Source: Macrostomum lignano
Taxonomy: Eukaryota
Assembly: GCA_002269645.1 (NCBI GenBank)
Contig: NIVC01001368.1
Location: 124,001-188,000 of the forward strand
DNA: 64,000 nucleotides
Reading direction: 5' to 3'
Both the position numbers and the translations under genes were made by a program. The notes below the pieces were generated by a model. The model did not search any database, had not been told where the DNA came from, and was given only the letters and a program-made list of their open reading frames with translations. Below, in pieces: positions 1 to 64,000 of the stretch (positions are counted from its first letter, which is position 1; each line of letters starts with the position of its first letter).

Positions 1-920
1 AGGTACAGAGGGGACTTGTGCAGGGGATTCTTGCAGTGGCGAGTCTATGGGGTAGCTACATGTACTATTACATTGCTAAATACGAAGATATGTACTTTTG
101 GCCTTCAACGCGCCAACTAGCCTCTCATAGCGCTGATGATAGACTAACTCGAACTTCAGAGACCGCATGATTCAGTACCCGAGCCGCTTGGCGAACCTGG
201 AGTGCACAAAGTACATCTCCGGCGCCGATTTTGCACTATTGGCAATTTTGCTCACCGATTTGGTAGATCGATCGACTGAGAACTGCCTTGCCATTGGTCC
301 ACTGTGACCGGCGCCTACTAGCTTAGCTACTCATCTGAACCATTGGCGAACAAAGAAATAAAACCGATAAAAATAACTGTCAGATTTAACCTTCTCCTTA
401 AATCACTTCACACTTCAGATCGAATTCAGTTTTTCAGTAGCAGACTACTAGCAGCTAATGTTCGCCTAATCCAGCTACTGAAACAGGGGACAGATAGGGC
501 ACCCAATCAAGCAAGTCTACTGAAACCAGATAGGGGGTCACCCAATCAAGCAAGTCTAGGTAGCCTCTCACCCAACCAATCAGAAACTCAACAGCCGGAG
601 ACCAGGTAATCCACAGTGACCGAATCGGATTGATGCTTCGCAGCTGTAGACTCGGGATGATGCTGACACAATCCACCTGCGCCTGACACAACTGAGTGAG
701 GCGCAGGTGGCTGTCAGATAAACTTTGAAAGCGATGATTTACGACCCAAAAAGCTGCGCCTGTTATTATGACTACTAGTATGACCAAACATTATATCTAG
801 TACAGATTCTATGACAATTCGCAGAAAAAGAATAAAAATGCCCTTAGCCTGCTGTCAGTAGGCTAGTAAGTTTAGAGCCCATGTGCTAGCGCGGGATTTG
901 GGAAAAAGTGCGTCCTCATC
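1..920 (-). repeat. Dispersed unclassified repeat, inverted partner of 47567-49156 (truncated by the window start)
   Basis: 1-672 is the reverse complement of ~48473-49156 (aggtacagaggggacttgtgcagggg vs cccctgcacaagtcccctctgtacct) and ~690-920 of 47567-47800; scattered mismatches, roughly 85-90% by eye. Confidence 0.9.
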
Positions 921-1616
921 ACATACCTAAATATCTACTGAGTCTATTTATCAAGTGCTGCATGCACAGTATAGCACCGTGCTGCTTTGTTGAGGAAGCG
1001 TTTGCCGTTAGGGAACGCTGTGCATGCTCTGATCTGAGGATTTTAACCTAACTTTATTATTAACTTTAAACTAATAAAACTACTATATGATTAGAACAGG
1101 CCCTGCTCAAGGCATGTACGTAGAGTGTCTAGTTAGCATCTGGGACACTGTTCTCATTCTTAACTTTCACTTTCTTAACTTCGTGAATCGTTTTTTGTAA
1201 GGATTTTTGAAAATGACACTCATTTGTGCCATGATGTATCAGCATTAGAAGCAATGAATTCAAAATTGGACACATGTGCAACTTTATTAATGACTACGCA
1301 AGGCACTAGCCTCTGAACTAGCAGTATGTATTAGCGATTAGCTAGAGAAGCTAAAGGCTTAACGAACTCGAAACCGCAGTAGCGATCGCACAGGACAAAA
1401 AAGCAGCAAAGCGGTAAGCAAATTTGTAAAACAGAGAAGCGAATGAAAAGTCGATCAAGAGCGAAACTCCTGCAGGCGAAACAATGAAGCCTCTCGGGTT
1501 TGGGCAAAATTGAACAGCATTTTGACTGAAATGACAAGCAACATCCGTCTAAATTGTGATCTGCTGCATAGGGCAGCGCAGATTGTTAAGGCAATTTAAA
1601 AAGCAGACTGCAACTA

Positions 1617-2035
1617 TAGTATTTGTCATGCCATCTCAGCCTAGAGACATCCAAACTCAGCCAGCCCATATCAACAGTGCGATTTTTTACGTAAGCCAGT
1701 CAAGTTTTACCATAGACACGCTTCTTAAGGCCATGCTATCTCAGCCTGGGACATGCAATCTCAGCCACTTTTCAGATTCTTACTGACTTTTCTTGCTGCG
1801 TTCATTCATTGCTGTTTGTTGCCATTTCATGTCACGTTATAGAAATGATAGCATTGAGATCTGTTTGCAATTGAAATCTATATTGGCTGAGATTGCATGT
1901 CCCAGGCTGAGACAGCATGGCCCCAAGAAGCATGTCTATGGTAAAACTCGACTAGCTCGAGCCAAAAAACGCATTGCTGAGTTGGGGCTGGCTGAGTTTG
2001 GATGTCCCTAGGCTGAGACAGCATGACAAAAGCTA
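1617..2035. mobile_element. Palindromic MITE flanked by TA
   Basis: Left end tagtatttgtcatgccatctcagcctagagacatccaaactcagccagccc matches the reverse complement of right end gggctggctgagtttggatgtccctaggctgagacagcatgacaaaagcta; second inner inverted pair ~1735-1768/~1883-1920; TA at 1615-1616 and 2036-2037; no coding capacity. Confidence 0.8.
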
Positions 2036-2196
2036 TATAAGCGAGGCATTTCGTTTCTGAGCATTCTGAGTAACCGACTGCAGATGTAGCTAACAGCTTA
2101 TGCAGCTCGCGAGTCGCTTAATTTGATCAGTTATTTTATCTGCTTGAGTCAGCTGGCCACCACAGGCCGTTACTGCGGAACCCCCATCCGTTCCGC

Positions 2197-5100
2197 TCAC
2201 TCCCTCTTCTTGTCGGTGGCCGCCTTCTTTGGGGCGCCGTTTGCGGCGGCTCCCGCGCTGCCGTCCGTCGCTACGACTGGAGCAGCCGAAGGAGGACGGC
2301 TTGCGGCGCCACCTTGCCGGAACAGGCCGCTTATGGCGTCCGCCAGACCGCCGAACAGCAGGGCGCCCGCTAGCCATTCGAACGGGTAGAACGGGTCCAT
2401 CGGGCCCAGCAGCTTGACGGCCAGCCTGCGGATTGGGGGAGAGATTTTTCAGCAATGTGATTCACCCACCAACCAAATTCGCCACAGGCATTCACCCACC
2501 AACCAAATTCGTCACAGGCATTCACCCACCAACCAAATTCGTCACAGGCATTCACCCACCAACCAAATTTGTCCCAGGCATTCACCCACCAACCAAATTC
2601 GTCACAGGCATTCACCAACCAACCAAATTCGTCACAGGCATTCACCCACCAACCAAATTCATCACAGGCATTCACCCACCAACCAAATTCGTCACAGGCA
2701 TTCACCCACCAGTACCAGCAAACAAATTTGTCACAGGCATTCACCCACCAGTACCAGCAAACAAATTTGTCACAGGCATTCACCCACCAACCAAATTCAT
2801 CACAGGCATTCACCCACCAACCAAATTCGTCACAGGCATTCACCCACCAGTACCAGCAAACAAATTTGTCACAGGCATTCACCCACCAGTACCAGCAAAC
2901 AAATTTGTCACAGGCATTCACCTACCAGTACCAGCTAACAAATTTGTCACAGGCATTCAACCACTAGACCCAGATATGCAACTGTCACAGGCTTTTACCT
3001 AAGCAGGACAAAGAAGGCCGCAGCGCCCAGATAGACGTGATTGTGATACTGAGCAGGCAGGTGGCCCGTGTGCTCCATTAGAAAGACGATAGCCACAACA
3101 AGGCAAGCCTTGGTGGTGCTGAAATTCGAAGATGGGAATGAAGTAAGTAACGAGCATTGGTGTCGCATTAAGGGATTATCAAATATTTATCTTGACAGAA
3201 TGCACCATAACAGATCGCAGCATTTCTGCTTATGCACACAGATAGGGCGCTAAAAATGAGACTTCACACGAACCCAAAATGGGAAGGCAATGGCGTGCTG
3301 TGTAACTAAGTGGCTGTGCGAACTAAAAATCTAAAAGCTAAAAAAGCAACCCTGAAGCTGCTGAACTACTCAGAGTGAATCAAGCCACTGCAGTTCAGCA
3401 CGGCAGGACATTCTGCTGTCTCTTACGCAGAGGGGCGCAGCATTTCGCTGACACCCGGCAGCCAGACTCCGCGGCCGAGCCGGAGCCTTGAAAATGTTTC
3501 ACGGGTGAATGAAAAGCGATGCTAGGAAAATCAAAGTGCGCCACTATGAGTAGTTTGCACCGCATCTTTAAATGGGTTGCTTTGATTTGCTAGCGATAGA
3601 TAATGCTAAAGCGACCTGCAGGTACCAAGGCGGATGCCTTGACCATTTCTGCTGCTGTAAAAGCCTTTTAAAATTTTTAATCACTGAAGGTCCGAAGTCT
3701 GATGATGAATCTGAATTTTCAATCTAAACTCAAGTGCTCGATATACTTTGACAACACACAGAGGCTCAGAAAGATCAACAGATCAAAGATCAGTTTTACG
3801 TTCAAAATCTGACCTGGGCTATCGTTGAACATCTTAACATTTTTTAAGGCTGCGGACTAGAAAACAAAAGTTATGCCCACCTTTATGGAACGTAGCGAAC
3901 CTGCACTGTTAGGGTGCAGCAGCAAAAATGTCTCCTAATCCGACTTGGAGATACAGGAGGGCTTGAAAAGCGCCAGTGTTCCTAACTGGCAACCAACACA
4001 TGTGCTATGTTAATCAGGTGAGATTCTGATACAAAAAGGCAATCTAATAGTCGCCAGGTGAGATCGGTTAAACATATTCAGCGAGCTAGCTCAGATGATT
4101 GAATAAAAAAAATCGGTAAGACTTTCGTGCCGGACGAAAAAGGGATAAAAATAACATTAAATCATCGTTCTCTATACGAAAAAAATTGCACAATATACAT
4201 GTACTACTAAAATAGCATTAAAGAAAGCAAGGAGAAAACAAAAGACCGGTAAGAGTTTAGAATTAGCCATATTAAAAGCCTTCAATGTGATTAAACGCAC
4301 TATTAAACTATCGCGATATTTCATGGCTTTTAGTGCAAAATGAAACGAAACCGCATAGCAACACAGAGGAAGCCCCCGCCTGCAAATACCGAAGGCCTTA
4401 CACTGAGAATGCTCCCACAATGGGCGGACGGAACTGGCCGGTGACGAGGCGGGCGAACAGCAGCATCACCGGGCTGCCGTTGGCTTATCAGCGCATGGAT
4501 GAAGGAAATTCGGCAGGTGAGTTCAAATTAGTCATGCACTACAAGCAGGTGTTGATGGGCGGCCAGATATGCGTTCGTACGGTACTAATCGGAGGAAAAT
4601 GCACCAACACGGCTAGAACTTGAACTTTAACGATGCTAAATGCCAGTCAGCGGTGCCCCTGCCTCTACCAGCCAGTCAGCTAAGCTAAAAATAGACGTAA
4701 TCGAACAGCCGAAGCTGCCGCAGACTGCTGCAAAACTGCAGTGGCGTCCGCCAAAGCCATCAAGATGAACCGCAGCCATTAAAGTACGCAGACCGCAATG
4801 GCGAGGGAGGCAAAGCTGAAGGGAAGATGCACGGAGGGATCGAATCCGCCTGCGAATTCCGCAATGATGGGAGAACTTGAGGGATTTGGGAAGTTAACTG
4901 CGGGCAGCCGCTCCCCTCCTGCTGCGCTCTTGAAGCGGCAAGTCAGCAGGCAATCAATTCCCCCCTGGCTGGCCAATGGCTGCTTCTAGCTGCAGAAATT
5001 GCTGCTTCCGTGTCCGCGGGGCTCGTTTCGCTTTGATTTCCTTGAAGCGAGCGATCGCAGGAAAGTGGATGGCGGGGAGCCTCCGCTTCTGCAGAGCGCT

Positions 5101-6679
5101 GATAAGGTCAAGACAAACGGGCTCGTAACAAACAGAAACAGGCAGAGTCCCGGAGGCAGGGAAGGGTTTGGGTGAAGTTTCTTCCAAATAAGGCCAACCC
5201 AGTTCGCAACAATGAGGCAGAGGCTGGCCAGAGAGCAGACCAGAAACCCTTAATTACAGCCATACAAATTACGCATTCATTTTTATCTTGCGACACTGAA
5301 GTAATCAGCAGTGAGCATCGAACACGCATGCCAGTCCCATTCATAGGCCTACCTTTCACAAGGCCGATGAGTACATTGAGCAAGTAGGCCTGGGGGTAAA
5401 GCCGAACGCCTGCAGCCACTCCATCAAAGACTTTCTGTGTTCTCTGAATTTCTTTTAAAAGGCAGACAGCCAGATGGACAGGTGCAAACTTAGCTAATTT
5501 GTAGACTAGGTCAAAGGGTGCATAGTTGAGGACATACCTGTAAACAGTGTATATTAATGTTGTAAAAAATTAAAATAAATACTTTCCTTAGATCATTTTA
5601 GTAATATCTCGCTAAGCCCATTGAAACAAAATTTCTACACTTAACACCAAATTTGATAAGTAAATAAGCTTATATGCACAGAATTAACTAGCATTGAAAT
5701 TAATTTGGAATACTTTAACTAGGTAGTACTGATAACAGTAATAAAAGGAAAAATGACAAGCATCTAAATACAAACAAGAACAGAAGCTTAAAAAACACAA
5801 AATAACTTACCATACAATTGTTGCCACCAGAATGTCTCTATGGTTTTGAAAGGGCACAATTAGTGGTTCACCAGTCAAGCCATTACCAATTATAGTGCCT
5901 GCAAAGCACATGAGCATGCTTGCTAGCCAAGATGCAAATGAGTGATGTCTTGAAAATGTTGGTGTACCTGAAAAATTAATAAGCATTTTATTAATTTTTA
6001 GGTATGTTTTATGAATTCTTTAAAATGTTTTCAAGCAGGTTTTACAATAGAATAATAAAACAATTTTATTACATAGGCCTAAAAACACAAATAAGCAAAT
6101 GTAGGCTTAATTCATAATATATTGAGCAAATATATAATTGTGAAATCATTTTAATTTGTTTTAAAATTAATAAGGTCAATAATAAGGTCAATAATATATT
6201 GAGCAAATATATAATTGTGCAATCATTTTAATTTGATTTTTTAGTCAAATGTTTTGATAATTGATATCATTGATTAATAAATGAGATTAGCCTATACAAA
6301 GATTTTGGCTTTGCCTATAAGGAAATATGTAGATTGTAGGCCGACTATGCAGCAATATAAATGCTAAGTGCTCTTATATTGTTCTTAGTGCATAATAATG
6401 CTCATTGCAATCGTTTTTAATAGTCCCATGCTTTTAATATTTTGGGACATGTTTATCCAAGCTTTACAAGAAATTATTATAAATTTAAATTCTAAGCAAT
6501 AAAAAGGTTTACAAGAAAAAAATCTTTTCATCAAGCTCACCAAGTTGAGGAGTATCTTCCTTAACAAGCAAACACATCAAAATATAATGTGATATGTCGA
6601 AAAATGGATACATATTAATTCGCTGTAATGTTTTAGATACATCACTGAACGGGAAATAGTAGTCCAGATCCAAATCCAT
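2197..6679 (-). CDS. TMEM38: Trimeric intracellular cation channel (TMEM38/TRIC family), 6 exons, 303 aa
   Basis: Exons 6541-6679, 5811-5967, 5353-5537, 4402-4483, 2999-3118, 2197-2425 (912 bp, all GT-AG, phases consistent). Translation has TRIC motifs: MYPFFDISHYIL, FASWLASMLMCFAGTIIGN..GEP, APFDLVYK, KEIQRTQKVFDGV, IGLVKANG, TTKACL, DPFYPFE. Exon 4 boundaries are least certain (AAG acceptor). Confidence 0.93.
2459..2998. repeat. Minisatellite (30-bp unit with 39-bp variant, ~15 units) filling TMEM38 intron 5
   Basis: Units ggcattcacccaccaaccaaattcgtcaca and ggcattcacccaccagtaccagcaaacaaatttgtcaca; a partial unit runs into the donor at 2997-2998. Confidence 0.97.
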
Positions 6680-7439
6680 AATAGCAATGAAAGTCGTGCT
6701 CCTCTAAACGTTCGAAAGACTAAGAAGCCGAAAAGGACGAAAAAGTCCGAATATGAGAAATTATCGCGCAAGTCAAGTTTGCCAGCGTATCGTCAATCAA
6801 AACAAGCCCACAGTCATAATCGTGAAAAACGAACAACGATTTTTATGCTTATTGCAGTACTTAGGAACGAGTTGATAGTCAATTTTAAAGTTCAAATCGT
6901 TAATCGTATAGTCGGATCTTTGGCTAGGTTTGACTTTTAATGTCGAAAAATGTAAAAAAATGAGAAATTGAGGCTGTAAAAATTTGAGTCGTACCAATAA
7001 GCCGTACAAGCATACTAATCATCAGTTAGCACAAGATCGACCTATGATGTAGTTTACAATTACTCCTAATCGGTTGTGGTGAAATCGTCCTCTTCTCTAA
7101 GTATTAGTCGCCTTAGAGCAGGGACAGCGTTGTCGAAGCGAATCAATTGCATCGGCAAAGAACAGTGACTGACTCTGATGCACTGCAGCTGAGTGCATGT
7201 GAGTCCCGATTATCTGCGTTGGCGGCAGAATTGCTTTAAGCGAGTGAAGACAGCGAAGTCCAACGGAGCTATGTCAATGTAGGCCTCGGGTATATATATG
7301 GTGGGTGTGGCAAGAACTTCAGGCAACCAGAGCTTCTTAAGTCGTCTGGCTCTCTACATGTTTTGCATGGGCATGGCGTTGTGATGGTGTCATGTCAACG
7401 CAGTGTCTGTGTGTGACCTCCAAACCTCTCGTTGCTGAT

Positions 7440-8950
7440 GTCTCGCCGATTGAAGTTTGTTCAGTGTTTGACGCTGCCGCCGGAGATGCCGTTGCCGGCA
7501 GAGGAGAGCTTCAGCCTAGCACCAGTCAGCACAACCGACGTTGTGAGGCGATCGCCCAGCAATCACCGGGCGGGAAAGTGCTGCGTCTGGACGAGGTGCC
7601 CATCGAGGCGCTGCGCATCCACTGTGTGGCCAGTAAGATCGCCAGACTGATGAATCGCATGCTCTTCGGTGAGGAGGCACCCAACGAATGGACCACGGCG
7701 CACATCGTCGCAGTTCCTAAGAAGCCGGGCACCACGAGGCTTGAGGAGCATCAAGGTATCTGCCTTCAATTCTGCACTATCGCGATTGCAGCCCGTGCTG
7801 GATCCGTACCTGCGTCCTGAGCAGAACGGCTTCCGACCGCGGCACAGTGACGCAGATCTTCGGCGACTCATCGAGGAAGCACGCGGATACGCCAGTCGAT
7901 CCTGATTTTTGTCTTCTTAGATTTCAAGAAGGCATTCGACTCGGTCGACAGGTCTGTGCTCCCAAAGGTGCTCCGTGCGTACAACGTGCCACAGCAGCGG
8001 ATTTCCGCCATCATGGCGATGTACCGTGATAGGAAGCTGCTGTTTCAACACCCGATGGCCTATCGGACTTCTTTTTAGACATCGATCCTCCGGGGTGCTT
8101 CAGGGAGATACGCTGTTCGTTCTGGTGCTTGACTGGGTGCTGCAGACCGCTCTTCCTACTAACGACGACCCGCGGCTTTCTGTTGCGGTGACGCGTGGGT
8201 CTACGTTGGCTACGCCGACGACCTCGCCCTGCTGTCCTCAACTGTCGAGGGCGCCCAGCGACAACTGGACAAGCTAGTTGCTGTTGCGGCGAGTTTCGGC
8301 CTGCTGGTCAACACGCAGAAGACCGTCGTGCTCTGCGTGCCGGACGACATCGAGGCTGCGATTCCGGAGTCGCTGATGGACAGGCGACAGAGCTTCCGCG
8401 TTGTCAGCAGTTCGTCTACCTCGGCGGTCTGGTTCCGGCGTCCGCGAGGATTTGCAGCGTCGCCGCGTGCTTGCCTGGGTTGCTTTTCGTTCTGTGAGGG
8501 CAGTCCTGCAGTCTGAGGCCTTACCTGACCGCCAGAAGGCGGCGTTATTCCAGGCGGTGATCGAGACCGCGTCCTGCTGTACAACGCCGAGACCTGGACG
8601 CTGACGGAGTCGCTCGAGCAACAAGTTGATGCGGCGCACGCTGGCCTGCTGCGCGCCGCCTTCAAGATCGGCTACGAGCGAGTGACCAACGCGGCTTTTT
8701 ATCGCCGCGCCGGCCTGGTCCGTCCAAGCGACCTGTTGCGCCGTCGGCGACTCCAGCTGGCAGGCCACATCATCCGCGCCGAGTCGTACTGCCCAGAGTC
8801 GGTGCAGGAGGTGCTGCTGCTAACTCTGCAGGCACCCTACCGGCGGGGGCAGGCGCGCACTCGGCGTTTCGTCGACTGCCTGCTAGCTGACGCCGGCGCC
8901 CCGGATTCGGCCGGCGGCGCGTGGCGTTCTTTCGGGACCTGGCCTTGAAG
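7440..8950 (+). mobile_element. Degenerate 5'-truncated non-LTR retrotransposon (RTE-like RT), copy 1
   Basis: Frameshifted RT motifs: LDEVPIEALR, EWTTAHIVAVPKK, LRPEQNGFRP, LDFKKAFDSVDR, LQGDTL, YADDLALL, LLVNTQKT, FVYLGG. Homologous to 51445-52436. Confidence 0.88.
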
Positions 8951-9339
8951 CGCACCATGTGACGCTAACTGCGTATTCTGTTGTTGTATTGTCAGGGTTT
9001 GACGTACATGTACATGTATATAACGGTCAGCATTGACCAATGACAATCAAACAAAGAAGCTTGATCTTCTCTTTTGTGCTTTGATTGGAGGATATTCGAT
9101 CCCTTCGTTGTCCAGACCATGGACTGTGATTTTGGTGAGAGAATTGAAGTGAGTTATCCATGTCTCATAATCACCGGTGACAATGTGCTCGCTAAGTTCT
9201 CCCAGCCGAGCTTATCCGCACAGCCCAGGTTCGCTTGGCAAATCTCAAGCGGTTGTCTCATCAAAACCTCTGTTAGAAGTCGCGGGACCCAACGCGAACA
9301 CTGAGTTTCACCAGTCCCCATGCTGTCAACCATTCAGCC

Positions 9340-11893
9340 ACTGCAGCACACGAGGAGTGCGTGAAGCTGCTTGACGCATTCTATGACGAGCTCCTTCAGC
9401 AAGAAGCCACAGAAGAAGCTCGAGACAAAGTTCTGGACGAGCTGGATCAAGTTGAGAAACAGTTTCAAGACACCATGAAATGTGTAACTCAGTTCATCAC
9501 TGCTCATCAGACTGCGGCGACTGCCGCGACTGCCGCGACTGCGGCGACTGCCGCGACTGCGGCGACTGCCGCGACTGCGGCGACTGCCGCGACTGCGGCG
9601 ACTGCGGCGACTGCCGCGACTGCCGCGACTGCAGCGACCGCATCTCCGTCAAAATCTTGCATGCTGTGTAAAGATCAACATGAGCTGTGAAAGTGCTCAA
9701 CATTTAGACAGCTGTCAATTGAAAATCACTGGAAGGCTGCGCGTGATTCGAAATCGTGCTTTTGCTGCTTAGCTCGCGGTCATGCTGCTCGGATATGCCG
9801 TCATGGACGCCGATGTCGAATCGGTGAATGCAACAGGTTTCACCCCCGCTTGCTGCATTCTGACGAGGCGGTAAAAATTGAGTCGAAGAAGAATTCGCCG
9901 GCAGAAGGGGTCAAAACGAGCGCTAAGTCGGGTCGCAAAGGAGCCGTGATAACGATGATGGCAGGAAGTGGAGGTGGTTCTCAAGGCAGGCAGCTGTGTT
10001 GTGAAAGTGAACGCGCTTTTGGACGACGCGAGTACAAGGACATATGTGAATGCAGAGATTTCCGAAGCTGTGGAGCGAGTGAAAGTGAACGTTTTGAACG
10101 GACAGACAGAGAAATTCTTGACAGCTCCGGTTACGATGACGCTCGAAAGTGTAGATGGAAGTCTGAGTCGTCCGATCATCACAGCATTCACGACAGACAG
10201 CGTCACCGGGAAGCTGAAGGCCACGGATTGGCAGACGACAGCAGCGGATTGGAAACATCTGGAGCATATTCCATTTCCTCAGCTCCATGCGCCGCATCTC
10301 ATAGACCTGCTGATAGGAGTGGATCATGCGGAGTTACATGTGTCCTACCGAGAAGTTCGCGGTGGCCCTGGGGAGCCACAGGCACGTTTGACTCCCCTTG
10401 GATGGACAGGTGTGGGTCAAGTAGAACAGATTCAGCACCAGAAAAACTTGGCCAGCACCTTTTTCTGTTTCACCAGCGAGGAGATGCTGTCACCAGTGCG
10501 ACGTAAGTTCCGGGAGGTAGAAGAAATCTGGTCAGCTCAGGACCAAAATTGGACAGCGGACGAGCAAGCTGCAGTCGAGCAAGCCAAGTCTTCGTTAAAG
10601 CTAACTAACGGCCGATACCAGCTGGGAATTCCGTGGAAGCCAGAGGCGAAAGTTCGCTCGAATAACTATGAGATGGCGATCAAACGGCTTTGCAACACAG
10701 AGACCCGGTGGAAGAAAGATGTGGAGGTGGCAAAGCAATACAAGCATGCCTAGAGCGATATGGGCAGCAAGGCTACATTCGGCACGTTGCAGTAGAGGGG
10801 TTCTCAGCCAGAAGGTGCTTTCTGCCGCATTTTCCGATCATTCGATTCGACAAGCTGACGACAAAGGTTTGCATCGTCTTCGATGCCTCGGCGGGCGGGA
10901 ACGAAAAGTCCTTAAATTCTCTGGTCTTTCCACGGCCGAAGCTTCAGCGAGAATTGTTTGACGTTCTGCTTTGCTTCAGGAGAGATGCGGTGGCTGGGGC
11001 TTGTGACATCTCCGAGATGTACCTCCAGATCGAAATGGCACCGGAGGACAGGCCGACGCATAGCTTTCTACGGCGTGAGATGGACTCCAGCAAGCCTGTT
11101 AAAATTTTTGAGAGCAACCGCATCGTTTTCGGCAACTCGAGCTCGCCGTTTCTTGCTCAGTTCGTAGTTCGTGAGCATGCGGAACGCCTGAAAGAAGAGC
11201 TGCCATTAGCTGCAGATGCTGTTCTCAACTCCACCTATATGGACGATTGTTTAGATTCGGTCGGGTCAGAGACTGAGGCGATCCAGCTGTTTCAAGAGTT
11301 GAAGACTCGCTGGGAGCGTGCAGGCATGCACCCCAGGAAATGGATGTCCGATTCGCGAGAACTGTTGAGCAGAGTGCCACCAGAAGATCGAGTAGCCGAA
11401 GTAACATTGGAAGGCACACCGCTGCCATCCATCAAGACGCTTGGTGTAGAATGGAGAAGCGATCGGAACAAGTGCACCTTTAAAGTCGACCAGAACCGCA
11501 TCAGAGAGACCAAGTCTGTCACAGATCCGGACCAGTGGAGGTGTGTCACGACCGAATTCCATCCAGCCGATGCGTTGTCTCGAGGAACTTCAGCGAAGCA
11601 GCTGACGGAGGTTGACAGCTGGTGGCATGGACAAAGGGTGACTGGTCGGAGCAGAGTCGTTAGCATGAATGAGGAACGATCGGCGGTCAGACGATTAGAC
11701 CCGACCATGGCGACCAGGTTCTTGAGCTCAAAGCGGCGCATCTGCATGCAAGGCGAGACGGCTCGATTCGCGACCATCTGCTGGCTGCCGCGGAGAGACG
11801 GGTGCGAGTTGCGAAAGTGCAGCTGGTTGGCAAGGCCTCCGCGAGGCCGATTGCGAGGCTGCGTCCGCTAATCACGAAAGGGGGCTTGAGAAC
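9340..11893 (+). mobile_element. Degenerate BEL/Pao LTR retrotransposon internal region (gag knuckles, protease, RT, RNase H remnant, integrase C-terminus)
   Basis: Three Cys/His knuckles (CMLCKDQHEL*KC; CFCCLARGHAARIC; CRIGECNRFHPRLLH), protease ALLDDASTRTYV, RT FLPHFPIIRFDKLTTKVCIVFDASA / DISEMYLQI / FGNSSSPFL / YMDD, HPADALSRG, RVRVAKVQL..RPIARLRPL, then purine tract aaaggggg. Stops, frameshifts and large deletions. Confidence 0.9.
9510..9640 (+). repeat. 9-bp microsatellite (actgcggcg/actgccgcg), ~14 copies, in frame (Thr-Ala-Ala)n in BEL gag
   Basis: Direct inspection; ORF 9361-9690 reads TAATAATAA... Confidence 0.97.
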
Positions 11894-12810
11894 TGAGTAG
11901 TTGACATTTTTGGCCAAACTTTAATTTATTGAAAAAATTCTGCGATTTAGCGATCATTTCCTTAACTTCGACTAACCGTTGCATGCGTTTCGATTTCGAT
12001 GTTTTCAGCTTCAAGCTATTTTGGTGATGGGATAACGCGCTATATTTTTCTTTTTGTGGCTTTTGAGAGTTTTGCTTCCCTGCGCATTAAATCCAGTTTG
12101 GTTCTAACGCATTGTGTTTTTTCATGTCGGCTGTCTATTTTGGGAGTTTTTGTTCTGTTTTTTGTGTTTGTTTTCTGTTTATGTGTTTTTTGTATTTCTT
12201 TGTTTTTTGGCGTTGTTGCGAAGACGTTTTGCATACTCTGTTCGGTTAGTTTTCCCATTTTCAGCGTTTATCCCCTTTGCTCATTTCATCGCACTGTACG
12301 CTACGTTTCAGGTTCGATCCCGTTTGCTAACCCAGTTCGAATATGTATCGCATCCCCGTGATTCGTTTACTAACCTAGTTATTTGATCCTATTTTCACTT
12401 TGTCATTTTGTCGAGCGTATTTCATCCTAGCGATTTAACTTTATTCCTGAAAAGTACGCGGTACGATGATAATTGAATGTTTCCATTTTTAAGATCCTTG
12501 TTCGAGGTGCTCTTTGTTGTTGGCATGTGCTCATGCCAAGAAGGGAGGTATGGATTGAAGAGGAAAGGTTTTGCTTATTTCATTGTACGTCTGTACTATT
12601 ACTCATCATTTGCCTATTTTACCTGCCCCCTCCGCGCCTCACGCCACCTTTCTCACTCCCCATTCTGATTGGTTAACGTACGAGTACATAGTAATTCATG
12701 CACATTTACACCCCCCCTGTGTCAACCCCGCCTTCTACTTAATAAATTGAGTAAAATATACCTAGCAAGACTAGACGGCGTGTACCCCTTTTGATTTGTT
12801 GTCTGCTACA
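11894..12810 (+). repeat. Putative 3' LTR of the BEL/Pao element
   Basis: Starts TG shortly after the purine tract, T-rich body, AATAAA at ~12741, candidate end ...tgctaCA at 12810. No matching 5' LTR seen, so the end is a guess. Confidence 0.4.
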
Positions 12811-13836
12811 ACTGTCAAATGCGAGGCCAGCCGCCAAGTGGTGCATTCTCGATTCTTTGGATTCTCTTGTCAACATAGTAAGTATAAAAAATTAACAAAC
12901 GTTTATACTTGGGGCAGAAACCGAAATTGATACTATTTCTGGGACGCCCCGCACATATTTTCATGCACCTATAAGCTATATTTATTGTATAAAAAATATC
13001 ACCCGGTATGCATTTGAATCTGCGGATATATTTATTATTCGATTATTTTTCTAGCCAAACAGTTCGGCAGCAGATAGGGACTACTTGCTATAGCCAAGCC
13101 TCATGTGCAAGCAGCGAGAGATGGAACGAGCCATAGGAACCTGGAATTTGACAAGAAACTTTCCTACAATCATCGTGCTCAATAATTTAAGTTTCAGCAT
13201 TGCATGGCTGGGAGCACTGAAAATTGCATCTTTCCCTCGAATATTAAATAGCAGAAAATTTCCACCGGCGGTATGCGAACGAGCTGCCAAGCTGCAGCCT
13301 CGCAATTACGGACAATGAGAGTTGAAACTGCAGGTTTCATCTGCAATCAATCTGCCTTGCAATTTAAGGAGCTATTTCCCTTCAACTCGAATTGCAGACT
13401 GAATCGTTGCGAGCTACACTTGGCCCTGACTAATTACTGACACGTCAGTTATGCTCGTGAAATGGCTAGGATTTAAAAAGATATGGTGGGGCAGATTTGG
13501 ACATGAAACTGCTAACAAACCTGATGAACTGAGGATACGCATGCTTCAGTCCTAAACCATCGGCCAGATACTGTGTTTTCCGAGTCCTGCAGTTTCAGCC
13601 AGTGAGAGTTGCTCACTTGCGGCAATCACTCAGTTCCTCTGATCAGAGAGCGGGCATTGGCTAGCAGCTCACGCAGCAGGTTAAAGCTTTTCCCTCTGGG
13701 GATAAATCCAGATCCAGAATCCCACACAGAGCTTTCTATTCATTGAGCTTCAAATCTTATCGATAGACTGAACTTGCAATTTCGCTGTTAAAAGCAATTT
13801 CTCTCGCCTAAATTCTGCCGAGTCACTTACAGAGTG

Positions 13837-16800
13837 ATGCGGCACCAAAAAATTGTCTTTTTAGGCCTCTTCCTGCTCTGGCCAGTTGCTGGGGCGGCTC
13901 GACAAGCGGCTACCGTGCTCTGCATCATCTCTGACAAGGCTCCGTTCTCAGCCGACGCTGACTACTTCCGGTATGCTTTTGGCTACATCAACACTAACTT
14001 GAGCACCCTACTCTCCTTGCATGGATAAATCATGGATGAAGCATCCATGATGCCATGTATGGATCATACCTGAACATGTATGGAGCCATACCTGATCATA
14101 CATGGTTCCACGTAAACTTCATCCATGGTTACTTTCCATCCATGTACATTGATGTATGATTTTAAATATAATTTTCCTTACTACACTACTGTTAGTAGAA
14201 CGCAATGTTTGCGTAGGTTCATTTTAAAGCTGAAATTTTCTAAACAAATTCGGCAGCATCTTTAGTGCTGCTGAGAAATATGTTTCCATTCCCTTATAAA
14301 TCACTTTCAAAACAAAAAAGTATCAGAACAAATACTTATGCAATTAAATGTAGAAGTAATTGAAAACTCGTATGATGACCATTTCGAGACTTATATTATT
14401 AATGATAATTAGGCATAATTCATTTCAAAGTACTGTAAGAAAAAATAAGACAGCTCAGTCTCAGAGAGCTTTAAAATACAGAATGGACAGAATTTGACGC
14501 ATTTCAAGGTACTGTAAGAAAAAATAAGACAGCTCAGAGAGCTTTAAAATACAGAATAGACAGAATTTGACGCATTTCAAGGTACTGTAAGAAAAAATAA
14601 AACAGCTCAGAGAGCTTTAAAATACAGAATAGACAGAATTTTACGCATTTCAAGGTACTGTAAGAAAAAATAAAACAGCTCAGAGAGCTTTAAAATACAG
14701 AATAGACAGAATTTGACGCATTTCAAGGTACTGTAAGAAAAATAAAACAGCTCAGAGAGCTTTAAGATACAGAATAGACAGAATTTGACGCATTTCAAGG
14801 TACTGTAAGAAAAAATAAAACAGCTCAGAGAGCTTTAAGATACAGAATAGACAGAATTTGACGCATTTCAAGGTACTGTAAGAAAAAATAAAACAGTAAA
14901 TTTTACTGAACAGTCAATAAATAGAATTAGCCGAATTCGGTACGCATTAAGGGCAAGGGCCGACTAATCCTTTACGAAACGAAGTTAATGCTGCATTAGT
15001 CAATTATTTGCGCACAGAAACTTGGAGATTTTGAATATGGAGAGATCGGACAAAGAGAGGTAACGGTGGGAGTCTGAGAGGGAGGAAGTTGGGCATCTGG
15101 AAAGTTATTCTGATTCCCTGATGGTTTTATCTTGGTCATGGAGCATAATTTTATTTTCTGCCAGACTTTGCAGCATTAATAATAAAATAATCGGATCTAA
15201 GGTACGGACACATACTCGTACCTTTTTAATCATGTTCAAACTCTTTGAACAATGGCACAGCGCAATAACAGTCTTTGCTGAACGATTCTACTGGAACAGC
15301 GATGCAGGGTCGATCGACCTCTGAAAAATTAACTATACGTTCGCGTCTGGCCGATCTGGGCGCATTAGACAGGGATATCAATACAAAATTGAATGTCGAA
15401 GACTTTTTGAACATGGATTCCAGCAATGCTTTCCAATTAAGTAAATCGATGGGGAAAGTTGCTGCTGGTACTCGTAAAACAAAATCAAACAGCGAACCAA
15501 TGGGATCCAAAATTTGCACTCGAATAGTATTAGGCTCGAGGAACTCTGCAATAGTGCAGATTTCGCCGGACTTCAATTGGCAAAGATGGTTAGAATTTTT
15601 CGACGCACAAGCTGAGCTTGTCGAGAAAAAATGTCCATTAAAATAAGCAAGTGAGTTTCGAAGAATACCATGTGGCCTGGATGGCTCTAAAGATATAGAG
15701 TTAACTGCATCCACTACAATAGAGTCCTTAACACAAGAAAAGTAGTGATGTAGCAACTTTTGAAACAAAAACTTGCGAACAAGCTGTGGGCCAAATGACA
15801 CAGTTCCGCATAAGAACTTTTTGAACATGCCAATGGAGCTCTCAAATGCGAACATAGAATAATTAAATACAGGTCCGTACAATTCGTACTGTTCAGCCAT
15901 ATGCAAAAGCAGGTGGAAATTAAGGCGGAGTACTTTCGGTCCGAATATTTGCTGAGCATTGGAGATAAAAGCTTTGCATAGCTTTTCGATATCAGTCTTA
16001 TTTGATTGGGGGCTATACAACATGTGATAAATAAGAACTAAATTAGTTAACAGCAGTTTCAATGGAAAATGCGAAATTCTCTGCAAAAACGTAGGAAGAA
16101 GAAAGTATAGCGCAAAGTTTTTAAAATGCTTTGCTTTCCAATCTGAAAAGCCTTTAAAATTTGTGTTGATTGTGATGCTAGAAGGAGTTATAGATTGACG
16201 AATACAATTAGATATGAAATCCATGCAATTAGCTGAGCAAAAATACAACTCGCGCCTGTTTGCAGGTAATGACAGCTCTTCTAGTAGATACTTGGTGTGG
16301 CCTTCGAAAAAGCAGTGTAAACTGTCAATAGGATTGCAGCTGGGAAACGGAACATAGTCTAACAAGCAACTGCGCATCTTTACGCCAAAAACAGGCCGAT
16401 TTCGAATTTGTGCGAGCCGACAGTGTTCAAGATGGGAAGATGGGTTTCTCAAAGGAAACAAGTAGCCTTCACCATAGCGGAAGATCCAGTTTTTACCTTT
16501 CTCGGATACTTTAAAGCTCTCACCTGGGTGCAAGCACCTAGGACAGCTAAACGCACCATTGTACTGGTGAATGCAGAAGAGCTTAGCAAGAGCGGGCAAG
16601 TCACAAACAAAGAGTGTGTAATGGACATGAACGGTGTATTCCGAGAATATAAACTGTTTTGGCAAATTGTTCATAATTTCAGACAGAAAAGACTGGAAAT
16701 GCGGGACTGCCTTCGATGAAACAAGAGCAATTAGAATTAAATTTGCAAAGCGTTGACGGATGTAAACAGGAAGGTTTAGAAGTTGAGCCTGAAATGGCCA

Positions 16801-19800
16801 AAAGCTACTCTGAACAGATTCAAAAAAATTGGCGCCATCAGCTGAGATTAGAAGATGCAAGTGAAGCGACTTGCCAGAAGATAGGCTTAAGCCTTGTTCT
16901 TTAACTATTTTGGAATTCAAAACGTCTGTGTTTTTATCCTTTTGCAATTCTTGCTCATACTGCAGAATAGTTGAAGTGTGGCTGCTTAAGATAGTCCGCA
17001 GCTGTGGAACAATATTGAGCTGTGTCACAGCAACCTTTGACTTTGGGGAATGAACCTGACACTGGCTTTTGCATTCTGGGCAAAAGCCAAATTCAGACAC
17101 GTCACTATCATCAAGAGGGCAAGTATCTTGAATCAATGATTTGAGCAACTTGACGCTATTTGGAAGAGCTAGAGAATCTCTACTAAAAATAGAAAGTAGC
17201 TTCAGGAGTCTATCAAGAGCAGCCTCTGAAACTCCGGAAGTAATTGCCCACTGAAAAATCAGAGCCGCCTGCACACTGGGATCTGAGATGGAAGCCAAAT
17301 TCGCTAAGCTATCTGAACTCTCCTCAAGCACAGGCACAGCATTGTTTTCACCAATAAAAGTTTCCACAGCGTCAGGACAGCTGTGCGAGTGCGTTACACC
17401 GGCTTCGCTTGAAATTGAACTCCTATTACTTGTAGAAAAACTATTTGAGGGAGAAGAAATCGCCTGACAAGAGTAGGCTGAGTAATTAGTAGAAAGAGAG
17501 TGCTCAGATTCTGATTTACTAGACATAAAAATAGCAATTCAAATATTCAAAAGTTACTAGAATTTTTTCCGCAATTCACGGTCCCATTCGCCTTGAGCGG
17601 GAAATGGAATCCCCTGACTCGGGTCCAGAAGCAGCAGTTGAAGTTCGCTTTCTCGCCCGTGTCTCCTCCCTGGCCAGCTGATTGAGATGGTCTCGTACAG
17701 ACTTCCAGATTTCGTGGAAGTCGTAGCCAGATGTTCGATAGCACAATTGAAGCAAACCTGAAAATTCACGAGTATAGTAAAATATTTTTACAATAGACAT
17801 TGTGTACTGTGTTTATAGTAGAAATAGGCTAAATTTAAAAGGAAGTTGATTTATGATGCTAATCATTAAATAGGTCAATGGGATGTATTGAACTTTAGAA
17901 CTATTTTTCCTCAATTTCTTTTATCTCAGACCTAAATGTGTTTTTTTAGAAAATATCCCAAGTATTGGATTCAGATCATTTAGCATTAATTAGCCTAAAT
18001 TGCTTTATAATAAAAAAATTGCACAAAACTGTGAAAAAATTATATATATATATTTACGTTGAAACTCTGTCACATGCTCAGATGGAGCAGGCCTTCGGGA
18101 ACTGCGAGCACCACAGGATGAATCGATTATATGCTCAAGCAAGTAGCCTTCGCCAAATCGCAGCTTGATATACCTTCGGAGGAACACCTTAGGATCGTTG
18201 CAAAGAATTGAAGACAGCTCAGCTAGGGAACCATCAATGCACCTAAATTCCTAAAAAATGTTATTATATAGTAGAACTTTTATACTACAGACGTGATGCT
18301 GCTGATGCTAAGAAAAAACTGACATACCTCATTTTGGTATTCTTTAATTGTTAGCATTCCACCAAAGTTGTCATCCTTTTTTAAAAGTCGGCATATCCTT
18401 GCAGCAAGACGCTTCTCAAGAGAAAGCAACTCGGATTGAATGAACAGTTTTAGATCTAGAGTAAGATATATGCTCATATATAAAAATATGGTGATTTTGA
18501 TTTTTAATAATGTGATTGTATCATATTAAAAAAATAAAATTATACCTTTCATTGTTGCATCCGATTCACTGTTTACTATCTGTACCCCTCGGAGGGGTTG
18601 CACTTCTTGAATTGCACCTAGTGATAAAAAAGGCTTATTGCTACAAAAATATTGACTCATTTGGTATTTGGTTTTCAATTAGGTGTAATAGAATATACAA
18701 ACTTGATTCCAAGAGGCCTGTGGCACGAGCTTGCTCATTTTCAACCAAAGATGCCTCTCTCTCAAATGCAGAAATGGCTTTTTCTAAAAAATAATAATTA
18801 ATCAAATAATACAACAAAAAAAACAAATTGCAAACAATTAATAGTTCATATATATTGCAGTTTTACCCATTGATTGAGTAGCTGGTATCGCCAAATTTGG
18901 TTCGCCACTTTCACTATCCACTTCATAAAGCTCGTCAAGTAGTCCATGCTGATGACAACTAGAACTTGAAGCAACCTGCTTTGAACTAGATGACCTTATT
19001 GTCCTTACATTTGCAATGCCAGCTTGGGGATCTTTCATTGCAAAAAGCTCAATAGCTTGGCTAATCAATGAATCAGTATTTTCAGCCTCACTAACCAAGT
19101 TGGAAAGTTGGTTCATAGTTGAAGCCATTTGCCTTTCACTACCTTTTGCCACAAGTGTAGCAGAAAATAGTTTGCCATACATGCGTAAAAAGACTTTAGT
19201 CCCCTAAAATATAATTTAATAAAGTAATATTACATTTGTAGTTGGAATAATTTGTTTTAGAAACCATGTACTCAATAACAAAATATTATGCATATAAATC
19301 CAACTTAAAATCTTACTTGTGCAAGTTCCAACTTTTCATCATTAGTTATTGTACTTGGCCAATAGGGAGACCCAAATGCAATGGTCACATATTGCTCATC
19401 ATGGCCAACATTGTGAAGAATAAAGCAGAAAAACAATGCTGAATTGTCATTTCCAAATTTAGAAGTACTTTTTGTCTGCTTTCGAAGAGGCCTAGAATTA
19501 GATGCACTTAATCCAATATCATCCATAACAATTTGTTCTGAAAAAGTTTCACAAGGAGATAAGGTTTGAAGAATCAATCAAGAGGCCAATGACAAACCAA
19601 TTAGAATTGTATATAAAAAAAATTTAATGTAGGGACCCTAGGCCCCTATGATTTTAAATAAAAATTATAATATAAGGCCTAGGCCCTATATATAGGCCTA
19701 TAATTATAAAGTTGTGCCATTGTGGATTTTCTGATACAAAGTAGACAATATTAGGCCTAATTGGGCCTAGTCTAGTCTAGTTTTGATTATAGACTGTATA

Positions 19801-22800
19801 TTAGATACAAAGGACATGAAAGGTCTCGAAATTAAGTACCAATTACCATAATATACTATTATTTTTTATTATTTTGAAACTGTCAGCCTACCATGTGATT
19901 TTTATCATTAGGCTATGGCCTAGGTCTAGGATGCCACTTTAGACTAGGCCTTTGGCTTTGGTTAGGCCAACCTATCATTATAAAAATGCAGCAAAATATC
20001 ATTCAAAAATATACATCTAACCCCTATAGGTTATCTTTGCATCCCAAATATAATATATAATAGGGTTTCTATTTTCTAATATATCTACAAATACAATTTT
20101 CACTGAAGGAGTGAAGATCAAAATTAGCATGTCAAAAAACCTTACAAGCCACCGAATTTTAAAACTAGCTACCAAAAGTGGAACTGGAAGTATATAGCTA
20201 AGAAAAAACATAAACATAAACATAGCACATAGTGACACATAATGAAATGATGACAACATGCAAGAGTGACAGAGTCCTCTTAGAAAGGAAAAATAGGCCT
20301 AGTAATTTATGTTTATGGGAAGTTAAGTCCGTAATTAACTAAACCGAAACAAAATGGCCAACAAAATTGCTGGTAATATATTCAAAGCAATTTGTAGGTG
20401 AAGATTTTAACAAATTTATTAAACTATTTTTTGTATTTACAATTTCGCTTTTATTAAATATATTTAAAACTTTATTAGATATACATAAAATAGCCTGAAA
20501 TTTTTTATAAGCTTAGTTATTTATTTTCCCGTATGAACTCCCTGACATGGATGATTTTACCATGGAAAGTTTTAAAAATCCATGCATGAAAATACCATGA
20601 ACATGCATGATTTATCAATGGATCATGGATCATAGATGATTTATCCATGATAAGAGAGTAGGGCAGCCTGTTTCCCGAGGTGCAGTTCAACTACCAGCAA
20701 ATTGTGACTGACGGGGTGAGAATCCCGCTATTCTACCTGCATGACTATTCATACTGTAAAGACTTCACTTTAGATTGTAGAACGAAAATTTGGGGGGGGG
20801 GGTGCTTGCTATCTGGACAGATTGCAGAAACAGGTAAAAACACCACCCCCAAACACTGAATAAAGTACAAGCTAACATCACTAACAAAAATCAACCCAGC
20901 CAAGTCACCACACTAATATTAGAAATGGCGAAATTTCAATGCGAACTCCGCACCGCAGGACAAGCTCGGCAGCGCGGCCAAGGCTCTGTTCGATGGCTAC
21001 CTGAGCCCGCCCAACAAAGCTCTGCTCCTCGGACCGGCCTTCTCCCAGCAGGCGCAGATCGTGGCCGACATCGCCCAGTTCTACTACCTGCCGCAGGTGA
21101 CTGCAGGGACGGCAGTCAAACAATTGTTGACGCCTTGATAGTATAGAAACTCCCCTATCAGAACATCGAGTTATTTAACTCAGTTCCACTACAAGGTCCA
21201 AAGAAGGAGTGAAAATAAATCTCTGCTGTGTGTGGGCTCAGGGCCATAGACACCTGGGAACCACCACAGTAAGTTTATTTTATAAAGTAGAGCAGAGCAG
21301 AATTTAAAGAAAGCCAAGAGGCCTAGAAGACGCTTGGCGTGAGCGCTCTGAAATATATCACTATTTTCCATTGGGTATTGTATAATTAAATTGATGCAAA
21401 ATGTGGGTATTATAAAAAGAAATAATGCCATTATATAAAATTAATTATGAGTACAAAACTCTCGCAATCGTCTGACAACAACCGAATGACTCCGTCTCCT
21501 TAGTGCATACATAACAGTGGCGTCGCAAGCTTTTGGACTTAGTCAACTTGCGAGATATGTCGAAGTCACCAGGAAAAGTACCTGGTAAGACACCAGTGAA
21601 GTCTCCAGTGAAGATGCCAGCAATAGCTCCGAGCATGCTCTCACAGGATGCGACTTTGTCGAACCAAAGCAGCCGTCCAACGTCGGGAATGGCCGAAATA
21701 GAGCGATTGGACGAGAACTCTAGCCTGGAGCGATGGATGGATCGCTTCGAGATCGCGTCGAAGTTCTTCAACTGGAGCGCGACCGACAAGGCTCAGGTGC
21801 TGCTTTTGAGACTCGCACCGCAGCTGTTTGAAAAACTGGCGGACTATCTGGCGCCCAAAAAGCCTGGAGATAAGATATTCGACGAGCTGAAAACAGCGCT
21901 GGAGGATATAATGCTGCCCAAAACGTACGTCCTTGCCGAAAGATTCAATTTTCAAAGTATAAGACGAGAACCAAACGAAACAGTGCGAGTGTTCTCCGAG
22001 CGATTGATCAAAGCGGCAGAAAAGTGTGAGTTTCAAAACAAGGACGAAAGACTGCGTGATCAGTTCATTTGCGGCCTAAACAACCAAGGCATTATTGGGA
22101 AGCTCATCGTCAAAGATCACAAGAAGCTCAGTTTTAAGGACGCAGCTAGCGAAGCAGAAGCGCATGCAAGTCTGTTGGAGACTCCTATTATGAAGAGTGC
22201 ACCAAAAACTGATGCTGGGTCCATCTTAAAGGTCGATTTATCGAAGCCTAGAACCGTCGAAAAGAAGAGCAATCGGACTCACGGAAAGGGTCTCGAGAAG
22301 GCGTGTCAAAAGTGTGGACGCGCACATGCCAGGATGCAGTGCCCAGCGTTTGGGAAAATTTGTAATAAGTGCGGTAAGCCTAATCATTTTGCGAAGGTCT
22401 GCAGAAATGGTGAGAGTAAAAGCAGGACATCAGGCGGAAATTCTGTACAACATGTAGCTGGGAGTGGAAACATTTTCGCGGCGGAAGCCCGAAGGTGTTG
22501 TCAGCGACAGCAGCCTCGAGAGCCGATTGCTATCACGGTGAAGATTCTCGAAGCAAACAGAGGGCATCCCATCCGTTGCGAGCTCGATACGGGAGCTGGA
22601 GTGTCGATCTTGTCAGAAGCCTTGTGGAACCAACTTGGTCGCCCAACTCTAAGACCTTCGGAAGTAAAGCTGGGAGGCTATGCGAGTGACCATACGTTTC
22701 AGGTATTGGGAAGGTATGAAGCGACTGTTGATATCGAAGGCGAATTTCGGACAATCAATTTTGAAGTTGTGAAAGGGAACAAGAGCTACGCTCTTCTTGG

Positions 22801-25800
22801 AAGGGACGTGCTTTGTGTCCATTTGGAATCAAGTCAGGCTGTGGGAGAGGCGGCACCTTGTGCATCTATGAAAGCGCATCTAGAGTTAAAGGCGGGCGCG
22901 ACACCGGAGCACATAAAGGCAAGGCCGTTGCCTTTTGCCCAACGTGAAGCTGTTCAGAGAGAGATAGATCGATTGCTCCAGGAGGGAATCATAGAGCCTG
23001 TACGTTTCGCAGAGTGGGCATCGCCTATTGTGGTCGTGCCGAAACAACGTGGAGGAATTCGGCTTTGCGTGGATTACAAAAGGACTCTAAACCCGCAATT
23101 GGTACCTGACAGCTACCCGATGCCGACTCCGGAAGAGGCGTTTTCAGTAGTATCTGGCTGCAAGCGATACACGCTGCTCGACTTGGAGAAAGCCTACAAT
23201 CAAATCGAGCTGGATGCCGGATCAAAGCCGCTAACAGTGATGTCAACACCATTTGGGAATTACCAATATAACAGACTAGTGTGCGGGATAAAAACGGCGC
23301 CGTCCATTTTCCAAAGATATATCTCAGAAGTAATTCAGGGAATTAATGGATCTATAGCCTACATAGATGATGTGTTGATCGGTGGAAAGGATGAGGACGA
23401 GCTGTTGTCAAGAGAGGAGGAGGTTCTGCAGCGGCTGGAAGCAGAGGGACTGCGTGTAAATAAGGAGAAGTGCCAGCGGAATCAAAGCAGGATTCGGTTT
23501 TTGGGCCACATACTCGACAACGGCAACATTTACCCAGACGAAGAAAAAGTTCGTGCAATTAAAGACATGGAAGCGCCTAAAAACCTGGCTGAGCTAGAAT
23601 AATTCCTGGGATTAGTGGCATTTTGCTCGCGGTTCATTCAGAATTTAGGTGACCTGACTGCTCCGCTGATGCAGCTGAAGCAAAAAAATGTACCCTTCGA
23701 GTGGGGACCGAAACAGAGCAAGGCGCTGGAAAACCTCAAAGCTTCAATATCTAGAGATGCGCAGCTAACGGCCTATGATCCAGATCGGCCTGTGGAGCTC
23801 GAGGTCGATGCTTCGCAGAAGGCCCTGGGAGGAATTCTGAGCCAGGAGGGTCGTCCAGTGCTCTACATCAGCAAAATATTGTCGAAGGCTGAGCGAAACT
23901 ACTCGCAGATAGAACGTGAGGCGTTGGCCATAGTTTGGGGTGTTCGCAGATGCCATCGATTCTTGTGTGGCAGGAAGTTTACGCTGGTTACCGACCACAA
24001 ACCGCTGGTTTACATATTTGCCGTGGACAGCGAGCTACCTGCTCGTGTTTCAGCGAGATTGCAGCGTTGGTCGATTTTGCTTACGGCGTATGACTACGAA
24101 ATCAAATATCGAAACACCAAGGCGATGTCATCAGATGCGTTGTCCAGACTAGTATCGCAGCATAAGAGTGAAGCAACTTTGGAGATTGGAAATGTAAATT
24201 CTTTCTGCACGCTGTTGCCAACTGAAGAGATTGTAAAAGCAACTCGAGAATGCAACGAGATGCAGCGCTTGTTGAGTGCTGCATCTCGTTGCATTAGATG
24301 CATAGATCAGATCAGGAAGTTTCAAGTCACCGAAGCTACGAGCCTTCAAGCCGGTCCGAGATGAGCTCACAGTACAAGACGGTCTAATTCTTCGAGGTCA
24401 TAGAGTAGGGATACCTCGATCATTGCGTTGTAAGACGATCGGAGTGGTTCACCAAGCACACCTGGGAATAGTCAAATCTAAATCTCTGGCAAGAACTGAG
24501 CTCTGGTGGCCAGCGATGGACAAAGACTTGGAGAAAACCATTAGCAAGTGCCGGGTATGCCGATCAGCCAAACCACAAAATAGAGATTTTCGGACGCCCT
24601 GGCCGCAGGCTGCTGGGCCATGGCAGCGAGTTTATGCAGATTTTGCAGGACCAATTCAGAAACAGTACATCTTGGTGCTGGTAGACGCATACACTGGTTA
24701 CCCAGAGATTTACATCGTTAATGACATGAAGTCGACCACAGTAATAGAGCGTCTCCGTCGAACGTTTTCCCAGTTCGGAGTACCACAAACTTTGGTTACC
24801 GACAACGGGCCGAGCTTTATGAGTTCTGAATTGAACCAGTGGCTCACGGAAATCGACTGCGAGCATCTTACTACGCCAGCATATCATCCGCAAAGCAACG
24901 GTGCGGCTGAACGGCTGGTAAGAACTGTGAAGGAGACAATAGAAGCAAACGGGTTCAGTCAGAAGACGATTGACCGTTTTTTTTGTTTTATCGAGCGTCG
25001 GCTGGCAGAAACGGTGTTTCACCTGCAGAGCAAATGTTTGCGAGAAGGATTCGGGTGCCGTTCACTGCTAGGCAGGTCGGTCTCGAGGAGCAGGTGATTT
25101 ACAAGAACTTCCGAGATGCTGCGGTTCCGGCAAGAATTGTGCTACCGCTAGGAAGGAGCATGGCGCTCATCAAGACTGAGGAACAGAAGCCAGTCTACCG
25201 GAGGGCTCATCTGGATCAACTGAGGCCATGCACTGACTCTGATCAACAGCCTGGAGGGCAAACGGATCAGACGGCAGAGCAGTCCGATATCGACCAGCTG
25301 CCCAAGTCCGGGGAAGAGGGAGAGCCGGAGGACAAAGAGCATCTCCCACCGGAGGATCAAGGCCAGCCACGGCGCAGCTACCGACTGGCGCTAAAGCCAC
25401 GAGTTGACTATAGATGCTGATGTTGGCTTGCATTGTCTATTCACTAACTTGCGCTACCCATTGTAAGGGGGAAGGTGCTGTGTGTGGGCTCAGTGGGCTC
25501 AGGGAACCACCACAGTAAGTTTATTTTATAAAGTAGAGCAGAGCAGAATTTAAAGAAAGCCAAGAGGCCTAGAAGACGCTTGGCGTGAGCGCTCTGAAAT
25601 ATATGAGTACAAAACTCTCGCAATCGTCTGACAACAACCGAATGACTCCGTCTCCTTAGTGCATACATAACAATCTCGAATGACACAACTACAGAGTACG
25701 GATTGGGGCATCATCCATTGACACGAAAAAATAGCGGCAGGGTTGGTGGGGCGTTTCTCAAAACCATGAATTTCTAGGTTGGCTACTCAAAATAGTTCAA

Positions 25801-28800
25801 TCAAATGCGATTTTTCGATTGTCTGAAGCGCAATGATGCCTGTGACCTTATGGTTTTGCTAAAAATGATGCTTACGACAGGTTTTTTGGAAGAACTTTTC
25901 GTAACCTGAGCTGTCAAAGCGCTGGATTCGATTACAGCTTGAATCTTAGGCACATCGTATAGATATTAGCAAGTACTGACTTTCCAGCCTCAGGCAATCC
26001 TTGGTGTGCTAGAAGCAATAGTAAAATCGTATACCTCGTGAAGCTATAGTAAAATGAATAGGCCGTCACCTACGTCTCCGTCTCTCAAATAGGCCGTCAT
26101 CGGCTCCGTCTCTCAAATAGGCCGTCATCGGCTTCGTCTTTCAAATAGGCCGTCACCCATGCCTCCGTCTCACGAATAGGCTATCGCTCTTACCTCCTAG
26201 TGATGGCTGCAAAGGACAGCAGATGTTGCCAGTTGATTCTCGGTGAAGGGCAGCCCACGATTTTGATGGGGACCCGCAGATTGGCTACTCGAACACGATG
26301 CCGGAGCTGAGCGTGAAGTCCCAGTATCCCTACTTTGTCCGGCTGCCCACCAGCCCGAGCCAGTTCGTGCAGCCGGCGATCGAGCTTCTGCTGAGGTACC
26401 GCTGGAGCAGATTTGCACTGCTCACCACCGACTCGGAGACGGTCTACCATGTGAGTAACTTACTGCAGAATGCGGGTGCTGGATTTACCGCGGCAGAATA
26501 TTCCATGCAGTTGCTTTTGCCTTATCTGTCACTGGGACGATCATATTGCTACCCAAAGTCAGTTAATCGACCATTTTACTCGTATTTAACTTGAAATCAA
26601 TTCAACATGAATGCAGCTGTGTGAGCAGGAACTGAGACTGAGTGATTGAGCTGCCGTGAATAAACCCCCGCAGACGTCCCAGGAGCTGGAGACCGCGCTC
26701 CAACGAAGAAACCTCACCAACTACCGGAAAGCGATTTACGGCCGCGATGCAACTGAGGTGATCGCCAGCTCGCTGGTACGGCTGGGGTTTTTAATTGCAA
26801 CTTGATTCTCTGACGATTTTGCTCACGAACTGCAGCTCGAACCATTTCGCCCTTTTTTCAGCGCAACAACTATCGAGTTTTCGTGGTCGTTCGCGATGCT
26901 TCCGATGAGCTTCCCAGCAAGCGGCTCGAATGCATTGTAATTCTGGCTTGCAGTTTGACTTAATGAGGAACTGGGAGTAGCTAGGAATTGCTCAAGGGAT
27001 TTTTATGATAAGTTAACGTGGCTTTTCAATTCACATCAGAGAGATTCGAAGATGACAATGGCTGGTCTTCAGAAAAAATCGGCTTCAACTGGAACTGTTA
27101 GGCCTCTTCACCTGGAAGCTTAACGAATACGAGCTAGAAACTTATAGAGATTTATCGTTCGATGACTCAATAAATGACTGACTCGTGCACAATATTGAAA
27201 TTTTTCTCTGAAGCCAATCCAGACATTTTTTCGTTCGAAATTGAGGTGCTCGTCGGAACCAAGGCACGGAGCACGGGGTATGAGGTTTCGAGGTACCCAC
27301 GTTAATTAAATATCAAGGGGCTCATGAAAAATGTAATATTTTATTCTGGGCATAATCTTTTAGTGGTGACCTGGAAGTTTTTCGAGTATTAAATAATTCA
27401 CAGATTTCTATTTACCCCGAGCAAAACATTTTGGTTCCATGCGGAAACAAATGTTAAAATTTCAAATTTCCAATTTCGAAAAAAAATTTGTCGTGACGCA
27501 ATACTTGTGCCAAAATAGCATCTCGCTTAGAGCTTTTTCGGGCTCCTTGGCTCCATGTGAAAGGATCCCTGTGAAAAATACCTGAGCCAGGATTAGCGCT
27601 TCATTCCATTCATTCTTCTGTGATGAGAGCACATTGTGCGGTAGTCTTGTCAAAGTAACTGCCTCGATGGCACAAACCCTGCAGATTTACAGCCTCAGGG
27701 CCTACGGCATGAAGTACTTCTGGATTCAATTGGGATTTCCGGACTCTGCCACAGCGTCGTCGCAGGACAGCTGCACCGACTCGGAGCGGGCCCGGAGCCT
27801 TGAGGGCGCCGTGGAGTTCGACACGCCCGTCGTGGAGCCCGGCCTGCCGGAGGCCCGGGTGGGCATCGCTGGCAAGGTGAGGCTCAGATGAGCAGCCATA
27901 TTGACTGATTTATTCTTAATATAGAGTCAAAGCGTCCGGTACGCGAATTGCTGATCTCAAAGATAAAGCCAAACACTTTTTGTTGCTGAAGTCTTATTGG
28001 AAGTTGAATTTTGTTTCAAAATTTCACAGGACTTTTGTTCAGGTCCTGTTCGAAAGCCCGAAAATAATCGCCTCCCTGCTCCCCATCAGCTGCTTCTGGT
28101 CGGCTCACAAAAACTATAAAGATCAAAAGAGATGGCAAATTATTGAAGGTTCTAATAAAGACTTACTTGACCTTCAATGTTGTTCAACCTTGGTGAGTGT
28201 GAGCTTCAGAGAGGGTTTACCGGCTAGAAAGTACATCATGTTCCCAATCTGCAGACGCTGGGCCAGTTGTACGCCGACTTCCTGGCCTCCAGACCGGCCG
28301 GGGCGAGCGCCACCCCGATAAAGTCGGTCTCCGGCTTCGACCTGCGCTTCGACGCCGCGATGGCGGCCGCTCTGGCTTTGAATTCCAGCCTGCAGACGGA
28401 GGCCTTCCAGGCCAGCCCACAGCTGGCGAACTCCAGCTTCAAGGCCCGCCTGTTCCGCAGCCTGCTGTCGCTGGACTTTCTCGGACTGTCAGTGAGCGAA
28501 AGACCAAGGGGCATTCCGTTCCTTTGATTTCACTTGTGGCGGGTTAAATGCCAAGGAGCAAAAAAAATCATTACTGGATGCCTTGGAACAAATCCTGATA
28601 TTTCATTGTTGTAAAGGTTGTAAAGGTTTCAGAGCACCTTCTGACTGATGCGCCATTTTATTTTACATCCTAGACGATTAATTTTGGTGCACCAGAAAGA
28701 CACCTGTATTACTAACTTCTTCCGGTACTGCTTCAACACAGGAAATACTACTTGTGCTTGCATTATTCTCTACCATTTACACAGTGCAGCTGGGATACCA

Positions 28801-31800
28801 CAAAGGCTGTTTTATACACAAGCGAAGCAGACCTTACATTGGCCAAAAAAACTGGATCGTCTAACAACATCCCGTCTACACCAATCCTCTCAGGGTCCAG
28901 TGAGGTTTGACCGGCGAGGGGACAGGCTGTCTCAAATTCGATTTTATCAGCTCAAAAGTGAGAACTGTTATTTTTGCTGCTATTTGCCACTGTAGGCTGT
29001 GTACCAAGTAGCAAGTAGGGAGCTAAAATATCTGCAATCCTATTTGCCACTGTGGGCTGTGTACCAAGTAGCAAGTGGGGAGCTAAAATATCTGCAATCC
29101 TATTTGTCACAGTGGGCTGTGTACCAAGTAGCAAGTAGGGAGCTAAAATATCTGCAATCCTATTTGCCACTGTGGGCTGTGTACCAAGTAGCAAGTGGGG
29201 AGCTAAAATATCTGCAATCCTATTTGTCACAGTGGGCTGTGTACCAAGTAGCAAGTGGGGAGCTAAAATATCTGCAATCCTATTTGCCACTGTAGGCTGT
29301 GTACCAAGTAGCAAGTGGGGAGCTAAAATATCTGCAATCCTATTTGCCACTGTGGGCTGTGTACCAAGTAGCAAGTGGGGAGCTAAAATATCTGCAATCC
29401 TATTTGCCACTGTGGGCTGTGTACCAAGTAGCAAGTGGGGAGCTAAAATATCTGCAATCCTATTTGTCACAGACCTCAAAAGAAACCTGGTTGCAACATT
29501 TGACCCAACTGAAGGCAACGTCACTTGGCTTGAGGACCTGTGGTTCATCGGTGAGTTTCCTCTGGTTGGGGTGGCCGAGTATCACCTAATCAATACGTAA
29601 AGTCTAGCTCGTTTAATACATTATTTTCAATTTTAGCTCATAATTTATTCTGTTGGAAATTCAGTCTGCTCGTTTGCTGAAAAGGCGATCTGCATCGAGA
29701 GAAGAGGTGCCGATTTCACTGATCCTGAGCGCAAGCACGCGCATAAATAACTCATCCCCCTTGCAGTCTGAATCACGCACGCGCCAGTCTGAAGCGCAGA
29801 TTTGCTGCCATGCACCCGCTAAGTCTAATGGGACGCGTTGTCCGCCACACCTTTTTGACCCCTCCGTTTTCAATTCGCTGCAGTAGATGCTGCAGAAATT
29901 CACGTGCTGCCAAAAAGATTCGCATGCACTTTGCTTTCAAGAGTCCCATTCTGGCCCTCAATCCAGGCGGTCAGCCCCCATTGGACACCCCAGAAGTGAT
30001 CATTGAGGACATCAGGCTCAGCCTTCCCGCCACGACTGCCATCGCGTCAATCTCATCGCTGGGCATGGCTCTGTCCGTGGCGGCGGTCGCTGTGAACGTT
30101 CACTACAGGGAGCTGCGCCTCATCAAGATGAGCAGCCCGCTGGTGAACAATGTGATTGGCGCTGGCTGCCTTATGTGCTACGCCTCCTGCATAGTGATGG
30201 CCGCGAACTCGCACTGGTCTGTGAGCACCGCCCTGTGCTGGGCGCAGACGGCCCTGCTGACCCTCGGCTACTCCGCCGCCTTCGGCGCCATGCTGGCTAA
30301 AACCTGGTGGGTGCACCGCATCTTTGCGAACCTCAAGCTGCGCAAAGCGGTAAGTCAAGTTGCTTGAGCCCGACTGGGTAAATCTGAGATACCAAAAATT
30401 CCCGTTTACTTTTTGCGTGCAGCCCGTGCAGAGCCGGTACCTGCTGCTCTTCATCGTGGTGGTGGTGGTCGCTGACATTGTGCTCCTAGCACTGTGGGCC
30501 GGCCTGGACCCGTTGGCTTTGCAAGCTAGCGAGTATCTTGTTGAGGTGAGAATTGTACGAGTAATTTTGCATTGTAGCTCGTATATTGGAACCTTTGTTG
30601 CTGCGCTGAAGTGTGATCAGCTTCACGTCAGGTTGCACTTCCGTTATTTTCGGACTTAGGAAAGTGACCAAAAATTTTGAGCTTATAAAAGGGACTGAGT
30701 TTCGAGCAGGTGAAACGTCCGGTGTGCAAAAGGCTAGCACCACTGGTGGCGAAAATTTCACACTTTCCAGGAGCGATCGGACGGGTCAACTCTGAGCGCC
30801 AGAATTCTGCTGTGCGCCAGCCGCAACCAAGCCGTCTGGCTGGGCGCCGAATTCGGAAAAAAGGGTGAGCTCACTGTCTCCGTGAAATCCTGCGCTGCTG
30901 CAGGCCATATAACATCATCCATCGAAACTATCTGCAGATTTTTATCAGGTGGATGTCGAGCCTGGGTCTAGGGGCGTTGGGACGCACAGAGTAGAGCCTG
31001 GGACTAGAGGCGCTGGGACACACAGAGTAGAGCCTGGGTCTAGGGGCGTTGGGATGCACAGAGTAGAGCCTGGGTCTAGAGGCGTTGGGACGCACTGAGT
31101 AGAGCCTGGGTCTAGAGGCGTTGGGACGCACTGAGTAGAGCCTGGGTCTAGAGGCGTTGGGACGCACTGAGTAGAGCCTGGATCTAGAGGCGTTGGGACG
31201 CACTGAGTAGAGCCTGAGACTAGAGGCGTTGGGACGCAATGAGTAGAGCCTGGGTCTAGGGGCGTTGGGATGCACAGAGTAGAGCCTGGGTCTAGAGGCG
31301 TTGGGACGCACTGAGTAGAGCCTGGGTCTAGAGGCGTTGGGACGCACTGAGTAGAGCCTGGGTCTAGAGGCGTTGGGACGCACTGAGTAGAGCCTGGATC
31401 TAGAGGCGTTGGGACGCACTGAGTAGAGCCTGAGACTAGAGGCGTTGGGACGCAATGAGTAGAGCCTGGGACTAGAGGCGCTGAGACGCACTGAGTAGAG
31501 CCTGAGACTAGAGGCGCTGGGACGCAATGAGTAGAGCCTGGGACTAGAGGCGTTGGGACGCACTGAGTAGAGCCTGAGACTAGAGGCGTTGGGACGCACT
31601 GAGTAGAGCCTGAGACTAGAGGCGCTGAGACGCACTGAGTAGAGCCTGAGACTAGAGGCGTTGGGACGCACTGAGTAGAGCCTGAGACTAGAGGCGTTGG
31701 GACGCAATGAGTAGAGCCTGGGACTAGAGGCGTTGAGACGCACTGAGTAGAGCCTGGGTCTAGAGGCGTTGGGACGCACTGAGTAGAGCCTGGATCTAGA

Positions 31801-34187
31801 GGCGTTGGGACGCACTGAGTAGAGCCTGGATCTAGAGGCGTTGGGACGCACTGAGTAGAGCCTGAGACTAGAGGCGTTGAGACGCAATGAGTAGAGCCTG
31901 GGACTAGAGGCGCTGAGACGCACTGAGTAGAGCCTGAGACTAGAGGCGTTGGGACGCACTGAGTAGAGCCTGGGACTAGAGGCGTTGGGACGCACTGAGT
32001 AGAGCCTGGGACTAGAGGCGTTGGGACGCAATGAGTAGAGCCTGGGACTAGAGGCGTTGAGACGCACTGAGTAGAGCCTGGGTCTAGAGGCGTTGAGACG
32101 CACTGAGTAGAGCCTGGGTCTAGAGGCGTTGGGACGCACTGAGTAGAGCCTGGATCTAGAGGCGTTGGGACGCACTGAGTAGAGCCTGGATCTAGAGGCG
32201 TTGGGACGCACTGAGTAGAGCCTGAGACTAGAGGCGCTGGGACGCACTGAGTAGAGCCTGAGACTAGAGGCGTTGGGATGCACAGAGTAGAGCCTGGGCC
32301 TAGGGGCCGTTGGGACGCACAAAGTAGAGCCTGGGCCTAGAGGCGCTGGGAACCGCCATGGACCTTATGAGTACAGTTACGAGTATGGCAGCTACTGTAG
32401 ATCTCGAATGTCTCAAGCGTAGGACGCACTGACGATACTCACTACTATAGATATATGAGTAAATGAAGGTCAGGCCTATAGTAGCGGGTCTGGCAATCCC
32501 GAAAGATTTTTCGCGTGTTTGCGGCCAAGGTAGAGCAAAAAATTCTGAATTCGCGATACAAGCCGAGGTTAGCGGGAGAGGCCAGCCAGACGGAGAAATA
32601 AATGGGTCCATGAGGTCCATGGTCCGCCAATTGCCCGCAGACGAGTTGCCCGTCGAGATTTGCCCGCAGTGCAATTTGCCCTCGAGTGAATTGCCCGCGA
32701 GCGAATTGCCCACTGAGTTTTTTCCCGCCGAGGATTGCCCGCAATGCTTTTTTTCCAGCAGCGCATTTGGCAGCTATAGCTTCTGTCTGCATTGCCCCCC
32801 CCCCAAAAAAAAATATGCATTTGATATGCAGTTACTATCAAAACGTTTTGATCGGGTAAATCTCTTTATTAAGACCTACAAAGCATTGGGGAGACAATGC
32901 AGACAAAATCTGCCGCGTGGCTAAATGCGCAACTGCTTATTGCTTGACGTACACCGCTGAGATTAGGAGCCAGGATCGATGTTATCGAATGAAGTTTCAA
33001 AAACTGGGTGCTCCAAATACCACCAAAAATGCATAGAGCTCTTCGCCGGATGAACCGCAGGGATTCTCCTGTTCGCTGCCATCATCTTCGCCTGGGAGAC
33101 TCGCACCGTGCAGCTGGATGCCGTCAACGACTCAAAGAAGATCGGAGTCTGTGTGTACAACACCACCGTGCTGGCGCTCATCGGGGTCGTCGTGGCCTTC
33201 GTGCTGCCCGACTCCAGCTATGAGCTGCGGCTGATTCTTGTCGCCATTTGCACCTGCGGCTGCGCCACCATCACGCTGGCCCTGGTGTTCGGCACGAAGG
33301 TGAGCTGCCCCGCCCGTGGCACCTGGGGCTCTGCTTCTCTGGGGTGCTTGCTTTATACCTAGAAGAGAATCCCCTTAGTCCCCCTCCCGCTAGTCTGTTG
33401 TTAATCCATCTGTAGCCGATGTATCTCAACCCCCTCCCCGCTAGTCTGTTGTTAATCCATCTGCAGCCGATGTATCTCAACCCCCCTCCCCGCTAGTCTG
33501 TTGTTAATCCATCTGCAGCCGATGTATCTCAACCCCCCTCCCCGCTAGTCTGTTGTTAATTCATCTGCAGCCGATGTATCTCAACCCCCCTCCCCGCTAG
33601 TCTGTTGTTAATCCATCTGCAGCCGATGTATCTCAACCCCCCTCCCCGCTAGTATGTTGTTAATCCATCTGCAGCCGATGTATCGCAACCCCCCTCCCCG
33701 CTAGTCTGTTTTTAACTCATCTGCAGCCGATGTATCGCAATTCCCCTCCCCGCTAGTCTGTTGTTAATTCATCTGCAGCCGATGTATCGCAATTCCCCTC
33801 CCCGCTAGTCTGTTGTTAATTCATCTGCAGCCGATGTATCGCAATTCCCCTCCCCGCTAGTCTGTTGTTAATTCATCTGCAGCCGATGTATCGCAATTCC
33901 CCTCCCCGCTAGTCTGTTGTTAATTCATCTGCAGCCGATGTATCGCAATTCCCCTCCCCGCTAGTCTGTTGTTAATTCATCTGCAGCCGATGTATCGCAA
34001 TTCCCCTCCCCGCTAGTCTGTTGTTAATTCATCTGCAGCCGATGTATCGCAACCCCCCTCCCAGGTGCACGCCATCTGGCGCCTCAGGCCCAACCGCATC
34101 GATGCCCAAGAGGCTCTGGAGACGGTGGACGGCCAGACCTCAAAGGCCAACACCGCCGGGTCGACGAGTGCGGCCGACACTTGCTAA
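13837..34187 (+). CDS. Class C GPCR, GABA-B receptor-like (signal peptide, Venus flytrap, 7TM, no cysteine-rich domain), 14 exons, 745 aa reconstructed; exon 1 interrupted by a DNA transposon
   Basis: Exons 13837-14005+20666-20715, 20959-21096, 26280-26450, 26674-26775, 26862-26936, 27685-27876, 28255-28491, 28894-28957, 29473-29550, 29967-30349, 30423-30545, 30771-30864, 33061-33299, 34065-34187 (2238 bp, no internal stop, phases consistent). Motifs QYPYFVR, YRWSR, GMKYFWI, GPVRF, GQPPLD, IKMSSPLVNN, FGAMLAKTW, FAWETR, NDSKKIG. Orthology to GABBR1/2/3 cannot be assigned by eye. Confidence 0.92.
14006..14032 (+). repeat. Left TIR of the CMC element
   Basis: ccctactctccttgcatggataaatca; imperfect inverted match to 20637-20663. 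Confidence 0.9.
14420..14897. repeat. 73-bp tandem repeat (~6.5 copies) inside the CMC element, downstream of the transposase
   Basis: Unit aaggtactgtaagaaaaaataaaacagctcagagagctttaaaatacagaatagacagaatttgacgcatttc with starts at 14506, 14579, 14652, 14725, 14797, 14870. Confidence 0.96.
15226..17526 (-). CDS. EnSpm/CACTA TNP2-like DDE transposase, 766 aa, intact ORF
   Basis: Motifs ISADGANF, SFWPF, LNLP, FVCDLPALAK, YNGAFSCPRCLHPG, GVK, IDSLHCFFEG, SDWKAKHF, LNFHLLLH, LYGPV..YSMFAFES; typical of the Transposase_21 family. Confidence 0.92.
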   Translation of the reverse strand: MSSKSESEHSLSTNYSAYSCQAISSPSNSFSTSNRSSISSEAGVTHSHSCPDAVETFIGENNAVPVLEESSDSLANLASISDPSVQAALIFQWAITSGVSEAALDRLLKLLSIFSRDSLALPNSVKLLKSLIQDTCPLDDSDVSEFGFCPECKSQCQVHSPKSKVAVTQLNIVPQLRTILSSHTSTILQYEQELQKDKNTDVLNSKIVKEQGLSLSSGKSLHLHLLISADGANFFESVQSSFWPFQAQLLNLPVYIRQRFANLILIALVSSKAVPHFQSFLSEIMNNLPKQFIFSEYTVHVHYTLFVCDLPALAKLFCIHQYNGAFSCPRCLHPGESFKVSEKGKNWIFRYGEGYLFPLRNPSSHLEHCRLAQIRNRPVFGVKMRSCLLDYVPFPSCNPIDSLHCFFEGHTKYLLEELSLPANRRELYFCSANCMDFISNCIRQSITPSSITINTNFKGFSDWKAKHFKNFALYFLLPTFLQRISHFPLKLLLTNLVLIYHMLYSPQSNKTDIEKLCKAFISNAQQIFGPKVLRLNFHLLLHMAEQYELYGPVFNYSMFAFESSIGMFKKFLCGTVSFGPQLVRKFLFQKLLHHYFSCVKDSIVVDAVNSISLEPSRPHGILRNSLAYFNGHFFSTSSACASKNSNHLCQLKSGEICTIAEFLEPNTIRVQILDPIGSLFDFVLRVPAATFPIDLLNWKALLESMFKKSSTFNFVLISLSNAPRSARRERIVNFSEVDRPCIAVPVESFSKDCYCAVPLFKEFEHD
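17576..19526 (-). CDS. Spliced accessory gene of the CMC element (7 exons, ~400 aa), C-terminal BEN-like helical region
   Basis: Exons 19317-19526, 18867-19203, 18703-18783, 18546-18617, 18328-18455, 18058-18250, 17576-17757 join with GT-AG and matching phases into a stop-free 1203-bp frame. The start codon and the BEN call (FHEIWKSVRDHLNQLAREE) are inferences. Confidence 0.78.
20637..20663 (-). repeat. Right TIR of the CMC element
   Basis: ...tgatttatccatgataagagagtaggg followed by TSD ca. Confidence 0.9.
21224..25672 (+). mobile_element. Ty3/Gypsy (Mag-like) LTR retrotransposon in GPCR intron 2, structurally complete, coding-defective
   Basis: LTRs 21224-21516 and 25476-25672 (TG...CA), 5-bp TSD ATCTC (21219-21223, 25673-25677), PBS-like gTGGCGTC after the 5' LTR, PPT aagggggaagg before the 3' LTR. 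Confidence 0.96.
21533..25420 (+). pseudogene. gag-pol of the Gypsy element (two CCHC knuckles, protease, RT, RNase H, integrase)
   Basis: CQKCGRAHARMQC/CNKCGKPNHFAKVC, ELDTGAG, YIDD, EVDAS, IEREALA, TDHKPL, HQAHLGI..CRVC, YADFAGP, VTDNGP, SNGAAER. In-frame TAA at 23600-23602 (ELE*FLGL) and frameshifts near 24340 and 24980. Confidence 0.94.
26057..26182. repeat. 28-31-bp tandem repeat (~4.5 copies)
   Basis: Unit aaataggccgtcatcggctccgtctctc. Confidence 0.9.
28981..29472. repeat. 60-bp minisatellite (8 copies plus a partial) filling GPCR intron 8 and ending at the acceptor
   Basis: Unit tatttgccactgtgggctgtgtaccaagtagcaagtggggagctaaaatatctgcaatcc; the final partial unit tatttgtcacAG is the 3' splice site. 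Confidence 0.98.
30958..32350. repeat. 36-bp minisatellite (~38 copies) in GPCR intron 12
   Basis: Unit gagtagagcctgggtctagaggcgttgggacgcact with variants. Confidence 0.98.
32628..32745. repeat. Degenerate ~15-bp repeat (aattgcccgc core), probably part of a non-autonomous DNA element
   Basis: About 8 copies of (g/a)a(a/t)ttgccc(g/a)c; element ends not found. Confidence 0.6.
33380..34064. repeat. 52-bp minisatellite (~13 copies) filling GPCR intron 13 and ending at the acceptor
   Basis: Unit ccccctccccgctagtctgttgttaatccatctgcagccgatgtatctcaac; last unit ends cccccctcccAG at 34064. Confidence 0.97.
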
Positions 34188-34807
34188 GAGTTGAATTGAA
34201 GATTGACACAGTCTGAAACTCTTGCAGATTTTGAGACCATATGGAGACGTCACTGACAGCCCCAGACTGAACGGGGGTAAATACACAGCTCGCTGGAATG
34301 GCCAGCAGCTTAGCATAGTCTCTTGCACAGCATAGAGTTCCTAGCAGCACTCGGCATTCCAATCTGCGCGAAGAGCCTCACTGGCGCCTTGGTTATCTCC
34401 AATACTATCGATTCAAATTATTGCAATGCATTATGAAGGTAAAAAATCTTATTAAGAACATGAAGGATGCAAAAGTAGTCGCCTGTGCTCACGAGTTCAG
34501 CAGTTGAGTTTTCCGATGAAATTATAATTAGTAAACCAAAGTAGCTATAAGAGCATGCAGCTGCTGTTCGCCATCAACTTGTGCATTCGAAATTGAACTA
34601 GAGTCAGTGACGTTCATTTCAAGATTGGACTCTGTGACCAGAAGCAGTATTTCTGTGACCAGTAAGGCCCTGATTTAGTTGTAATGATTTCTCCATCATC
34701 ACCAGCGCGGCAATCTCGAAATGCTCAGCAGTAACCTCGGGCACCGAGGAAATCGTCAAGACATCAGCATGTCGAAATAAATTCATAATTTCTCTCTAGT
34801 TGAGGTC

Positions 34808-35175
34808 GTCAGCTGTCATGGCCTTCTAGCCAATCCCCAGTTTTCATGTACTTCTAGCCAATCATCAGCTGTCAAGGATTTCTAGCCAATCGTCAGCTGT
34901 CATGGACTTCTAGCCAATCATCAGCTGTCATGGACTTCTAGCCAATCATCAGCTGTCATGGACTTCTAGCCAATCATCAGCTGTCAAGGATTTCTAGCCA
35001 ATCATCAGCTGTCATGGACTTCTAGCCAATCGTCAGCTGTCATGGACTTCTAGCCAATCATCAGCTGTCATGGATTTCTAGCCAATCATCAGCTGTCATG
35101 GATTTCTAGCCAATCATCAGCTGTCAAGGATTTCTAGCCAATCATCAGCTGTCATGGATTTCTAGCCAATCATCA
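34808..35175. repeat. 28-bp minisatellite (~12 copies)
   Basis: Unit catcagctgtcatggacttctagccaat. Confidence 0.96.
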
Positions 35176-35210
35176 TCTCGACAGACATTTGGAGTTTCTG
35201 AAGACATTTA

Positions 35211-35555
35211 CGAGGGGTGTCCATATTTGTACTGCTTCTGCTGCGTGGTTTTTGTCTTGTGTTTGGGCCACAGACATGCTCATAAAAGTGGTGATTTTTC
35301 TTAAAAATTTTTCGCACAGCGTAAAGTTCAAGCTGCTCTTTGGCATAATTTTTGGCTGCCCAACTTCTGTCAGTTGTGTCCTTACCAACTGCACTCGTTT
35401 GTTCATAACTCATCAAAGCTAAATTCCATTCATAAATTTCCTAAAATATGTTACTCACAGATGCTCTCACTATGATTTAAAGGCTTTTTTATTGATATTG
35501 TTGTAGCCAGACATGTGCCACATCAAATATTCCCACAACTTTCGGACACCCCTCG
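35211..35555. mobile_element. Possible mariner-type MITE or relic
   Basis: 12-bp perfect inverted ends cgaggggtgtcc / ggacacccctcg; TA on the left, TT on the right. Confidence 0.45.
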
Positions 35556-36034
35556 TTTAACTACTGAAAAAATTCTACGTACCTGTGCCTCTTCGTTTGA
35601 TTGCAACTGAAAAGCTCCGAGATCAGGGCCTCTGGCATTTCTGCTGTTTATAGTTCCTATTGTTTCAGAACTATGAGCTAGAATGCTTTGAAATATTCAG
35701 ATCCTTGAGTCGAAGTCAGCTACTTGGAGCTGACAAGTGTTGAAGGACTCGGTCAGTTCTCATTGCTTTCCGATGCCGCTCTGCCGTGCTGAAAATTCGC
35801 TGCTCACAAAAGCAACGCCAATACCTGCACGAACTGCTCAGTGCACAAATCGATCCCGAGCATTCGCGCTGCCCACGGTCGATTGAGTAGCCATGCAGCT
35901 CAGAGCGGCTCTTCCTCAGCTCGCCTCCCCAGCTACGCCCACCGCTGCGCAGCTGACGGAAGGGCGACCGCCTCTCCATATCCAGTCAGTTCGGTGAGTT
36001 TGTGAATTCCTGGAAACTGTTGAGACGAGAGAAG

Positions 36035-36290
36035 CAATCAACGGCCGCGCTGCTTTCTACTCGCTGAGAAATTCACTGAAATCAACGGCCGCGCTGCTTT
36101 CTACTCGCTGAGAAATTCACTGAAATCAACCGCCGCGCTGCTTTCTACTCGCTGAGGAATTCACTGAAATCAACGGCCGCGCTGCTTTCTACTCGCTGAG
36201 GAATTCACTGAAATCAACGGCCGCGCTGCTTTCTACTCGCTGAGGAATTCACTGAAATCAACGGCCGCGCTGCCTTCTGCTCGCTGAGAA
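36035..36290. repeat. 44-bp minisatellite (~6 copies) upstream of the FN2 gene
   Basis: Unit aaatcaacggccgcgctgctttctactcgctgaggaattcactg. Confidence 0.96.
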
Positions 36291-36565
36291 ATGCTTCCGT
36301 GATTCGCAGCTACACGTACTTGATTCAGTCGGAGATGACAATGTGAATTGTTTGCTTCACGGCTTCTCTGATTTATTCGTGCAAACAGCTTTCTTCCTAC
36401 TAGTGGTAAGCTTTCTAAGTTCGAACGCACCCGGTAAGAGCTGAGGCCATCAACAATGCCGTTTCTATGCTGAAAATATGTTATAAGCTACAAATTAGCT
36501 GAAACAATGAATGGCCAAGCATTGCAGAATCGCACTGAGTCAGCGGCATCTGCACCAGCCTGCGA

Positions 36566-39362
36566 ATGACCGCCTGGCGGCTGCCCTGCTGGCTCCTCAC
36601 TGCCGCCCTGTGCTTGCGCGCCACATCAGTGGCCGGATACACAAGTGAGTCCAGCGCAGTATTTAATGCAGAAGCACTTCATGCTTTGACCACAGGCTTA
36701 TTATTGTACCAAGATCATTGAAACTGCATCAGCAGGAAAGTAGCTCGTAGTTCGATTGGAGGTTGGCTGACAAAGTTACAGTTTTGACAAAAAGCATTTT
36801 GGAGACCGGTAAGACGCAAAATCACAAAGTGACTCTAAGCCGAAAGCACATCGAATGGAAATTTGCAACAAAAATATCAACCAAAAATACAGAAATCCGA
36901 TTGATTTTGAAAAAAAAATATGTGGGAAAATTAGCTCCTCTGAGAGCGGCCCGGCACTGCATGGTTCTTCGCCTTTAAACAATTAAACGCTATTATCTAG
37001 CACGGGTGATTTAGCGACTCAATTTCAGCTCTTTCGAGCTATTCCAGCGGCTTTGAGAGCCTTCAGAGGAACATTTAGGCCAGTCTGATAGTTTTAAATG
37101 TACATCACGTCGACTCATGTATCCAGCGGTGCTGATCTCATCCGTAATGCTCAGAGCACATCCATTCAATCGCTCACAAAATCAGAGTCAGATTGCTACT
37201 TCCCGTTTCTCTACAACGGCACTGAGTACTCCTACTGTACTCGAAATGCGTACCACGTGCTCTGGTGCTCGCTCGACCGGGTGTACAAGGGCCGCTGGGC
37301 TGTCTGCGGACCGGAGGTGCCCAAGAAAGTGCTCGACAGCATACGGGCAGCCGTTGACGAGGTCGGCAAGGAGAAGGCCAAACTGGCTCAGGAACAGAGC
37401 GACATCGACAAAATGGCGAAGTCCGTAGCGCAGCTCTCGGCTGCCAACCAGATGGGTGAGTGCAGCTTCTTTTCTTTTCTTTCTTTTTCTTCAGGGCTCC
37501 TCCGTATCCGGCTCTGCCGATCTAGAGGGGGACAGGCGCTCCATGCTGCGAAGTAGGCCGATGATGGCCTCCGGGACTCCATCAAGTCCTCGGAGGCGAG
37601 CCCATGGACTGCCCGGTAGCGGTCGCCACGGGGGCAGTCGTGTAGGATGTGGCGCACCGTGTCCTCCGCGCCGCAATCGGGACAGGCAGCAGAGTCCGCG
37701 ATGCCAAGCCTGTGGCGGGTGCTGAAGTTAATCATGCTGGCGCCAGCGCGGAGCTGATTTATCAGCACCTGGAGGCGGCGTGGGAGGTGGGCCGGTGGTG
37801 GTTTGGCCGGTGCCGCGTAGTCGGCGTCCATGGCCCGGTGGCGGCGGCGGCGGAGGGCTGTCCTAGCCGCTTGAAGCTGGAGCGGCACGTGTTGTTGGTC
37901 GAGGGCGGCCGCTTCCGTCGGTAGCGATGGTGACAGACGGGGGGCATCGTTGGAGAGAAGTGAAAAAACTTGGCTTACGTTGGCAGTAGCCAGAAAACCC
38001 TTGCACGAAAACTCCAACTGTAGCGACTTTTATATTTGACAACGATTTTATAAAAAGGACTAAGAACGCGAAGTAACAACTGTACGAGTGTAAATGAGTA
38101 CGCGTCAATGTACGCACAACGAAAGTACTGAGAGGAGATAAAATAACCAGAGCCGCGCAACACCAAAAATACACACAAACAACCCAGCCCCAACCCCCAA
38201 ACAAGCGACACCCGCCACACGCCACCACAAGAAGGAGCCTTAGGGCCTCGCGGATGGCGACCAGCTCCGCCGTAAAGCTGCTGCACCAGGCTCCGGCGGG
38301 TACGCAGTGGCGGGTGCCAGGGGCCTCCCATTGAGCGATGGCCGCTCCCCGCCGTTCCGCGAGCCTTCGCCGACGGACCCGTCGGTCCAGAGTGCAGCAT
38401 CTGCTACAGCTGCTGCTGGCTTTGGAACATGAAATTCGCTCTGAAACATATTTAAATTATATTGACCAAGTACCGTTCCTGGGTCGGGGCTGGTAGTTCA
38501 AGGTTTGGGTCGGCAATTTCCAGATGAGGGCTGTGTTCCTGGTTCAATTTAGAAATCCTACCTACATGTACCTACCTAGTATTTTTCCACTACACTTACT
38601 GTACACGAATTTCGCCTCGATGCCGCGTCAGATTGTCACTCCTGCGCCCTCTCATCCACTTCCTGCCTTGCCTGCAGCCCACAGCAACAAATCGGCAGCC
38701 ATCAACGCACTCGACCAACGCCTGGCGGCCCTCAACCGCTCCCTGTTGCAGATGGAGCTGGAGCAGCGCAACCTGGATCATGTGAGACGAACATTGGAAG
38801 CTCAATTTTGATTCGTTGAAAGCCCCGGCTCTGCAAAATCAACAATACTAACTAGATTTTAATCGCCGATTCACAGCGTGCGGCCAATCAGGAGTCGCTG
38901 CGACCGCTGGAGATCGGCACGATGATCCTGCTGACCGTGTCTGTCATCACCATGGGTGTCCTGCTGTATGTATTCCACTGCTGCTCCAGCCGCAAGGGTG
39001 ACGGCGGCGGCCCGAGCCCGTCGCTGCCGGAGACGCCGCAGCTGAGCTGTCTTGCGCTGCGCCGGGTGCAGCCGCCTGCAGATTCGACGGCCGAATCGGA
39101 GGTGGCAGCGGCGTCGACGCGACAGGTGGAGAGCGCAAAGAAATTTCCCGGCCACTTCTATCACCTGACCGTTGATGAGGTGGACGAGGAGGCTGGCGAT
39201 GAGGAAGAGACCGAGGATGATGATGAAGTGGATACGGGAGACGACGCCAGCAGCGAGCAGCACAGCAGAGCAGCAGCGGCCCTGTCCTCGGCCGCCCCTC
39301 CAGCCCAGCAGGCTGCTGGAGAGGCCAGCCGCAAGCGGGGCAGCAGGTTCCTCAACAGGTGA
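36566..39362 (+). CDS. Type I membrane protein: signal peptide, fibronectin type II domain, coiled coil, TM helix, acidic tail; 4 exons, 312 aa
   Basis: Exons 36566-36644, 37186-37455, 38678-38781, 38877-39362 (939 bp, GT-AG, phases 1/1/0). FN2: CYFPFLYNGTEYSYCTRNAYHVLWCSLDRVYKGRWAVC; TM: IGTMILLTVSVITMGVLLYVFHCC. Confidence 0.85.
37470..38389 (-). mobile_element. 5'-truncated RNase H-bearing non-LTR retrotransposon in intron 2 of the FN2 gene
   Basis: Minus strand: WTDGS, SSFTAELVAIREAL (RNase H), QLRAG, CPDCGAEDTVRHILHDCP (C-terminal knuckle), A-rich tail; TSD gagtgcagc(t/a)tc at 37458-37469 and 38390-38401 (11/12). Confidence 0.82.
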
Positions 39363-39490
39363 TGCACCTGCCTCACACCAGCTGACAGCCATCCGGCACG
39401 CATCGCTAATCCAATTGATTTTGTGAATTCACCTGACCTGACTGATCGGTTTGCCGCTTTGCTTTTCTGCGACAGATTAGAAATTCATTG

Positions 39491-40320
39491 AGTTAGTTCT
39501 CATGCAAGCTGCTGCACCTGAACAGAATTCCACCGATTAGTTCTCATGCAAGCTGCTGCGCCTGAACAGAATTCCACCGATTAGTTCTCATCCAAGCTGC
39601 TGCGCCTGAACAGAATTCCACCGATTAGTTCTCATCCAAGCTGCTGCGCCTGAACAGAATTCCACCGATTAGTTCTCATCCAAGCTGCTGCGCCTGAACA
39701 GAATTCCACCGATTAGTTCTCATCCAAGCTGCTGCGCCTGAACAGAATTCCACCGATTAGTTCTCATCCAAACTGCTGCGCCTGAACAGAATTCCACCGA
39801 TTAGTTCTCATCCAAGCTGCTGCGCCTGAACAGAATTCCACCGATTAGTTCTCATCCAAGCTGCTGCGCCTGAACAGAATTCCACCGATTAGTTCTCATC
39901 CAAGCTGCTGCGCCTGAACAGAATTCCACCGATTAGTTCTCATCCAAGCTGCTGCGCCTGAACAGAATTCCACCGATTAGTTCTCATCCAAGCTGCTGCG
40001 CCTGAACAGAATTCCACCGATTAGTTCTCATCCAAGCTGCTGCGCCTGAACAGAATTCCACCGATTAGTTCTCATGCAAGCTGCTGCGCCTGAACAGAAT
40101 TCCACCGATTAGTTCTCATCCAAGCTGCTGCGCCTGAACAGAATTCCACCGATTAGTTCTCATCCAAGCTGCTGCGCCTGAACAGAATTCCACCGATTAG
40201 TTCTCATCCAAGCTGCTGCGCCTGAACAGAATTCCACCGATTAGTTCTCATCCAAGCTGCTGCGCCTGAACAGAATTCCACCGATTAGTTCTCATCCAAG
40301 CTGCTGCGCCTGAACAGAGC
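39491..40320. repeat. 44-bp minisatellite (~19 near-identical copies) between the convergent FN2 and DLD genes
   Basis: Unit gattagttctcatccaagctgctgcgcctgaacagaattccacc. Confidence 0.98.
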
Positions 40321-40342
40321 CCACAACTGCTCCAATCAAGTA

Positions 40343-40438
40343 TCTTGCTCAATGACACAAATTGTTCCAGTGGGATCGGGAATCGAACCCCGACCTTCAA
40401 GTAGTTGAGTCCCACGCTCTAATCACTGGGCTATAACC
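40343..40438 (-). mobile_element. tRNA-derived SINE head fragment
   Basis: Minus strand: A-box-like tagcccagtgattagagc, B-box ggttcgattcccg, then tgtgtcattgagcaaga; no acceptor stem, so not a tRNA gene. Confidence 0.65.
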
Positions 40439-41277
40439 CTACTAGGCTATACAACCTTCTGCTAGGCAAAATTTTAATCGATACAAAAAAATTACAGGCT
40501 CCAATGCTTTACTCGTACTAAATTATTTGGGTGAAAGTTGAACTCGTACCTACAGTACTCAAGCCAAGAGATATTTAGTTAATTAGCTGTAGCACATGTC
40601 ATTTCTGTATTATGATATGAAATATAAAGTGCAATCATCACTGAAATAACAGGCTATGATAAGCTCTACGAGCCTACCAACCACTGCAGTTACTGGCGAA
40701 TGATATCGCACGCACGGTACAGAAAATGCACAGTAAAACAAAACAAAATAAAATTCAAAGAAGAACCCAAATTCGATTTTATAACATTTACTAACTATAG
40801 AGCAGGATCTAACTCAGTTCGACAATAGCCTTGTATTTTCTTTAATAATATGTAAGTCTTCATTGAAACTTAGCATTACAGAGCATGGGGAGGGGGTGGC
40901 TGTCTGTGCCAATCCAGCACGTCAGGCAGCAGCTTCAATCTTTACTGAGATGAAAAACCGCAGGAACGGGCAATGAGAAGCATTTCATTAGTCTACGAAA
41001 ATGTTAGAATTATTTATTCACTAACGCTGATACGAAAAGTCTCGGCCCAGTTCCGACTAAAATAAAAAAGTGCTGGCAAAAAATTACATCAAAAGCACAG
41101 CTAAGCAAACCCTACAAACAGCTGAATGGCTCGAGCTGAAGCTCTGAGCCACAGGACTGTCTTGGCTTGTCAGACTTGACCTAATTTCATTCGCATTTCT
41201 ATGCTGCATTTTTGAGAACAAAAATGCCTCTTCACTCTACAACAAAAACTTGTCAGCCTGGGTCTCACAGCAGCAGC

Positions 41278-43787
<2,510 letters not shown>

Positions 43788-43830
43788 TTAGAAGCACAGG
43801 TATTGCTTGAGTATTGAAAGCAATTCCCAA

Positions 43831-44030
43831 GTTATCAAGCAACTTTTTCAATTGATTTAAAACAACATTTTGCTTTATTACTTTGGAATGGATAGAGTAT
43901 AGTGCTCATTAAACTAGTTTATAGGGTTATCAAGCAACTTTTTCAATTGATTCAAAACAACATTTTGCTTTATTACTTTGGCATGGATAGAGTATAGTGC
44001 TCATTAAACTAGTTTATAGGGTTATCAAGC
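43831..44030. repeat. 95-bp tandem duplication immediately upstream of the DLD start
   Basis: gttatcaagc at 43831, 43926 and 44021; two near-identical units. Confidence 0.92.
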
Positions 44031-44864
44031 ATTGGGGTTGCAACTAATTATATTGTAGCAAGTTTCTAAAGGACTACAAAGAAATTGTTCAGCCATCACC
44101 GAGTTAGCATTTATATAACCATTTTTGATAGTTAGCATAAAATTGCAAAAATCAAACATTTTGCATGCCTTTCATAGAAAAAAATTAAATATTCTATAGC
44201 TCGTATTCTATGCATATGAAGTATACCATAGTTATCAATACAAGCTTCATATAACATGATCTTGATATTCTATTCCTACAAATGCTATTTTCATAGTGTA
44301 GTTATCTTATTAATGAAAATAAAGATCAAGATCAGTTCATTAATACTTGAAATGACACAAAAATATCTGATGATCTAATTTTATTTTTGATATTATACCT
44401 ATAAATAAATACTATATTTAATGCTGATATACATTCAAATTTTAATGCAAAATCAGGCTTTTTTAATTAAATGTTTTAGTCATTAATTGATTGATATTTC
44501 ATAACCTTTATTCTGCTAAGAAACTGATTTTTCTCTACTAGTTAAATTTTATTTGTTTTGTTCTAGGTTAATTATGTAATTTTATTATACTAGTATTAGA
44601 TAACTTTTTGGAAATTACTATGTCAAGAATACTATCAAGCATTCAATTTTAGGTTAATTAAAGTCATTCTTAATTGTCAATCATTCTAAAAAGAAGGCAC
44701 AAAAGTTCCTATTGTCCTCATTTATTGTACCCCATTAACTTTATCTCACTATTTATTATAAGTGTGAAAAATTATATTTTTAGAAAACTTTTTTATATCA
44801 TATGGTTATACTTAAAATACAATTTTATATATTAATAGGTCTAATAATATATATAGACAAGGGC

Positions 44865-45790
44865 ATCAAAAGACATCAAAGGGCATCTTTCACAATGAAG
44901 TTGAAATCTTCACCAACTTGCTTAGCTACAATGGCTACCCTAGGAACTTTGTGTTGAAAATTATTGAGACTTTTCTCAATGACAAACTGATGGAACCTAC
45001 TTAGATGAAAGTTTGTGAATCCACCTCTGATTGTCCTTTGATCACTTTACCTTTTTTTGGGGTTTGTTCTATTGAGTTCAAAAAGAAGATTGAAAAGCTG
45101 TTCCATTAAGACTTAAACACTCAAATCCATGTTGTGTTTTGCACTGAAAAGGTTGCTAAGTTTGTCTATAGGCTGAAATCTAGTGTTCCTTGTCCTCTTG
45201 TGGCAGGTGTTGTATACAAATTTATTTGCTCTGAGGACCAGAGCATTTCCTATATTGGGAAAACTAAATGACATCTATACACAAGTTAGAGAGCAGTTAG
45301 AGAGCACTGGCTAAGCAACTGCCATTAACGAACACCTGCTAACTTGCAATAGTTGTTGTGTTGCTGACCCACACAAGATGATTACGGCTATTGATCTTTT
45401 CAATAGAGATCACATGCCCTGCCTATTAGAAGCCCTGTAGATTAAAATGAGATAGCTTACATTAAATAATTAACTTGCAATAGTCAAATTAGTCAAATTA
45501 CTAAAATAGTCAACTCTGCACATTTTAGTTTACCTTGCTAATAACCAGACTGGATTGAAACCAACATGTACTCTCCCCTTACCAATAATGCTTCTACTCT
45601 TGATTAAACCATCAAGCTTTTAATGTACAAGCTTTTAAACCATCAAAATTACTGTATACACTTTCATACTTCTCTCCATTCACTATATATACTATTTGTG
45701 TTTAATAATTTGGTTTAAATAGATTTTGACCCTGAAGATGTCTAATAATAATATTGGACAAAATGCATTGGCAACTCAAATAAATAACTA
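44865..45790 (+). mobile_element. Degenerate Penelope-like element 3' end (RT thumb, GIY-YIG endonuclease, pLTR remnant)
   Basis: FHNEVEIFTNLLSYNGYPRNFV; GVVYKFICSEDQSISYIGKTK*HL; LLEAL*IK; CTGAAGA hammerhead-like core at 45732. Confidence 0.75.
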
Positions 45791-47566
45791 ATACTTAATG
45801 TTGATATTGACTTATACTCAAACAAATTTATCTACTTTTTATTAAGCAAGCCACTTTATCTAAATATAGGCAATAGGCCTACCATAGTTCAGAAAGTGAC
45901 ATATAGCTAGGATTCCTCATTGTATAACAAGGATACTTGCCATTTTTAGCATATATCAGTATATATCTCGGCATACATAACATAGTGGAAACATTGTGTC
46001 AATGACACATTTTTAGTCTAAGAATACAAACAAGGTCTTGTATTTATTTCTGGCATTGGACCCAATGTACACAAATACACAATCCAAATGATGGACCCTA
46101 TTAGAAAAAATTGCTAAATGGCAAACAGCCATCTGGAACATTTTCAAAATGACCTTGTAGCACACTGTTTTCTATGACATAGCGCAATGCAGTGCCACAC
46201 ATAAAAGACATGCAACAAAATACAAGTGTGTATAACGATTACAATAATTTTAAAGAAAGTGTCTTTCTAATTAAAGGATTAAATATAAGACTAAGAGTGG
46301 TTTTTTAGAGATATATAGTAGAATATCTCAATATGATTTTTTTAGTAGCTAGCTGTATTGTTAGATTAGTTTTAGTCAAAGATTACATTGCTGAGTGATA
46401 TTAAAACTGTTAAAAAAGTGGCAACTGCAAATAAGGTCTTTTATTGCATGTTGTAACTGCAAAAAAAGGTTTTTTGTCACAACTATGGTCCCTTAAGTTA
46501 ACATGGCCCATGTACCTTGGAGAGTGACCCCTTGGCATGTTTTTGCTAGACCCTTGATGCGCGTCTGTACATTTTCAGAATTTATTCCAATAGGGACTAT
46601 GGGGGAAATATAAGTAAAAAATTAAGAGACTCCTAATTTTCTAAACAAAAAGCTTAAAGAATATCAATAAAACTAGGGCCTATAAGAAAGACAAAACATA
46701 TTAAAAGATAAACATTAGCCTAGGTCTGCTTCCTTTAAAAATAAAAAATGATTTTGTCCTAAAAAATGAACATCTTTATCTCTATGACTATGTAAGTATG
46801 GGGCATTTTCTAAAAAACGACCTCCTAAATTTTTCTAATAAATATAGTTTCCTGTCCTTCCAATTAAACAATACTTGATTTATATGTACATGTTATCTAC
46901 TGCACTAGGTAGTTATAACTTGATATATTTTGGATAATACCATTGACATTGAGCCAATTTTTTATTATACCTCTAGCTTTTGCTATATATCACTGTACAT
47001 TAAAAGTTTCTACTAAGCTTTTATTTTATAAATTTTGTGTACCATTTTTTTATACACTTGGGTGGGGGGGGTTCGTCTGTGTTGGCTCGGTCGAGATTTA
47101 ATTCGTTCGTTCAAATCAGCCGTTCAAATTAAGCGGCTCTAGCTTCAAACAGCTTGCAAGTTCTCAGCTTGCAGAGAGAGAATAGAGAGGTAGCGCAGTC
47201 TAGTTTTGCCGACGTCCAGAATGCCGAATGCAGAAATTTGTAGCAGCCGAAATGGGAAAACTTCAAAATAAGCTATATATTTAAACTAAGTTTGTCGAGA
47301 TTGTTGCTGATAGTAGTAGTTTGCTGCCACCACCGCGTTTATACGCGGGAAAAGCTCTCTAAGCTCAAAACTAGCTCGATTGGCTCTAGGACTTCTCTTG
47401 AGACCGCTAGGCGTCAAATAATAAAGCTTCCGAGGTGGTCACGAAGGCCAAGACACCGTTTCAACACCAGAGATTAATTGGCTGGCGTTACAGGGGCCAG
47501 GTAGCTGAATAGACTTATTGTTATTAACTGTTGCACGAGCCACAAGCAATGTACTATGCTGTTATT

Positions 47567-49156
47567 GATGAGGACGCACTTTTTCCCAAATCCCGCGCTA
47601 GCACATGGGCTCTAAACTTACTTGCCTACTAACAGTGGGCAAGGGGTATTTTTATCCTTTTTCTGCAAATTGTCATAGAATCTATACAAGATATTATGTC
47701 TGGCCATACTAGTCATAATAACACATAGGCATAGCTTTTTGGGTCATAAATCATCGCTTTCGAAGCTGGTCTGACAGCCACCTGCGCCTCACTCAGTGTT
47801 GAGGCGGGCGCCAGATGGTCTGAGAGGATGCGGGCGGTAGCTTTTTTCTCATCATTTTGACAGGCCATCAAGATTTATGAGGTCAGAGCCTATTGTTCGT
47901 GTTCACTCAAGCGTGTGACAGCTTTGACAGCTATGCGTTTTACCCCTAAAAGTACCTTGAGATTAGCGATTAGCAATTTCTCTTCATTATCTTCACTTTC
48001 TATTTAATAAGAGCTTTCTAATGTATATTTTTTCATTAATTTCTGTCAATCCTACGCGAAAAGTCATAAATCATTTTGTTGCGATTTTGATTGATTTATG
48101 GCCGCACCTGTCATCTTTTTACGACCCTGTGGGAACTGATAGGATCTCTCGGTCACGTGATTCTGGGTGGCAACAAGCTTAGCCAATCAGAAAATTCGGC
48201 GCTCATTTTAACAAAACGGCTCAGCCAATCAGAATCGACGTGTTCCATTATAACAAACTGCGGTCCAGTTGGCGGCTATTTAAACCGGAGTTTTTGGCCC
48301 GCTCGGAGGCAACTCTTGCTCGGGCCCAGCACGCAACTTCTGGTTCCCGGAGCGCGACCGTCGTTTCTTGATCCCCGGATTGCGACTTCCCCCCATCATC
48401 ATCAAGGACGAATCCCCCGGTCGTCAGCAGCGAACATCAAGCGAAGATCATCACCTGCTAGCTATTAGCGAAGATTGTATCAGCATCATCCCGAGTCTAC
48501 AGCTACAGAGCATCAAGCCGATTCGGTCACTGTGGATTACACTGTGGTCTCCGGCTGTTGAGTTTCTGATTGGTTGGGTGAGAGGCTACCTAGACTTGCT
48601 TGATTGGGTGATTCCCTGTCTGTCCCCTGTTTCAGTAGCTGGATTAGGCGCACACTTTTGCTCATTTTGTTCAGTAGTGCTGGTACTGAGGCAGAAATCA
48701 CTTAATAATACTGCTAGTAGTCTGAAACTCCAATTCAATCTGAGGTGTGAAGTGATTTAAGGAGAAGGCTAAACCTGACAGTTATTTTTATCGGTTTTAG
48801 TTCTTTGTTCGCCGATGGCTCAGATGAGTAGCTAAGCTAGTAGGCGCCGGTCACAGTGGGCCAATGGCAAGGCAGTTCTCAGTCGATAAAGCAATCAAAT
48901 CAGTGAGCAAAACTGCCAGAAGTGCAGAATCGGCGCCAGAGATGTACTTTGTGCACTCTAGGTTAGCCAAGCGGCTCGGGTAATGAATCATGCGGTCTCT
49001 GAAGTTCGAGTTAGTCTATCATCAGCGCTATGAGAGGCTAGTTGGCGCGTTGAAGGCCAAAAGTACATATCTCGTATTTAGCAATGTAATAGTACATGTA
49101 GCTACCCCATAGACTCGCCACTGCAAGAATCCCCTGCACAAGTCCCCTCTGTACCT
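47567..49156 (+). repeat. Dispersed unclassified repeat, partner of 1-920, with ~670 bp extra (about 47800-48470)
   Basis: Reverse-complement match to window positions 1-920; probably continues past 49156, where the partner is outside the window. Confidence 0.88.
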
Positions 49157-49705
49157 GCATGGCCAATGCGATCTAGTCCCAGCAGTGTCCCTTATCATCG
49201 GCTATGACTTCGAGATGACAGCAAAAAGACACTAGTTGGCAGGTAAGCGCAAAGCCCCTTCTAGTCGGAAGCCCGATTTCGAGAGTCCCGGTGTGGTGAG
49301 CCAGGACGCACGGGCTGGTGGCAGCGAGTTAGCTTAGTCTGCGGATTAGCTAATTTCTACCTTCAAAATTCTCCCTGCTTGTCTCTCGCTGTCCCTCTCT
49401 TAGCTATAGGACCTAGACTGCTCGCCACACGATCAAGCTACCATGGGGCTGACCATCTGACAGGAGTGGGGGGCCAGGTCTCTAAGTGTTTCTGAGCCTG
49501 AGGCCCGAAGGCTTCCCTAACAAGGGGCCCGAAGGTCGAAACCCATCATTATTATTAAAAGATTAATAATTAGCTGGCTGGGTGAGGAGCTGGTCGGGTC
49601 GGTATGTCGGGCTTACACGTAGGGGCCTCTCGTAATGGGCTGTATTAGAGTTAAAGAAGATGGGCAATACCACAGAAGTCGGTATCACAAGGGATCGGGG
49701 CAAAA

Positions 49706-49841
49706 CCACGAGAGTTGGGGCGGATTCCACGAGAGTTGGGGCGGATTCTACGAGAGTTGGGGCGGATTCCACAAGAGTTGGGGCGGATTCCACGAGAGTT
49801 GGGGCGGATTCCACGAGAGTTGGGGCGGATTCCACAAGAGT
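49706..49841. repeat. 21-bp minisatellite (~6 copies)
   Basis: Unit ccacgagagttggggcggatt. Confidence 0.95.
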
Positions 49842-51069
49842 CTGGCTGGGAAAGGCGGGGCGCAGACTCTTAAATAGCGCTCTCATGAGCCACCGGGAGG
49901 AAAGGGGTTACCCCGGGTGGGAAGAGAGTGACACCGGATGGAAAAGGGGCGGGTACCACCGGGTGGTGACGACTAAACACCGGGTGGACCCCCTATTCAA
50001 AAGCATTAAAAACGAACAAAAATACGGGGAGTGGAACGGGGAGTTACATTAACTGTAGCGCGCGCGTGACGTTAGGATGACGTAAAATTACGGCAAAGGG
50101 AAATCGCGCGGTGGAAAATAGAGTTACACACTGTGGGAAAAGCCAGTGGCGGCCTCGCCTGCCACAATTTGTTTGAGTAGTTTTGGCGAAACGTTAATAT
50201 ATTTAAAAAACAAAAAACAAAAAACACAAAGGTAGGGTAAGCATATGACGCCATTGTTATTGTTTGTTTTTTGATATTTCCACTGCTATTTTGTGCGAGT
50301 TGCGAGTTGCGAGTTGCGCGAGTTGGTGCGAAATATTCAAATAAGTCTAAATAATTCGATGCTACAATTTCAGAACCATGCAGCTACGAGTAAGCCCAGC
50401 GGAGGAGAATTGCACCCACAAAGTTTAACCAGGCTTTAATCAGCAGACGAATCAGAAGCGGTCTAGATTTTGAGCACGTGCACGGCTTGCAAAGTGTAAT
50501 GCATCTCGACATTTCTAATCTCGCTGCACGCCCCGACAGGCCAGCCCCCACTAACCGGCCCCCACTTCCGCGCAGTGGAAGCGCGTTAATTGATTGCTCG
50601 CAGTGGGAGAATTACAGCATGCCTAGGAAACACGAAACAGACTAAGCCAACGAGCTTAGGTCTATCTCCATGCTTTCCTACTAGCCGACCGGCGCCGGTC
50701 ACCCTTCTGGAGCTTTGCGTTAGCCGTCGGCCTTAGCTGCTAACACGGACTAATTAAGTAGACAATATAAACGTCGACAATTAAGTAGTCCGTGGCTGCT
50801 AAGGGTACGGAATATCCCGGAGCGCTTACCTGTGGGTTATCAGGTGCCTCTGGCTACGGCTCTGGGGTAAAGGTGCTGTGTGCCCTTTGACCATAGCAGA
50901 GAACGCAGTTAGACTGCGGGACCTGGAACTGCTATCGCTCTCTAACGCCTAAGGTGTTGACCGCTGACGGGCTGGAAGGTCGGGGAGCTAAACCGACGGC
51001 CAGCTTTTTCTTTTTTCTTTCCCCTTCTTCCAGCTTCTCCAAGCTTCTCTCTTGGTTTACCTTTTGCGT

Positions 51070-51437
51070 TTACAACGAGCTCGACATACCGGGGCTCATC
51101 CTTATCCAGGAACCCGGGACCCTCAAAGGGACTAGAAACACCCCTTCTGGCTAAAACTGCGTCTATATTTGCCCCCGCGATGCCAATTAGCCTCCTAGAG
51201 CCTGCATCTTTGCGGCCAAAACTCGCAGAGTGAGGCTTAGATCGGACCTGTCTAATGGGGACATCTGCGTCACCCAATCTGATGACCTCCTTCCTGGGAA
51301 GACCTCCCTCATTGCCTCGGTTTACCTACCAGGCGATGCTGCGGTCGTCCCCAGAAGCCTCGTTACGCTGGTTGAGCCCTTCTTTGCCAAGAACTGCGAG
51401 CTCATGGTTGCTGGCGATATCAACGCACGCCATACTC
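51070..51437 (+). mobile_element. Old Loa-like LINE fragment (APE endonuclease), degenerate
   Basis: IPGLILIQEP, DLSNGDICV, SLIASVYLPGD, MVAGDINARH; homologous to 55655-56404. Confidence 0.8.
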
Positions 51438-51444
51438 ACAAGGT

Positions 51445-52436
51445 ACAGAGCATCAAGGTATCTGCCCGCAGTCCTGCGCTGCATGCGAAGCTGCTCAATC
51501 GGATGCTCTGTTTATTGACTTCTTAGGAAGGCTTTCGACTCGTTCGTGAGGGCCTTGCTCCCAATCGTGCATCGTGCATACCACGTGCCGCTGCTGATTT
51601 CCGCCGTCATGACGCTGTATCATGTGGCACGAACGCTGCTGTGCTAACACCGGACGGCCTGTCAGATCTGTTTGAGACATCCTTTGGGATGCTTCAGGGA
51701 GATAAGCTTGTGCCGTTCCTGTTCGTTCTGGAGCTTGACTGGGTGCTGCGGACTGCTCTCTCCCTTCTAATGACGAGAGCGGGAGCGAGCTACAGCGACG
51801 CGTGGGTCGATGTCAACCGGAGAGACGGCTCAGCGTGTTTGGCTAAGCCAACGATCTCGACCTGCTGTCCTCAGCCACCGAGGGCGCCCAGCGCCAGCTG
51901 GACCGGCTGGTGAGCGTTGCGGCTTGCGTCGGCCTAGTGGTCAACACGCAGAAAACCGTCGTGCTCTGCGTGCCGGAAGATATCAAGGCGGTAATTTTTG
52001 CTGAGGCGCTGACGGGCAGGTGACGAAACTTCCGCACTGTCAGCAGTTCATCTACCTCGGCGGTCCGGTGCCTGACGTTCGCGAGGACCTGCGACGTCGC
52101 CGTGGACTTGCCTGGGCTGCCTTCCGTCCCGTGACGGCTGTCCTGCAGTCCGAGGCCCCGCCTGACCGTCAGAGGGTGGCGTTGTTCCTGGTTGTTCCTG
52201 AGACCCTCCTGTTGTACAACGCCGAGACCTGAACGCTGACGGTTCGCTCGAAAAGCAGGTCGATCGAACGCACTTTGGCTTGCTGCGCGCAGCCTTCAAG
52301 ATCAGCTACGAGCGAGTCATCAATGCGGCACACTATCGCCGCACCGGCCTGTTGACCGCCGCTAACGAACTGTTACGCCGTCGCCGACTCCAGCTGGCAG
52401 GCCAAATCATCCGAGCTGAGTCGTACTGCCCGCATG
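51445..52436 (+). mobile_element. Degenerate RTE-like LINE fragment, copy 2
   Basis: Nucleotide and motif match to copy 1 (gagcatcaaggtatctgcc; LQGDKLVPFLFVLELDWVL; QQFIYLGG; LLYNAET). Confidence 0.85.
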
Positions 52437-52439
52437 TGA

Positions 52440-52514
52440 CGAACTAGAGGGCTCACACTCCACCTTCAGAATTAGAGGCTGGCTCTATCAGCACGGAGGA
52501 CCGAATCGTAAGAG
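52440..52514 (+). mobile_element. Old Loa-like LINE, RT-proximal fragment (left flank of the TIR element)
   Basis: Reads GSISTEDRIVR, matching KSMITKDRIIR of the young LINE; continues in frame at 63668. Confidence 0.7.
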
Positions 52515-52702
52515 ACTACTATGGACTGCAAAATCCGCCCCTTTTTGGAGGTGGGGTGGGTGTCAACCCTCCTCGCCTCTCATTGGCTGGCCTTACTTGA
52601 CTTAGCTGCAGGGGGCGTCCGGCGGATGCAGCGAGGAGGCGGAGGAGACCGCCCATTCCGCTAGCCCCTGGCGACCAACGACTTCCGTTGAAGTGGTGTC
52701 GC

Positions 52703-55700
52703 TCAGGGGGACCCGTCGGTCTCGCCTGCAGCGCGGTCCTCCTCACCGACGGTGGGGAAGAAATCAGCTCGTCCGGTGTCCCTGAGGTACCGGGCGAGCA
52801 GCGGGATGCTCTCGGGCCTGCAAACGTCGGAGAGAACCGGGTTTGGCCCGAGGTGAGTAAGCCTGGCCCTGGTGAAAACCGGGCAGTGGCAGATAAAATG
52901 CTCGGCGTTTTCACTGCCTGAGCGGCAGAAGGGCACCGCTCCTCGGGTACTTGGCCCTGAAGGAAGCGGTGGCGAGAGAAGCAGCCATGCCCGGAGAGGG
53001 CCATGCTAACTGCTCTGAGGTCTCTGCGGTTGAGCCTGAGGAGGGCTCTACGCAGGAGAGGAGAGGGACAGGGGACGGCAGCACGGGATTGCCTACAATT
53101 CCGGGTGTCGTGCCACCTGCGGAGATGCTCGGAGTCAGCCCAGCGCTTAACGCGGGAATTGATCACCGAGGCGGGGATGGGGGCACCCGGGCCCGGCCCC
53201 AATAGCGCGCCGGCGGAGCCAGCCTTGGCCAGCAGGTCAGCGCGCTCGTTGCCGAGGAAGCCGGCGTGGCCCGGGATCCATCTGAGCTCCACCTGGTTGC
53301 CTAGCGCAAGCCCGTTGAGCTGGGTGTTGCAGTCCAGGACGGACCTGGAGCTGGCGGTGCTGCGGCAGAGGGCCCGAAGGGCTGCTTGGCTGTCAGAGTG
53401 AAAAATAAATTTCCGGCCGCTAAGCTGCCTTCGGCGCAGCTCTGCCGCGCAGGAGCTGATGGCAAGCACCTCGCTCTGAAAAACACTGGAGTTGAGCCCA
53501 GTGTGCTGGGAGTAGCTCCACACCACTTCTCCCTTGAAGAAGACGCAAGCTCCGAAGCCTGAAAGACCATGCCTCATAGAGCCGTCAGTGTAACAGTGGA
53601 CTTCAGAGTCGCTCCAGCTGTCACTCGCCTCGTGTCGAGGCTGAATGGTGACCTTATACCTTTGGCTCAGGAGAAGGGTGGCTGGGATCGAGTCCGTGAG
53701 GATGTTGAGCCCGCCACACTCCTCGAGAGCCTTGAGGCAGAGGTCAGAGTGCGGGATAAGCGACCGCTTCTTAAAGGCCCGCACTTTCTTGAAGGCCACC
53801 CCAGCATCCAGAAGACGCCGGGTGCTCTTCGCCGCCTCTCCTTTGATATAAATATCCAGAGGAGGGGCACAGAGGAAGGCATTCATGCCTTCAAAAGGAG
53901 TAGAGGGTGGAGCGCCCATAGTCATGCGGCAGGCTCTGCCCTGGATTTTGTAGAGAGCGTCGAGGTTGCTCTTGACGCTCAGGCCGCTAGCCCACACGAG
54001 GCTGGCGTAACTGATCGAGGGGCGGATGATGGCAGTGTAAATCCACCACAGCTTCCTGGGGGTGAGCCCCCAGGTGGTGCCCACGGCGCGCCTGATCTGA
54101 GCCAGTACAGCCAGGGCTTTTTTGGCTTTAGTTTGAATGTGCGGAGTCCAGTTAAGCCTGTGGTCCAGAGTGAGGCCCAGGCAGCGGACCTGCTTCTCCA
54201 TGGAAATATTCTTTCCATAAAGGGTGAGGGGCTTAATGGTCCAGAGCAGTTTGTTGGTAAACATGACTGCTGTGGTTTTCGACTCTGAGAGTCTAAGGCC
54301 ACATTGGTCTGCCCAACGCTCCGCTCGTCCCAGAAAGCCCTGCAGAAGGTCTCTGATGGTATCAACCGAGGGGCCCGCGCATATCGCGGTCACATCATCG
54401 GCATAGCCCACCTTGAGAATGGGGTCGTGGAGATCACTGCAAAGCAACTCATCCATGACCATGTTCCAGAGAACGGGGGTGAGAACGCCGCCCTGGGGGC
54501 CCCCTTTCAGGACAGGCACCGAAAGAGAGCTGCCGCTCAGGTGGGCCACAACAGTGCGGTTTCGGATCATGAACATGATCCACCGGACAAGGTGAGGGTG
54601 CGTGGCCCTGGATTCCAGGGCTCTGCAAAAGGCCTCGAAGATGACGTTGTCGAAGGCCCCCTCAATGTCCAGGAAAAGCGAGAGGGCAAAGCCGCTGCCA
54701 AGAACGGCCCTCTCCAGGAAGTCAACAATGACATGGAGAGCACTCTCGGTTGACCTGCCCGCGCGGAAGGCGTGCTGGTTCTGCGAGAGTGGGAAGCGCT
54801 TCAGCTCGACCGAAAGTAGGCGCCAAAGCACCAGTCTCTCGAGGAGCTTGAGGCAGAAAGAAGTGAGGTTGATAGGCCTAAAGGCCTTCACCGATTGGTA
54901 GTCGCTCTTTCCAGGCTTGGGGATAAAGACCACCCGGGCCTCTCTCCATGCAACTGGTACATAGCCCAGCTCCATACAAGCTCGAAGGAGACGACAGAGC
55001 AGGTCCAGGAAGCGGTGGTTTTTCACCGCCTCGTGCAAGAACGCTGGGTAGATGCCGTCGGGCCCAGGCGCCTTGAACGGGTTAAAGGACCTTGCCGCTC
55101 TAATAATGCGGTCTTTGGTGATCATAGACTTTGCTAGGCCTTGCCCTCCCACTGTGTGGTCGGGCGGGCCCTGCTGAGTCGGAGATTTAGGGAAAAAACT
55201 GTTGAGCATGAGCTCTAGAGTCTCTTCCGAACTCTCTGTGACCGAGCCGTCAGGTCTCTTCACAACAGAGAGTTTAGAAAAACGGTCATTAGTGAGTGCC
55301 TTAACCACGCGGGCTACGGGGCGAGAGCCCTCAAGCCCTTCGCAGTATTGGCGCCACTTGGCCGTCTTGGCCCTTCTGACTTGGCCCTTAAACTCGTGGA
55401 TCGCACGGGTATAGGCCTCTCTGTCAGATGGGTCTTTGGTTTTGAGCGCTCGCCTTTGGAGGGTCCTGGCTCGGCGCCGAAGGGCCCCGAGCTCTGGGTT
55501 CCACCAGGGAGCAGATTTCTTGCCTTTATAGGCCTTTAGGGGGCAGGCTGCTTCAAAGGCAGTGGTGATCGCCCCGCCCAGGGAGGAGGCGAGATCGTCC
55601 ACCACCTGGCAGTCAGAGAGGTCACTGGGGGGTCAAGATCCCGAAGGCCGCGGCTCAGCTTCGAGCCAAAGGCGGCCCAATCGGTGTTCTGACGTTCCGA

Positions 55701-56404
55701 CTCCAAGTGACCTTAGGCTTTTGCTTGGTCGGCCCAATGCAAAAGCGGATAAAGCGGTGGTCCGAGAGCGAGTCCTCGTCCCACACTCGCCAGCCCGTAA
55801 CTGCGGAAAGCAGTCCGGGTGAGGCGATGGTGGTGTCGATGACTTCGGCCCACCGCCCATTATTGAACGTTGGTGCATTGCCCACGTTACAGAAGTTGAG
55901 GTTAGTGCTGCTGACATAGGCCAGCAGCTCCTCGCCTCTGCTATTGATGTTCTTGCTGCCCCAATGCAGGTGGTGTGCGTTCACATCCCCTGCAATGAGC
56001 AGTTCGAACCGATGGGACGCAGCATAGTCAGTAAGGTTGACTAACGCGTCGCAGACAACTGGGGCATCGCCCGGGAAATAGGCAGAAGCTACCAGCACAG
56101 GTTTATTGGGAATGAGGTTATTGATTTGAACAACACAGATGTCCCCAGTCGAGAGATCAGGTCTCATCCATGCCTCAAAAGCTTTTGCAGCAAAGACCAG
56201 AGATCTTGGGCGAGGCTGAGAGCCCGCCATGCAAAAACAGTGGTAGCCAGATGGCACATTATTTGGCTTACCTTTAGTCATCCAGGGCTCCTGTACGAAG
56301 ACCAGGCCCGGAAGCTGTTGCTCTGCCGTGCGCATCAGGTTGACCGACGCCGCCACGCAGTGCTGGGTGTTGATCTGCAGACACCAGGTAGTCGCTGGCA
56401 TCAT
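52703..56404 (-). pseudogene. LINE ORF2 (APE, RT, RNase H, C-terminal CCHC) with two 1-bp deletions
   Basis: VFVQEP, AGDVNAH, SLSDHRFI; KAPGPDG, FRPINLTS, QHAFRAG, LDIEGAFD, GPQGGVL, YADD; YTDGS, QSEVLAI, SDSQAAL, WIPGHAG..GNERAD; CPFCRSGSENAEHFICHC. Frameshifts at ~55690 and ~52930. Confidence 0.93.
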
Positions 56405-58116
56405 TGCAGATCGGATGTTGCAGCCGCCAGGAGTTCCTCCTCCTCCTCGGCGCTCACCGGCTTCGGGTCGGGGTCGCCGGTGTCCATGGGCTCTTCTTCA
56501 GCAAAAGGCCCCCGATTGGCCGGAAGGCAGTAGGCAGCGTTCGCCGCCCTTTGCCCACCATCCATGGGGTCCTCCGCCTCAGATTGGCCCAATGCCCTGG
56601 AGCAGCCAGCCGCCTGGGCAGGCGGGTCCGTCTCCAGTCGGCCCTGCCCCGAGGGGTTGGGCCCAGCTGGGACGTCCCCACCCTCCCTGGACGAACTGGT
56701 GCGCCTAGGCGTCCCGGCGACCTCTCGCCTCAGCTGGGAGATTTTGGCGGTACGGACTGCCTCAGCTGCACGCTGGTACAGGCCGCGCCGCTTGGTGCTG
56801 CGCGCCGGGCGTCGGTCGCCTCCGCCCTCAGCAGCGCGCTCAGCTTTGCCCGCGCGGCCGTGCTGCCGGGCAGGGCGGTTTGCTTTGGCAGTCTGAGCAG
56901 AGGCTTGCGCCTCGGCCCCGGCCGCCTCCGCATCCCGCCCGCTCTGCTCACTGCCACGGGGAGGGTCGGCCTCGTAGGAGCGGATGCGCAGCTTCCAAAG
57001 GCCGACGTTGATGAAGCTGCCGTGTGGATAACGCCTCATCCAGGCGTCCGACAGCCCCAGGATGGCTGTGAAGCCAGTGCCGTCGGTGCGCTTAAGGGTG
57101 TCATGCACCACTAGGCCCGCGGCGGGAAGCTCCCGGTTGACTGCTAGCAGTCCTTTCCGGAGCTCGTCAGCAGAGGTAACAACGCTCCTGGCCGGGACCC
57201 AGATTCGATGCCTCTTTGTCCGGGGGCGCTCGTCCTCTCTGCAGAAGGCTAGGTTGAGGTCCCAGCTCTGCTCGGGCAGCAGCTCAAGGAGCCGCCGACC
57301 CGAGTCAGCATCACTGGGCCAAATGAGAAGGCACGAGTCCCTCGTCGCATTCGAATGAATGTTCAGAGGCGTGCCCTTCAGAGTTTGCTTCCACAGGAGG
57401 CCATCAACGGCACTTCTCACCTGCTTCAGCTGATCGGGAGACAGGCGCGCGTCCTTTCCCAGGATGACAACCGCCGGTTGCCTCTTTGCCGCATCAGCGT
57501 AGGAGGCCCGGGGGTCAGTGGAGCTTTCTTCAGGTGGGCTGTCCACCCTCCCGGCTGCATCGGCCTCCCTATCCTGGGCAGGGGCTTCCGTGGGCTCGAG
57601 GCCCTCTTCCGCCACCGCCCCAGACTGGGAAGCTTCCGCTGCCGCGGGCCGTTGGCCCCTGGCACCGGTTTGGCTTCCGCCCTCCTTGGCCCGCCTCGCC
57701 TTGTTAAGTCGACGGCGGGCAGCTCCAGAGGTGGTGCTGCGTTTCTTAGCAGCTGGAGTAGCAGGTGTCTTCTCGGAGGCACCGCTCAGAGTTGGCTCCA
57801 CGGGTCTCGCCGAGGCGTCCCCGATGGTAGCAGGTGGTATGGCCGAGGAGTCCACGGCCCCAGCCGAGGCCGGAGGCACTGTGTCATCCACAGCCGGTTT
57901 GTTACTTCGGTTAGAAGCCATTGGCTGGAAGTAAAAAGGTGGGACTTCCTGCAGAACACAGGCAAAGAGCCGCAAGGCCGCAACCCCAAACCAAGCGGCA
58001 GGCCCCCAAAAAGCAAAATACCACCCTGCGGGGGACCCAAAAGCGCAAGGGGAACCGTTAGCGACCAGACTACTCCCTGGCCAAGCGTCCATCAGCACGG
58101 AGTTACACTGGGACAT
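56401..58116 (-). CDS. LINE ORF1 (571 aa from the first ATG; likely start MASNRS at 57922); central domain resembles DUF4780
   Basis: Open frame ending TGA overlapping the ORF2 ATG; basic N-terminal region, central RIWVP..GLLAVN..GFTAILGL region. DUF4780 call is from memory. Confidence 0.85.
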   Translation of the reverse strand: MSQCNSVLMDAWPGSSLVANGSPCAFGSPAGWYFAFWGPAAWFGVAALRLFACVLQEVPPFYFQPMASNRSNKPAVDDTVPPASAGAVDSSAIPPATIGDASARPVEPTLSGASEKTPATPAAKKRSTTSGAARRRLNKARRAKEGGSQTGARGQRPAAAEASQSGAVAEEGLEPTEAPAQDREADAAGRVDSPPEESSTDPRASYADAAKRQPAVVILGKDARLSPDQLKQVRSAVDGLLWKQTLKGTPLNIHSNATRDSCLLIWPSDADSGRRLLELLPEQSWDLNLAFCREDERPRTKRHRIWVPARSVVTSADELRKGLLAVNRELPAAGLVVHDTLKRTDGTGFTAILGLSDAWMRRYPHGSFINVGLWKLRIRSYEADPPRGSEQSGRDAEAAGAEAQASAQTAKANRPARQHGRAGKAERAAEGGGDRRPARSTKRRGLYQRAAEAVRTAKISQLRREVAGTPRRTSSSREGGDVPAGPNPSGQGRLETDPPAQAAGCSRALGQSEAEDPMDGGQRAANAAYCLPANRGPFAEEEPMDTGDPDPKPVSAEEEEELLAAATSDLQ

Positions 58117-58409
58117 TAGAGGGTGCGTTTATGGTCACACCAGGACCCGGCGCCAACGAATCAGCTCGGCAGGGCCCAAGGGGGCCTGCCTTAACACCCA
58201 CGGGACGAGTACCCTTCGAAGTGCGCCTTGCAAGGTGAAAATCAGGAGACAGAGTCTCTTGAGCTATCAGCCCGCCAGGGGAGGCAGGTGTGAGCATCGC
58301 TGGCTGGGATAAAGGCCATACCAGTCTCATACTGCACAGATAGTTCACCACGCCATTACGTGCAGGACCCGGGGTCCTGGGGGCAACAGCCCCGGCCTCA
58401 TTGGCTGGC

Positions 58410-58903
58410 GCGCGCGCGCCGCAGGCGCGTGGCGCCAAGCGCCATCCAGGCGCGCGGCGCCAAGCGCCGACCAGCCACAGGCGCACCCTACCGATATGTA
58501 CCCCGATATGTATGCCCACCCTACCGATATGTAACCCGATATGTACACCCTCCCGATATGTATGCCCACCCTCCAGAGCAGCAGGCGCCCATGCCGCAGG
58601 CGCCCCATGCCGCAGACGCCCATGCCGCAGGCGCCCCGAGTGTACACTCTCCCGAGCCAAAGGTACACTCTCCCAGTACGGGTGTACACTCTCCCAATAC
58701 AGGTGTACACTCTCCCAATACAGGTGTACACTCTCCCAATACAGGTGTACACTGTCCCGATATGTAGTCAACGATACGTACCCCGCAGACCCCCTATACC
58801 TCACACCCTGCCCCCCACCTAGCCTCTTCCCCTCTCTCACCCGCATCTCAACTAGCGAAATCGAACTCAGGTCGCGCCCATACTAGGCCACTACACGGTT
58901 GGG
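58410..58903 (+). repeat. Inner part of the left TIR (GC-rich; ccgatatgta, 21-bp gtacactctcccaatacaggt and gcccatgccgcagg sub-repeats)
   Basis: Reverse complement of 63089-~63585. Confidence 0.95.
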
Positions 58904-60195
58904 TATAGGAAGTTTCAGCCCCGATGCTGACGCAGCCCTGTACAGTGAGCGTGTACGGGCAGAGAGGGGTGGGTGGACAGAGAGCCAGCCACTAGGTTGT
59001 TATACTGTTGAAGCATAGGGAGCGAGAAGTTTTAACCCCGACGCTGACGCAGCCCTGTACAGTGAGCGTGTACGGGCAGAGGGTGGGTGGAAAGAGATGT
59101 GAACAACACAGCCTGCTGCAGGAGCCGGATAGAGAGGCGCATGCTAGGACAGAGAGGCAGTGTGAGTCACACACACCCCACAGAGAGAGTCTTACAGAGG
59201 ATAGAGAGCTCCCTCCCCAGTTGCAGGGGACAGAGAGGCAAGCAGGGTATGCAGGGGCATGCGATCAGTCAAGGGGCCACGCGAGGATAGAGTGGAGGAG
59301 CAGAGATGTGTATGGACAGAGAGCAGGCCACGCGTGCGTAGTGTGAGGGAACAGAAACATATGGAGCAGGAGGGAGATAGGGAGCAAACGCTCTGGGTAA
59401 GGGAGCCACACAGGGGAGCCATGCAGCAGGGAGCAGTGTACAGTGAGACACGGGCAGGGGTGGAGCCGTGCGTGGACAGAGCTGAACGGCACGGTCAGCT
59501 GCAGGAATAGGATGGTAGAGAGGCGCGGAGAGGAGGGGGGGGGCAGAGAGCAGTACGCAGGGGTAGGCAGCCACGCAGGCTGGGGAACAGAGAGGCGCGT
59601 GTCAGCCACTTGCAGCCCGGGACAGAGAAGGGTGAAGGGGGTCTGGGACAGAGTTGCGAGCAAGGCACAGAGAGGTAGGGTCCAGTAGCTATGTATAGAC
59701 AGGGAACACACGCGAGGGCAGGACTGGGGGTAGGCATGCAAGTTGCATGCAAGGCCAGAGAGGTGTGCGCGGAGGGAGACAGAGAGCAGTGTGTAGGGGT
59801 AGGTAACAGCAAACTTTAGTAGAGGCGCGTGCGGGGACGGAGAAACCAGTCTGAGCGTACAGAGACGTTACAGAGAGGTACACAAACAGAGACCAAAGCG
59901 GGCAGAGCACATGTGTAGGGACAGAGACGTGAGGGAGAATCGATCAAAACACGCTATGTATTATCAAAAGTTGGTTTTAGTGCAGCATATTTAATAGTGG
60001 GTAGTATAATAGTATGTACATAGTGGGTATAATAGTAGTAATAATAGTAAGTATATTAGCCCAAAAGGCAGGCTAAAACAGGCTAAACTGTGTGTACGCA
60101 TCCTCATCATCCCACAAGCCCCCTCCCCCGCCGGACTCACTCTTCCAAACCCTCCTGTATTGCTGTATGAAGGAAAATATAGTGTAAAAATACAG

Positions 60196-60459
60196 ATGTT
60201 AACCGCTAGACCGCTGAAATCAGGGCACACTAGAGGGGATTTCGGGGGTCTGCATGCTCTATGTAAGCTGCTTGAGGAGGTTCCAGGGTGTAGGGAGGGT
60301 TTCCATTATGTTTTGAAAAAAGAACTAGGAGCTTTAATGCAACGTTTTATTCAAAAAGTAGGTTATTTTAATGAAATAGCTGATACAATCATTGTCGAGA
60401 GTAGAAATTTTTATAAGAAACCTGGTATTTTAGCAAAAATAAACCTTCAAACCCCATAA
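60196..60459 (+). CDS. Small intronless ORF A of the TIR element (87 aa), unknown
   Basis: ATG-initiated, normal composition (MLTARPLKSG...INLQTP), AATAAA just after the stop; no homology recognised. Confidence 0.4.
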   Translation: MLTARPLKSGHTRGDFGGLHALCKLLEEVPGCREGFHYVLKKELGALMQRFIQKVGYFNEIADTIIVESRNFYKKPGILAKINLQTP

Positions 60460-60799
60460 AATTGAATAAAAAGCAGACATTTTCAAGTAAGCAAACTACA
60501 TAGAATCTACATAGAAAAGTAAGTAAACTAGGCACAAAACCAGCAAATTTTACCTTTTTTATTTTAATGTTACTGATAAAGTAGAGAGTAGAAACTTGTG
60601 AGCTGTACGGAGTTAGAAAGTATTAGGCATTATGTATCGTATGAATTATTAGTTCAGTACCAGCCATTGGTCAAGCGAGCATTTATGAAGTTATTACGAG
60701 CGAAGAAGGGATAGAGAGGTATATACAGGAAGACCATCGTCTCCTTCTAAACCACCGCGATCAGATTGCTAATAGAGATAAGCTTTGTCTGTGTGTAGT

Positions 60800-61141
60800 A
60801 TGAGTAAGCGAAGGCGGGGCAAATACTTTTCCACATGCCAGACAGACAGTATTATGCTAGGATTTCTCTCGAAATCTCGATACGTTAGTTTTTATCACAC
60901 CATCCAGATGCGCCAACTAGTCAGCAGTAGTCATTTATATGTTGTTAAAACTTACAAACCCAGGTCCGGTAAATATTACAAAGAGTATATTACGTACATA
61001 CGCCAACCCCGAATACCAAGCCATACTAGTCTACTTGCAGTGCTCCCGGAGGGAAGGGTTGGTCTGGAGTTACACACCAAGAATGCATTCATACAAAGAG
61101 TACACCAGTCGAGCCCAGTCCAGGCGCCCCGACAAGTATGA
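60800..61141 (+). CDS. Small intronless ORF B of the TIR element (113 aa, basic), unknown
   Basis: MSKRRRGKY start (NLS-like), Tyr/Lys/Arg-rich; no homology recognised. Confidence 0.35.
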   Translation: MSKRRRGKYFSTCQTDSIMLGFLSKSRYVSFYHTIQMRQLVSSSHLYVVKTYKPRSGKYYKEYITYIRQPRIPSHTSLLAVLPEGRVGLELHTKNAFIQRVHQSSPVQAPRQV

Positions 61142-61931
61142 CGCAGGCACACCCTCCCGACATGTACACCGACATGTATGCAGCAGACGCCCCTCCCGAC
61201 ATGTACCCGACATGTACACCCTACCATATGGCGCGCGAGCCACAGGTGCCAAGCGCGGTCCGGGCCCCCCGAAATGTATCCCGCAGGCGCCCCCTCCCGA
61301 TCTGAAGGTACACTCTCTCAATATGTGTGTACACTCCCCGATATGAGTGTACACTCTCCCAATATGAGTGTACACTCTCCCGATATGTATGTGTACACCG
61401 ATATGTAACCAACGATATTAACACAAAATTAGGCTAGTGAAAACTACTTATAGTAGGTGAAATTGCGTATATTTACATAAAAAGTAAGCAAAACGCATAT
61501 TAAACATATCAGTAGGTGTAAATATCGGTGCATAATGCATATTACGATGCATATAGGTGTACAGACATATAGAATTAAGTATATGGGCAGCAAAAAACAC
61601 ACAATATAGATGCATTTTATCGATATATTGACAGAAAAGTGGGTGAAATAGACAAAATCGTAATACAAAGCGGGTACATATCGCTTTATTAGTGGAGTAG
61701 GCGCTTGCAGATGCTAGTATAATGTAAAACATAGGTTGAAATACACATACACAGAGTACATACAAGTATAATGCAGGTGCATATGCACACACTGTAGATT
61801 CAATTATGTAGGTGTATAGGCTAAAATACACACATCGTAGAGGCAGAAGCAAGCATAATGCAGGAAAATTATGATACATATTAGTGCATAAAAGTATCAT
61901 ATTATGACACACTGTAGCACATATTGACATA

Positions 61932-62213
61932 ATGCAGGGGAAAATATTGACAGAAATAATGCACAATTGTAGAGGTAACAACCCGCCAACTAGTAAGGGC
62001 ATCCAACACTTGTTCAGGTTTTTATTATTTCGAGACGAGTGTCACGCCCTCGCAAGAGATCTTATCAGACATTTGTTGAACCCCACTGCAACTCCCCAGA
62101 GCCTCCAAATGCGAGTTTTTAACCCAGGGTCGAGTACAAAGGGCCCGCCCACTCTTAACCCCAAGGGGAGATCCCTAGCGGAGACCAAGTACAGTGCGGA
62201 TGGAGAGGGGTAA
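61932..62213 (+). CDS. Small intronless ORF C of the TIR element (93 aa), unknown
   Basis: MQGKILTEIMHNC...HLFRFLLFRDECHALARDLIRHLLN; no homology recognised. Confidence 0.3.
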   Translation: MQGKILTEIMHNCRGNNPPTSKGIQHLFRFLLFRDECHALARDLIRHLLNPTATPQSLQMRVFNPGSSTKGPPTLNPKGRSLAETKYSADGEG

Positions 62214-62638
62214 CAGAAAGCGCTGCATCAGACCGCGGAGCTGCATTCCTCCCTGAGGTAGGCGCGTCAGCTCCCACTCCTCATTTAACCATCAAGTAAA
62301 CTAAATAAGTCAAGCAGAAAGCCCCTACATTCACCCACAACCAGCACAAGTAAGAGTACTTTCCACTAGAGAGCCATAGTGCAAGATTCGCGAGCCAAGT
62401 TGAAGCACCCCCAATTACACTAAAGACATATGTATTAAAAAGCAGGCCTGCACCTCTACAAAAACACAGTATGTACCAACAAAATTTGCTTTTGGTGCAG
62501 CGTATTTAATAAAAAGCAGGTATCTTAGCACAAAAGTAGGCATCAATGCGGTGCACGGGCTAAACTGTATAAACTGTATTTACAAACGCAGGTCAACAAA
62601 CTACACACAATGTAGCGCATAGACATAATTGTACGCAT

Positions 62639-63000
62639 AAATGTACACAATTTCCTGTATATAGGACCACATGTACGCAAATTTACGCAAATGTACACAC
62701 ACACACACACACACACATGCACGCACACGCGTATTCACAGCAAGAGCTCCCTGCCGATGGCGCCATCGCCTGCGGCGATCGGCGCTGCAGGATGCGCTGC
62801 AGGATACGCGTGTGCGTGCATGTGTGTGTCTGTGTGTGTGTGTATACATTTGCGTAAATAAAATAAATAATAAATAAATAAATAAAATAAATAAAATACA
62901 GTGTAAATAATAAATAATAAATAAAATACAGTGTGTGCATATGCACAAATGTACACAATTTCCTGTATATAGGACCACATGTACGCAAATTTACGCAAAT

Positions 63001-63033
<33 letters not shown>

Positions 63034-63085
63034 CACGCACACGCGTATCCTGCAGCGCATCCTGCAGCGCCGATCGCCGCAGGCG
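62639..63085. repeat. Direct-plus-inverted triplication with (CA)n/(TG)n arms and an (AAAT)n spacer
   Basis: 62639-62734 repeats at 62947-63048; 62767-62859 is the reverse complement of 62989-63085 and partly of 62681-62734. Confidence 0.92.
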
Positions 63086-63088
63086 AAG

Positions 63089-63661
63089 CCCAACCGTGTA
63101 GTGGCCTAGTATGGGCGCGACCTGAGTTCGATTTCGCTAGTTGAGATGCGGGTGAGAGAGGGGAAGAGGCTAGGTGGGGGGGGCAGGGTGTGAGGTATAG
63201 GGGGTCTGCGGGGTACGTATCGTTGACTACATATCGGGAGAGTGTACACCTGTATTGGGAGAGTGTACACCTGTATTGGGAGAGTGTACACCTGTATTGG
63301 GAGAGTGTACACCCGTACTGGGAGAGTGTACCTTTGGCTCGGGAGAGTGTACACTCGGGGCGCCTGCGGCATGGGCGTCTGCGGCATGGGGCGCCTGCGG
63401 CATGGGCGCCTGCTGCTCTGGAGGGTATGCATACATATCGGGAGGGTGTACATATCGGGGTACATATCGGTAGGGTGGGCATACATATCGGGGTACATAT
63501 CGGTAGGGTGCGCCTGTGGCTGGTCGGCGCTTGGCGCCGCGCGCCTGGATGGCGCTTGGCGCCACGCGCCTGCGGCGCGCGCGCGCCAGCCAATGAGAGG
63601 CGAGGAGGGTTGACACCCACCCCACCTCCAAAAAGGGGCGGATTTTGCAGTCCATAGTAGT
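63089..63661 (-). repeat. Right TIR (573 bp), uninterrupted
   Basis: cccaaccgtgtag ... gcagtccatagtagt; inverted match to the split left TIR. Confidence 0.96.
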
Positions 63662-63667
63662 TAAAAG

Positions 63668-64000
63668 TGGCTACCACATTTCAGTATTTTAAAGCTCCAT
63701 GGACCGCCTTCCTGAGAGAGGCGGTTAAATTCCCGGTTTCCTGCGTAGACCTTGCAGCCTTTTCAGGCATGAATCACGCTTGGATATGTCCCATATGCTT
63801 GGACCGAGGCAAATGAGATTTTCACCCCTAAGCCAGGCTGCCCGGACTATCATTCCATCACATCCATCAGACCGATCAGCCTTACCTCCTCCCTGGTCAA
63901 GCTGATGGAGAGACTGGTGCTCTGACGCCTTCTCTCTGTGGAGCTGAAGAACAAGCCTCTTAGCGAAAACCAGCATGCTTTTCGGGCGGATCGTTCAACC
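63668..64000 (+). mobile_element. Old Loa-like LINE RT fragment (right flank), degenerate, runs off the window
   Basis: VATTFQYFKAP, LGYVPYAW, FTPKPG, IRPISLTS, LMERLVL*RLLSVELK, NQHAFRA. Confidence 0.88.

Follow-up and report, generated by a model that had tools for sequence, protein, structure and literature searches.

A recent Mirage/TRC-type transposon insertion probably disables one of three Macrostomum lignano copies of a GABA-B-like receptor gene: a candidate mutable allele

Can a receptor gene whose first coding exon is split by an apparently intact DNA transposon be restored by excision? This question is raised by a locus of the flatworm Macrostomum lignano (line DV1) on contig NIVC01001368.1, of which a stretch of 64,000 nucleotides, bases 124001-188000 (hereafter the window), was analysed. 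The original prediction held that an EnSpm-type transposon with an intact transposase ORF had recently entered exon 1 of an otherwise perfect GPCR gene, and that the result could be a mutable allele. Taken jointly, we consider it highly probable that the insertion is recent, that this receptor copy is null and that it is one of three. Coordinates are collected in Table 1.

Table 1. Features of the interrupted receptor gene and of the inserted element (positions in the window).
Feature	Position	Strand	Remarks
GPCR exon 1 part a	13837..14005	+	ATG, signal peptide, start of ligand-binding domain; final CA is the left target-site copy
Complete Mirage/TRC-type CMC DNA transposon	14006..20663	-	6,658 bp; genes antisense to GPCR
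Terminal inverted repeat (TIR), transposase 3' side	14006..14044		Starts CCCTACTCTC
Subterminal zone	14006..14165		8 copies of CATGNAT/ATNCATG
Internal tandem array	14421..14896		73-bp unit x 6.5; copy number varies among genomic copies
Transposase ORF	15226..17526	-	766 aa, single exon
Second ORF	17576..19526	-	376 aa, 6 exons: 19317-19526, 18867-19203, 18703-18783, 18328-18455, 18058-18250, 17576-17757
Subterminal zone, transposase 5' side	20504..20663		8 motif copies; includes TIR 20625-20663
Right CA copy	20664..20665		2-bp target-site duplication
GPCR exon 1 part b	20666..20715	+	GTGAGA donor at its end
GPCR exon 2	20923..21096	+
Intron 2	21097..26279	+	Nearly all gypsy-like LTR retrotransposon, sense orientation
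GPCR exons 3-10	26280-26450, 26674-26775, 26862-26936, 27685-27876, 28255-28491, 28894-28957, 29473-29550	+	Ligand-binding (ANF_receptor)
GPCR exons 11-14	29967-30349, 30423-30545, 30771-30864, 33061-33299, 34065-34187 (TAA included)	+	Seven-transmembrane domain, short tail

As it stands, exon 1 reads from the ATG at 13837 through ...NTNLS-TLLSLHG to a stop at 14026-14028, yielding the 63-aa product that had been predicted. Since the frame is truncated after 63 residues, this receptor copy is most likely null. The left copy of the CA target site occupies 14004-14005. Joining 14005 to 20666, which removes the element and one CA, gives ...NTNLSSLFPEVQFNYQQIVTDG followed by the GTGAGA donor, and the stretch of a M. 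lignano paralog that spans the restored junction is INGNLSHLFPRFEL. Retention of both CA copies shifts the frame of the translated joined exon, so the original prediction was right on both outcomes of excision. It was also right that the gene is otherwise uninterrupted: the rebuilt gene has 14 exons, the 13 beyond exon 1 are all bounded by GT-AG and free of stops, and the CDS of 2,274 nt encodes 757 aa. Moreover, the exon-junction lengths agree residue for residue with those of M. lignano paralogs. The GPCR gene carries no annotation in the GenBank record of the contig.

The restored receptor contains an ANF_receptor domain (residues 45-409) followed by 7tm_3 (455-717), and the absence of a cysteine-rich domain between the two is the arrangement expected of a GABA-B-like class C receptor. 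Its best solved relatives are GABA-B2 (6e-84) and GABA-B1 (5e-70), both in full-length alignments. Judged by the predicted protein, the interrupted gene is a GABA-B-like class C GPCR. Like GABA-B subunits (e.g. PDB 6uo8 chain B), it joins the Venus-flytrap module (ANF_receptor) straight to 7tm_3; however, whereas vertebrate subunits carry a long coiled-coil tail, only some 40 aa follow TM7 here, too short for such a structure. Several M. lignano paralogs, about 55% identical to the receptor, make up with it a lineage-specific family. A search of the protein collection for a near-identical receptor protein (allele or homeolog) returned none, the best match being a 55% paralog. The gypsy-like element in intron 2, which the original prediction did not mention, has LTRs that are 98% identical and a pol region split across three frames; it could already have damaged this receptor copy by the time the transposon inserted.

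The receptor locus is present in three near-identical copies. We found the other two, on NIVC01003920.1 and NIVC01004002.1, via the dihydrolipoyl dehydrogenase cluster downstream. Exons 13-14 are identical to those of the closest copy and exons 11-13 show a dN/dS of 0.06 over 279 codons against the diverged copy, the 10-kb flanks covered for these two copies reaching upstream to the equivalents of window positions 31,945 and 29,820, downstream of exon 1. Neither contig is among the eight that bear annotated copies of the transposase. The DV1 line is a neopolyploid whose three subgenomes differ mainly by long indels, so that almost every locus is represented by three paralogs in its genome (PMC10733133). 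The three-copy state of the receptor locus was absent from the original prediction. Among the neighbouring genes, fibronectin-II, downstream, is annotated only once. For the upstream neighbour, TRIC-B, a hand-rebuilt 303-aa model matched UniRef A0A1I8FW95 (exact look-up of 20 candidate models), and a micro-exon model of its exon 4 was set aside in favour of it. A representative search with one of the TRIC-B exons gave only relatives at ≤56% identity.

The element itself has two coding regions in one orientation. Its TIRs are 39 nt long and imperfect (82% complementary), with the outer 10 nt (CCCTACTCTC) perfect, and a 25-nt end pattern occurs in the window just at the two element ends, with 0 occurrences expected by chance. 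The motif CATGNAT/ATNCATG is found in 8 copies in each subterminal zone against 3 in the 6.3-kb interior, an enrichment of more than 100-fold. The second ORF is conserved and multi-exon, and ends 50 nt ahead of the transposase ATG; sequence searches against Pfam and PDB gave no match above chance. This six-exon ORF is an addition to the original prediction.

To what class does the element belong? The transposase scored 54.9 bits against Pfam DUF1258 (cut-off 33.1), which sister families in M. lignano also match, and 17.7 bits against Transposase_21 (tnp2), below the cut-off of 28.6 (E 0.002). DUF1258 is equated with Mirage (PMC3985635), and the match lies above the Pfam threshold. Residues D230, D309, E562, C328xxC331, L403-H404 and H538xxxH542 are invariant in five relatives down to 33% identity. 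They correspond to the DDE residues with C(2)C, LH and H(3)H motifs by which PMC12730594 and PMC4079192, both citing Yuan & Wessler 2011, define the CMC group. The 2-bp duplication falls within the CMC range of 2-5 bp (PMC12730594), whereas the terminal 5'-CA...TG-3' of most members is replaced by CCCTAC...GTAGGG. CCC-initiated TIRs, a 2-bp duplication and internal tandem repeats are features of animal TRC elements (PMC1636069). The label EnSpm-type stands in the broad sense of the CMC (CACTA/Mirage/Chapaev) superfamily, now labelled EnSpm/CACTA in Repbase. In the strict sense it does not: canonical En/Spm identity is ruled out by ends of CCCTA...TAGGG rather than CACTA, by a duplication of 2 bp rather than 3 bp, and by a Transposase_21 score below threshold alongside the match to DUF1258. 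Within the CMC superfamily, its ends, duplication and DUF1258 match make it a likely member of the group formed by Mirage and the SmTRC1-like elements of animals. A direct search of the transposase sequence against PDB gave no matches, and an AlphaFold model built from 5 sequences (mean pLDDT 39, pTM 0.26) was too poor to confirm an RNase H-like fold.

Further copies date the insertion and fix its limits. An identical 766-aa transposase is encoded on 8 contigs of the M. lignano assembly, in keeping with the predicted intact ORF, and its 90% cluster holds one member sequence only. The terminal bases are exactly shared by six complete copies at other sites, and all six (6/6) are flanked by 2-bp duplications (TG, TA, TA, TC, TA and TG in transposase orientation). 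Because these copies share their ends while each has its own duplication, the boundaries at 14006-20663 and the CA duplication of the original prediction are placed far beyond chance. The copies are 99.7-100% identical, a figure perhaps slightly overstated since repeats in a long-read assembly can be made more alike by consensus polishing, and substitutions outside the 73-bp array are all singletons. None of them is private to the window copy, which equals the family consensus, and the gene's 13 remaining exons are undamaged; the insertion is therefore judged very recent, as had been proposed. With intact ends and ORFs, the element looks autonomous.

Taken together, these data are best explained by a two-gene autonomous cut-and-paste CMC transposon of the Mirage (animal 'TRC') type that probably inserted, very recently, at a CA in the first coding exon, antisense to the gene, with a truncated frame that most likely makes this receptor copy null. 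With the locus in three copies the knock-out would be buffered by the two others, and a buffered loss might become fixed by drift under inbreeding of a line. Such a knock-out is an ordinary event in a transposon-rich, recently polyploid genome. The DDE transposase could excise the window copy, perhaps with the second ORF product attaching to the subterminal repeats in the manner of the En/Spm protein TnpA. The receptor would then be restored only if the net footprint were 3n, for example when the element and one CA are lost precisely. We infer from the near-identical copies that the family may still be transposing, and 'mutable allele' is a reasonable reading of intact ends and eight identical intact ORFs. 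Nevertheless, we rate detectable excision of the window copy as unlikely, and rate as no likelier a scenario of ongoing transposition in laboratory M. lignano with measurable excision of the receptor copy in soma or germline.

How far the mutable reading extends depends on an alternative with the same anatomy, in which the family is silenced (e.g. by piRNAs) or this copy is not excisable, so that one of the three gene copies is a fixed null. It falls within the explanation above, competes only with its mutable extension, and is the outcome towards which we lean slightly. Nested insertions of other elements in 3 of the 8 copies indicate that copies persist in place, and a single CMC-EnSpm loss event in Daphnia mutation-accumulation lines suggests that excision rates of this group in animals are low. 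However, all eight copies keep the identical ORF together with intact ends, a transcript-based annotation lists the transposase as a gene, and the star-like differences point to a very recent burst, which may still be going on.

Alternatively, the GPCR copy may have been decaying and non-functional when the transposon landed, in which case the insertion would be old. Neopolyploid redundancy relaxes selection, the LTR retrotransposon with its 98%-identical LTRs sits in intron 2, and the gene is unannotated, a search for a transcript-derived protein having found none. Yet the 13 remaining exons keep open frames and canonical splice sites, dN/dS against the diverged copy is 0.06, exons 13-14 match the closest copy exactly, and the element copy lacks any private substitution; we regard this reading as distinctly improbable. 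Some maize Ds/dSpm alleles are leaky through splicing out of the element, and cryptic splicing could likewise strip the present element from the pre-mRNA and allow some receptor to be made. One in-frame cryptic pair exists, with the donor CCG|GTATGC after 13970 and the acceptor GGGCAG|CC before 20667, at a cost of 12 residues of the ligand-binding domain; however, the donor is weak, the acceptor tract is purine-rich with no polypyrimidine run, and the predicted intron of 6.7 kb has antisense genes inside, which leaves a leaky allele very improbable. Lastly, the Mlig_3_7 assembly is a difficult one, rich in repeats and with much redundancy, but that a chimeric long-read join put the element into the exon is scarcely credible, given a base-precise join with a 2-bp duplication of the kind seen at six other copies and a restored frame that aligns gap-free to the paralog, a pattern such a join would not yield.

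The preferred reading, a recent insertion that most likely nulls one of three copies, adds little to receptor biology, as the gene is a member of a lineage-specific GABA-B-like family and its disruption is buffered. It does offer a concrete case of three subgenome copies diverging through transposon insertion, as seen genome-wide (PMC10733133), and a warning for M. lignano genetics that 'one gene' may stand for two intact copies and one disrupted. Moreover, a family with eight essentially identical two-gene copies, clean 2-bp duplications and a fresh hit in an exon, in an embryo-injectable host, would be well suited to a first functional study of the group, which could cover the role of the second ORF and of the CATGGAT subterminal repeats. 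If excision were active, this would be a natively active two-gene transposon and a possible genetic tool in a flatworm amenable to transgenesis, with the second ORF as a candidate end-binding factor.

Among known systems, the closest are SmTRC1 of Schistosoma mansoni and the animal 'TRC' elements of Tribolium and Aedes (DeMarco et al. 2006, PMC1636069). They share with the present element an animal (for SmTRC1, flatworm) host, a 2-bp duplication, a tnp2-related DDE transposase, a tandem-repeat block near one end and a length of about 5-9 kb. TRC ends start with CCC, being CCCTAG... in Tribolium, CCCTAC... in the window element and CCCTAGACTCC in M. lignano sister families. In contrast, SmTRC1 has a perfect 54-bp TIR where the window element has an imperfect 39-nt TIR with short subterminal CATGGAT repeats, the best Pfam match of the window element is DUF1258 rather than Transposase_21, and in the window element a separate six-exon ORF precedes the single-exon transposase ORF. 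The duplication is seen at 7 of 14 SmTRC1 copies against 6/6 in the M. lignano family. Mirage elements make a 2-bp target duplication. Those of Caenorhabditis resemble the window element in having a transposase in DUF1258 and differ from it in host; the window element may lie inside the Mirage clade or beside it.

Maize En/Spm, known for mutable, suppressible alleles, likewise has a DDE transposase with C(2)C and H(3-4)H, short subterminal repeats, two coding regions in the same orientation and coding-exon insertions that could revert by excision. Its CACTA ends and 3-bp duplication are absent from the window element. Its TnpA and TnpD arise by alternative splicing of one transcript. The second ORF here resembles no family by search. 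Animal mutable alleles with visible, demonstrated mosaics include the medaka Tol2 and Tol1 albino alleles and the Drosophila mariner white-peach allele. These too are autonomous DNA transposons in a host exon with possible somatic and germline reversion; however, they belong to the hAT and Tc1/mariner superfamilies, whereas the present case affects one of three gene copies and is of CMC type, a group whose animal CMC/Mirage-type members are, to our knowledge, known almost only from their sequences. Should active excision prove true, the M. lignano receptor would join them as the first case in which a CMC/Mirage-type element is demonstrated to cause a mutable allele in animals.

Using M. lignano paralogs (~55% identical) as guides and enumerating in-frame GT-AG junctions, we modelled the gene interrupted by the 6,658-bp element (14006-20663), a gene without annotation in the GenBank record. 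It is a GABA-B-like class C GPCR gene of 14 exons, with junction lengths equal to those of the paralogs at every intron. Removal of the element and one copy of CA restores an open coding sequence of 2,274 nt (757 aa), bearing out the original prediction of an insertion in exon 1. In the restored receptor, a signal peptide and an ANF_receptor domain (residues 45-409) are followed by a 7tm_3 domain (455-717) without a cysteine-rich linker. The top solved relatives of this protein are GABA-B2 (6e-84) and GABA-B1 (5e-70), with alignments nearly full length. The empty site is expected to read TTGAGCAGCCTG without interruption, and across the restored junction the window gene encodes INTNLSSLFPEVQF, compared with INGNLSHLFPRFEL in a paralog. 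This agreement implies that the join recreates the ancestral sequence, and it independently confirms the 2-bp duplication. At present the frame enters the end of the element and meets a stop codon at 14026-14028; the resulting 63 residues are exactly the short product anticipated beforehand.

Two more contigs of this locus were found by way of the dihydrolipoyl dehydrogenase gene, one of its neighbours. NIVC01003920.1 is 98-99.7% identical to 31.9-50.3 kb of the window, with exons 13 and 14 identical, and NIVC01004002.1 is ~93-96% identical overall and 93-99% over exons 11-14 (97-99% over exons 11-13), with the frame kept. Comparison of exons 11-13 (279 codons) with the diverged copy gave a dS of 0.083 and a dN of 0.005. 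This dN/dS of 0.06 argues for past purifying selection on the GPCR family and for a window copy that probably remained functional until recently. Both contigs fall outside the group of eight with the transposase, whose 90% cluster holds one single sequence; on these grounds the other two GPCR copies, whose fetched flanks stop short of exon 1, are probably free of the insertion. Three copies of the locus fit the published picture of line DV1, in which the three subgenomes are paralogous, diverge by 1.4-2.4% in SNPs and differ mostly by long indels (PMC10733133).

Most likely, a DDE transposase cut at the CCCTA ends of the element, which then integrated at a TN/NA dinucleotide through a cut staggered by 2 bp. 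Here the site lay in coding exon 1 of the GPCR, and the element came to stand in antisense orientation to this gene. The product would be truncated to the signal peptide and a few residues, a loss presumably buffered by the two other GPCR copies. Splicing could rescue the gene through a cryptic pair that skips the element; one such pair does keep the frame, but it is the only one and its acceptor is poor, and for this reason we give rescue little weight. The interrupted copy is most likely null. Reversion through excision would be mechanistically possible, because both ends and the eight transposase genes are intact. As had been reasoned at the outset, keeping both CA copies shifts the computed GPCR frame, which would return only with a net 3n footprint. 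In a limited literature search, one CMC-EnSpm loss event was found recorded in an animal mutation-accumulation experiment. The original interpretation thus finds support in part: its anatomy and recency stand, the family name it gave proves too narrow, and the allele is a candidate mutable one. Given three gene copies and a genome full of young transposons, the insertion event is ordinary. The main value lies in the element: this transposon of Mirage/TRC type is very young, carries two genes and resides in an animal amenable to transgenesis.

The identical 766-aa transposase is encoded on eight contigs of assembly GCA_002269645.1, in keeping with the intact ORF described at the outset. Among these, NIVC01001368.1 is the window itself (element 100% identical, flanks equal, coordinate offset confirmed at a second locus). 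Identity among the copies is 99.7-100% at the DNA level, to be read with the caveat that assembly polishing may make repeats seem more similar than they are. Outside the 73-bp array, all substitutions in the alignment of the eight copies are singletons and the window copy shows no difference of its own, which upholds the proposal of a recent insertion; the main difference between copies is the number of 73-bp units. Six copies, the window copy and five others, are complete. All six share exactly equal end bases and each has its own 2-bp duplication (TG, TA, TA, TC, TA and TG, in transposase orientation). Taken together, near-identity, singleton-only substitutions and shared ends are the hallmark of a burst that was very recent and came from a single source, as far as the assembled copies can tell. 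Three of the eight (L001, L004 and L005) carry nested insertions of other elements or truncations, which in copies so nearly identical indicates that several transposon families are currently very active.

Coordinates of features in the window and in three further copies of the element (window positions unless a copy is named)
Feature	Position	Strand	Description
TRIC-B (TMEM38) gene	2200-6679	minus	upstream of GPCR; exact 303-aa model = UniRef A0A1I8FW95
Frame-shifted RT and gag-like ORFs	7341-8945, 9277-11868	plus	retroelement remains upstream of GPCR
73-bp tandem array	14421-14896		inside element
Transposase ORF	15226-17526	minus	766 aa
Second ORF	17576-19526	minus	376 aa; six blocks joined via canonical splice sites
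GPCR intron 2	21097-26279		almost wholly gypsy-like LTR retrotransposon, sense orientation to GPCR
LTR segments, intron 2	21256-21363, 25502-25609		98% identical
Retrotransposon ORFs, intron 2	21515-23599, 23603-24361, 24306-25094		
Tandem arrays in three GPCR introns	28980-29470, 30958-32351, 33380-34062		60 bp x 8, 36 bp x 39, 52 bp x 13
Fibronectin type-II domain membrane protein BOX15_Mlig031717g1	36566-39362	plus	downstream neighbour; single annotated copy
Dihydrolipoyl dehydrogenase BOX15_Mlig013073g1	41278-43766	minus	downstream neighbour; three copies in assembly
RT + RNase H ORF	52522-55632	minus	1,037 aa, non-LTR type; retroelement remains
Short-period repeat blocks	58106-58882, 63145-63680		one repeat, translated ...VHLYWESVHLYWES...; inverted, ~4 kb apart
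Nested insertion, copy L005	L005 1533-3828		2,296 bp; 6-bp duplication AGGCCT
Nested insertion, copy L001	L001 1-3356		at least 3.3 kb; 9-bp duplication
Truncation, copy L004	upstream of L004 4812		5' part absent

The retrotransposon of intron 2, absent from the original description, has gag-protease-RT, RNase H and integrase each in a different frame, and its pol is therefore broken. The 52-bp array ends 2 nt upstream of the exon 14 acceptor, so that the polypyrimidine tract and AG of this acceptor come from the repeat unit. In the TRIC-B gene the model uses an exon at 4402-4483 and skips a second version at ~3427-3521, in which the RGVWLP motif is better conserved; from sequence, the exon may have been duplicated or the two versions may be mutually exclusive.

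CA flanks the element at either side, the left boundary (14005/14006) reading ...AACTTGAGCA|CCCTACTCTCCTTGCATGGATAAAT... and the right (20663/20664) ...ATTTATCCATGATAAGAGAGTAGGG|CAGCCTGTTT... in the window. From both ends runs an imperfect inverted repeat of 39 nt, perfect over its outer 10 nt, and a 25-nt degenerate end pattern finds two sites in the 64 kb, namely both element ends, where chance would give none. Upstream of the transposase and on the same strand, six peptide blocks are conserved at 50-84% amino acid identity in two sister families. The ORF that they form stops 50 nt ahead of the transposase ATG and showed no significant match to Pfam or to solved structures. By its position, and by analogy with TnpA of En/Spm, it may be a candidate TnpA-like factor that binds subterminal repeats.

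Lastly, we sought to place the transposase. It matches Pfam DUF1258 at 54.9 bits (cut-off 33.1 bits), whilst matches to DUF4218 and Transposase_21/tnp2 are below threshold; DUF1258 represents the Mirage group and clusters with the CACTA tnp2 family (PMC3985635). When relatives as distant as 33% identity are aligned, no change is seen at D230, D309 or E562, nor in C328xxC331, L403-H404 or H538xxxH542. These residues are the DDE triad and the motifs C(2)C, LH and H(3-4)H by which the CACTA/Mirage/Chapaev (CMC) group is defined (PMC12730594, PMC4079192); of this group, Repbase has merged Mirage and Chapaev into EnSpm. The two sister families in M. lignano, L012 (NIVC01000023.1) and L013 (NIVC01000758.1), have transposases of equal length and 62-63% identity to that of the element, ends reading CCCTAGACTCC[A/T]ATCATGGAT and the same two-ORF layout, so the group has diversified within M. 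lignano. CATGNAT/ATNCATG occurs in eight copies in the terminal 160 bp per side and three in the 6.3-kb interior, an arrangement of subterminal repeats in the style of En/Spm. The ends read CCCTA rather than CACTA, and the target duplication measures 2 bp instead of 3 bp. Together with the DUF1258 match, these features, as in SmTRC1-like elements, make the original 'EnSpm-type' label correct at superfamily level only, and on its motifs and ends we class the element as a Mirage/TRC-type member of the CMC superfamily. SmTRC1 of Schistosoma mansoni and the related elements of Tribolium (CCCTAG...) and Aedes likewise have CCC-type ends, a 2-bp duplication and an internal tandem-repeat block (PMC1636069).

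Follow-up and report, generated by a model that had tools for sequence, protein, structure and literature searches.

A 5.3-kb Macrostomum lignano element with Polinton-like ends and a few small orphan open reading frames in place of Polinton genes

How could a DNA element that has the ends of a Polinton and none of its genes have entered an animal genome as a unit? The question is raised by a 64,000-nt stretch of Macrostomum lignano DNA (contig NIVC01001368.1, positions 124,001 to 188,000 of the forward strand), here called the window. The element found there has Polinton-like ends, lacks Polinton genes, and carries a few small orphan open reading frames (ORFs) instead. Summed from its parts, and without a LINE that has inserted into it, it measures 5,329 bp (Table 1).

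Table 1. Features of the element and its insertion site, in window coordinates
Feature	Position	Strand	Description
Left TSD copy	52509-52514	+	TAAGAG; register test against LINE relatives
Outer left TIR	52515-52591	+	77 bp, starts (ACT)2; 100% match to right TIR
LINE RT-RNase H frame	52519-55209	-	Pfam RVT_1, RNase_H
LINE	52592-58396	-	5,805 bp; exact 13-bp TSD (52579-52591 and 58397-58409)
LINE endonuclease frame	55655-56404	-	Pfam Exo_endo_phos_2
LINE ORF1	56401-58116	-	LINE frame
Remaining left TIR	58410-58903	+	Tandem repeat arrays of 25, 33, 15 and 21 bp
75-bp direct duplication	58909-59097	+	91%; just inside left TIR
Module M1	59946-60091	+	TATA-like TATTTAA at 59988; homologous to M2
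ORF A	60196-60459	+	87 aa; best candidate gene
ORF B	60800-61141	+	113 aa, basic (19 K+R)
Internal TIR copy	61144-61417	+	Mid-TIR portion, 71% identity, left-TIR orientation
ORF D	61448-62002	-	184 aa; hydrophobic, rich in Cys/Tyr
ORF C	61932-62213	+	93 aa
Module M2	62461-62568	+	Shares a 12-mer around AATAAA with the region after the ORF A stop
(CA)n unit fold-back	62632-63086		Forward/inverted/forward; adjoins right TIR
Right TIR	63089-63661	-	573 bp, last bases (AGT)2
Right TSD copy	63662-63667	+	TAAAAG

Ends and insertion site

The element is bounded by terminal inverted repeats (TIRs) of 571 bp on the left, in two pieces, and 573 bp on the right, with approximately 99% identity, enclosing an interior of 4,185 bp (58904-63088); the first-pass annotation had put these at about 573 bp and 4.2 kb. 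The outer 77 nt on the left are matched perfectly by the reverse complement of 63585-63661, and 58397-58903 matches 63089-63597 with 98.8% identity. In all, the two TIRs differ by 4 substitutions (0.7%) and one 2-nt indel. Such near-identity indicates either a recent insertion or a recent homogenisation of the TIRs. The termini read 5'-(ACT)2//(AGT)2-3', so that the terminal trinucleotide repeat noticed previously is present, in two copies. Of all 6-mers in the window, 2.9% are short repeats of this kind, and 0.8% are such repeats with an initial A. A scan of positions 1-52514 of the window revealed no other copy of the element, and the terminal 25-mer had 0 exact matches among the GTDB prokaryotic genomes.

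The LINE that divides the left TIR, annotated earlier at 5.8 kb, inserted 77 bp from the left end of the element once the element was in place. It is young and apparently full-length. Across 54% of the query, its protein is 100% identical to an M. lignano entry in UniRef, and its reading frame is broken near 55655 and 52945.

Outside the TIRs, and flush with their ends, lies a target-site duplication (TSD) whose copies at this single locus are identical at 5 of 6 positions. When TSD lengths of 2 to 12 were compared, only a length of 6 gave at most one mismatch; the chance of at least 5/6 identity is 0.005, or 0.024 if any length from 5 to 10 is allowed. The flanks of the element are two halves of one older LINE and overlap by 6 nt, and the 6-bp TSD is therefore independently backed. 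For this register test, the left and right flanks were scored separately against ORF2 of the inserted LINE and of 120 relatives. Both flanks picked the same codon of the inserted LINE's ORF2 (31 against 18 for the next, and 31 against 13), and of the 11 relatives that placed them near each other, 9 likewise gave a shared codon. In 109 of the 120 relatives these short flank peptides found no common place, and the test therefore depends on the closest ones. These results show that the element lies within a decayed LINE reverse transcriptase gene and is flanked by a 6-bp duplication. The length given in the first-pass annotation thus held and agrees with the LINE register, but the duplication proved imperfect; a counterpoint is that it carries a mismatch despite TIRs that are approximately 99% identical.

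Gene content and structure of the interior

Genes for protein-primed DNA polymerase B (PolB), integrase, ATPase, protease and capsid had been reported missing, and a Pfam search of 83 stop-to-stop segments of at least 30 aa bore this out (0/83 at E≤0.01). The 83 frames yielded no Pfam match to protein-primed PolB, for which motif patterns were also missing, or to an SF1 helicase, and no homology to any Polinton gene. For a retroviral-like integrase the result was likewise 0/83, and a D-x35-E spacing arose twice by chance, in the purine-rich tract only. The capsid, ATPase and protease module had no Pfam, PHROG or motif match, and the frames are too short for it. Because no enzyme gene is recognisable and no frame exceeds 200 aa, the length of the longest, the predicted proteins support the earlier proposal that the element is non-autonomous.

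The three co-oriented ORFs listed previously (A, B and C) do exist, but the list omitted ORF D on the opposite strand. Counting from ATG, ORF D is longer than any other ORF in the interior, and it is either a candidate gene or a compositional artefact. ORF A has a GTAAGT donor at 60047, an acceptor-like CAG immediately 5' of its ATG, and an AATAAA 6 nt 3' of its stop. In two unique segments of the interior we counted 4 ORFs of at least 87 aa against approximately 0.4 expected from shuffles, and in 17 control tiles 2 against 2.2 expected, the length thresholds and segments having been picked post hoc, after inspection of the data. The excess is confined to the AT-rich part; when the interior is taken in full, finding three ORFs of at least 80 aa on one strand is not unusual (P = 0.475). 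The excess over shuffles and control tiles supports the view that some of the ORFs may be real genes, ORF A foremost, and to that extent the suggestion of a "mini-cargo".

None of ORFs A to D has a credible homolog, with deep searches covering A and B only. A word-index search restricted to lengths 47-153 gave 1 candidate and 0 matches for ORF A, and one restricted to lengths 62-198 gave no candidate for ORF B. Atlas returned no usable match for ORF A and none for ORF B, with scores (1375 and 1108) below the level of 2300 at which known families are recognised. When ORF A was compared by phmmer with 1.84 billion representatives, two matches were obtained (E = 1.4e-4 and 3.2e-4). Both were rejected as spurious, being long, bacterial-looking repeat proteins whose scores are sums of 4-6 stretches; in the first of them, the best single stretch in a pairwise alignment reaches 32 bits at 28% identity. 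The single-sequence structure model of ORF A is poor (two helices, pLDDT 58, pTM 0.32), and with this model Foldseek gave 0/31 matches at E≤0.001, an uninformative result. PDB searches with ORFs A, B and C found nothing below E = 0.04. Among 13 proteins a single PHROG match was seen (E = 0.085), and 0 of 14 matched NCBIfam. ORF C had no match in family or PDB searches, and ORF D none in Pfam, PHROGs or NCBIfam.

The remainder of the interior is rich in repeats. A purine-rich tract extends from the 75-bp duplication to approximately 59945. Modules M1 and M2 align with a score of 84 (maximum of 500 shuffles, 40), and tandem duplication of the entire interior finds no support, since the spacer between the modules scores 48 against a shuffled maximum of 48.5. 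Beside the internal TIR copy, the outer and inner TIR portions were undetected. The (CA)n fold-back has a folding energy of -144 kcal/mol (z = -18). Ten Rfam matches, for the most part to miRNA models and lying on the (CA)n hairpin, were all under the gathering score and were discarded. The interior duplications have 71-82% identity, against 0.7% substitutions between the TIRs; they are thus far older than the TIR pair, and the interior therefore predates the present insertion.

How the element may have moved

The reading that we prefer, at a probability of roughly 0.45, is that of a compact, non-autonomous element of the Polinton/Maverick type that moved as a unit and was integrated in trans by the integrase of a helper. 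With Polintons, Mavericks and adintoviruses the element shares a 6-bp TSD (5/6 identical here), TIRs of several hundred base pairs, a 6-nt short-repeat end motif, and 5'-A...T-3' ends. Vertebrate Mavericks have TIRs of 46-1,447 bp, 6-nt end motifs, 6-bp TSDs and, next to the TIRs, accessory ORF regions (PMC8097293); a Polinton with a 584-bp TIR and a 6-bp TSD is described in PMC3014272. The features of an autonomous Polinton, namely PolB, integrase, capsid/ATPase/protease and a size of ~13-25 kb, are all lacking, the element having 5.3 kb against 12.7-24.6 kb. Its ends have the two trinucleotides of the canonical Maverick motif, (AGT)2//(ACT)2, exchanged and equal none of the three published vertebrate motifs, the others being (AG)3//(CT)3 and (AC)3A//T(GT)3 (PMC8097293); with the Monopterus motif they share only the 5'-AC...GT-3' dinucleotides. 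The Polinton likeness claimed in the first-pass annotation therefore stands for TSD length, TIR length, 6-nt repeat and A...T ends, and is qualified by a motif unpublished in vertebrates and by the missing homology link. Another counterpoint is that a single copy was seen in the window.

Non-autonomous Polintons have apparently been described before. In Repbase element names, "N" stands for non-autonomous. The zebrafish name Polinton-1N1_DR, which appears in PMC9341505, presumably denotes an element of this category, with ends of the Polinton type but no machinery. The present element has an end motif unlike the published ones, candidate orphan genes, and an internal TIR copy. Mavericks have been annotated in flatworms (Dugesia preprint), and we found no paper linking Macrostomum to them, although the repeat-class supplement of the Macrostomum genome paper may list them.

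Since none of the Polinton genes is present, mobility was probably conferred by a larger helper element. A helper with matching ends would supply a retroviral-like integrase to make the 6-bp staggered insertion. The (ACT)2 ends may serve as origins for its protein-primed polymerase, through a three-base jump-back like that at adenovirus ends, which uses a duplicated trinucleotide (PMC5175343), and the TIR repeat arrays may be binding sites. The interior would then be an old, rearranged structure. Its small orphan genes, between one and four in number, would be passengers without a part in mobility, and host Pol II would probably transcribe them. If a helper with (ACT)2 ends exists, these ends are a fourth Polinton end motif, and the element shows, on a small natural scale and in a regeneration model that is tractable, which cis sequences the Polinton integrase and polymerase need. 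Young compact copies, each with a TSD of its own, would if found argue that Polintons can move passengers with genes in trans. Elements of this kind would escape screens that demand both pPolB and integrase, or canonical AG/AGT ends (PMC8097293, PMC10748475).

Less probable, at somewhat under one chance in four, is a non-autonomous cut-and-paste transposon of the fold-back type whose mobility came from a DDE transposase that makes 6-bp TSDs and belongs to a different superfamily or to one not yet described. Fold-back elements, too, typically have long TIRs built from tandem repeats, the ends are unlike the canonical Maverick motifs, and the older internal TIR copy suggests nested related elements; the terminal (XYZ)2 repeat would, however, be left unexplained. 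EnSpm/CACTA transposons have CACT(A) termini and a short TSD. Here ACTA is bordered on its outer side by G and A, and with no C before ACTA this is not a CACTA end; flanks of 2-4 bp match at 0-1 positions. An EnSpm-like transposase elsewhere in the window was dismissed as a possible helper, as it shares no sequence with the element and its TSD length differs. IS3EU/GingerRoot elements have an integrase-related transposase, 6-bp TSDs, TA..TA (rarely TG..CA) ends and non-autonomous members (PMC10045372). The element has the TSD length in common with them and not the ends, and every shifted boundary that gives TA..TA destroys the TSD, leaving 1/6 flank identity. Ginger TSDs are 4-5 bp (PMC10045372).

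About equally probable is a one-off remnant: a full-length Polinton would have integrated and lost a 10-12-kb core by internal deletion, leaving TIRs and accessory regions that never moved in this form. It fits the same end and TSD evidence and the one copy seen, the internal repeats could have been substrates for deletion, and in vertebrate Mavericks accessory ORF regions adjoin the TIRs and degraded copies are in the majority (PMC8097293). A TIR divergence of just 0.7% leaves little time for such decay, and fragments of core genes are absent from all 83 frames. If this reading is right, the element is ordinary.

More doubtful is an extension of the helper-dependent reading, in which the element belongs to a lineage of multi-copy satellites that carry genes and depend on an undescribed Polinton-like flatworm virus with (ACT)2 ends. 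Such satellites would have a free linear DNA form copied by the protein-primed polymerase of the helper, would integrate by means of its integrase, might be packaged in its capsids, and would maintain and express orphan genes of their own. They would be an animal counterpart of transpovirons.

More improbable again is an integrated small linear dsDNA satellite or plasmid of the transpoviron kind, replicated and packaged by an unknown flatworm DNA virus, with ORFs that serve parasitism. Transpovirons are linear, ~7 kb long, TIR-bounded and furnished with a helicase gene (PMC5499653). The element is near them in size, likewise small, TIR-bounded and without capsid genes, and it has replication-type ends and gene-like signals at ORF A; the TIR-adjoining fold-back may resemble a template-switch product. 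Linearity and dependence on a helper virus are transpoviron traits, as are the SF1 helicase and mimivirus parasitism, and neither of the latter two was seen here.

An assembly artefact or chance inverted duplication, which a repeat-rich genome and an imperfect TSD might suggest, is scarcely credible, given two nested, independent TSDs, TIR ends flush with the TSD, and flanks collinear with a single LINE gene.

Architecture of the element and order of insertions

The element, a Polinton-like candidate bounded by terminal inverted repeats (TIRs), is real, recent and structurally well defined. The first-pass annotation had described ~573-bp TIRs, a ~5.8-kb LINE splitting the left one, a ~4.2-kb interior and terminal trinucleotide repeats, all of which held on measurement. 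The TIRs total 571 bp (left) and 573 bp (right) and differ by four substitutions and one 2-nt indel, the outer arms being identical and the inner arms 98.8% identical. Between the two left-TIR pieces sits a minus-strand LINE of 5,805 bp (the inner LINE) carrying ORF1, endonuclease, reverse transcriptase (RT) and RNase H; without it the element measures 5,329 bp and its interior 4,185 bp. An exact 13-bp target-site duplication (TSD) flanks the inner LINE, and these 13 bp are present once in the right TIR, indicating that the LINE is younger than the element. Its RT-RNase H frame is 100% identical to a UniRef M. lignano protein (54% of the query covered), and M. lignano is named for at least four further matches among the 120 listed. 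On these matches the window is assigned to M. lignano or a species very near it. The termini read 5'-(ACT)2 at the start and (AGT)2-3' at the end; 6-mers of this short-repeat kind make up 2.9% of the window.

A 6-bp TSD had also been claimed for the element. The flanks, TAAGAG and TAAAAG, are identical at 5 of 6 positions, and length 6 alone among lengths 2-12 gave at most one mismatch; the chance of such a match is 0.005, or 0.024 across lengths 5-10. The RT gene of the inner LINE has a decayed relative in the right flank (67% nucleotide identity). The register of the two flanks was scored separately, the left flank as its last 13 codons against 11,528 six-frame inner-LINE windows. Its top match lay directly upstream of the right-flank match (score 31; next, 18), and both flanks claimed the same inner-LINE codon; this shared codon and the reading phases indicate that 6 nt are present twice. 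Among 120 LINE relatives, the two flank peptides were placed at most 15 aa apart in 11, with the same overlap in 9 of these; in the remaining 109, one peptide or both landed elsewhere. The register match gives the TSD support independent of flank identity. The claimed length stands on flank identity and LINE register; the duplication itself is imperfect. The order of insertion is the old LINE, the element and then the young inner LINE.

Features of the element and the window (window positions)
Feature	Position	Strand	Remark
Outer TIR arms	52515-52591; 63585-63661		
Inner TIR arms	58397-58903; 63089-63597		
ORF A	60196-60459	+	87 aa
ORF B	60800-61141	+	113 aa
ORF C	61932-62213	+	93 aa
ORF D	61448-62002	-	184 aa; overlaps start of ORF C
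Internal TIR copy	61144-61417		left-TIR orientation
Repeated module	59946-60091; 62461-62568		
Purine-skewed tract	59100-59945		up to 72% A+G; no similarity elsewhere
Element's target	52470-52514; 63662-64000		decayed RT gene, same LINE group as the young LINE later inside the TIR
LINE-like RT fragments of another sequence	7902-8794; 51508-52431		75% identical; second adjoins element's left flank
Interspersed repeat, long inverted copies	1-921; 47566-49156		89-100% in blocks; one copy extends past window start
BEL/Pao-like remains	9691-11871	+	name read from translation
73-bp tandem array	14421-14969		adjoins EnSpm/CACTA-like frame
EnSpm/CACTA-like frame	15226-17538	-	open, 770 aa
Gypsy-like gag-pol	21515-25097	+	direct repeats of 108 bp (21256, 25502); name read from translation
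Minisatellites	28860-40452		densely clustered
Host pyridine nucleotide-disulphide oxidoreductase exons	41278-43787	-	dihydrolipoamide-dehydrogenase-like; name read from translation

Coding capacity and repeats of the interior

The absence of Polinton core genes and the non-autonomous status proposed earlier were both borne out. At E<=0.01, none of 83 interior stop-to-stop segments (at least 30 aa) matched Pfam; NCBIfam gave 0 of 14, and PHROGs one of 13 proteins (E 0.085). Motif patterns typical of the polymerase, of Walker A sites and of the protease were absent from the interior, whose longest open frame is 200 aa. Judged from its sequence, the element cannot be autonomous.

The three small co-oriented ORFs of the first-pass annotation (A, B and C) all lie on the plus strand. 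Three same-strand ORFs across the whole interior are unremarkable (P 0.475). In two unique AT-rich segments, four ORFs of at least 87 aa were observed versus ~0.4 expected from 3-mer shuffles, and no more than 1 in 1,000 shuffles produced three ORFs on one strand without overlap, the segments and length threshold having been picked post hoc. Control tiles of the window (n=17; GC <=0.46, two EnSpm-coding tiles left out) held 2 ORFs versus 2.2 expected. The best signals belong to ORF A: upstream, a TATA-like box at 59988 and a short hydrophobic frame with a GTAAGT donor (60047) between two of its codons; a CAG immediately 5' of its ATG; and AATAAA 6 nt past its stop. Spliced-leader trans-splicing, common in Macrostomum (PMC10468722, excerpt), could employ acceptors like this CAG. 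No credible homolog was found for ORF A (deep homolog and structure searches) or ORF B (deep homolog and PDB searches); family and PDB searches were negative for ORF C, as were family searches for ORF D. ORF D has three hydrophobic peaks, but its acidic residues number only 3 and the DNA it occupies alternates purines and pyrimidines, so that it may be compositional.

Absent from the first account were an internal TIR copy, a repeated module and a (CA)n-containing unit. The internal copy is 71% identical to the TIR middle, and no outer or inner TIR parts were detected beside it. The two module copies align with a score of 84 (maximum of 500 shuffles, 40) and lie 1.0-1.2 kb downstream of their respective TIR-like clusters, across spacers with no detectable similarity. 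A 12-mer around AATAAA, occurring twice in the whole window, is common to the ORF A 3' end and the second module. The (CA)n unit, arranged forward, inverted and forward, adjoins the right TIR and folds strongly; 10 Rfam matches there were all under the gathering score. The interior duplications are far older than the TIR pair, and the interior thus has a long history preceding insertion here, either as a compact lineage or as a parent's accessory region.

Proposed mobilisation and relation to Polintons

The 6-bp-duplicating insertion, near-identical TIRs, lack of encoded machinery and subsequent LINE insertion are the basis for a tentative reading (probability about 0.45) as a compact element mobilised in trans. 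A Polinton-type integrase would have integrated it and, less surely, the protein-primed polymerase of a helper, a hypothetical larger element with the same ends, would replicate it from the (ACT)2 ends. In adenovirus, a duplicated terminal trinucleotide serves jump-back during protein-primed replication (PMC5175343, excerpt). Vertebrate Mavericks duplicate 6 bp at the target site, are bounded by TIRs 46-1,447 bp long, carry accessory ORF regions adjoining the TIRs and show three end motifs, (AGT)2//(ACT)2, (AG)3//(CT)3 and (AC)3A//T(GT)3 (Barreat and Katzourakis, PMC8097293); the element's motif is alike in form but matches none of the three. ACTACT appeared in none of the papers listed by a literature search on Polintons, which is weak evidence of absence from print.

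Repbase sorts non-autonomous elements by TSD length and first 11 bases (PMC4455052, excerpt). IS3EU/GingerRoot also has 6-bp TSDs, but with TA..TA ends (PMC10045372, excerpt); boundaries shifted to yield such ends left a flank identity of 1/6, and this candidate was rejected. Mobilisation by some other DDE superfamily or an unknown one, with the element as its passenger, is unlikely, albeit the leading rival. Next, and doubtful, is a full Polinton cut down by deletion to a remnant at this single locus; the Polinton-related readings jointly hold about two thirds of the probability. The episomal satellite of another virus is improbable, and an artefact scarcely credible.

As a compact element mobilised in trans, it would work like a non-autonomous Polinton; it cannot be filed as a Polinton because tests for the genes that define one found them missing, and because no helper is seen in the 64-kb window. 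The non-autonomous category appears to be known already. The 'N' in Polinton-1N1_DR presumably stands for non-autonomous. That name appears in PMC9341505 (excerpt); non-autonomous copies are reported as apparently absent from the anole (PMC3014272, excerpt), some copies in C. elegans are partial or consist of TIRs alone (bioRxiv 2024.01.15.575659, excerpt), and planarian annotations include Mavericks (bioRxiv 2025.12.11.693146, excerpt). None of the papers listed by literature searches describes Mavericks in Macrostomum, the 2 that mention both being, judged by title and opening of the abstract, on different topics, and a compact element like this is undescribed in the available portions of PMC10748475, PMC8502044, PMC5499653, PMC6431247 and bioRxiv 2025.02.07.637071. 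The end motif is new, as are the genes, probably orphans, and the duplications that make up much of the interior's structure.

Other features of the window

The window comes from an animal genome and is rich in repeats, among them Gypsy-like, BEL-like and EnSpm-like remains. The EnSpm/CACTA-like frame matches DUF1258 and, weakly, Transposase_21, with no clear TIR pair around it within 13500-19500. The clustered minisatellites have periods of 28, 36, 44, 52 and 60 bp.
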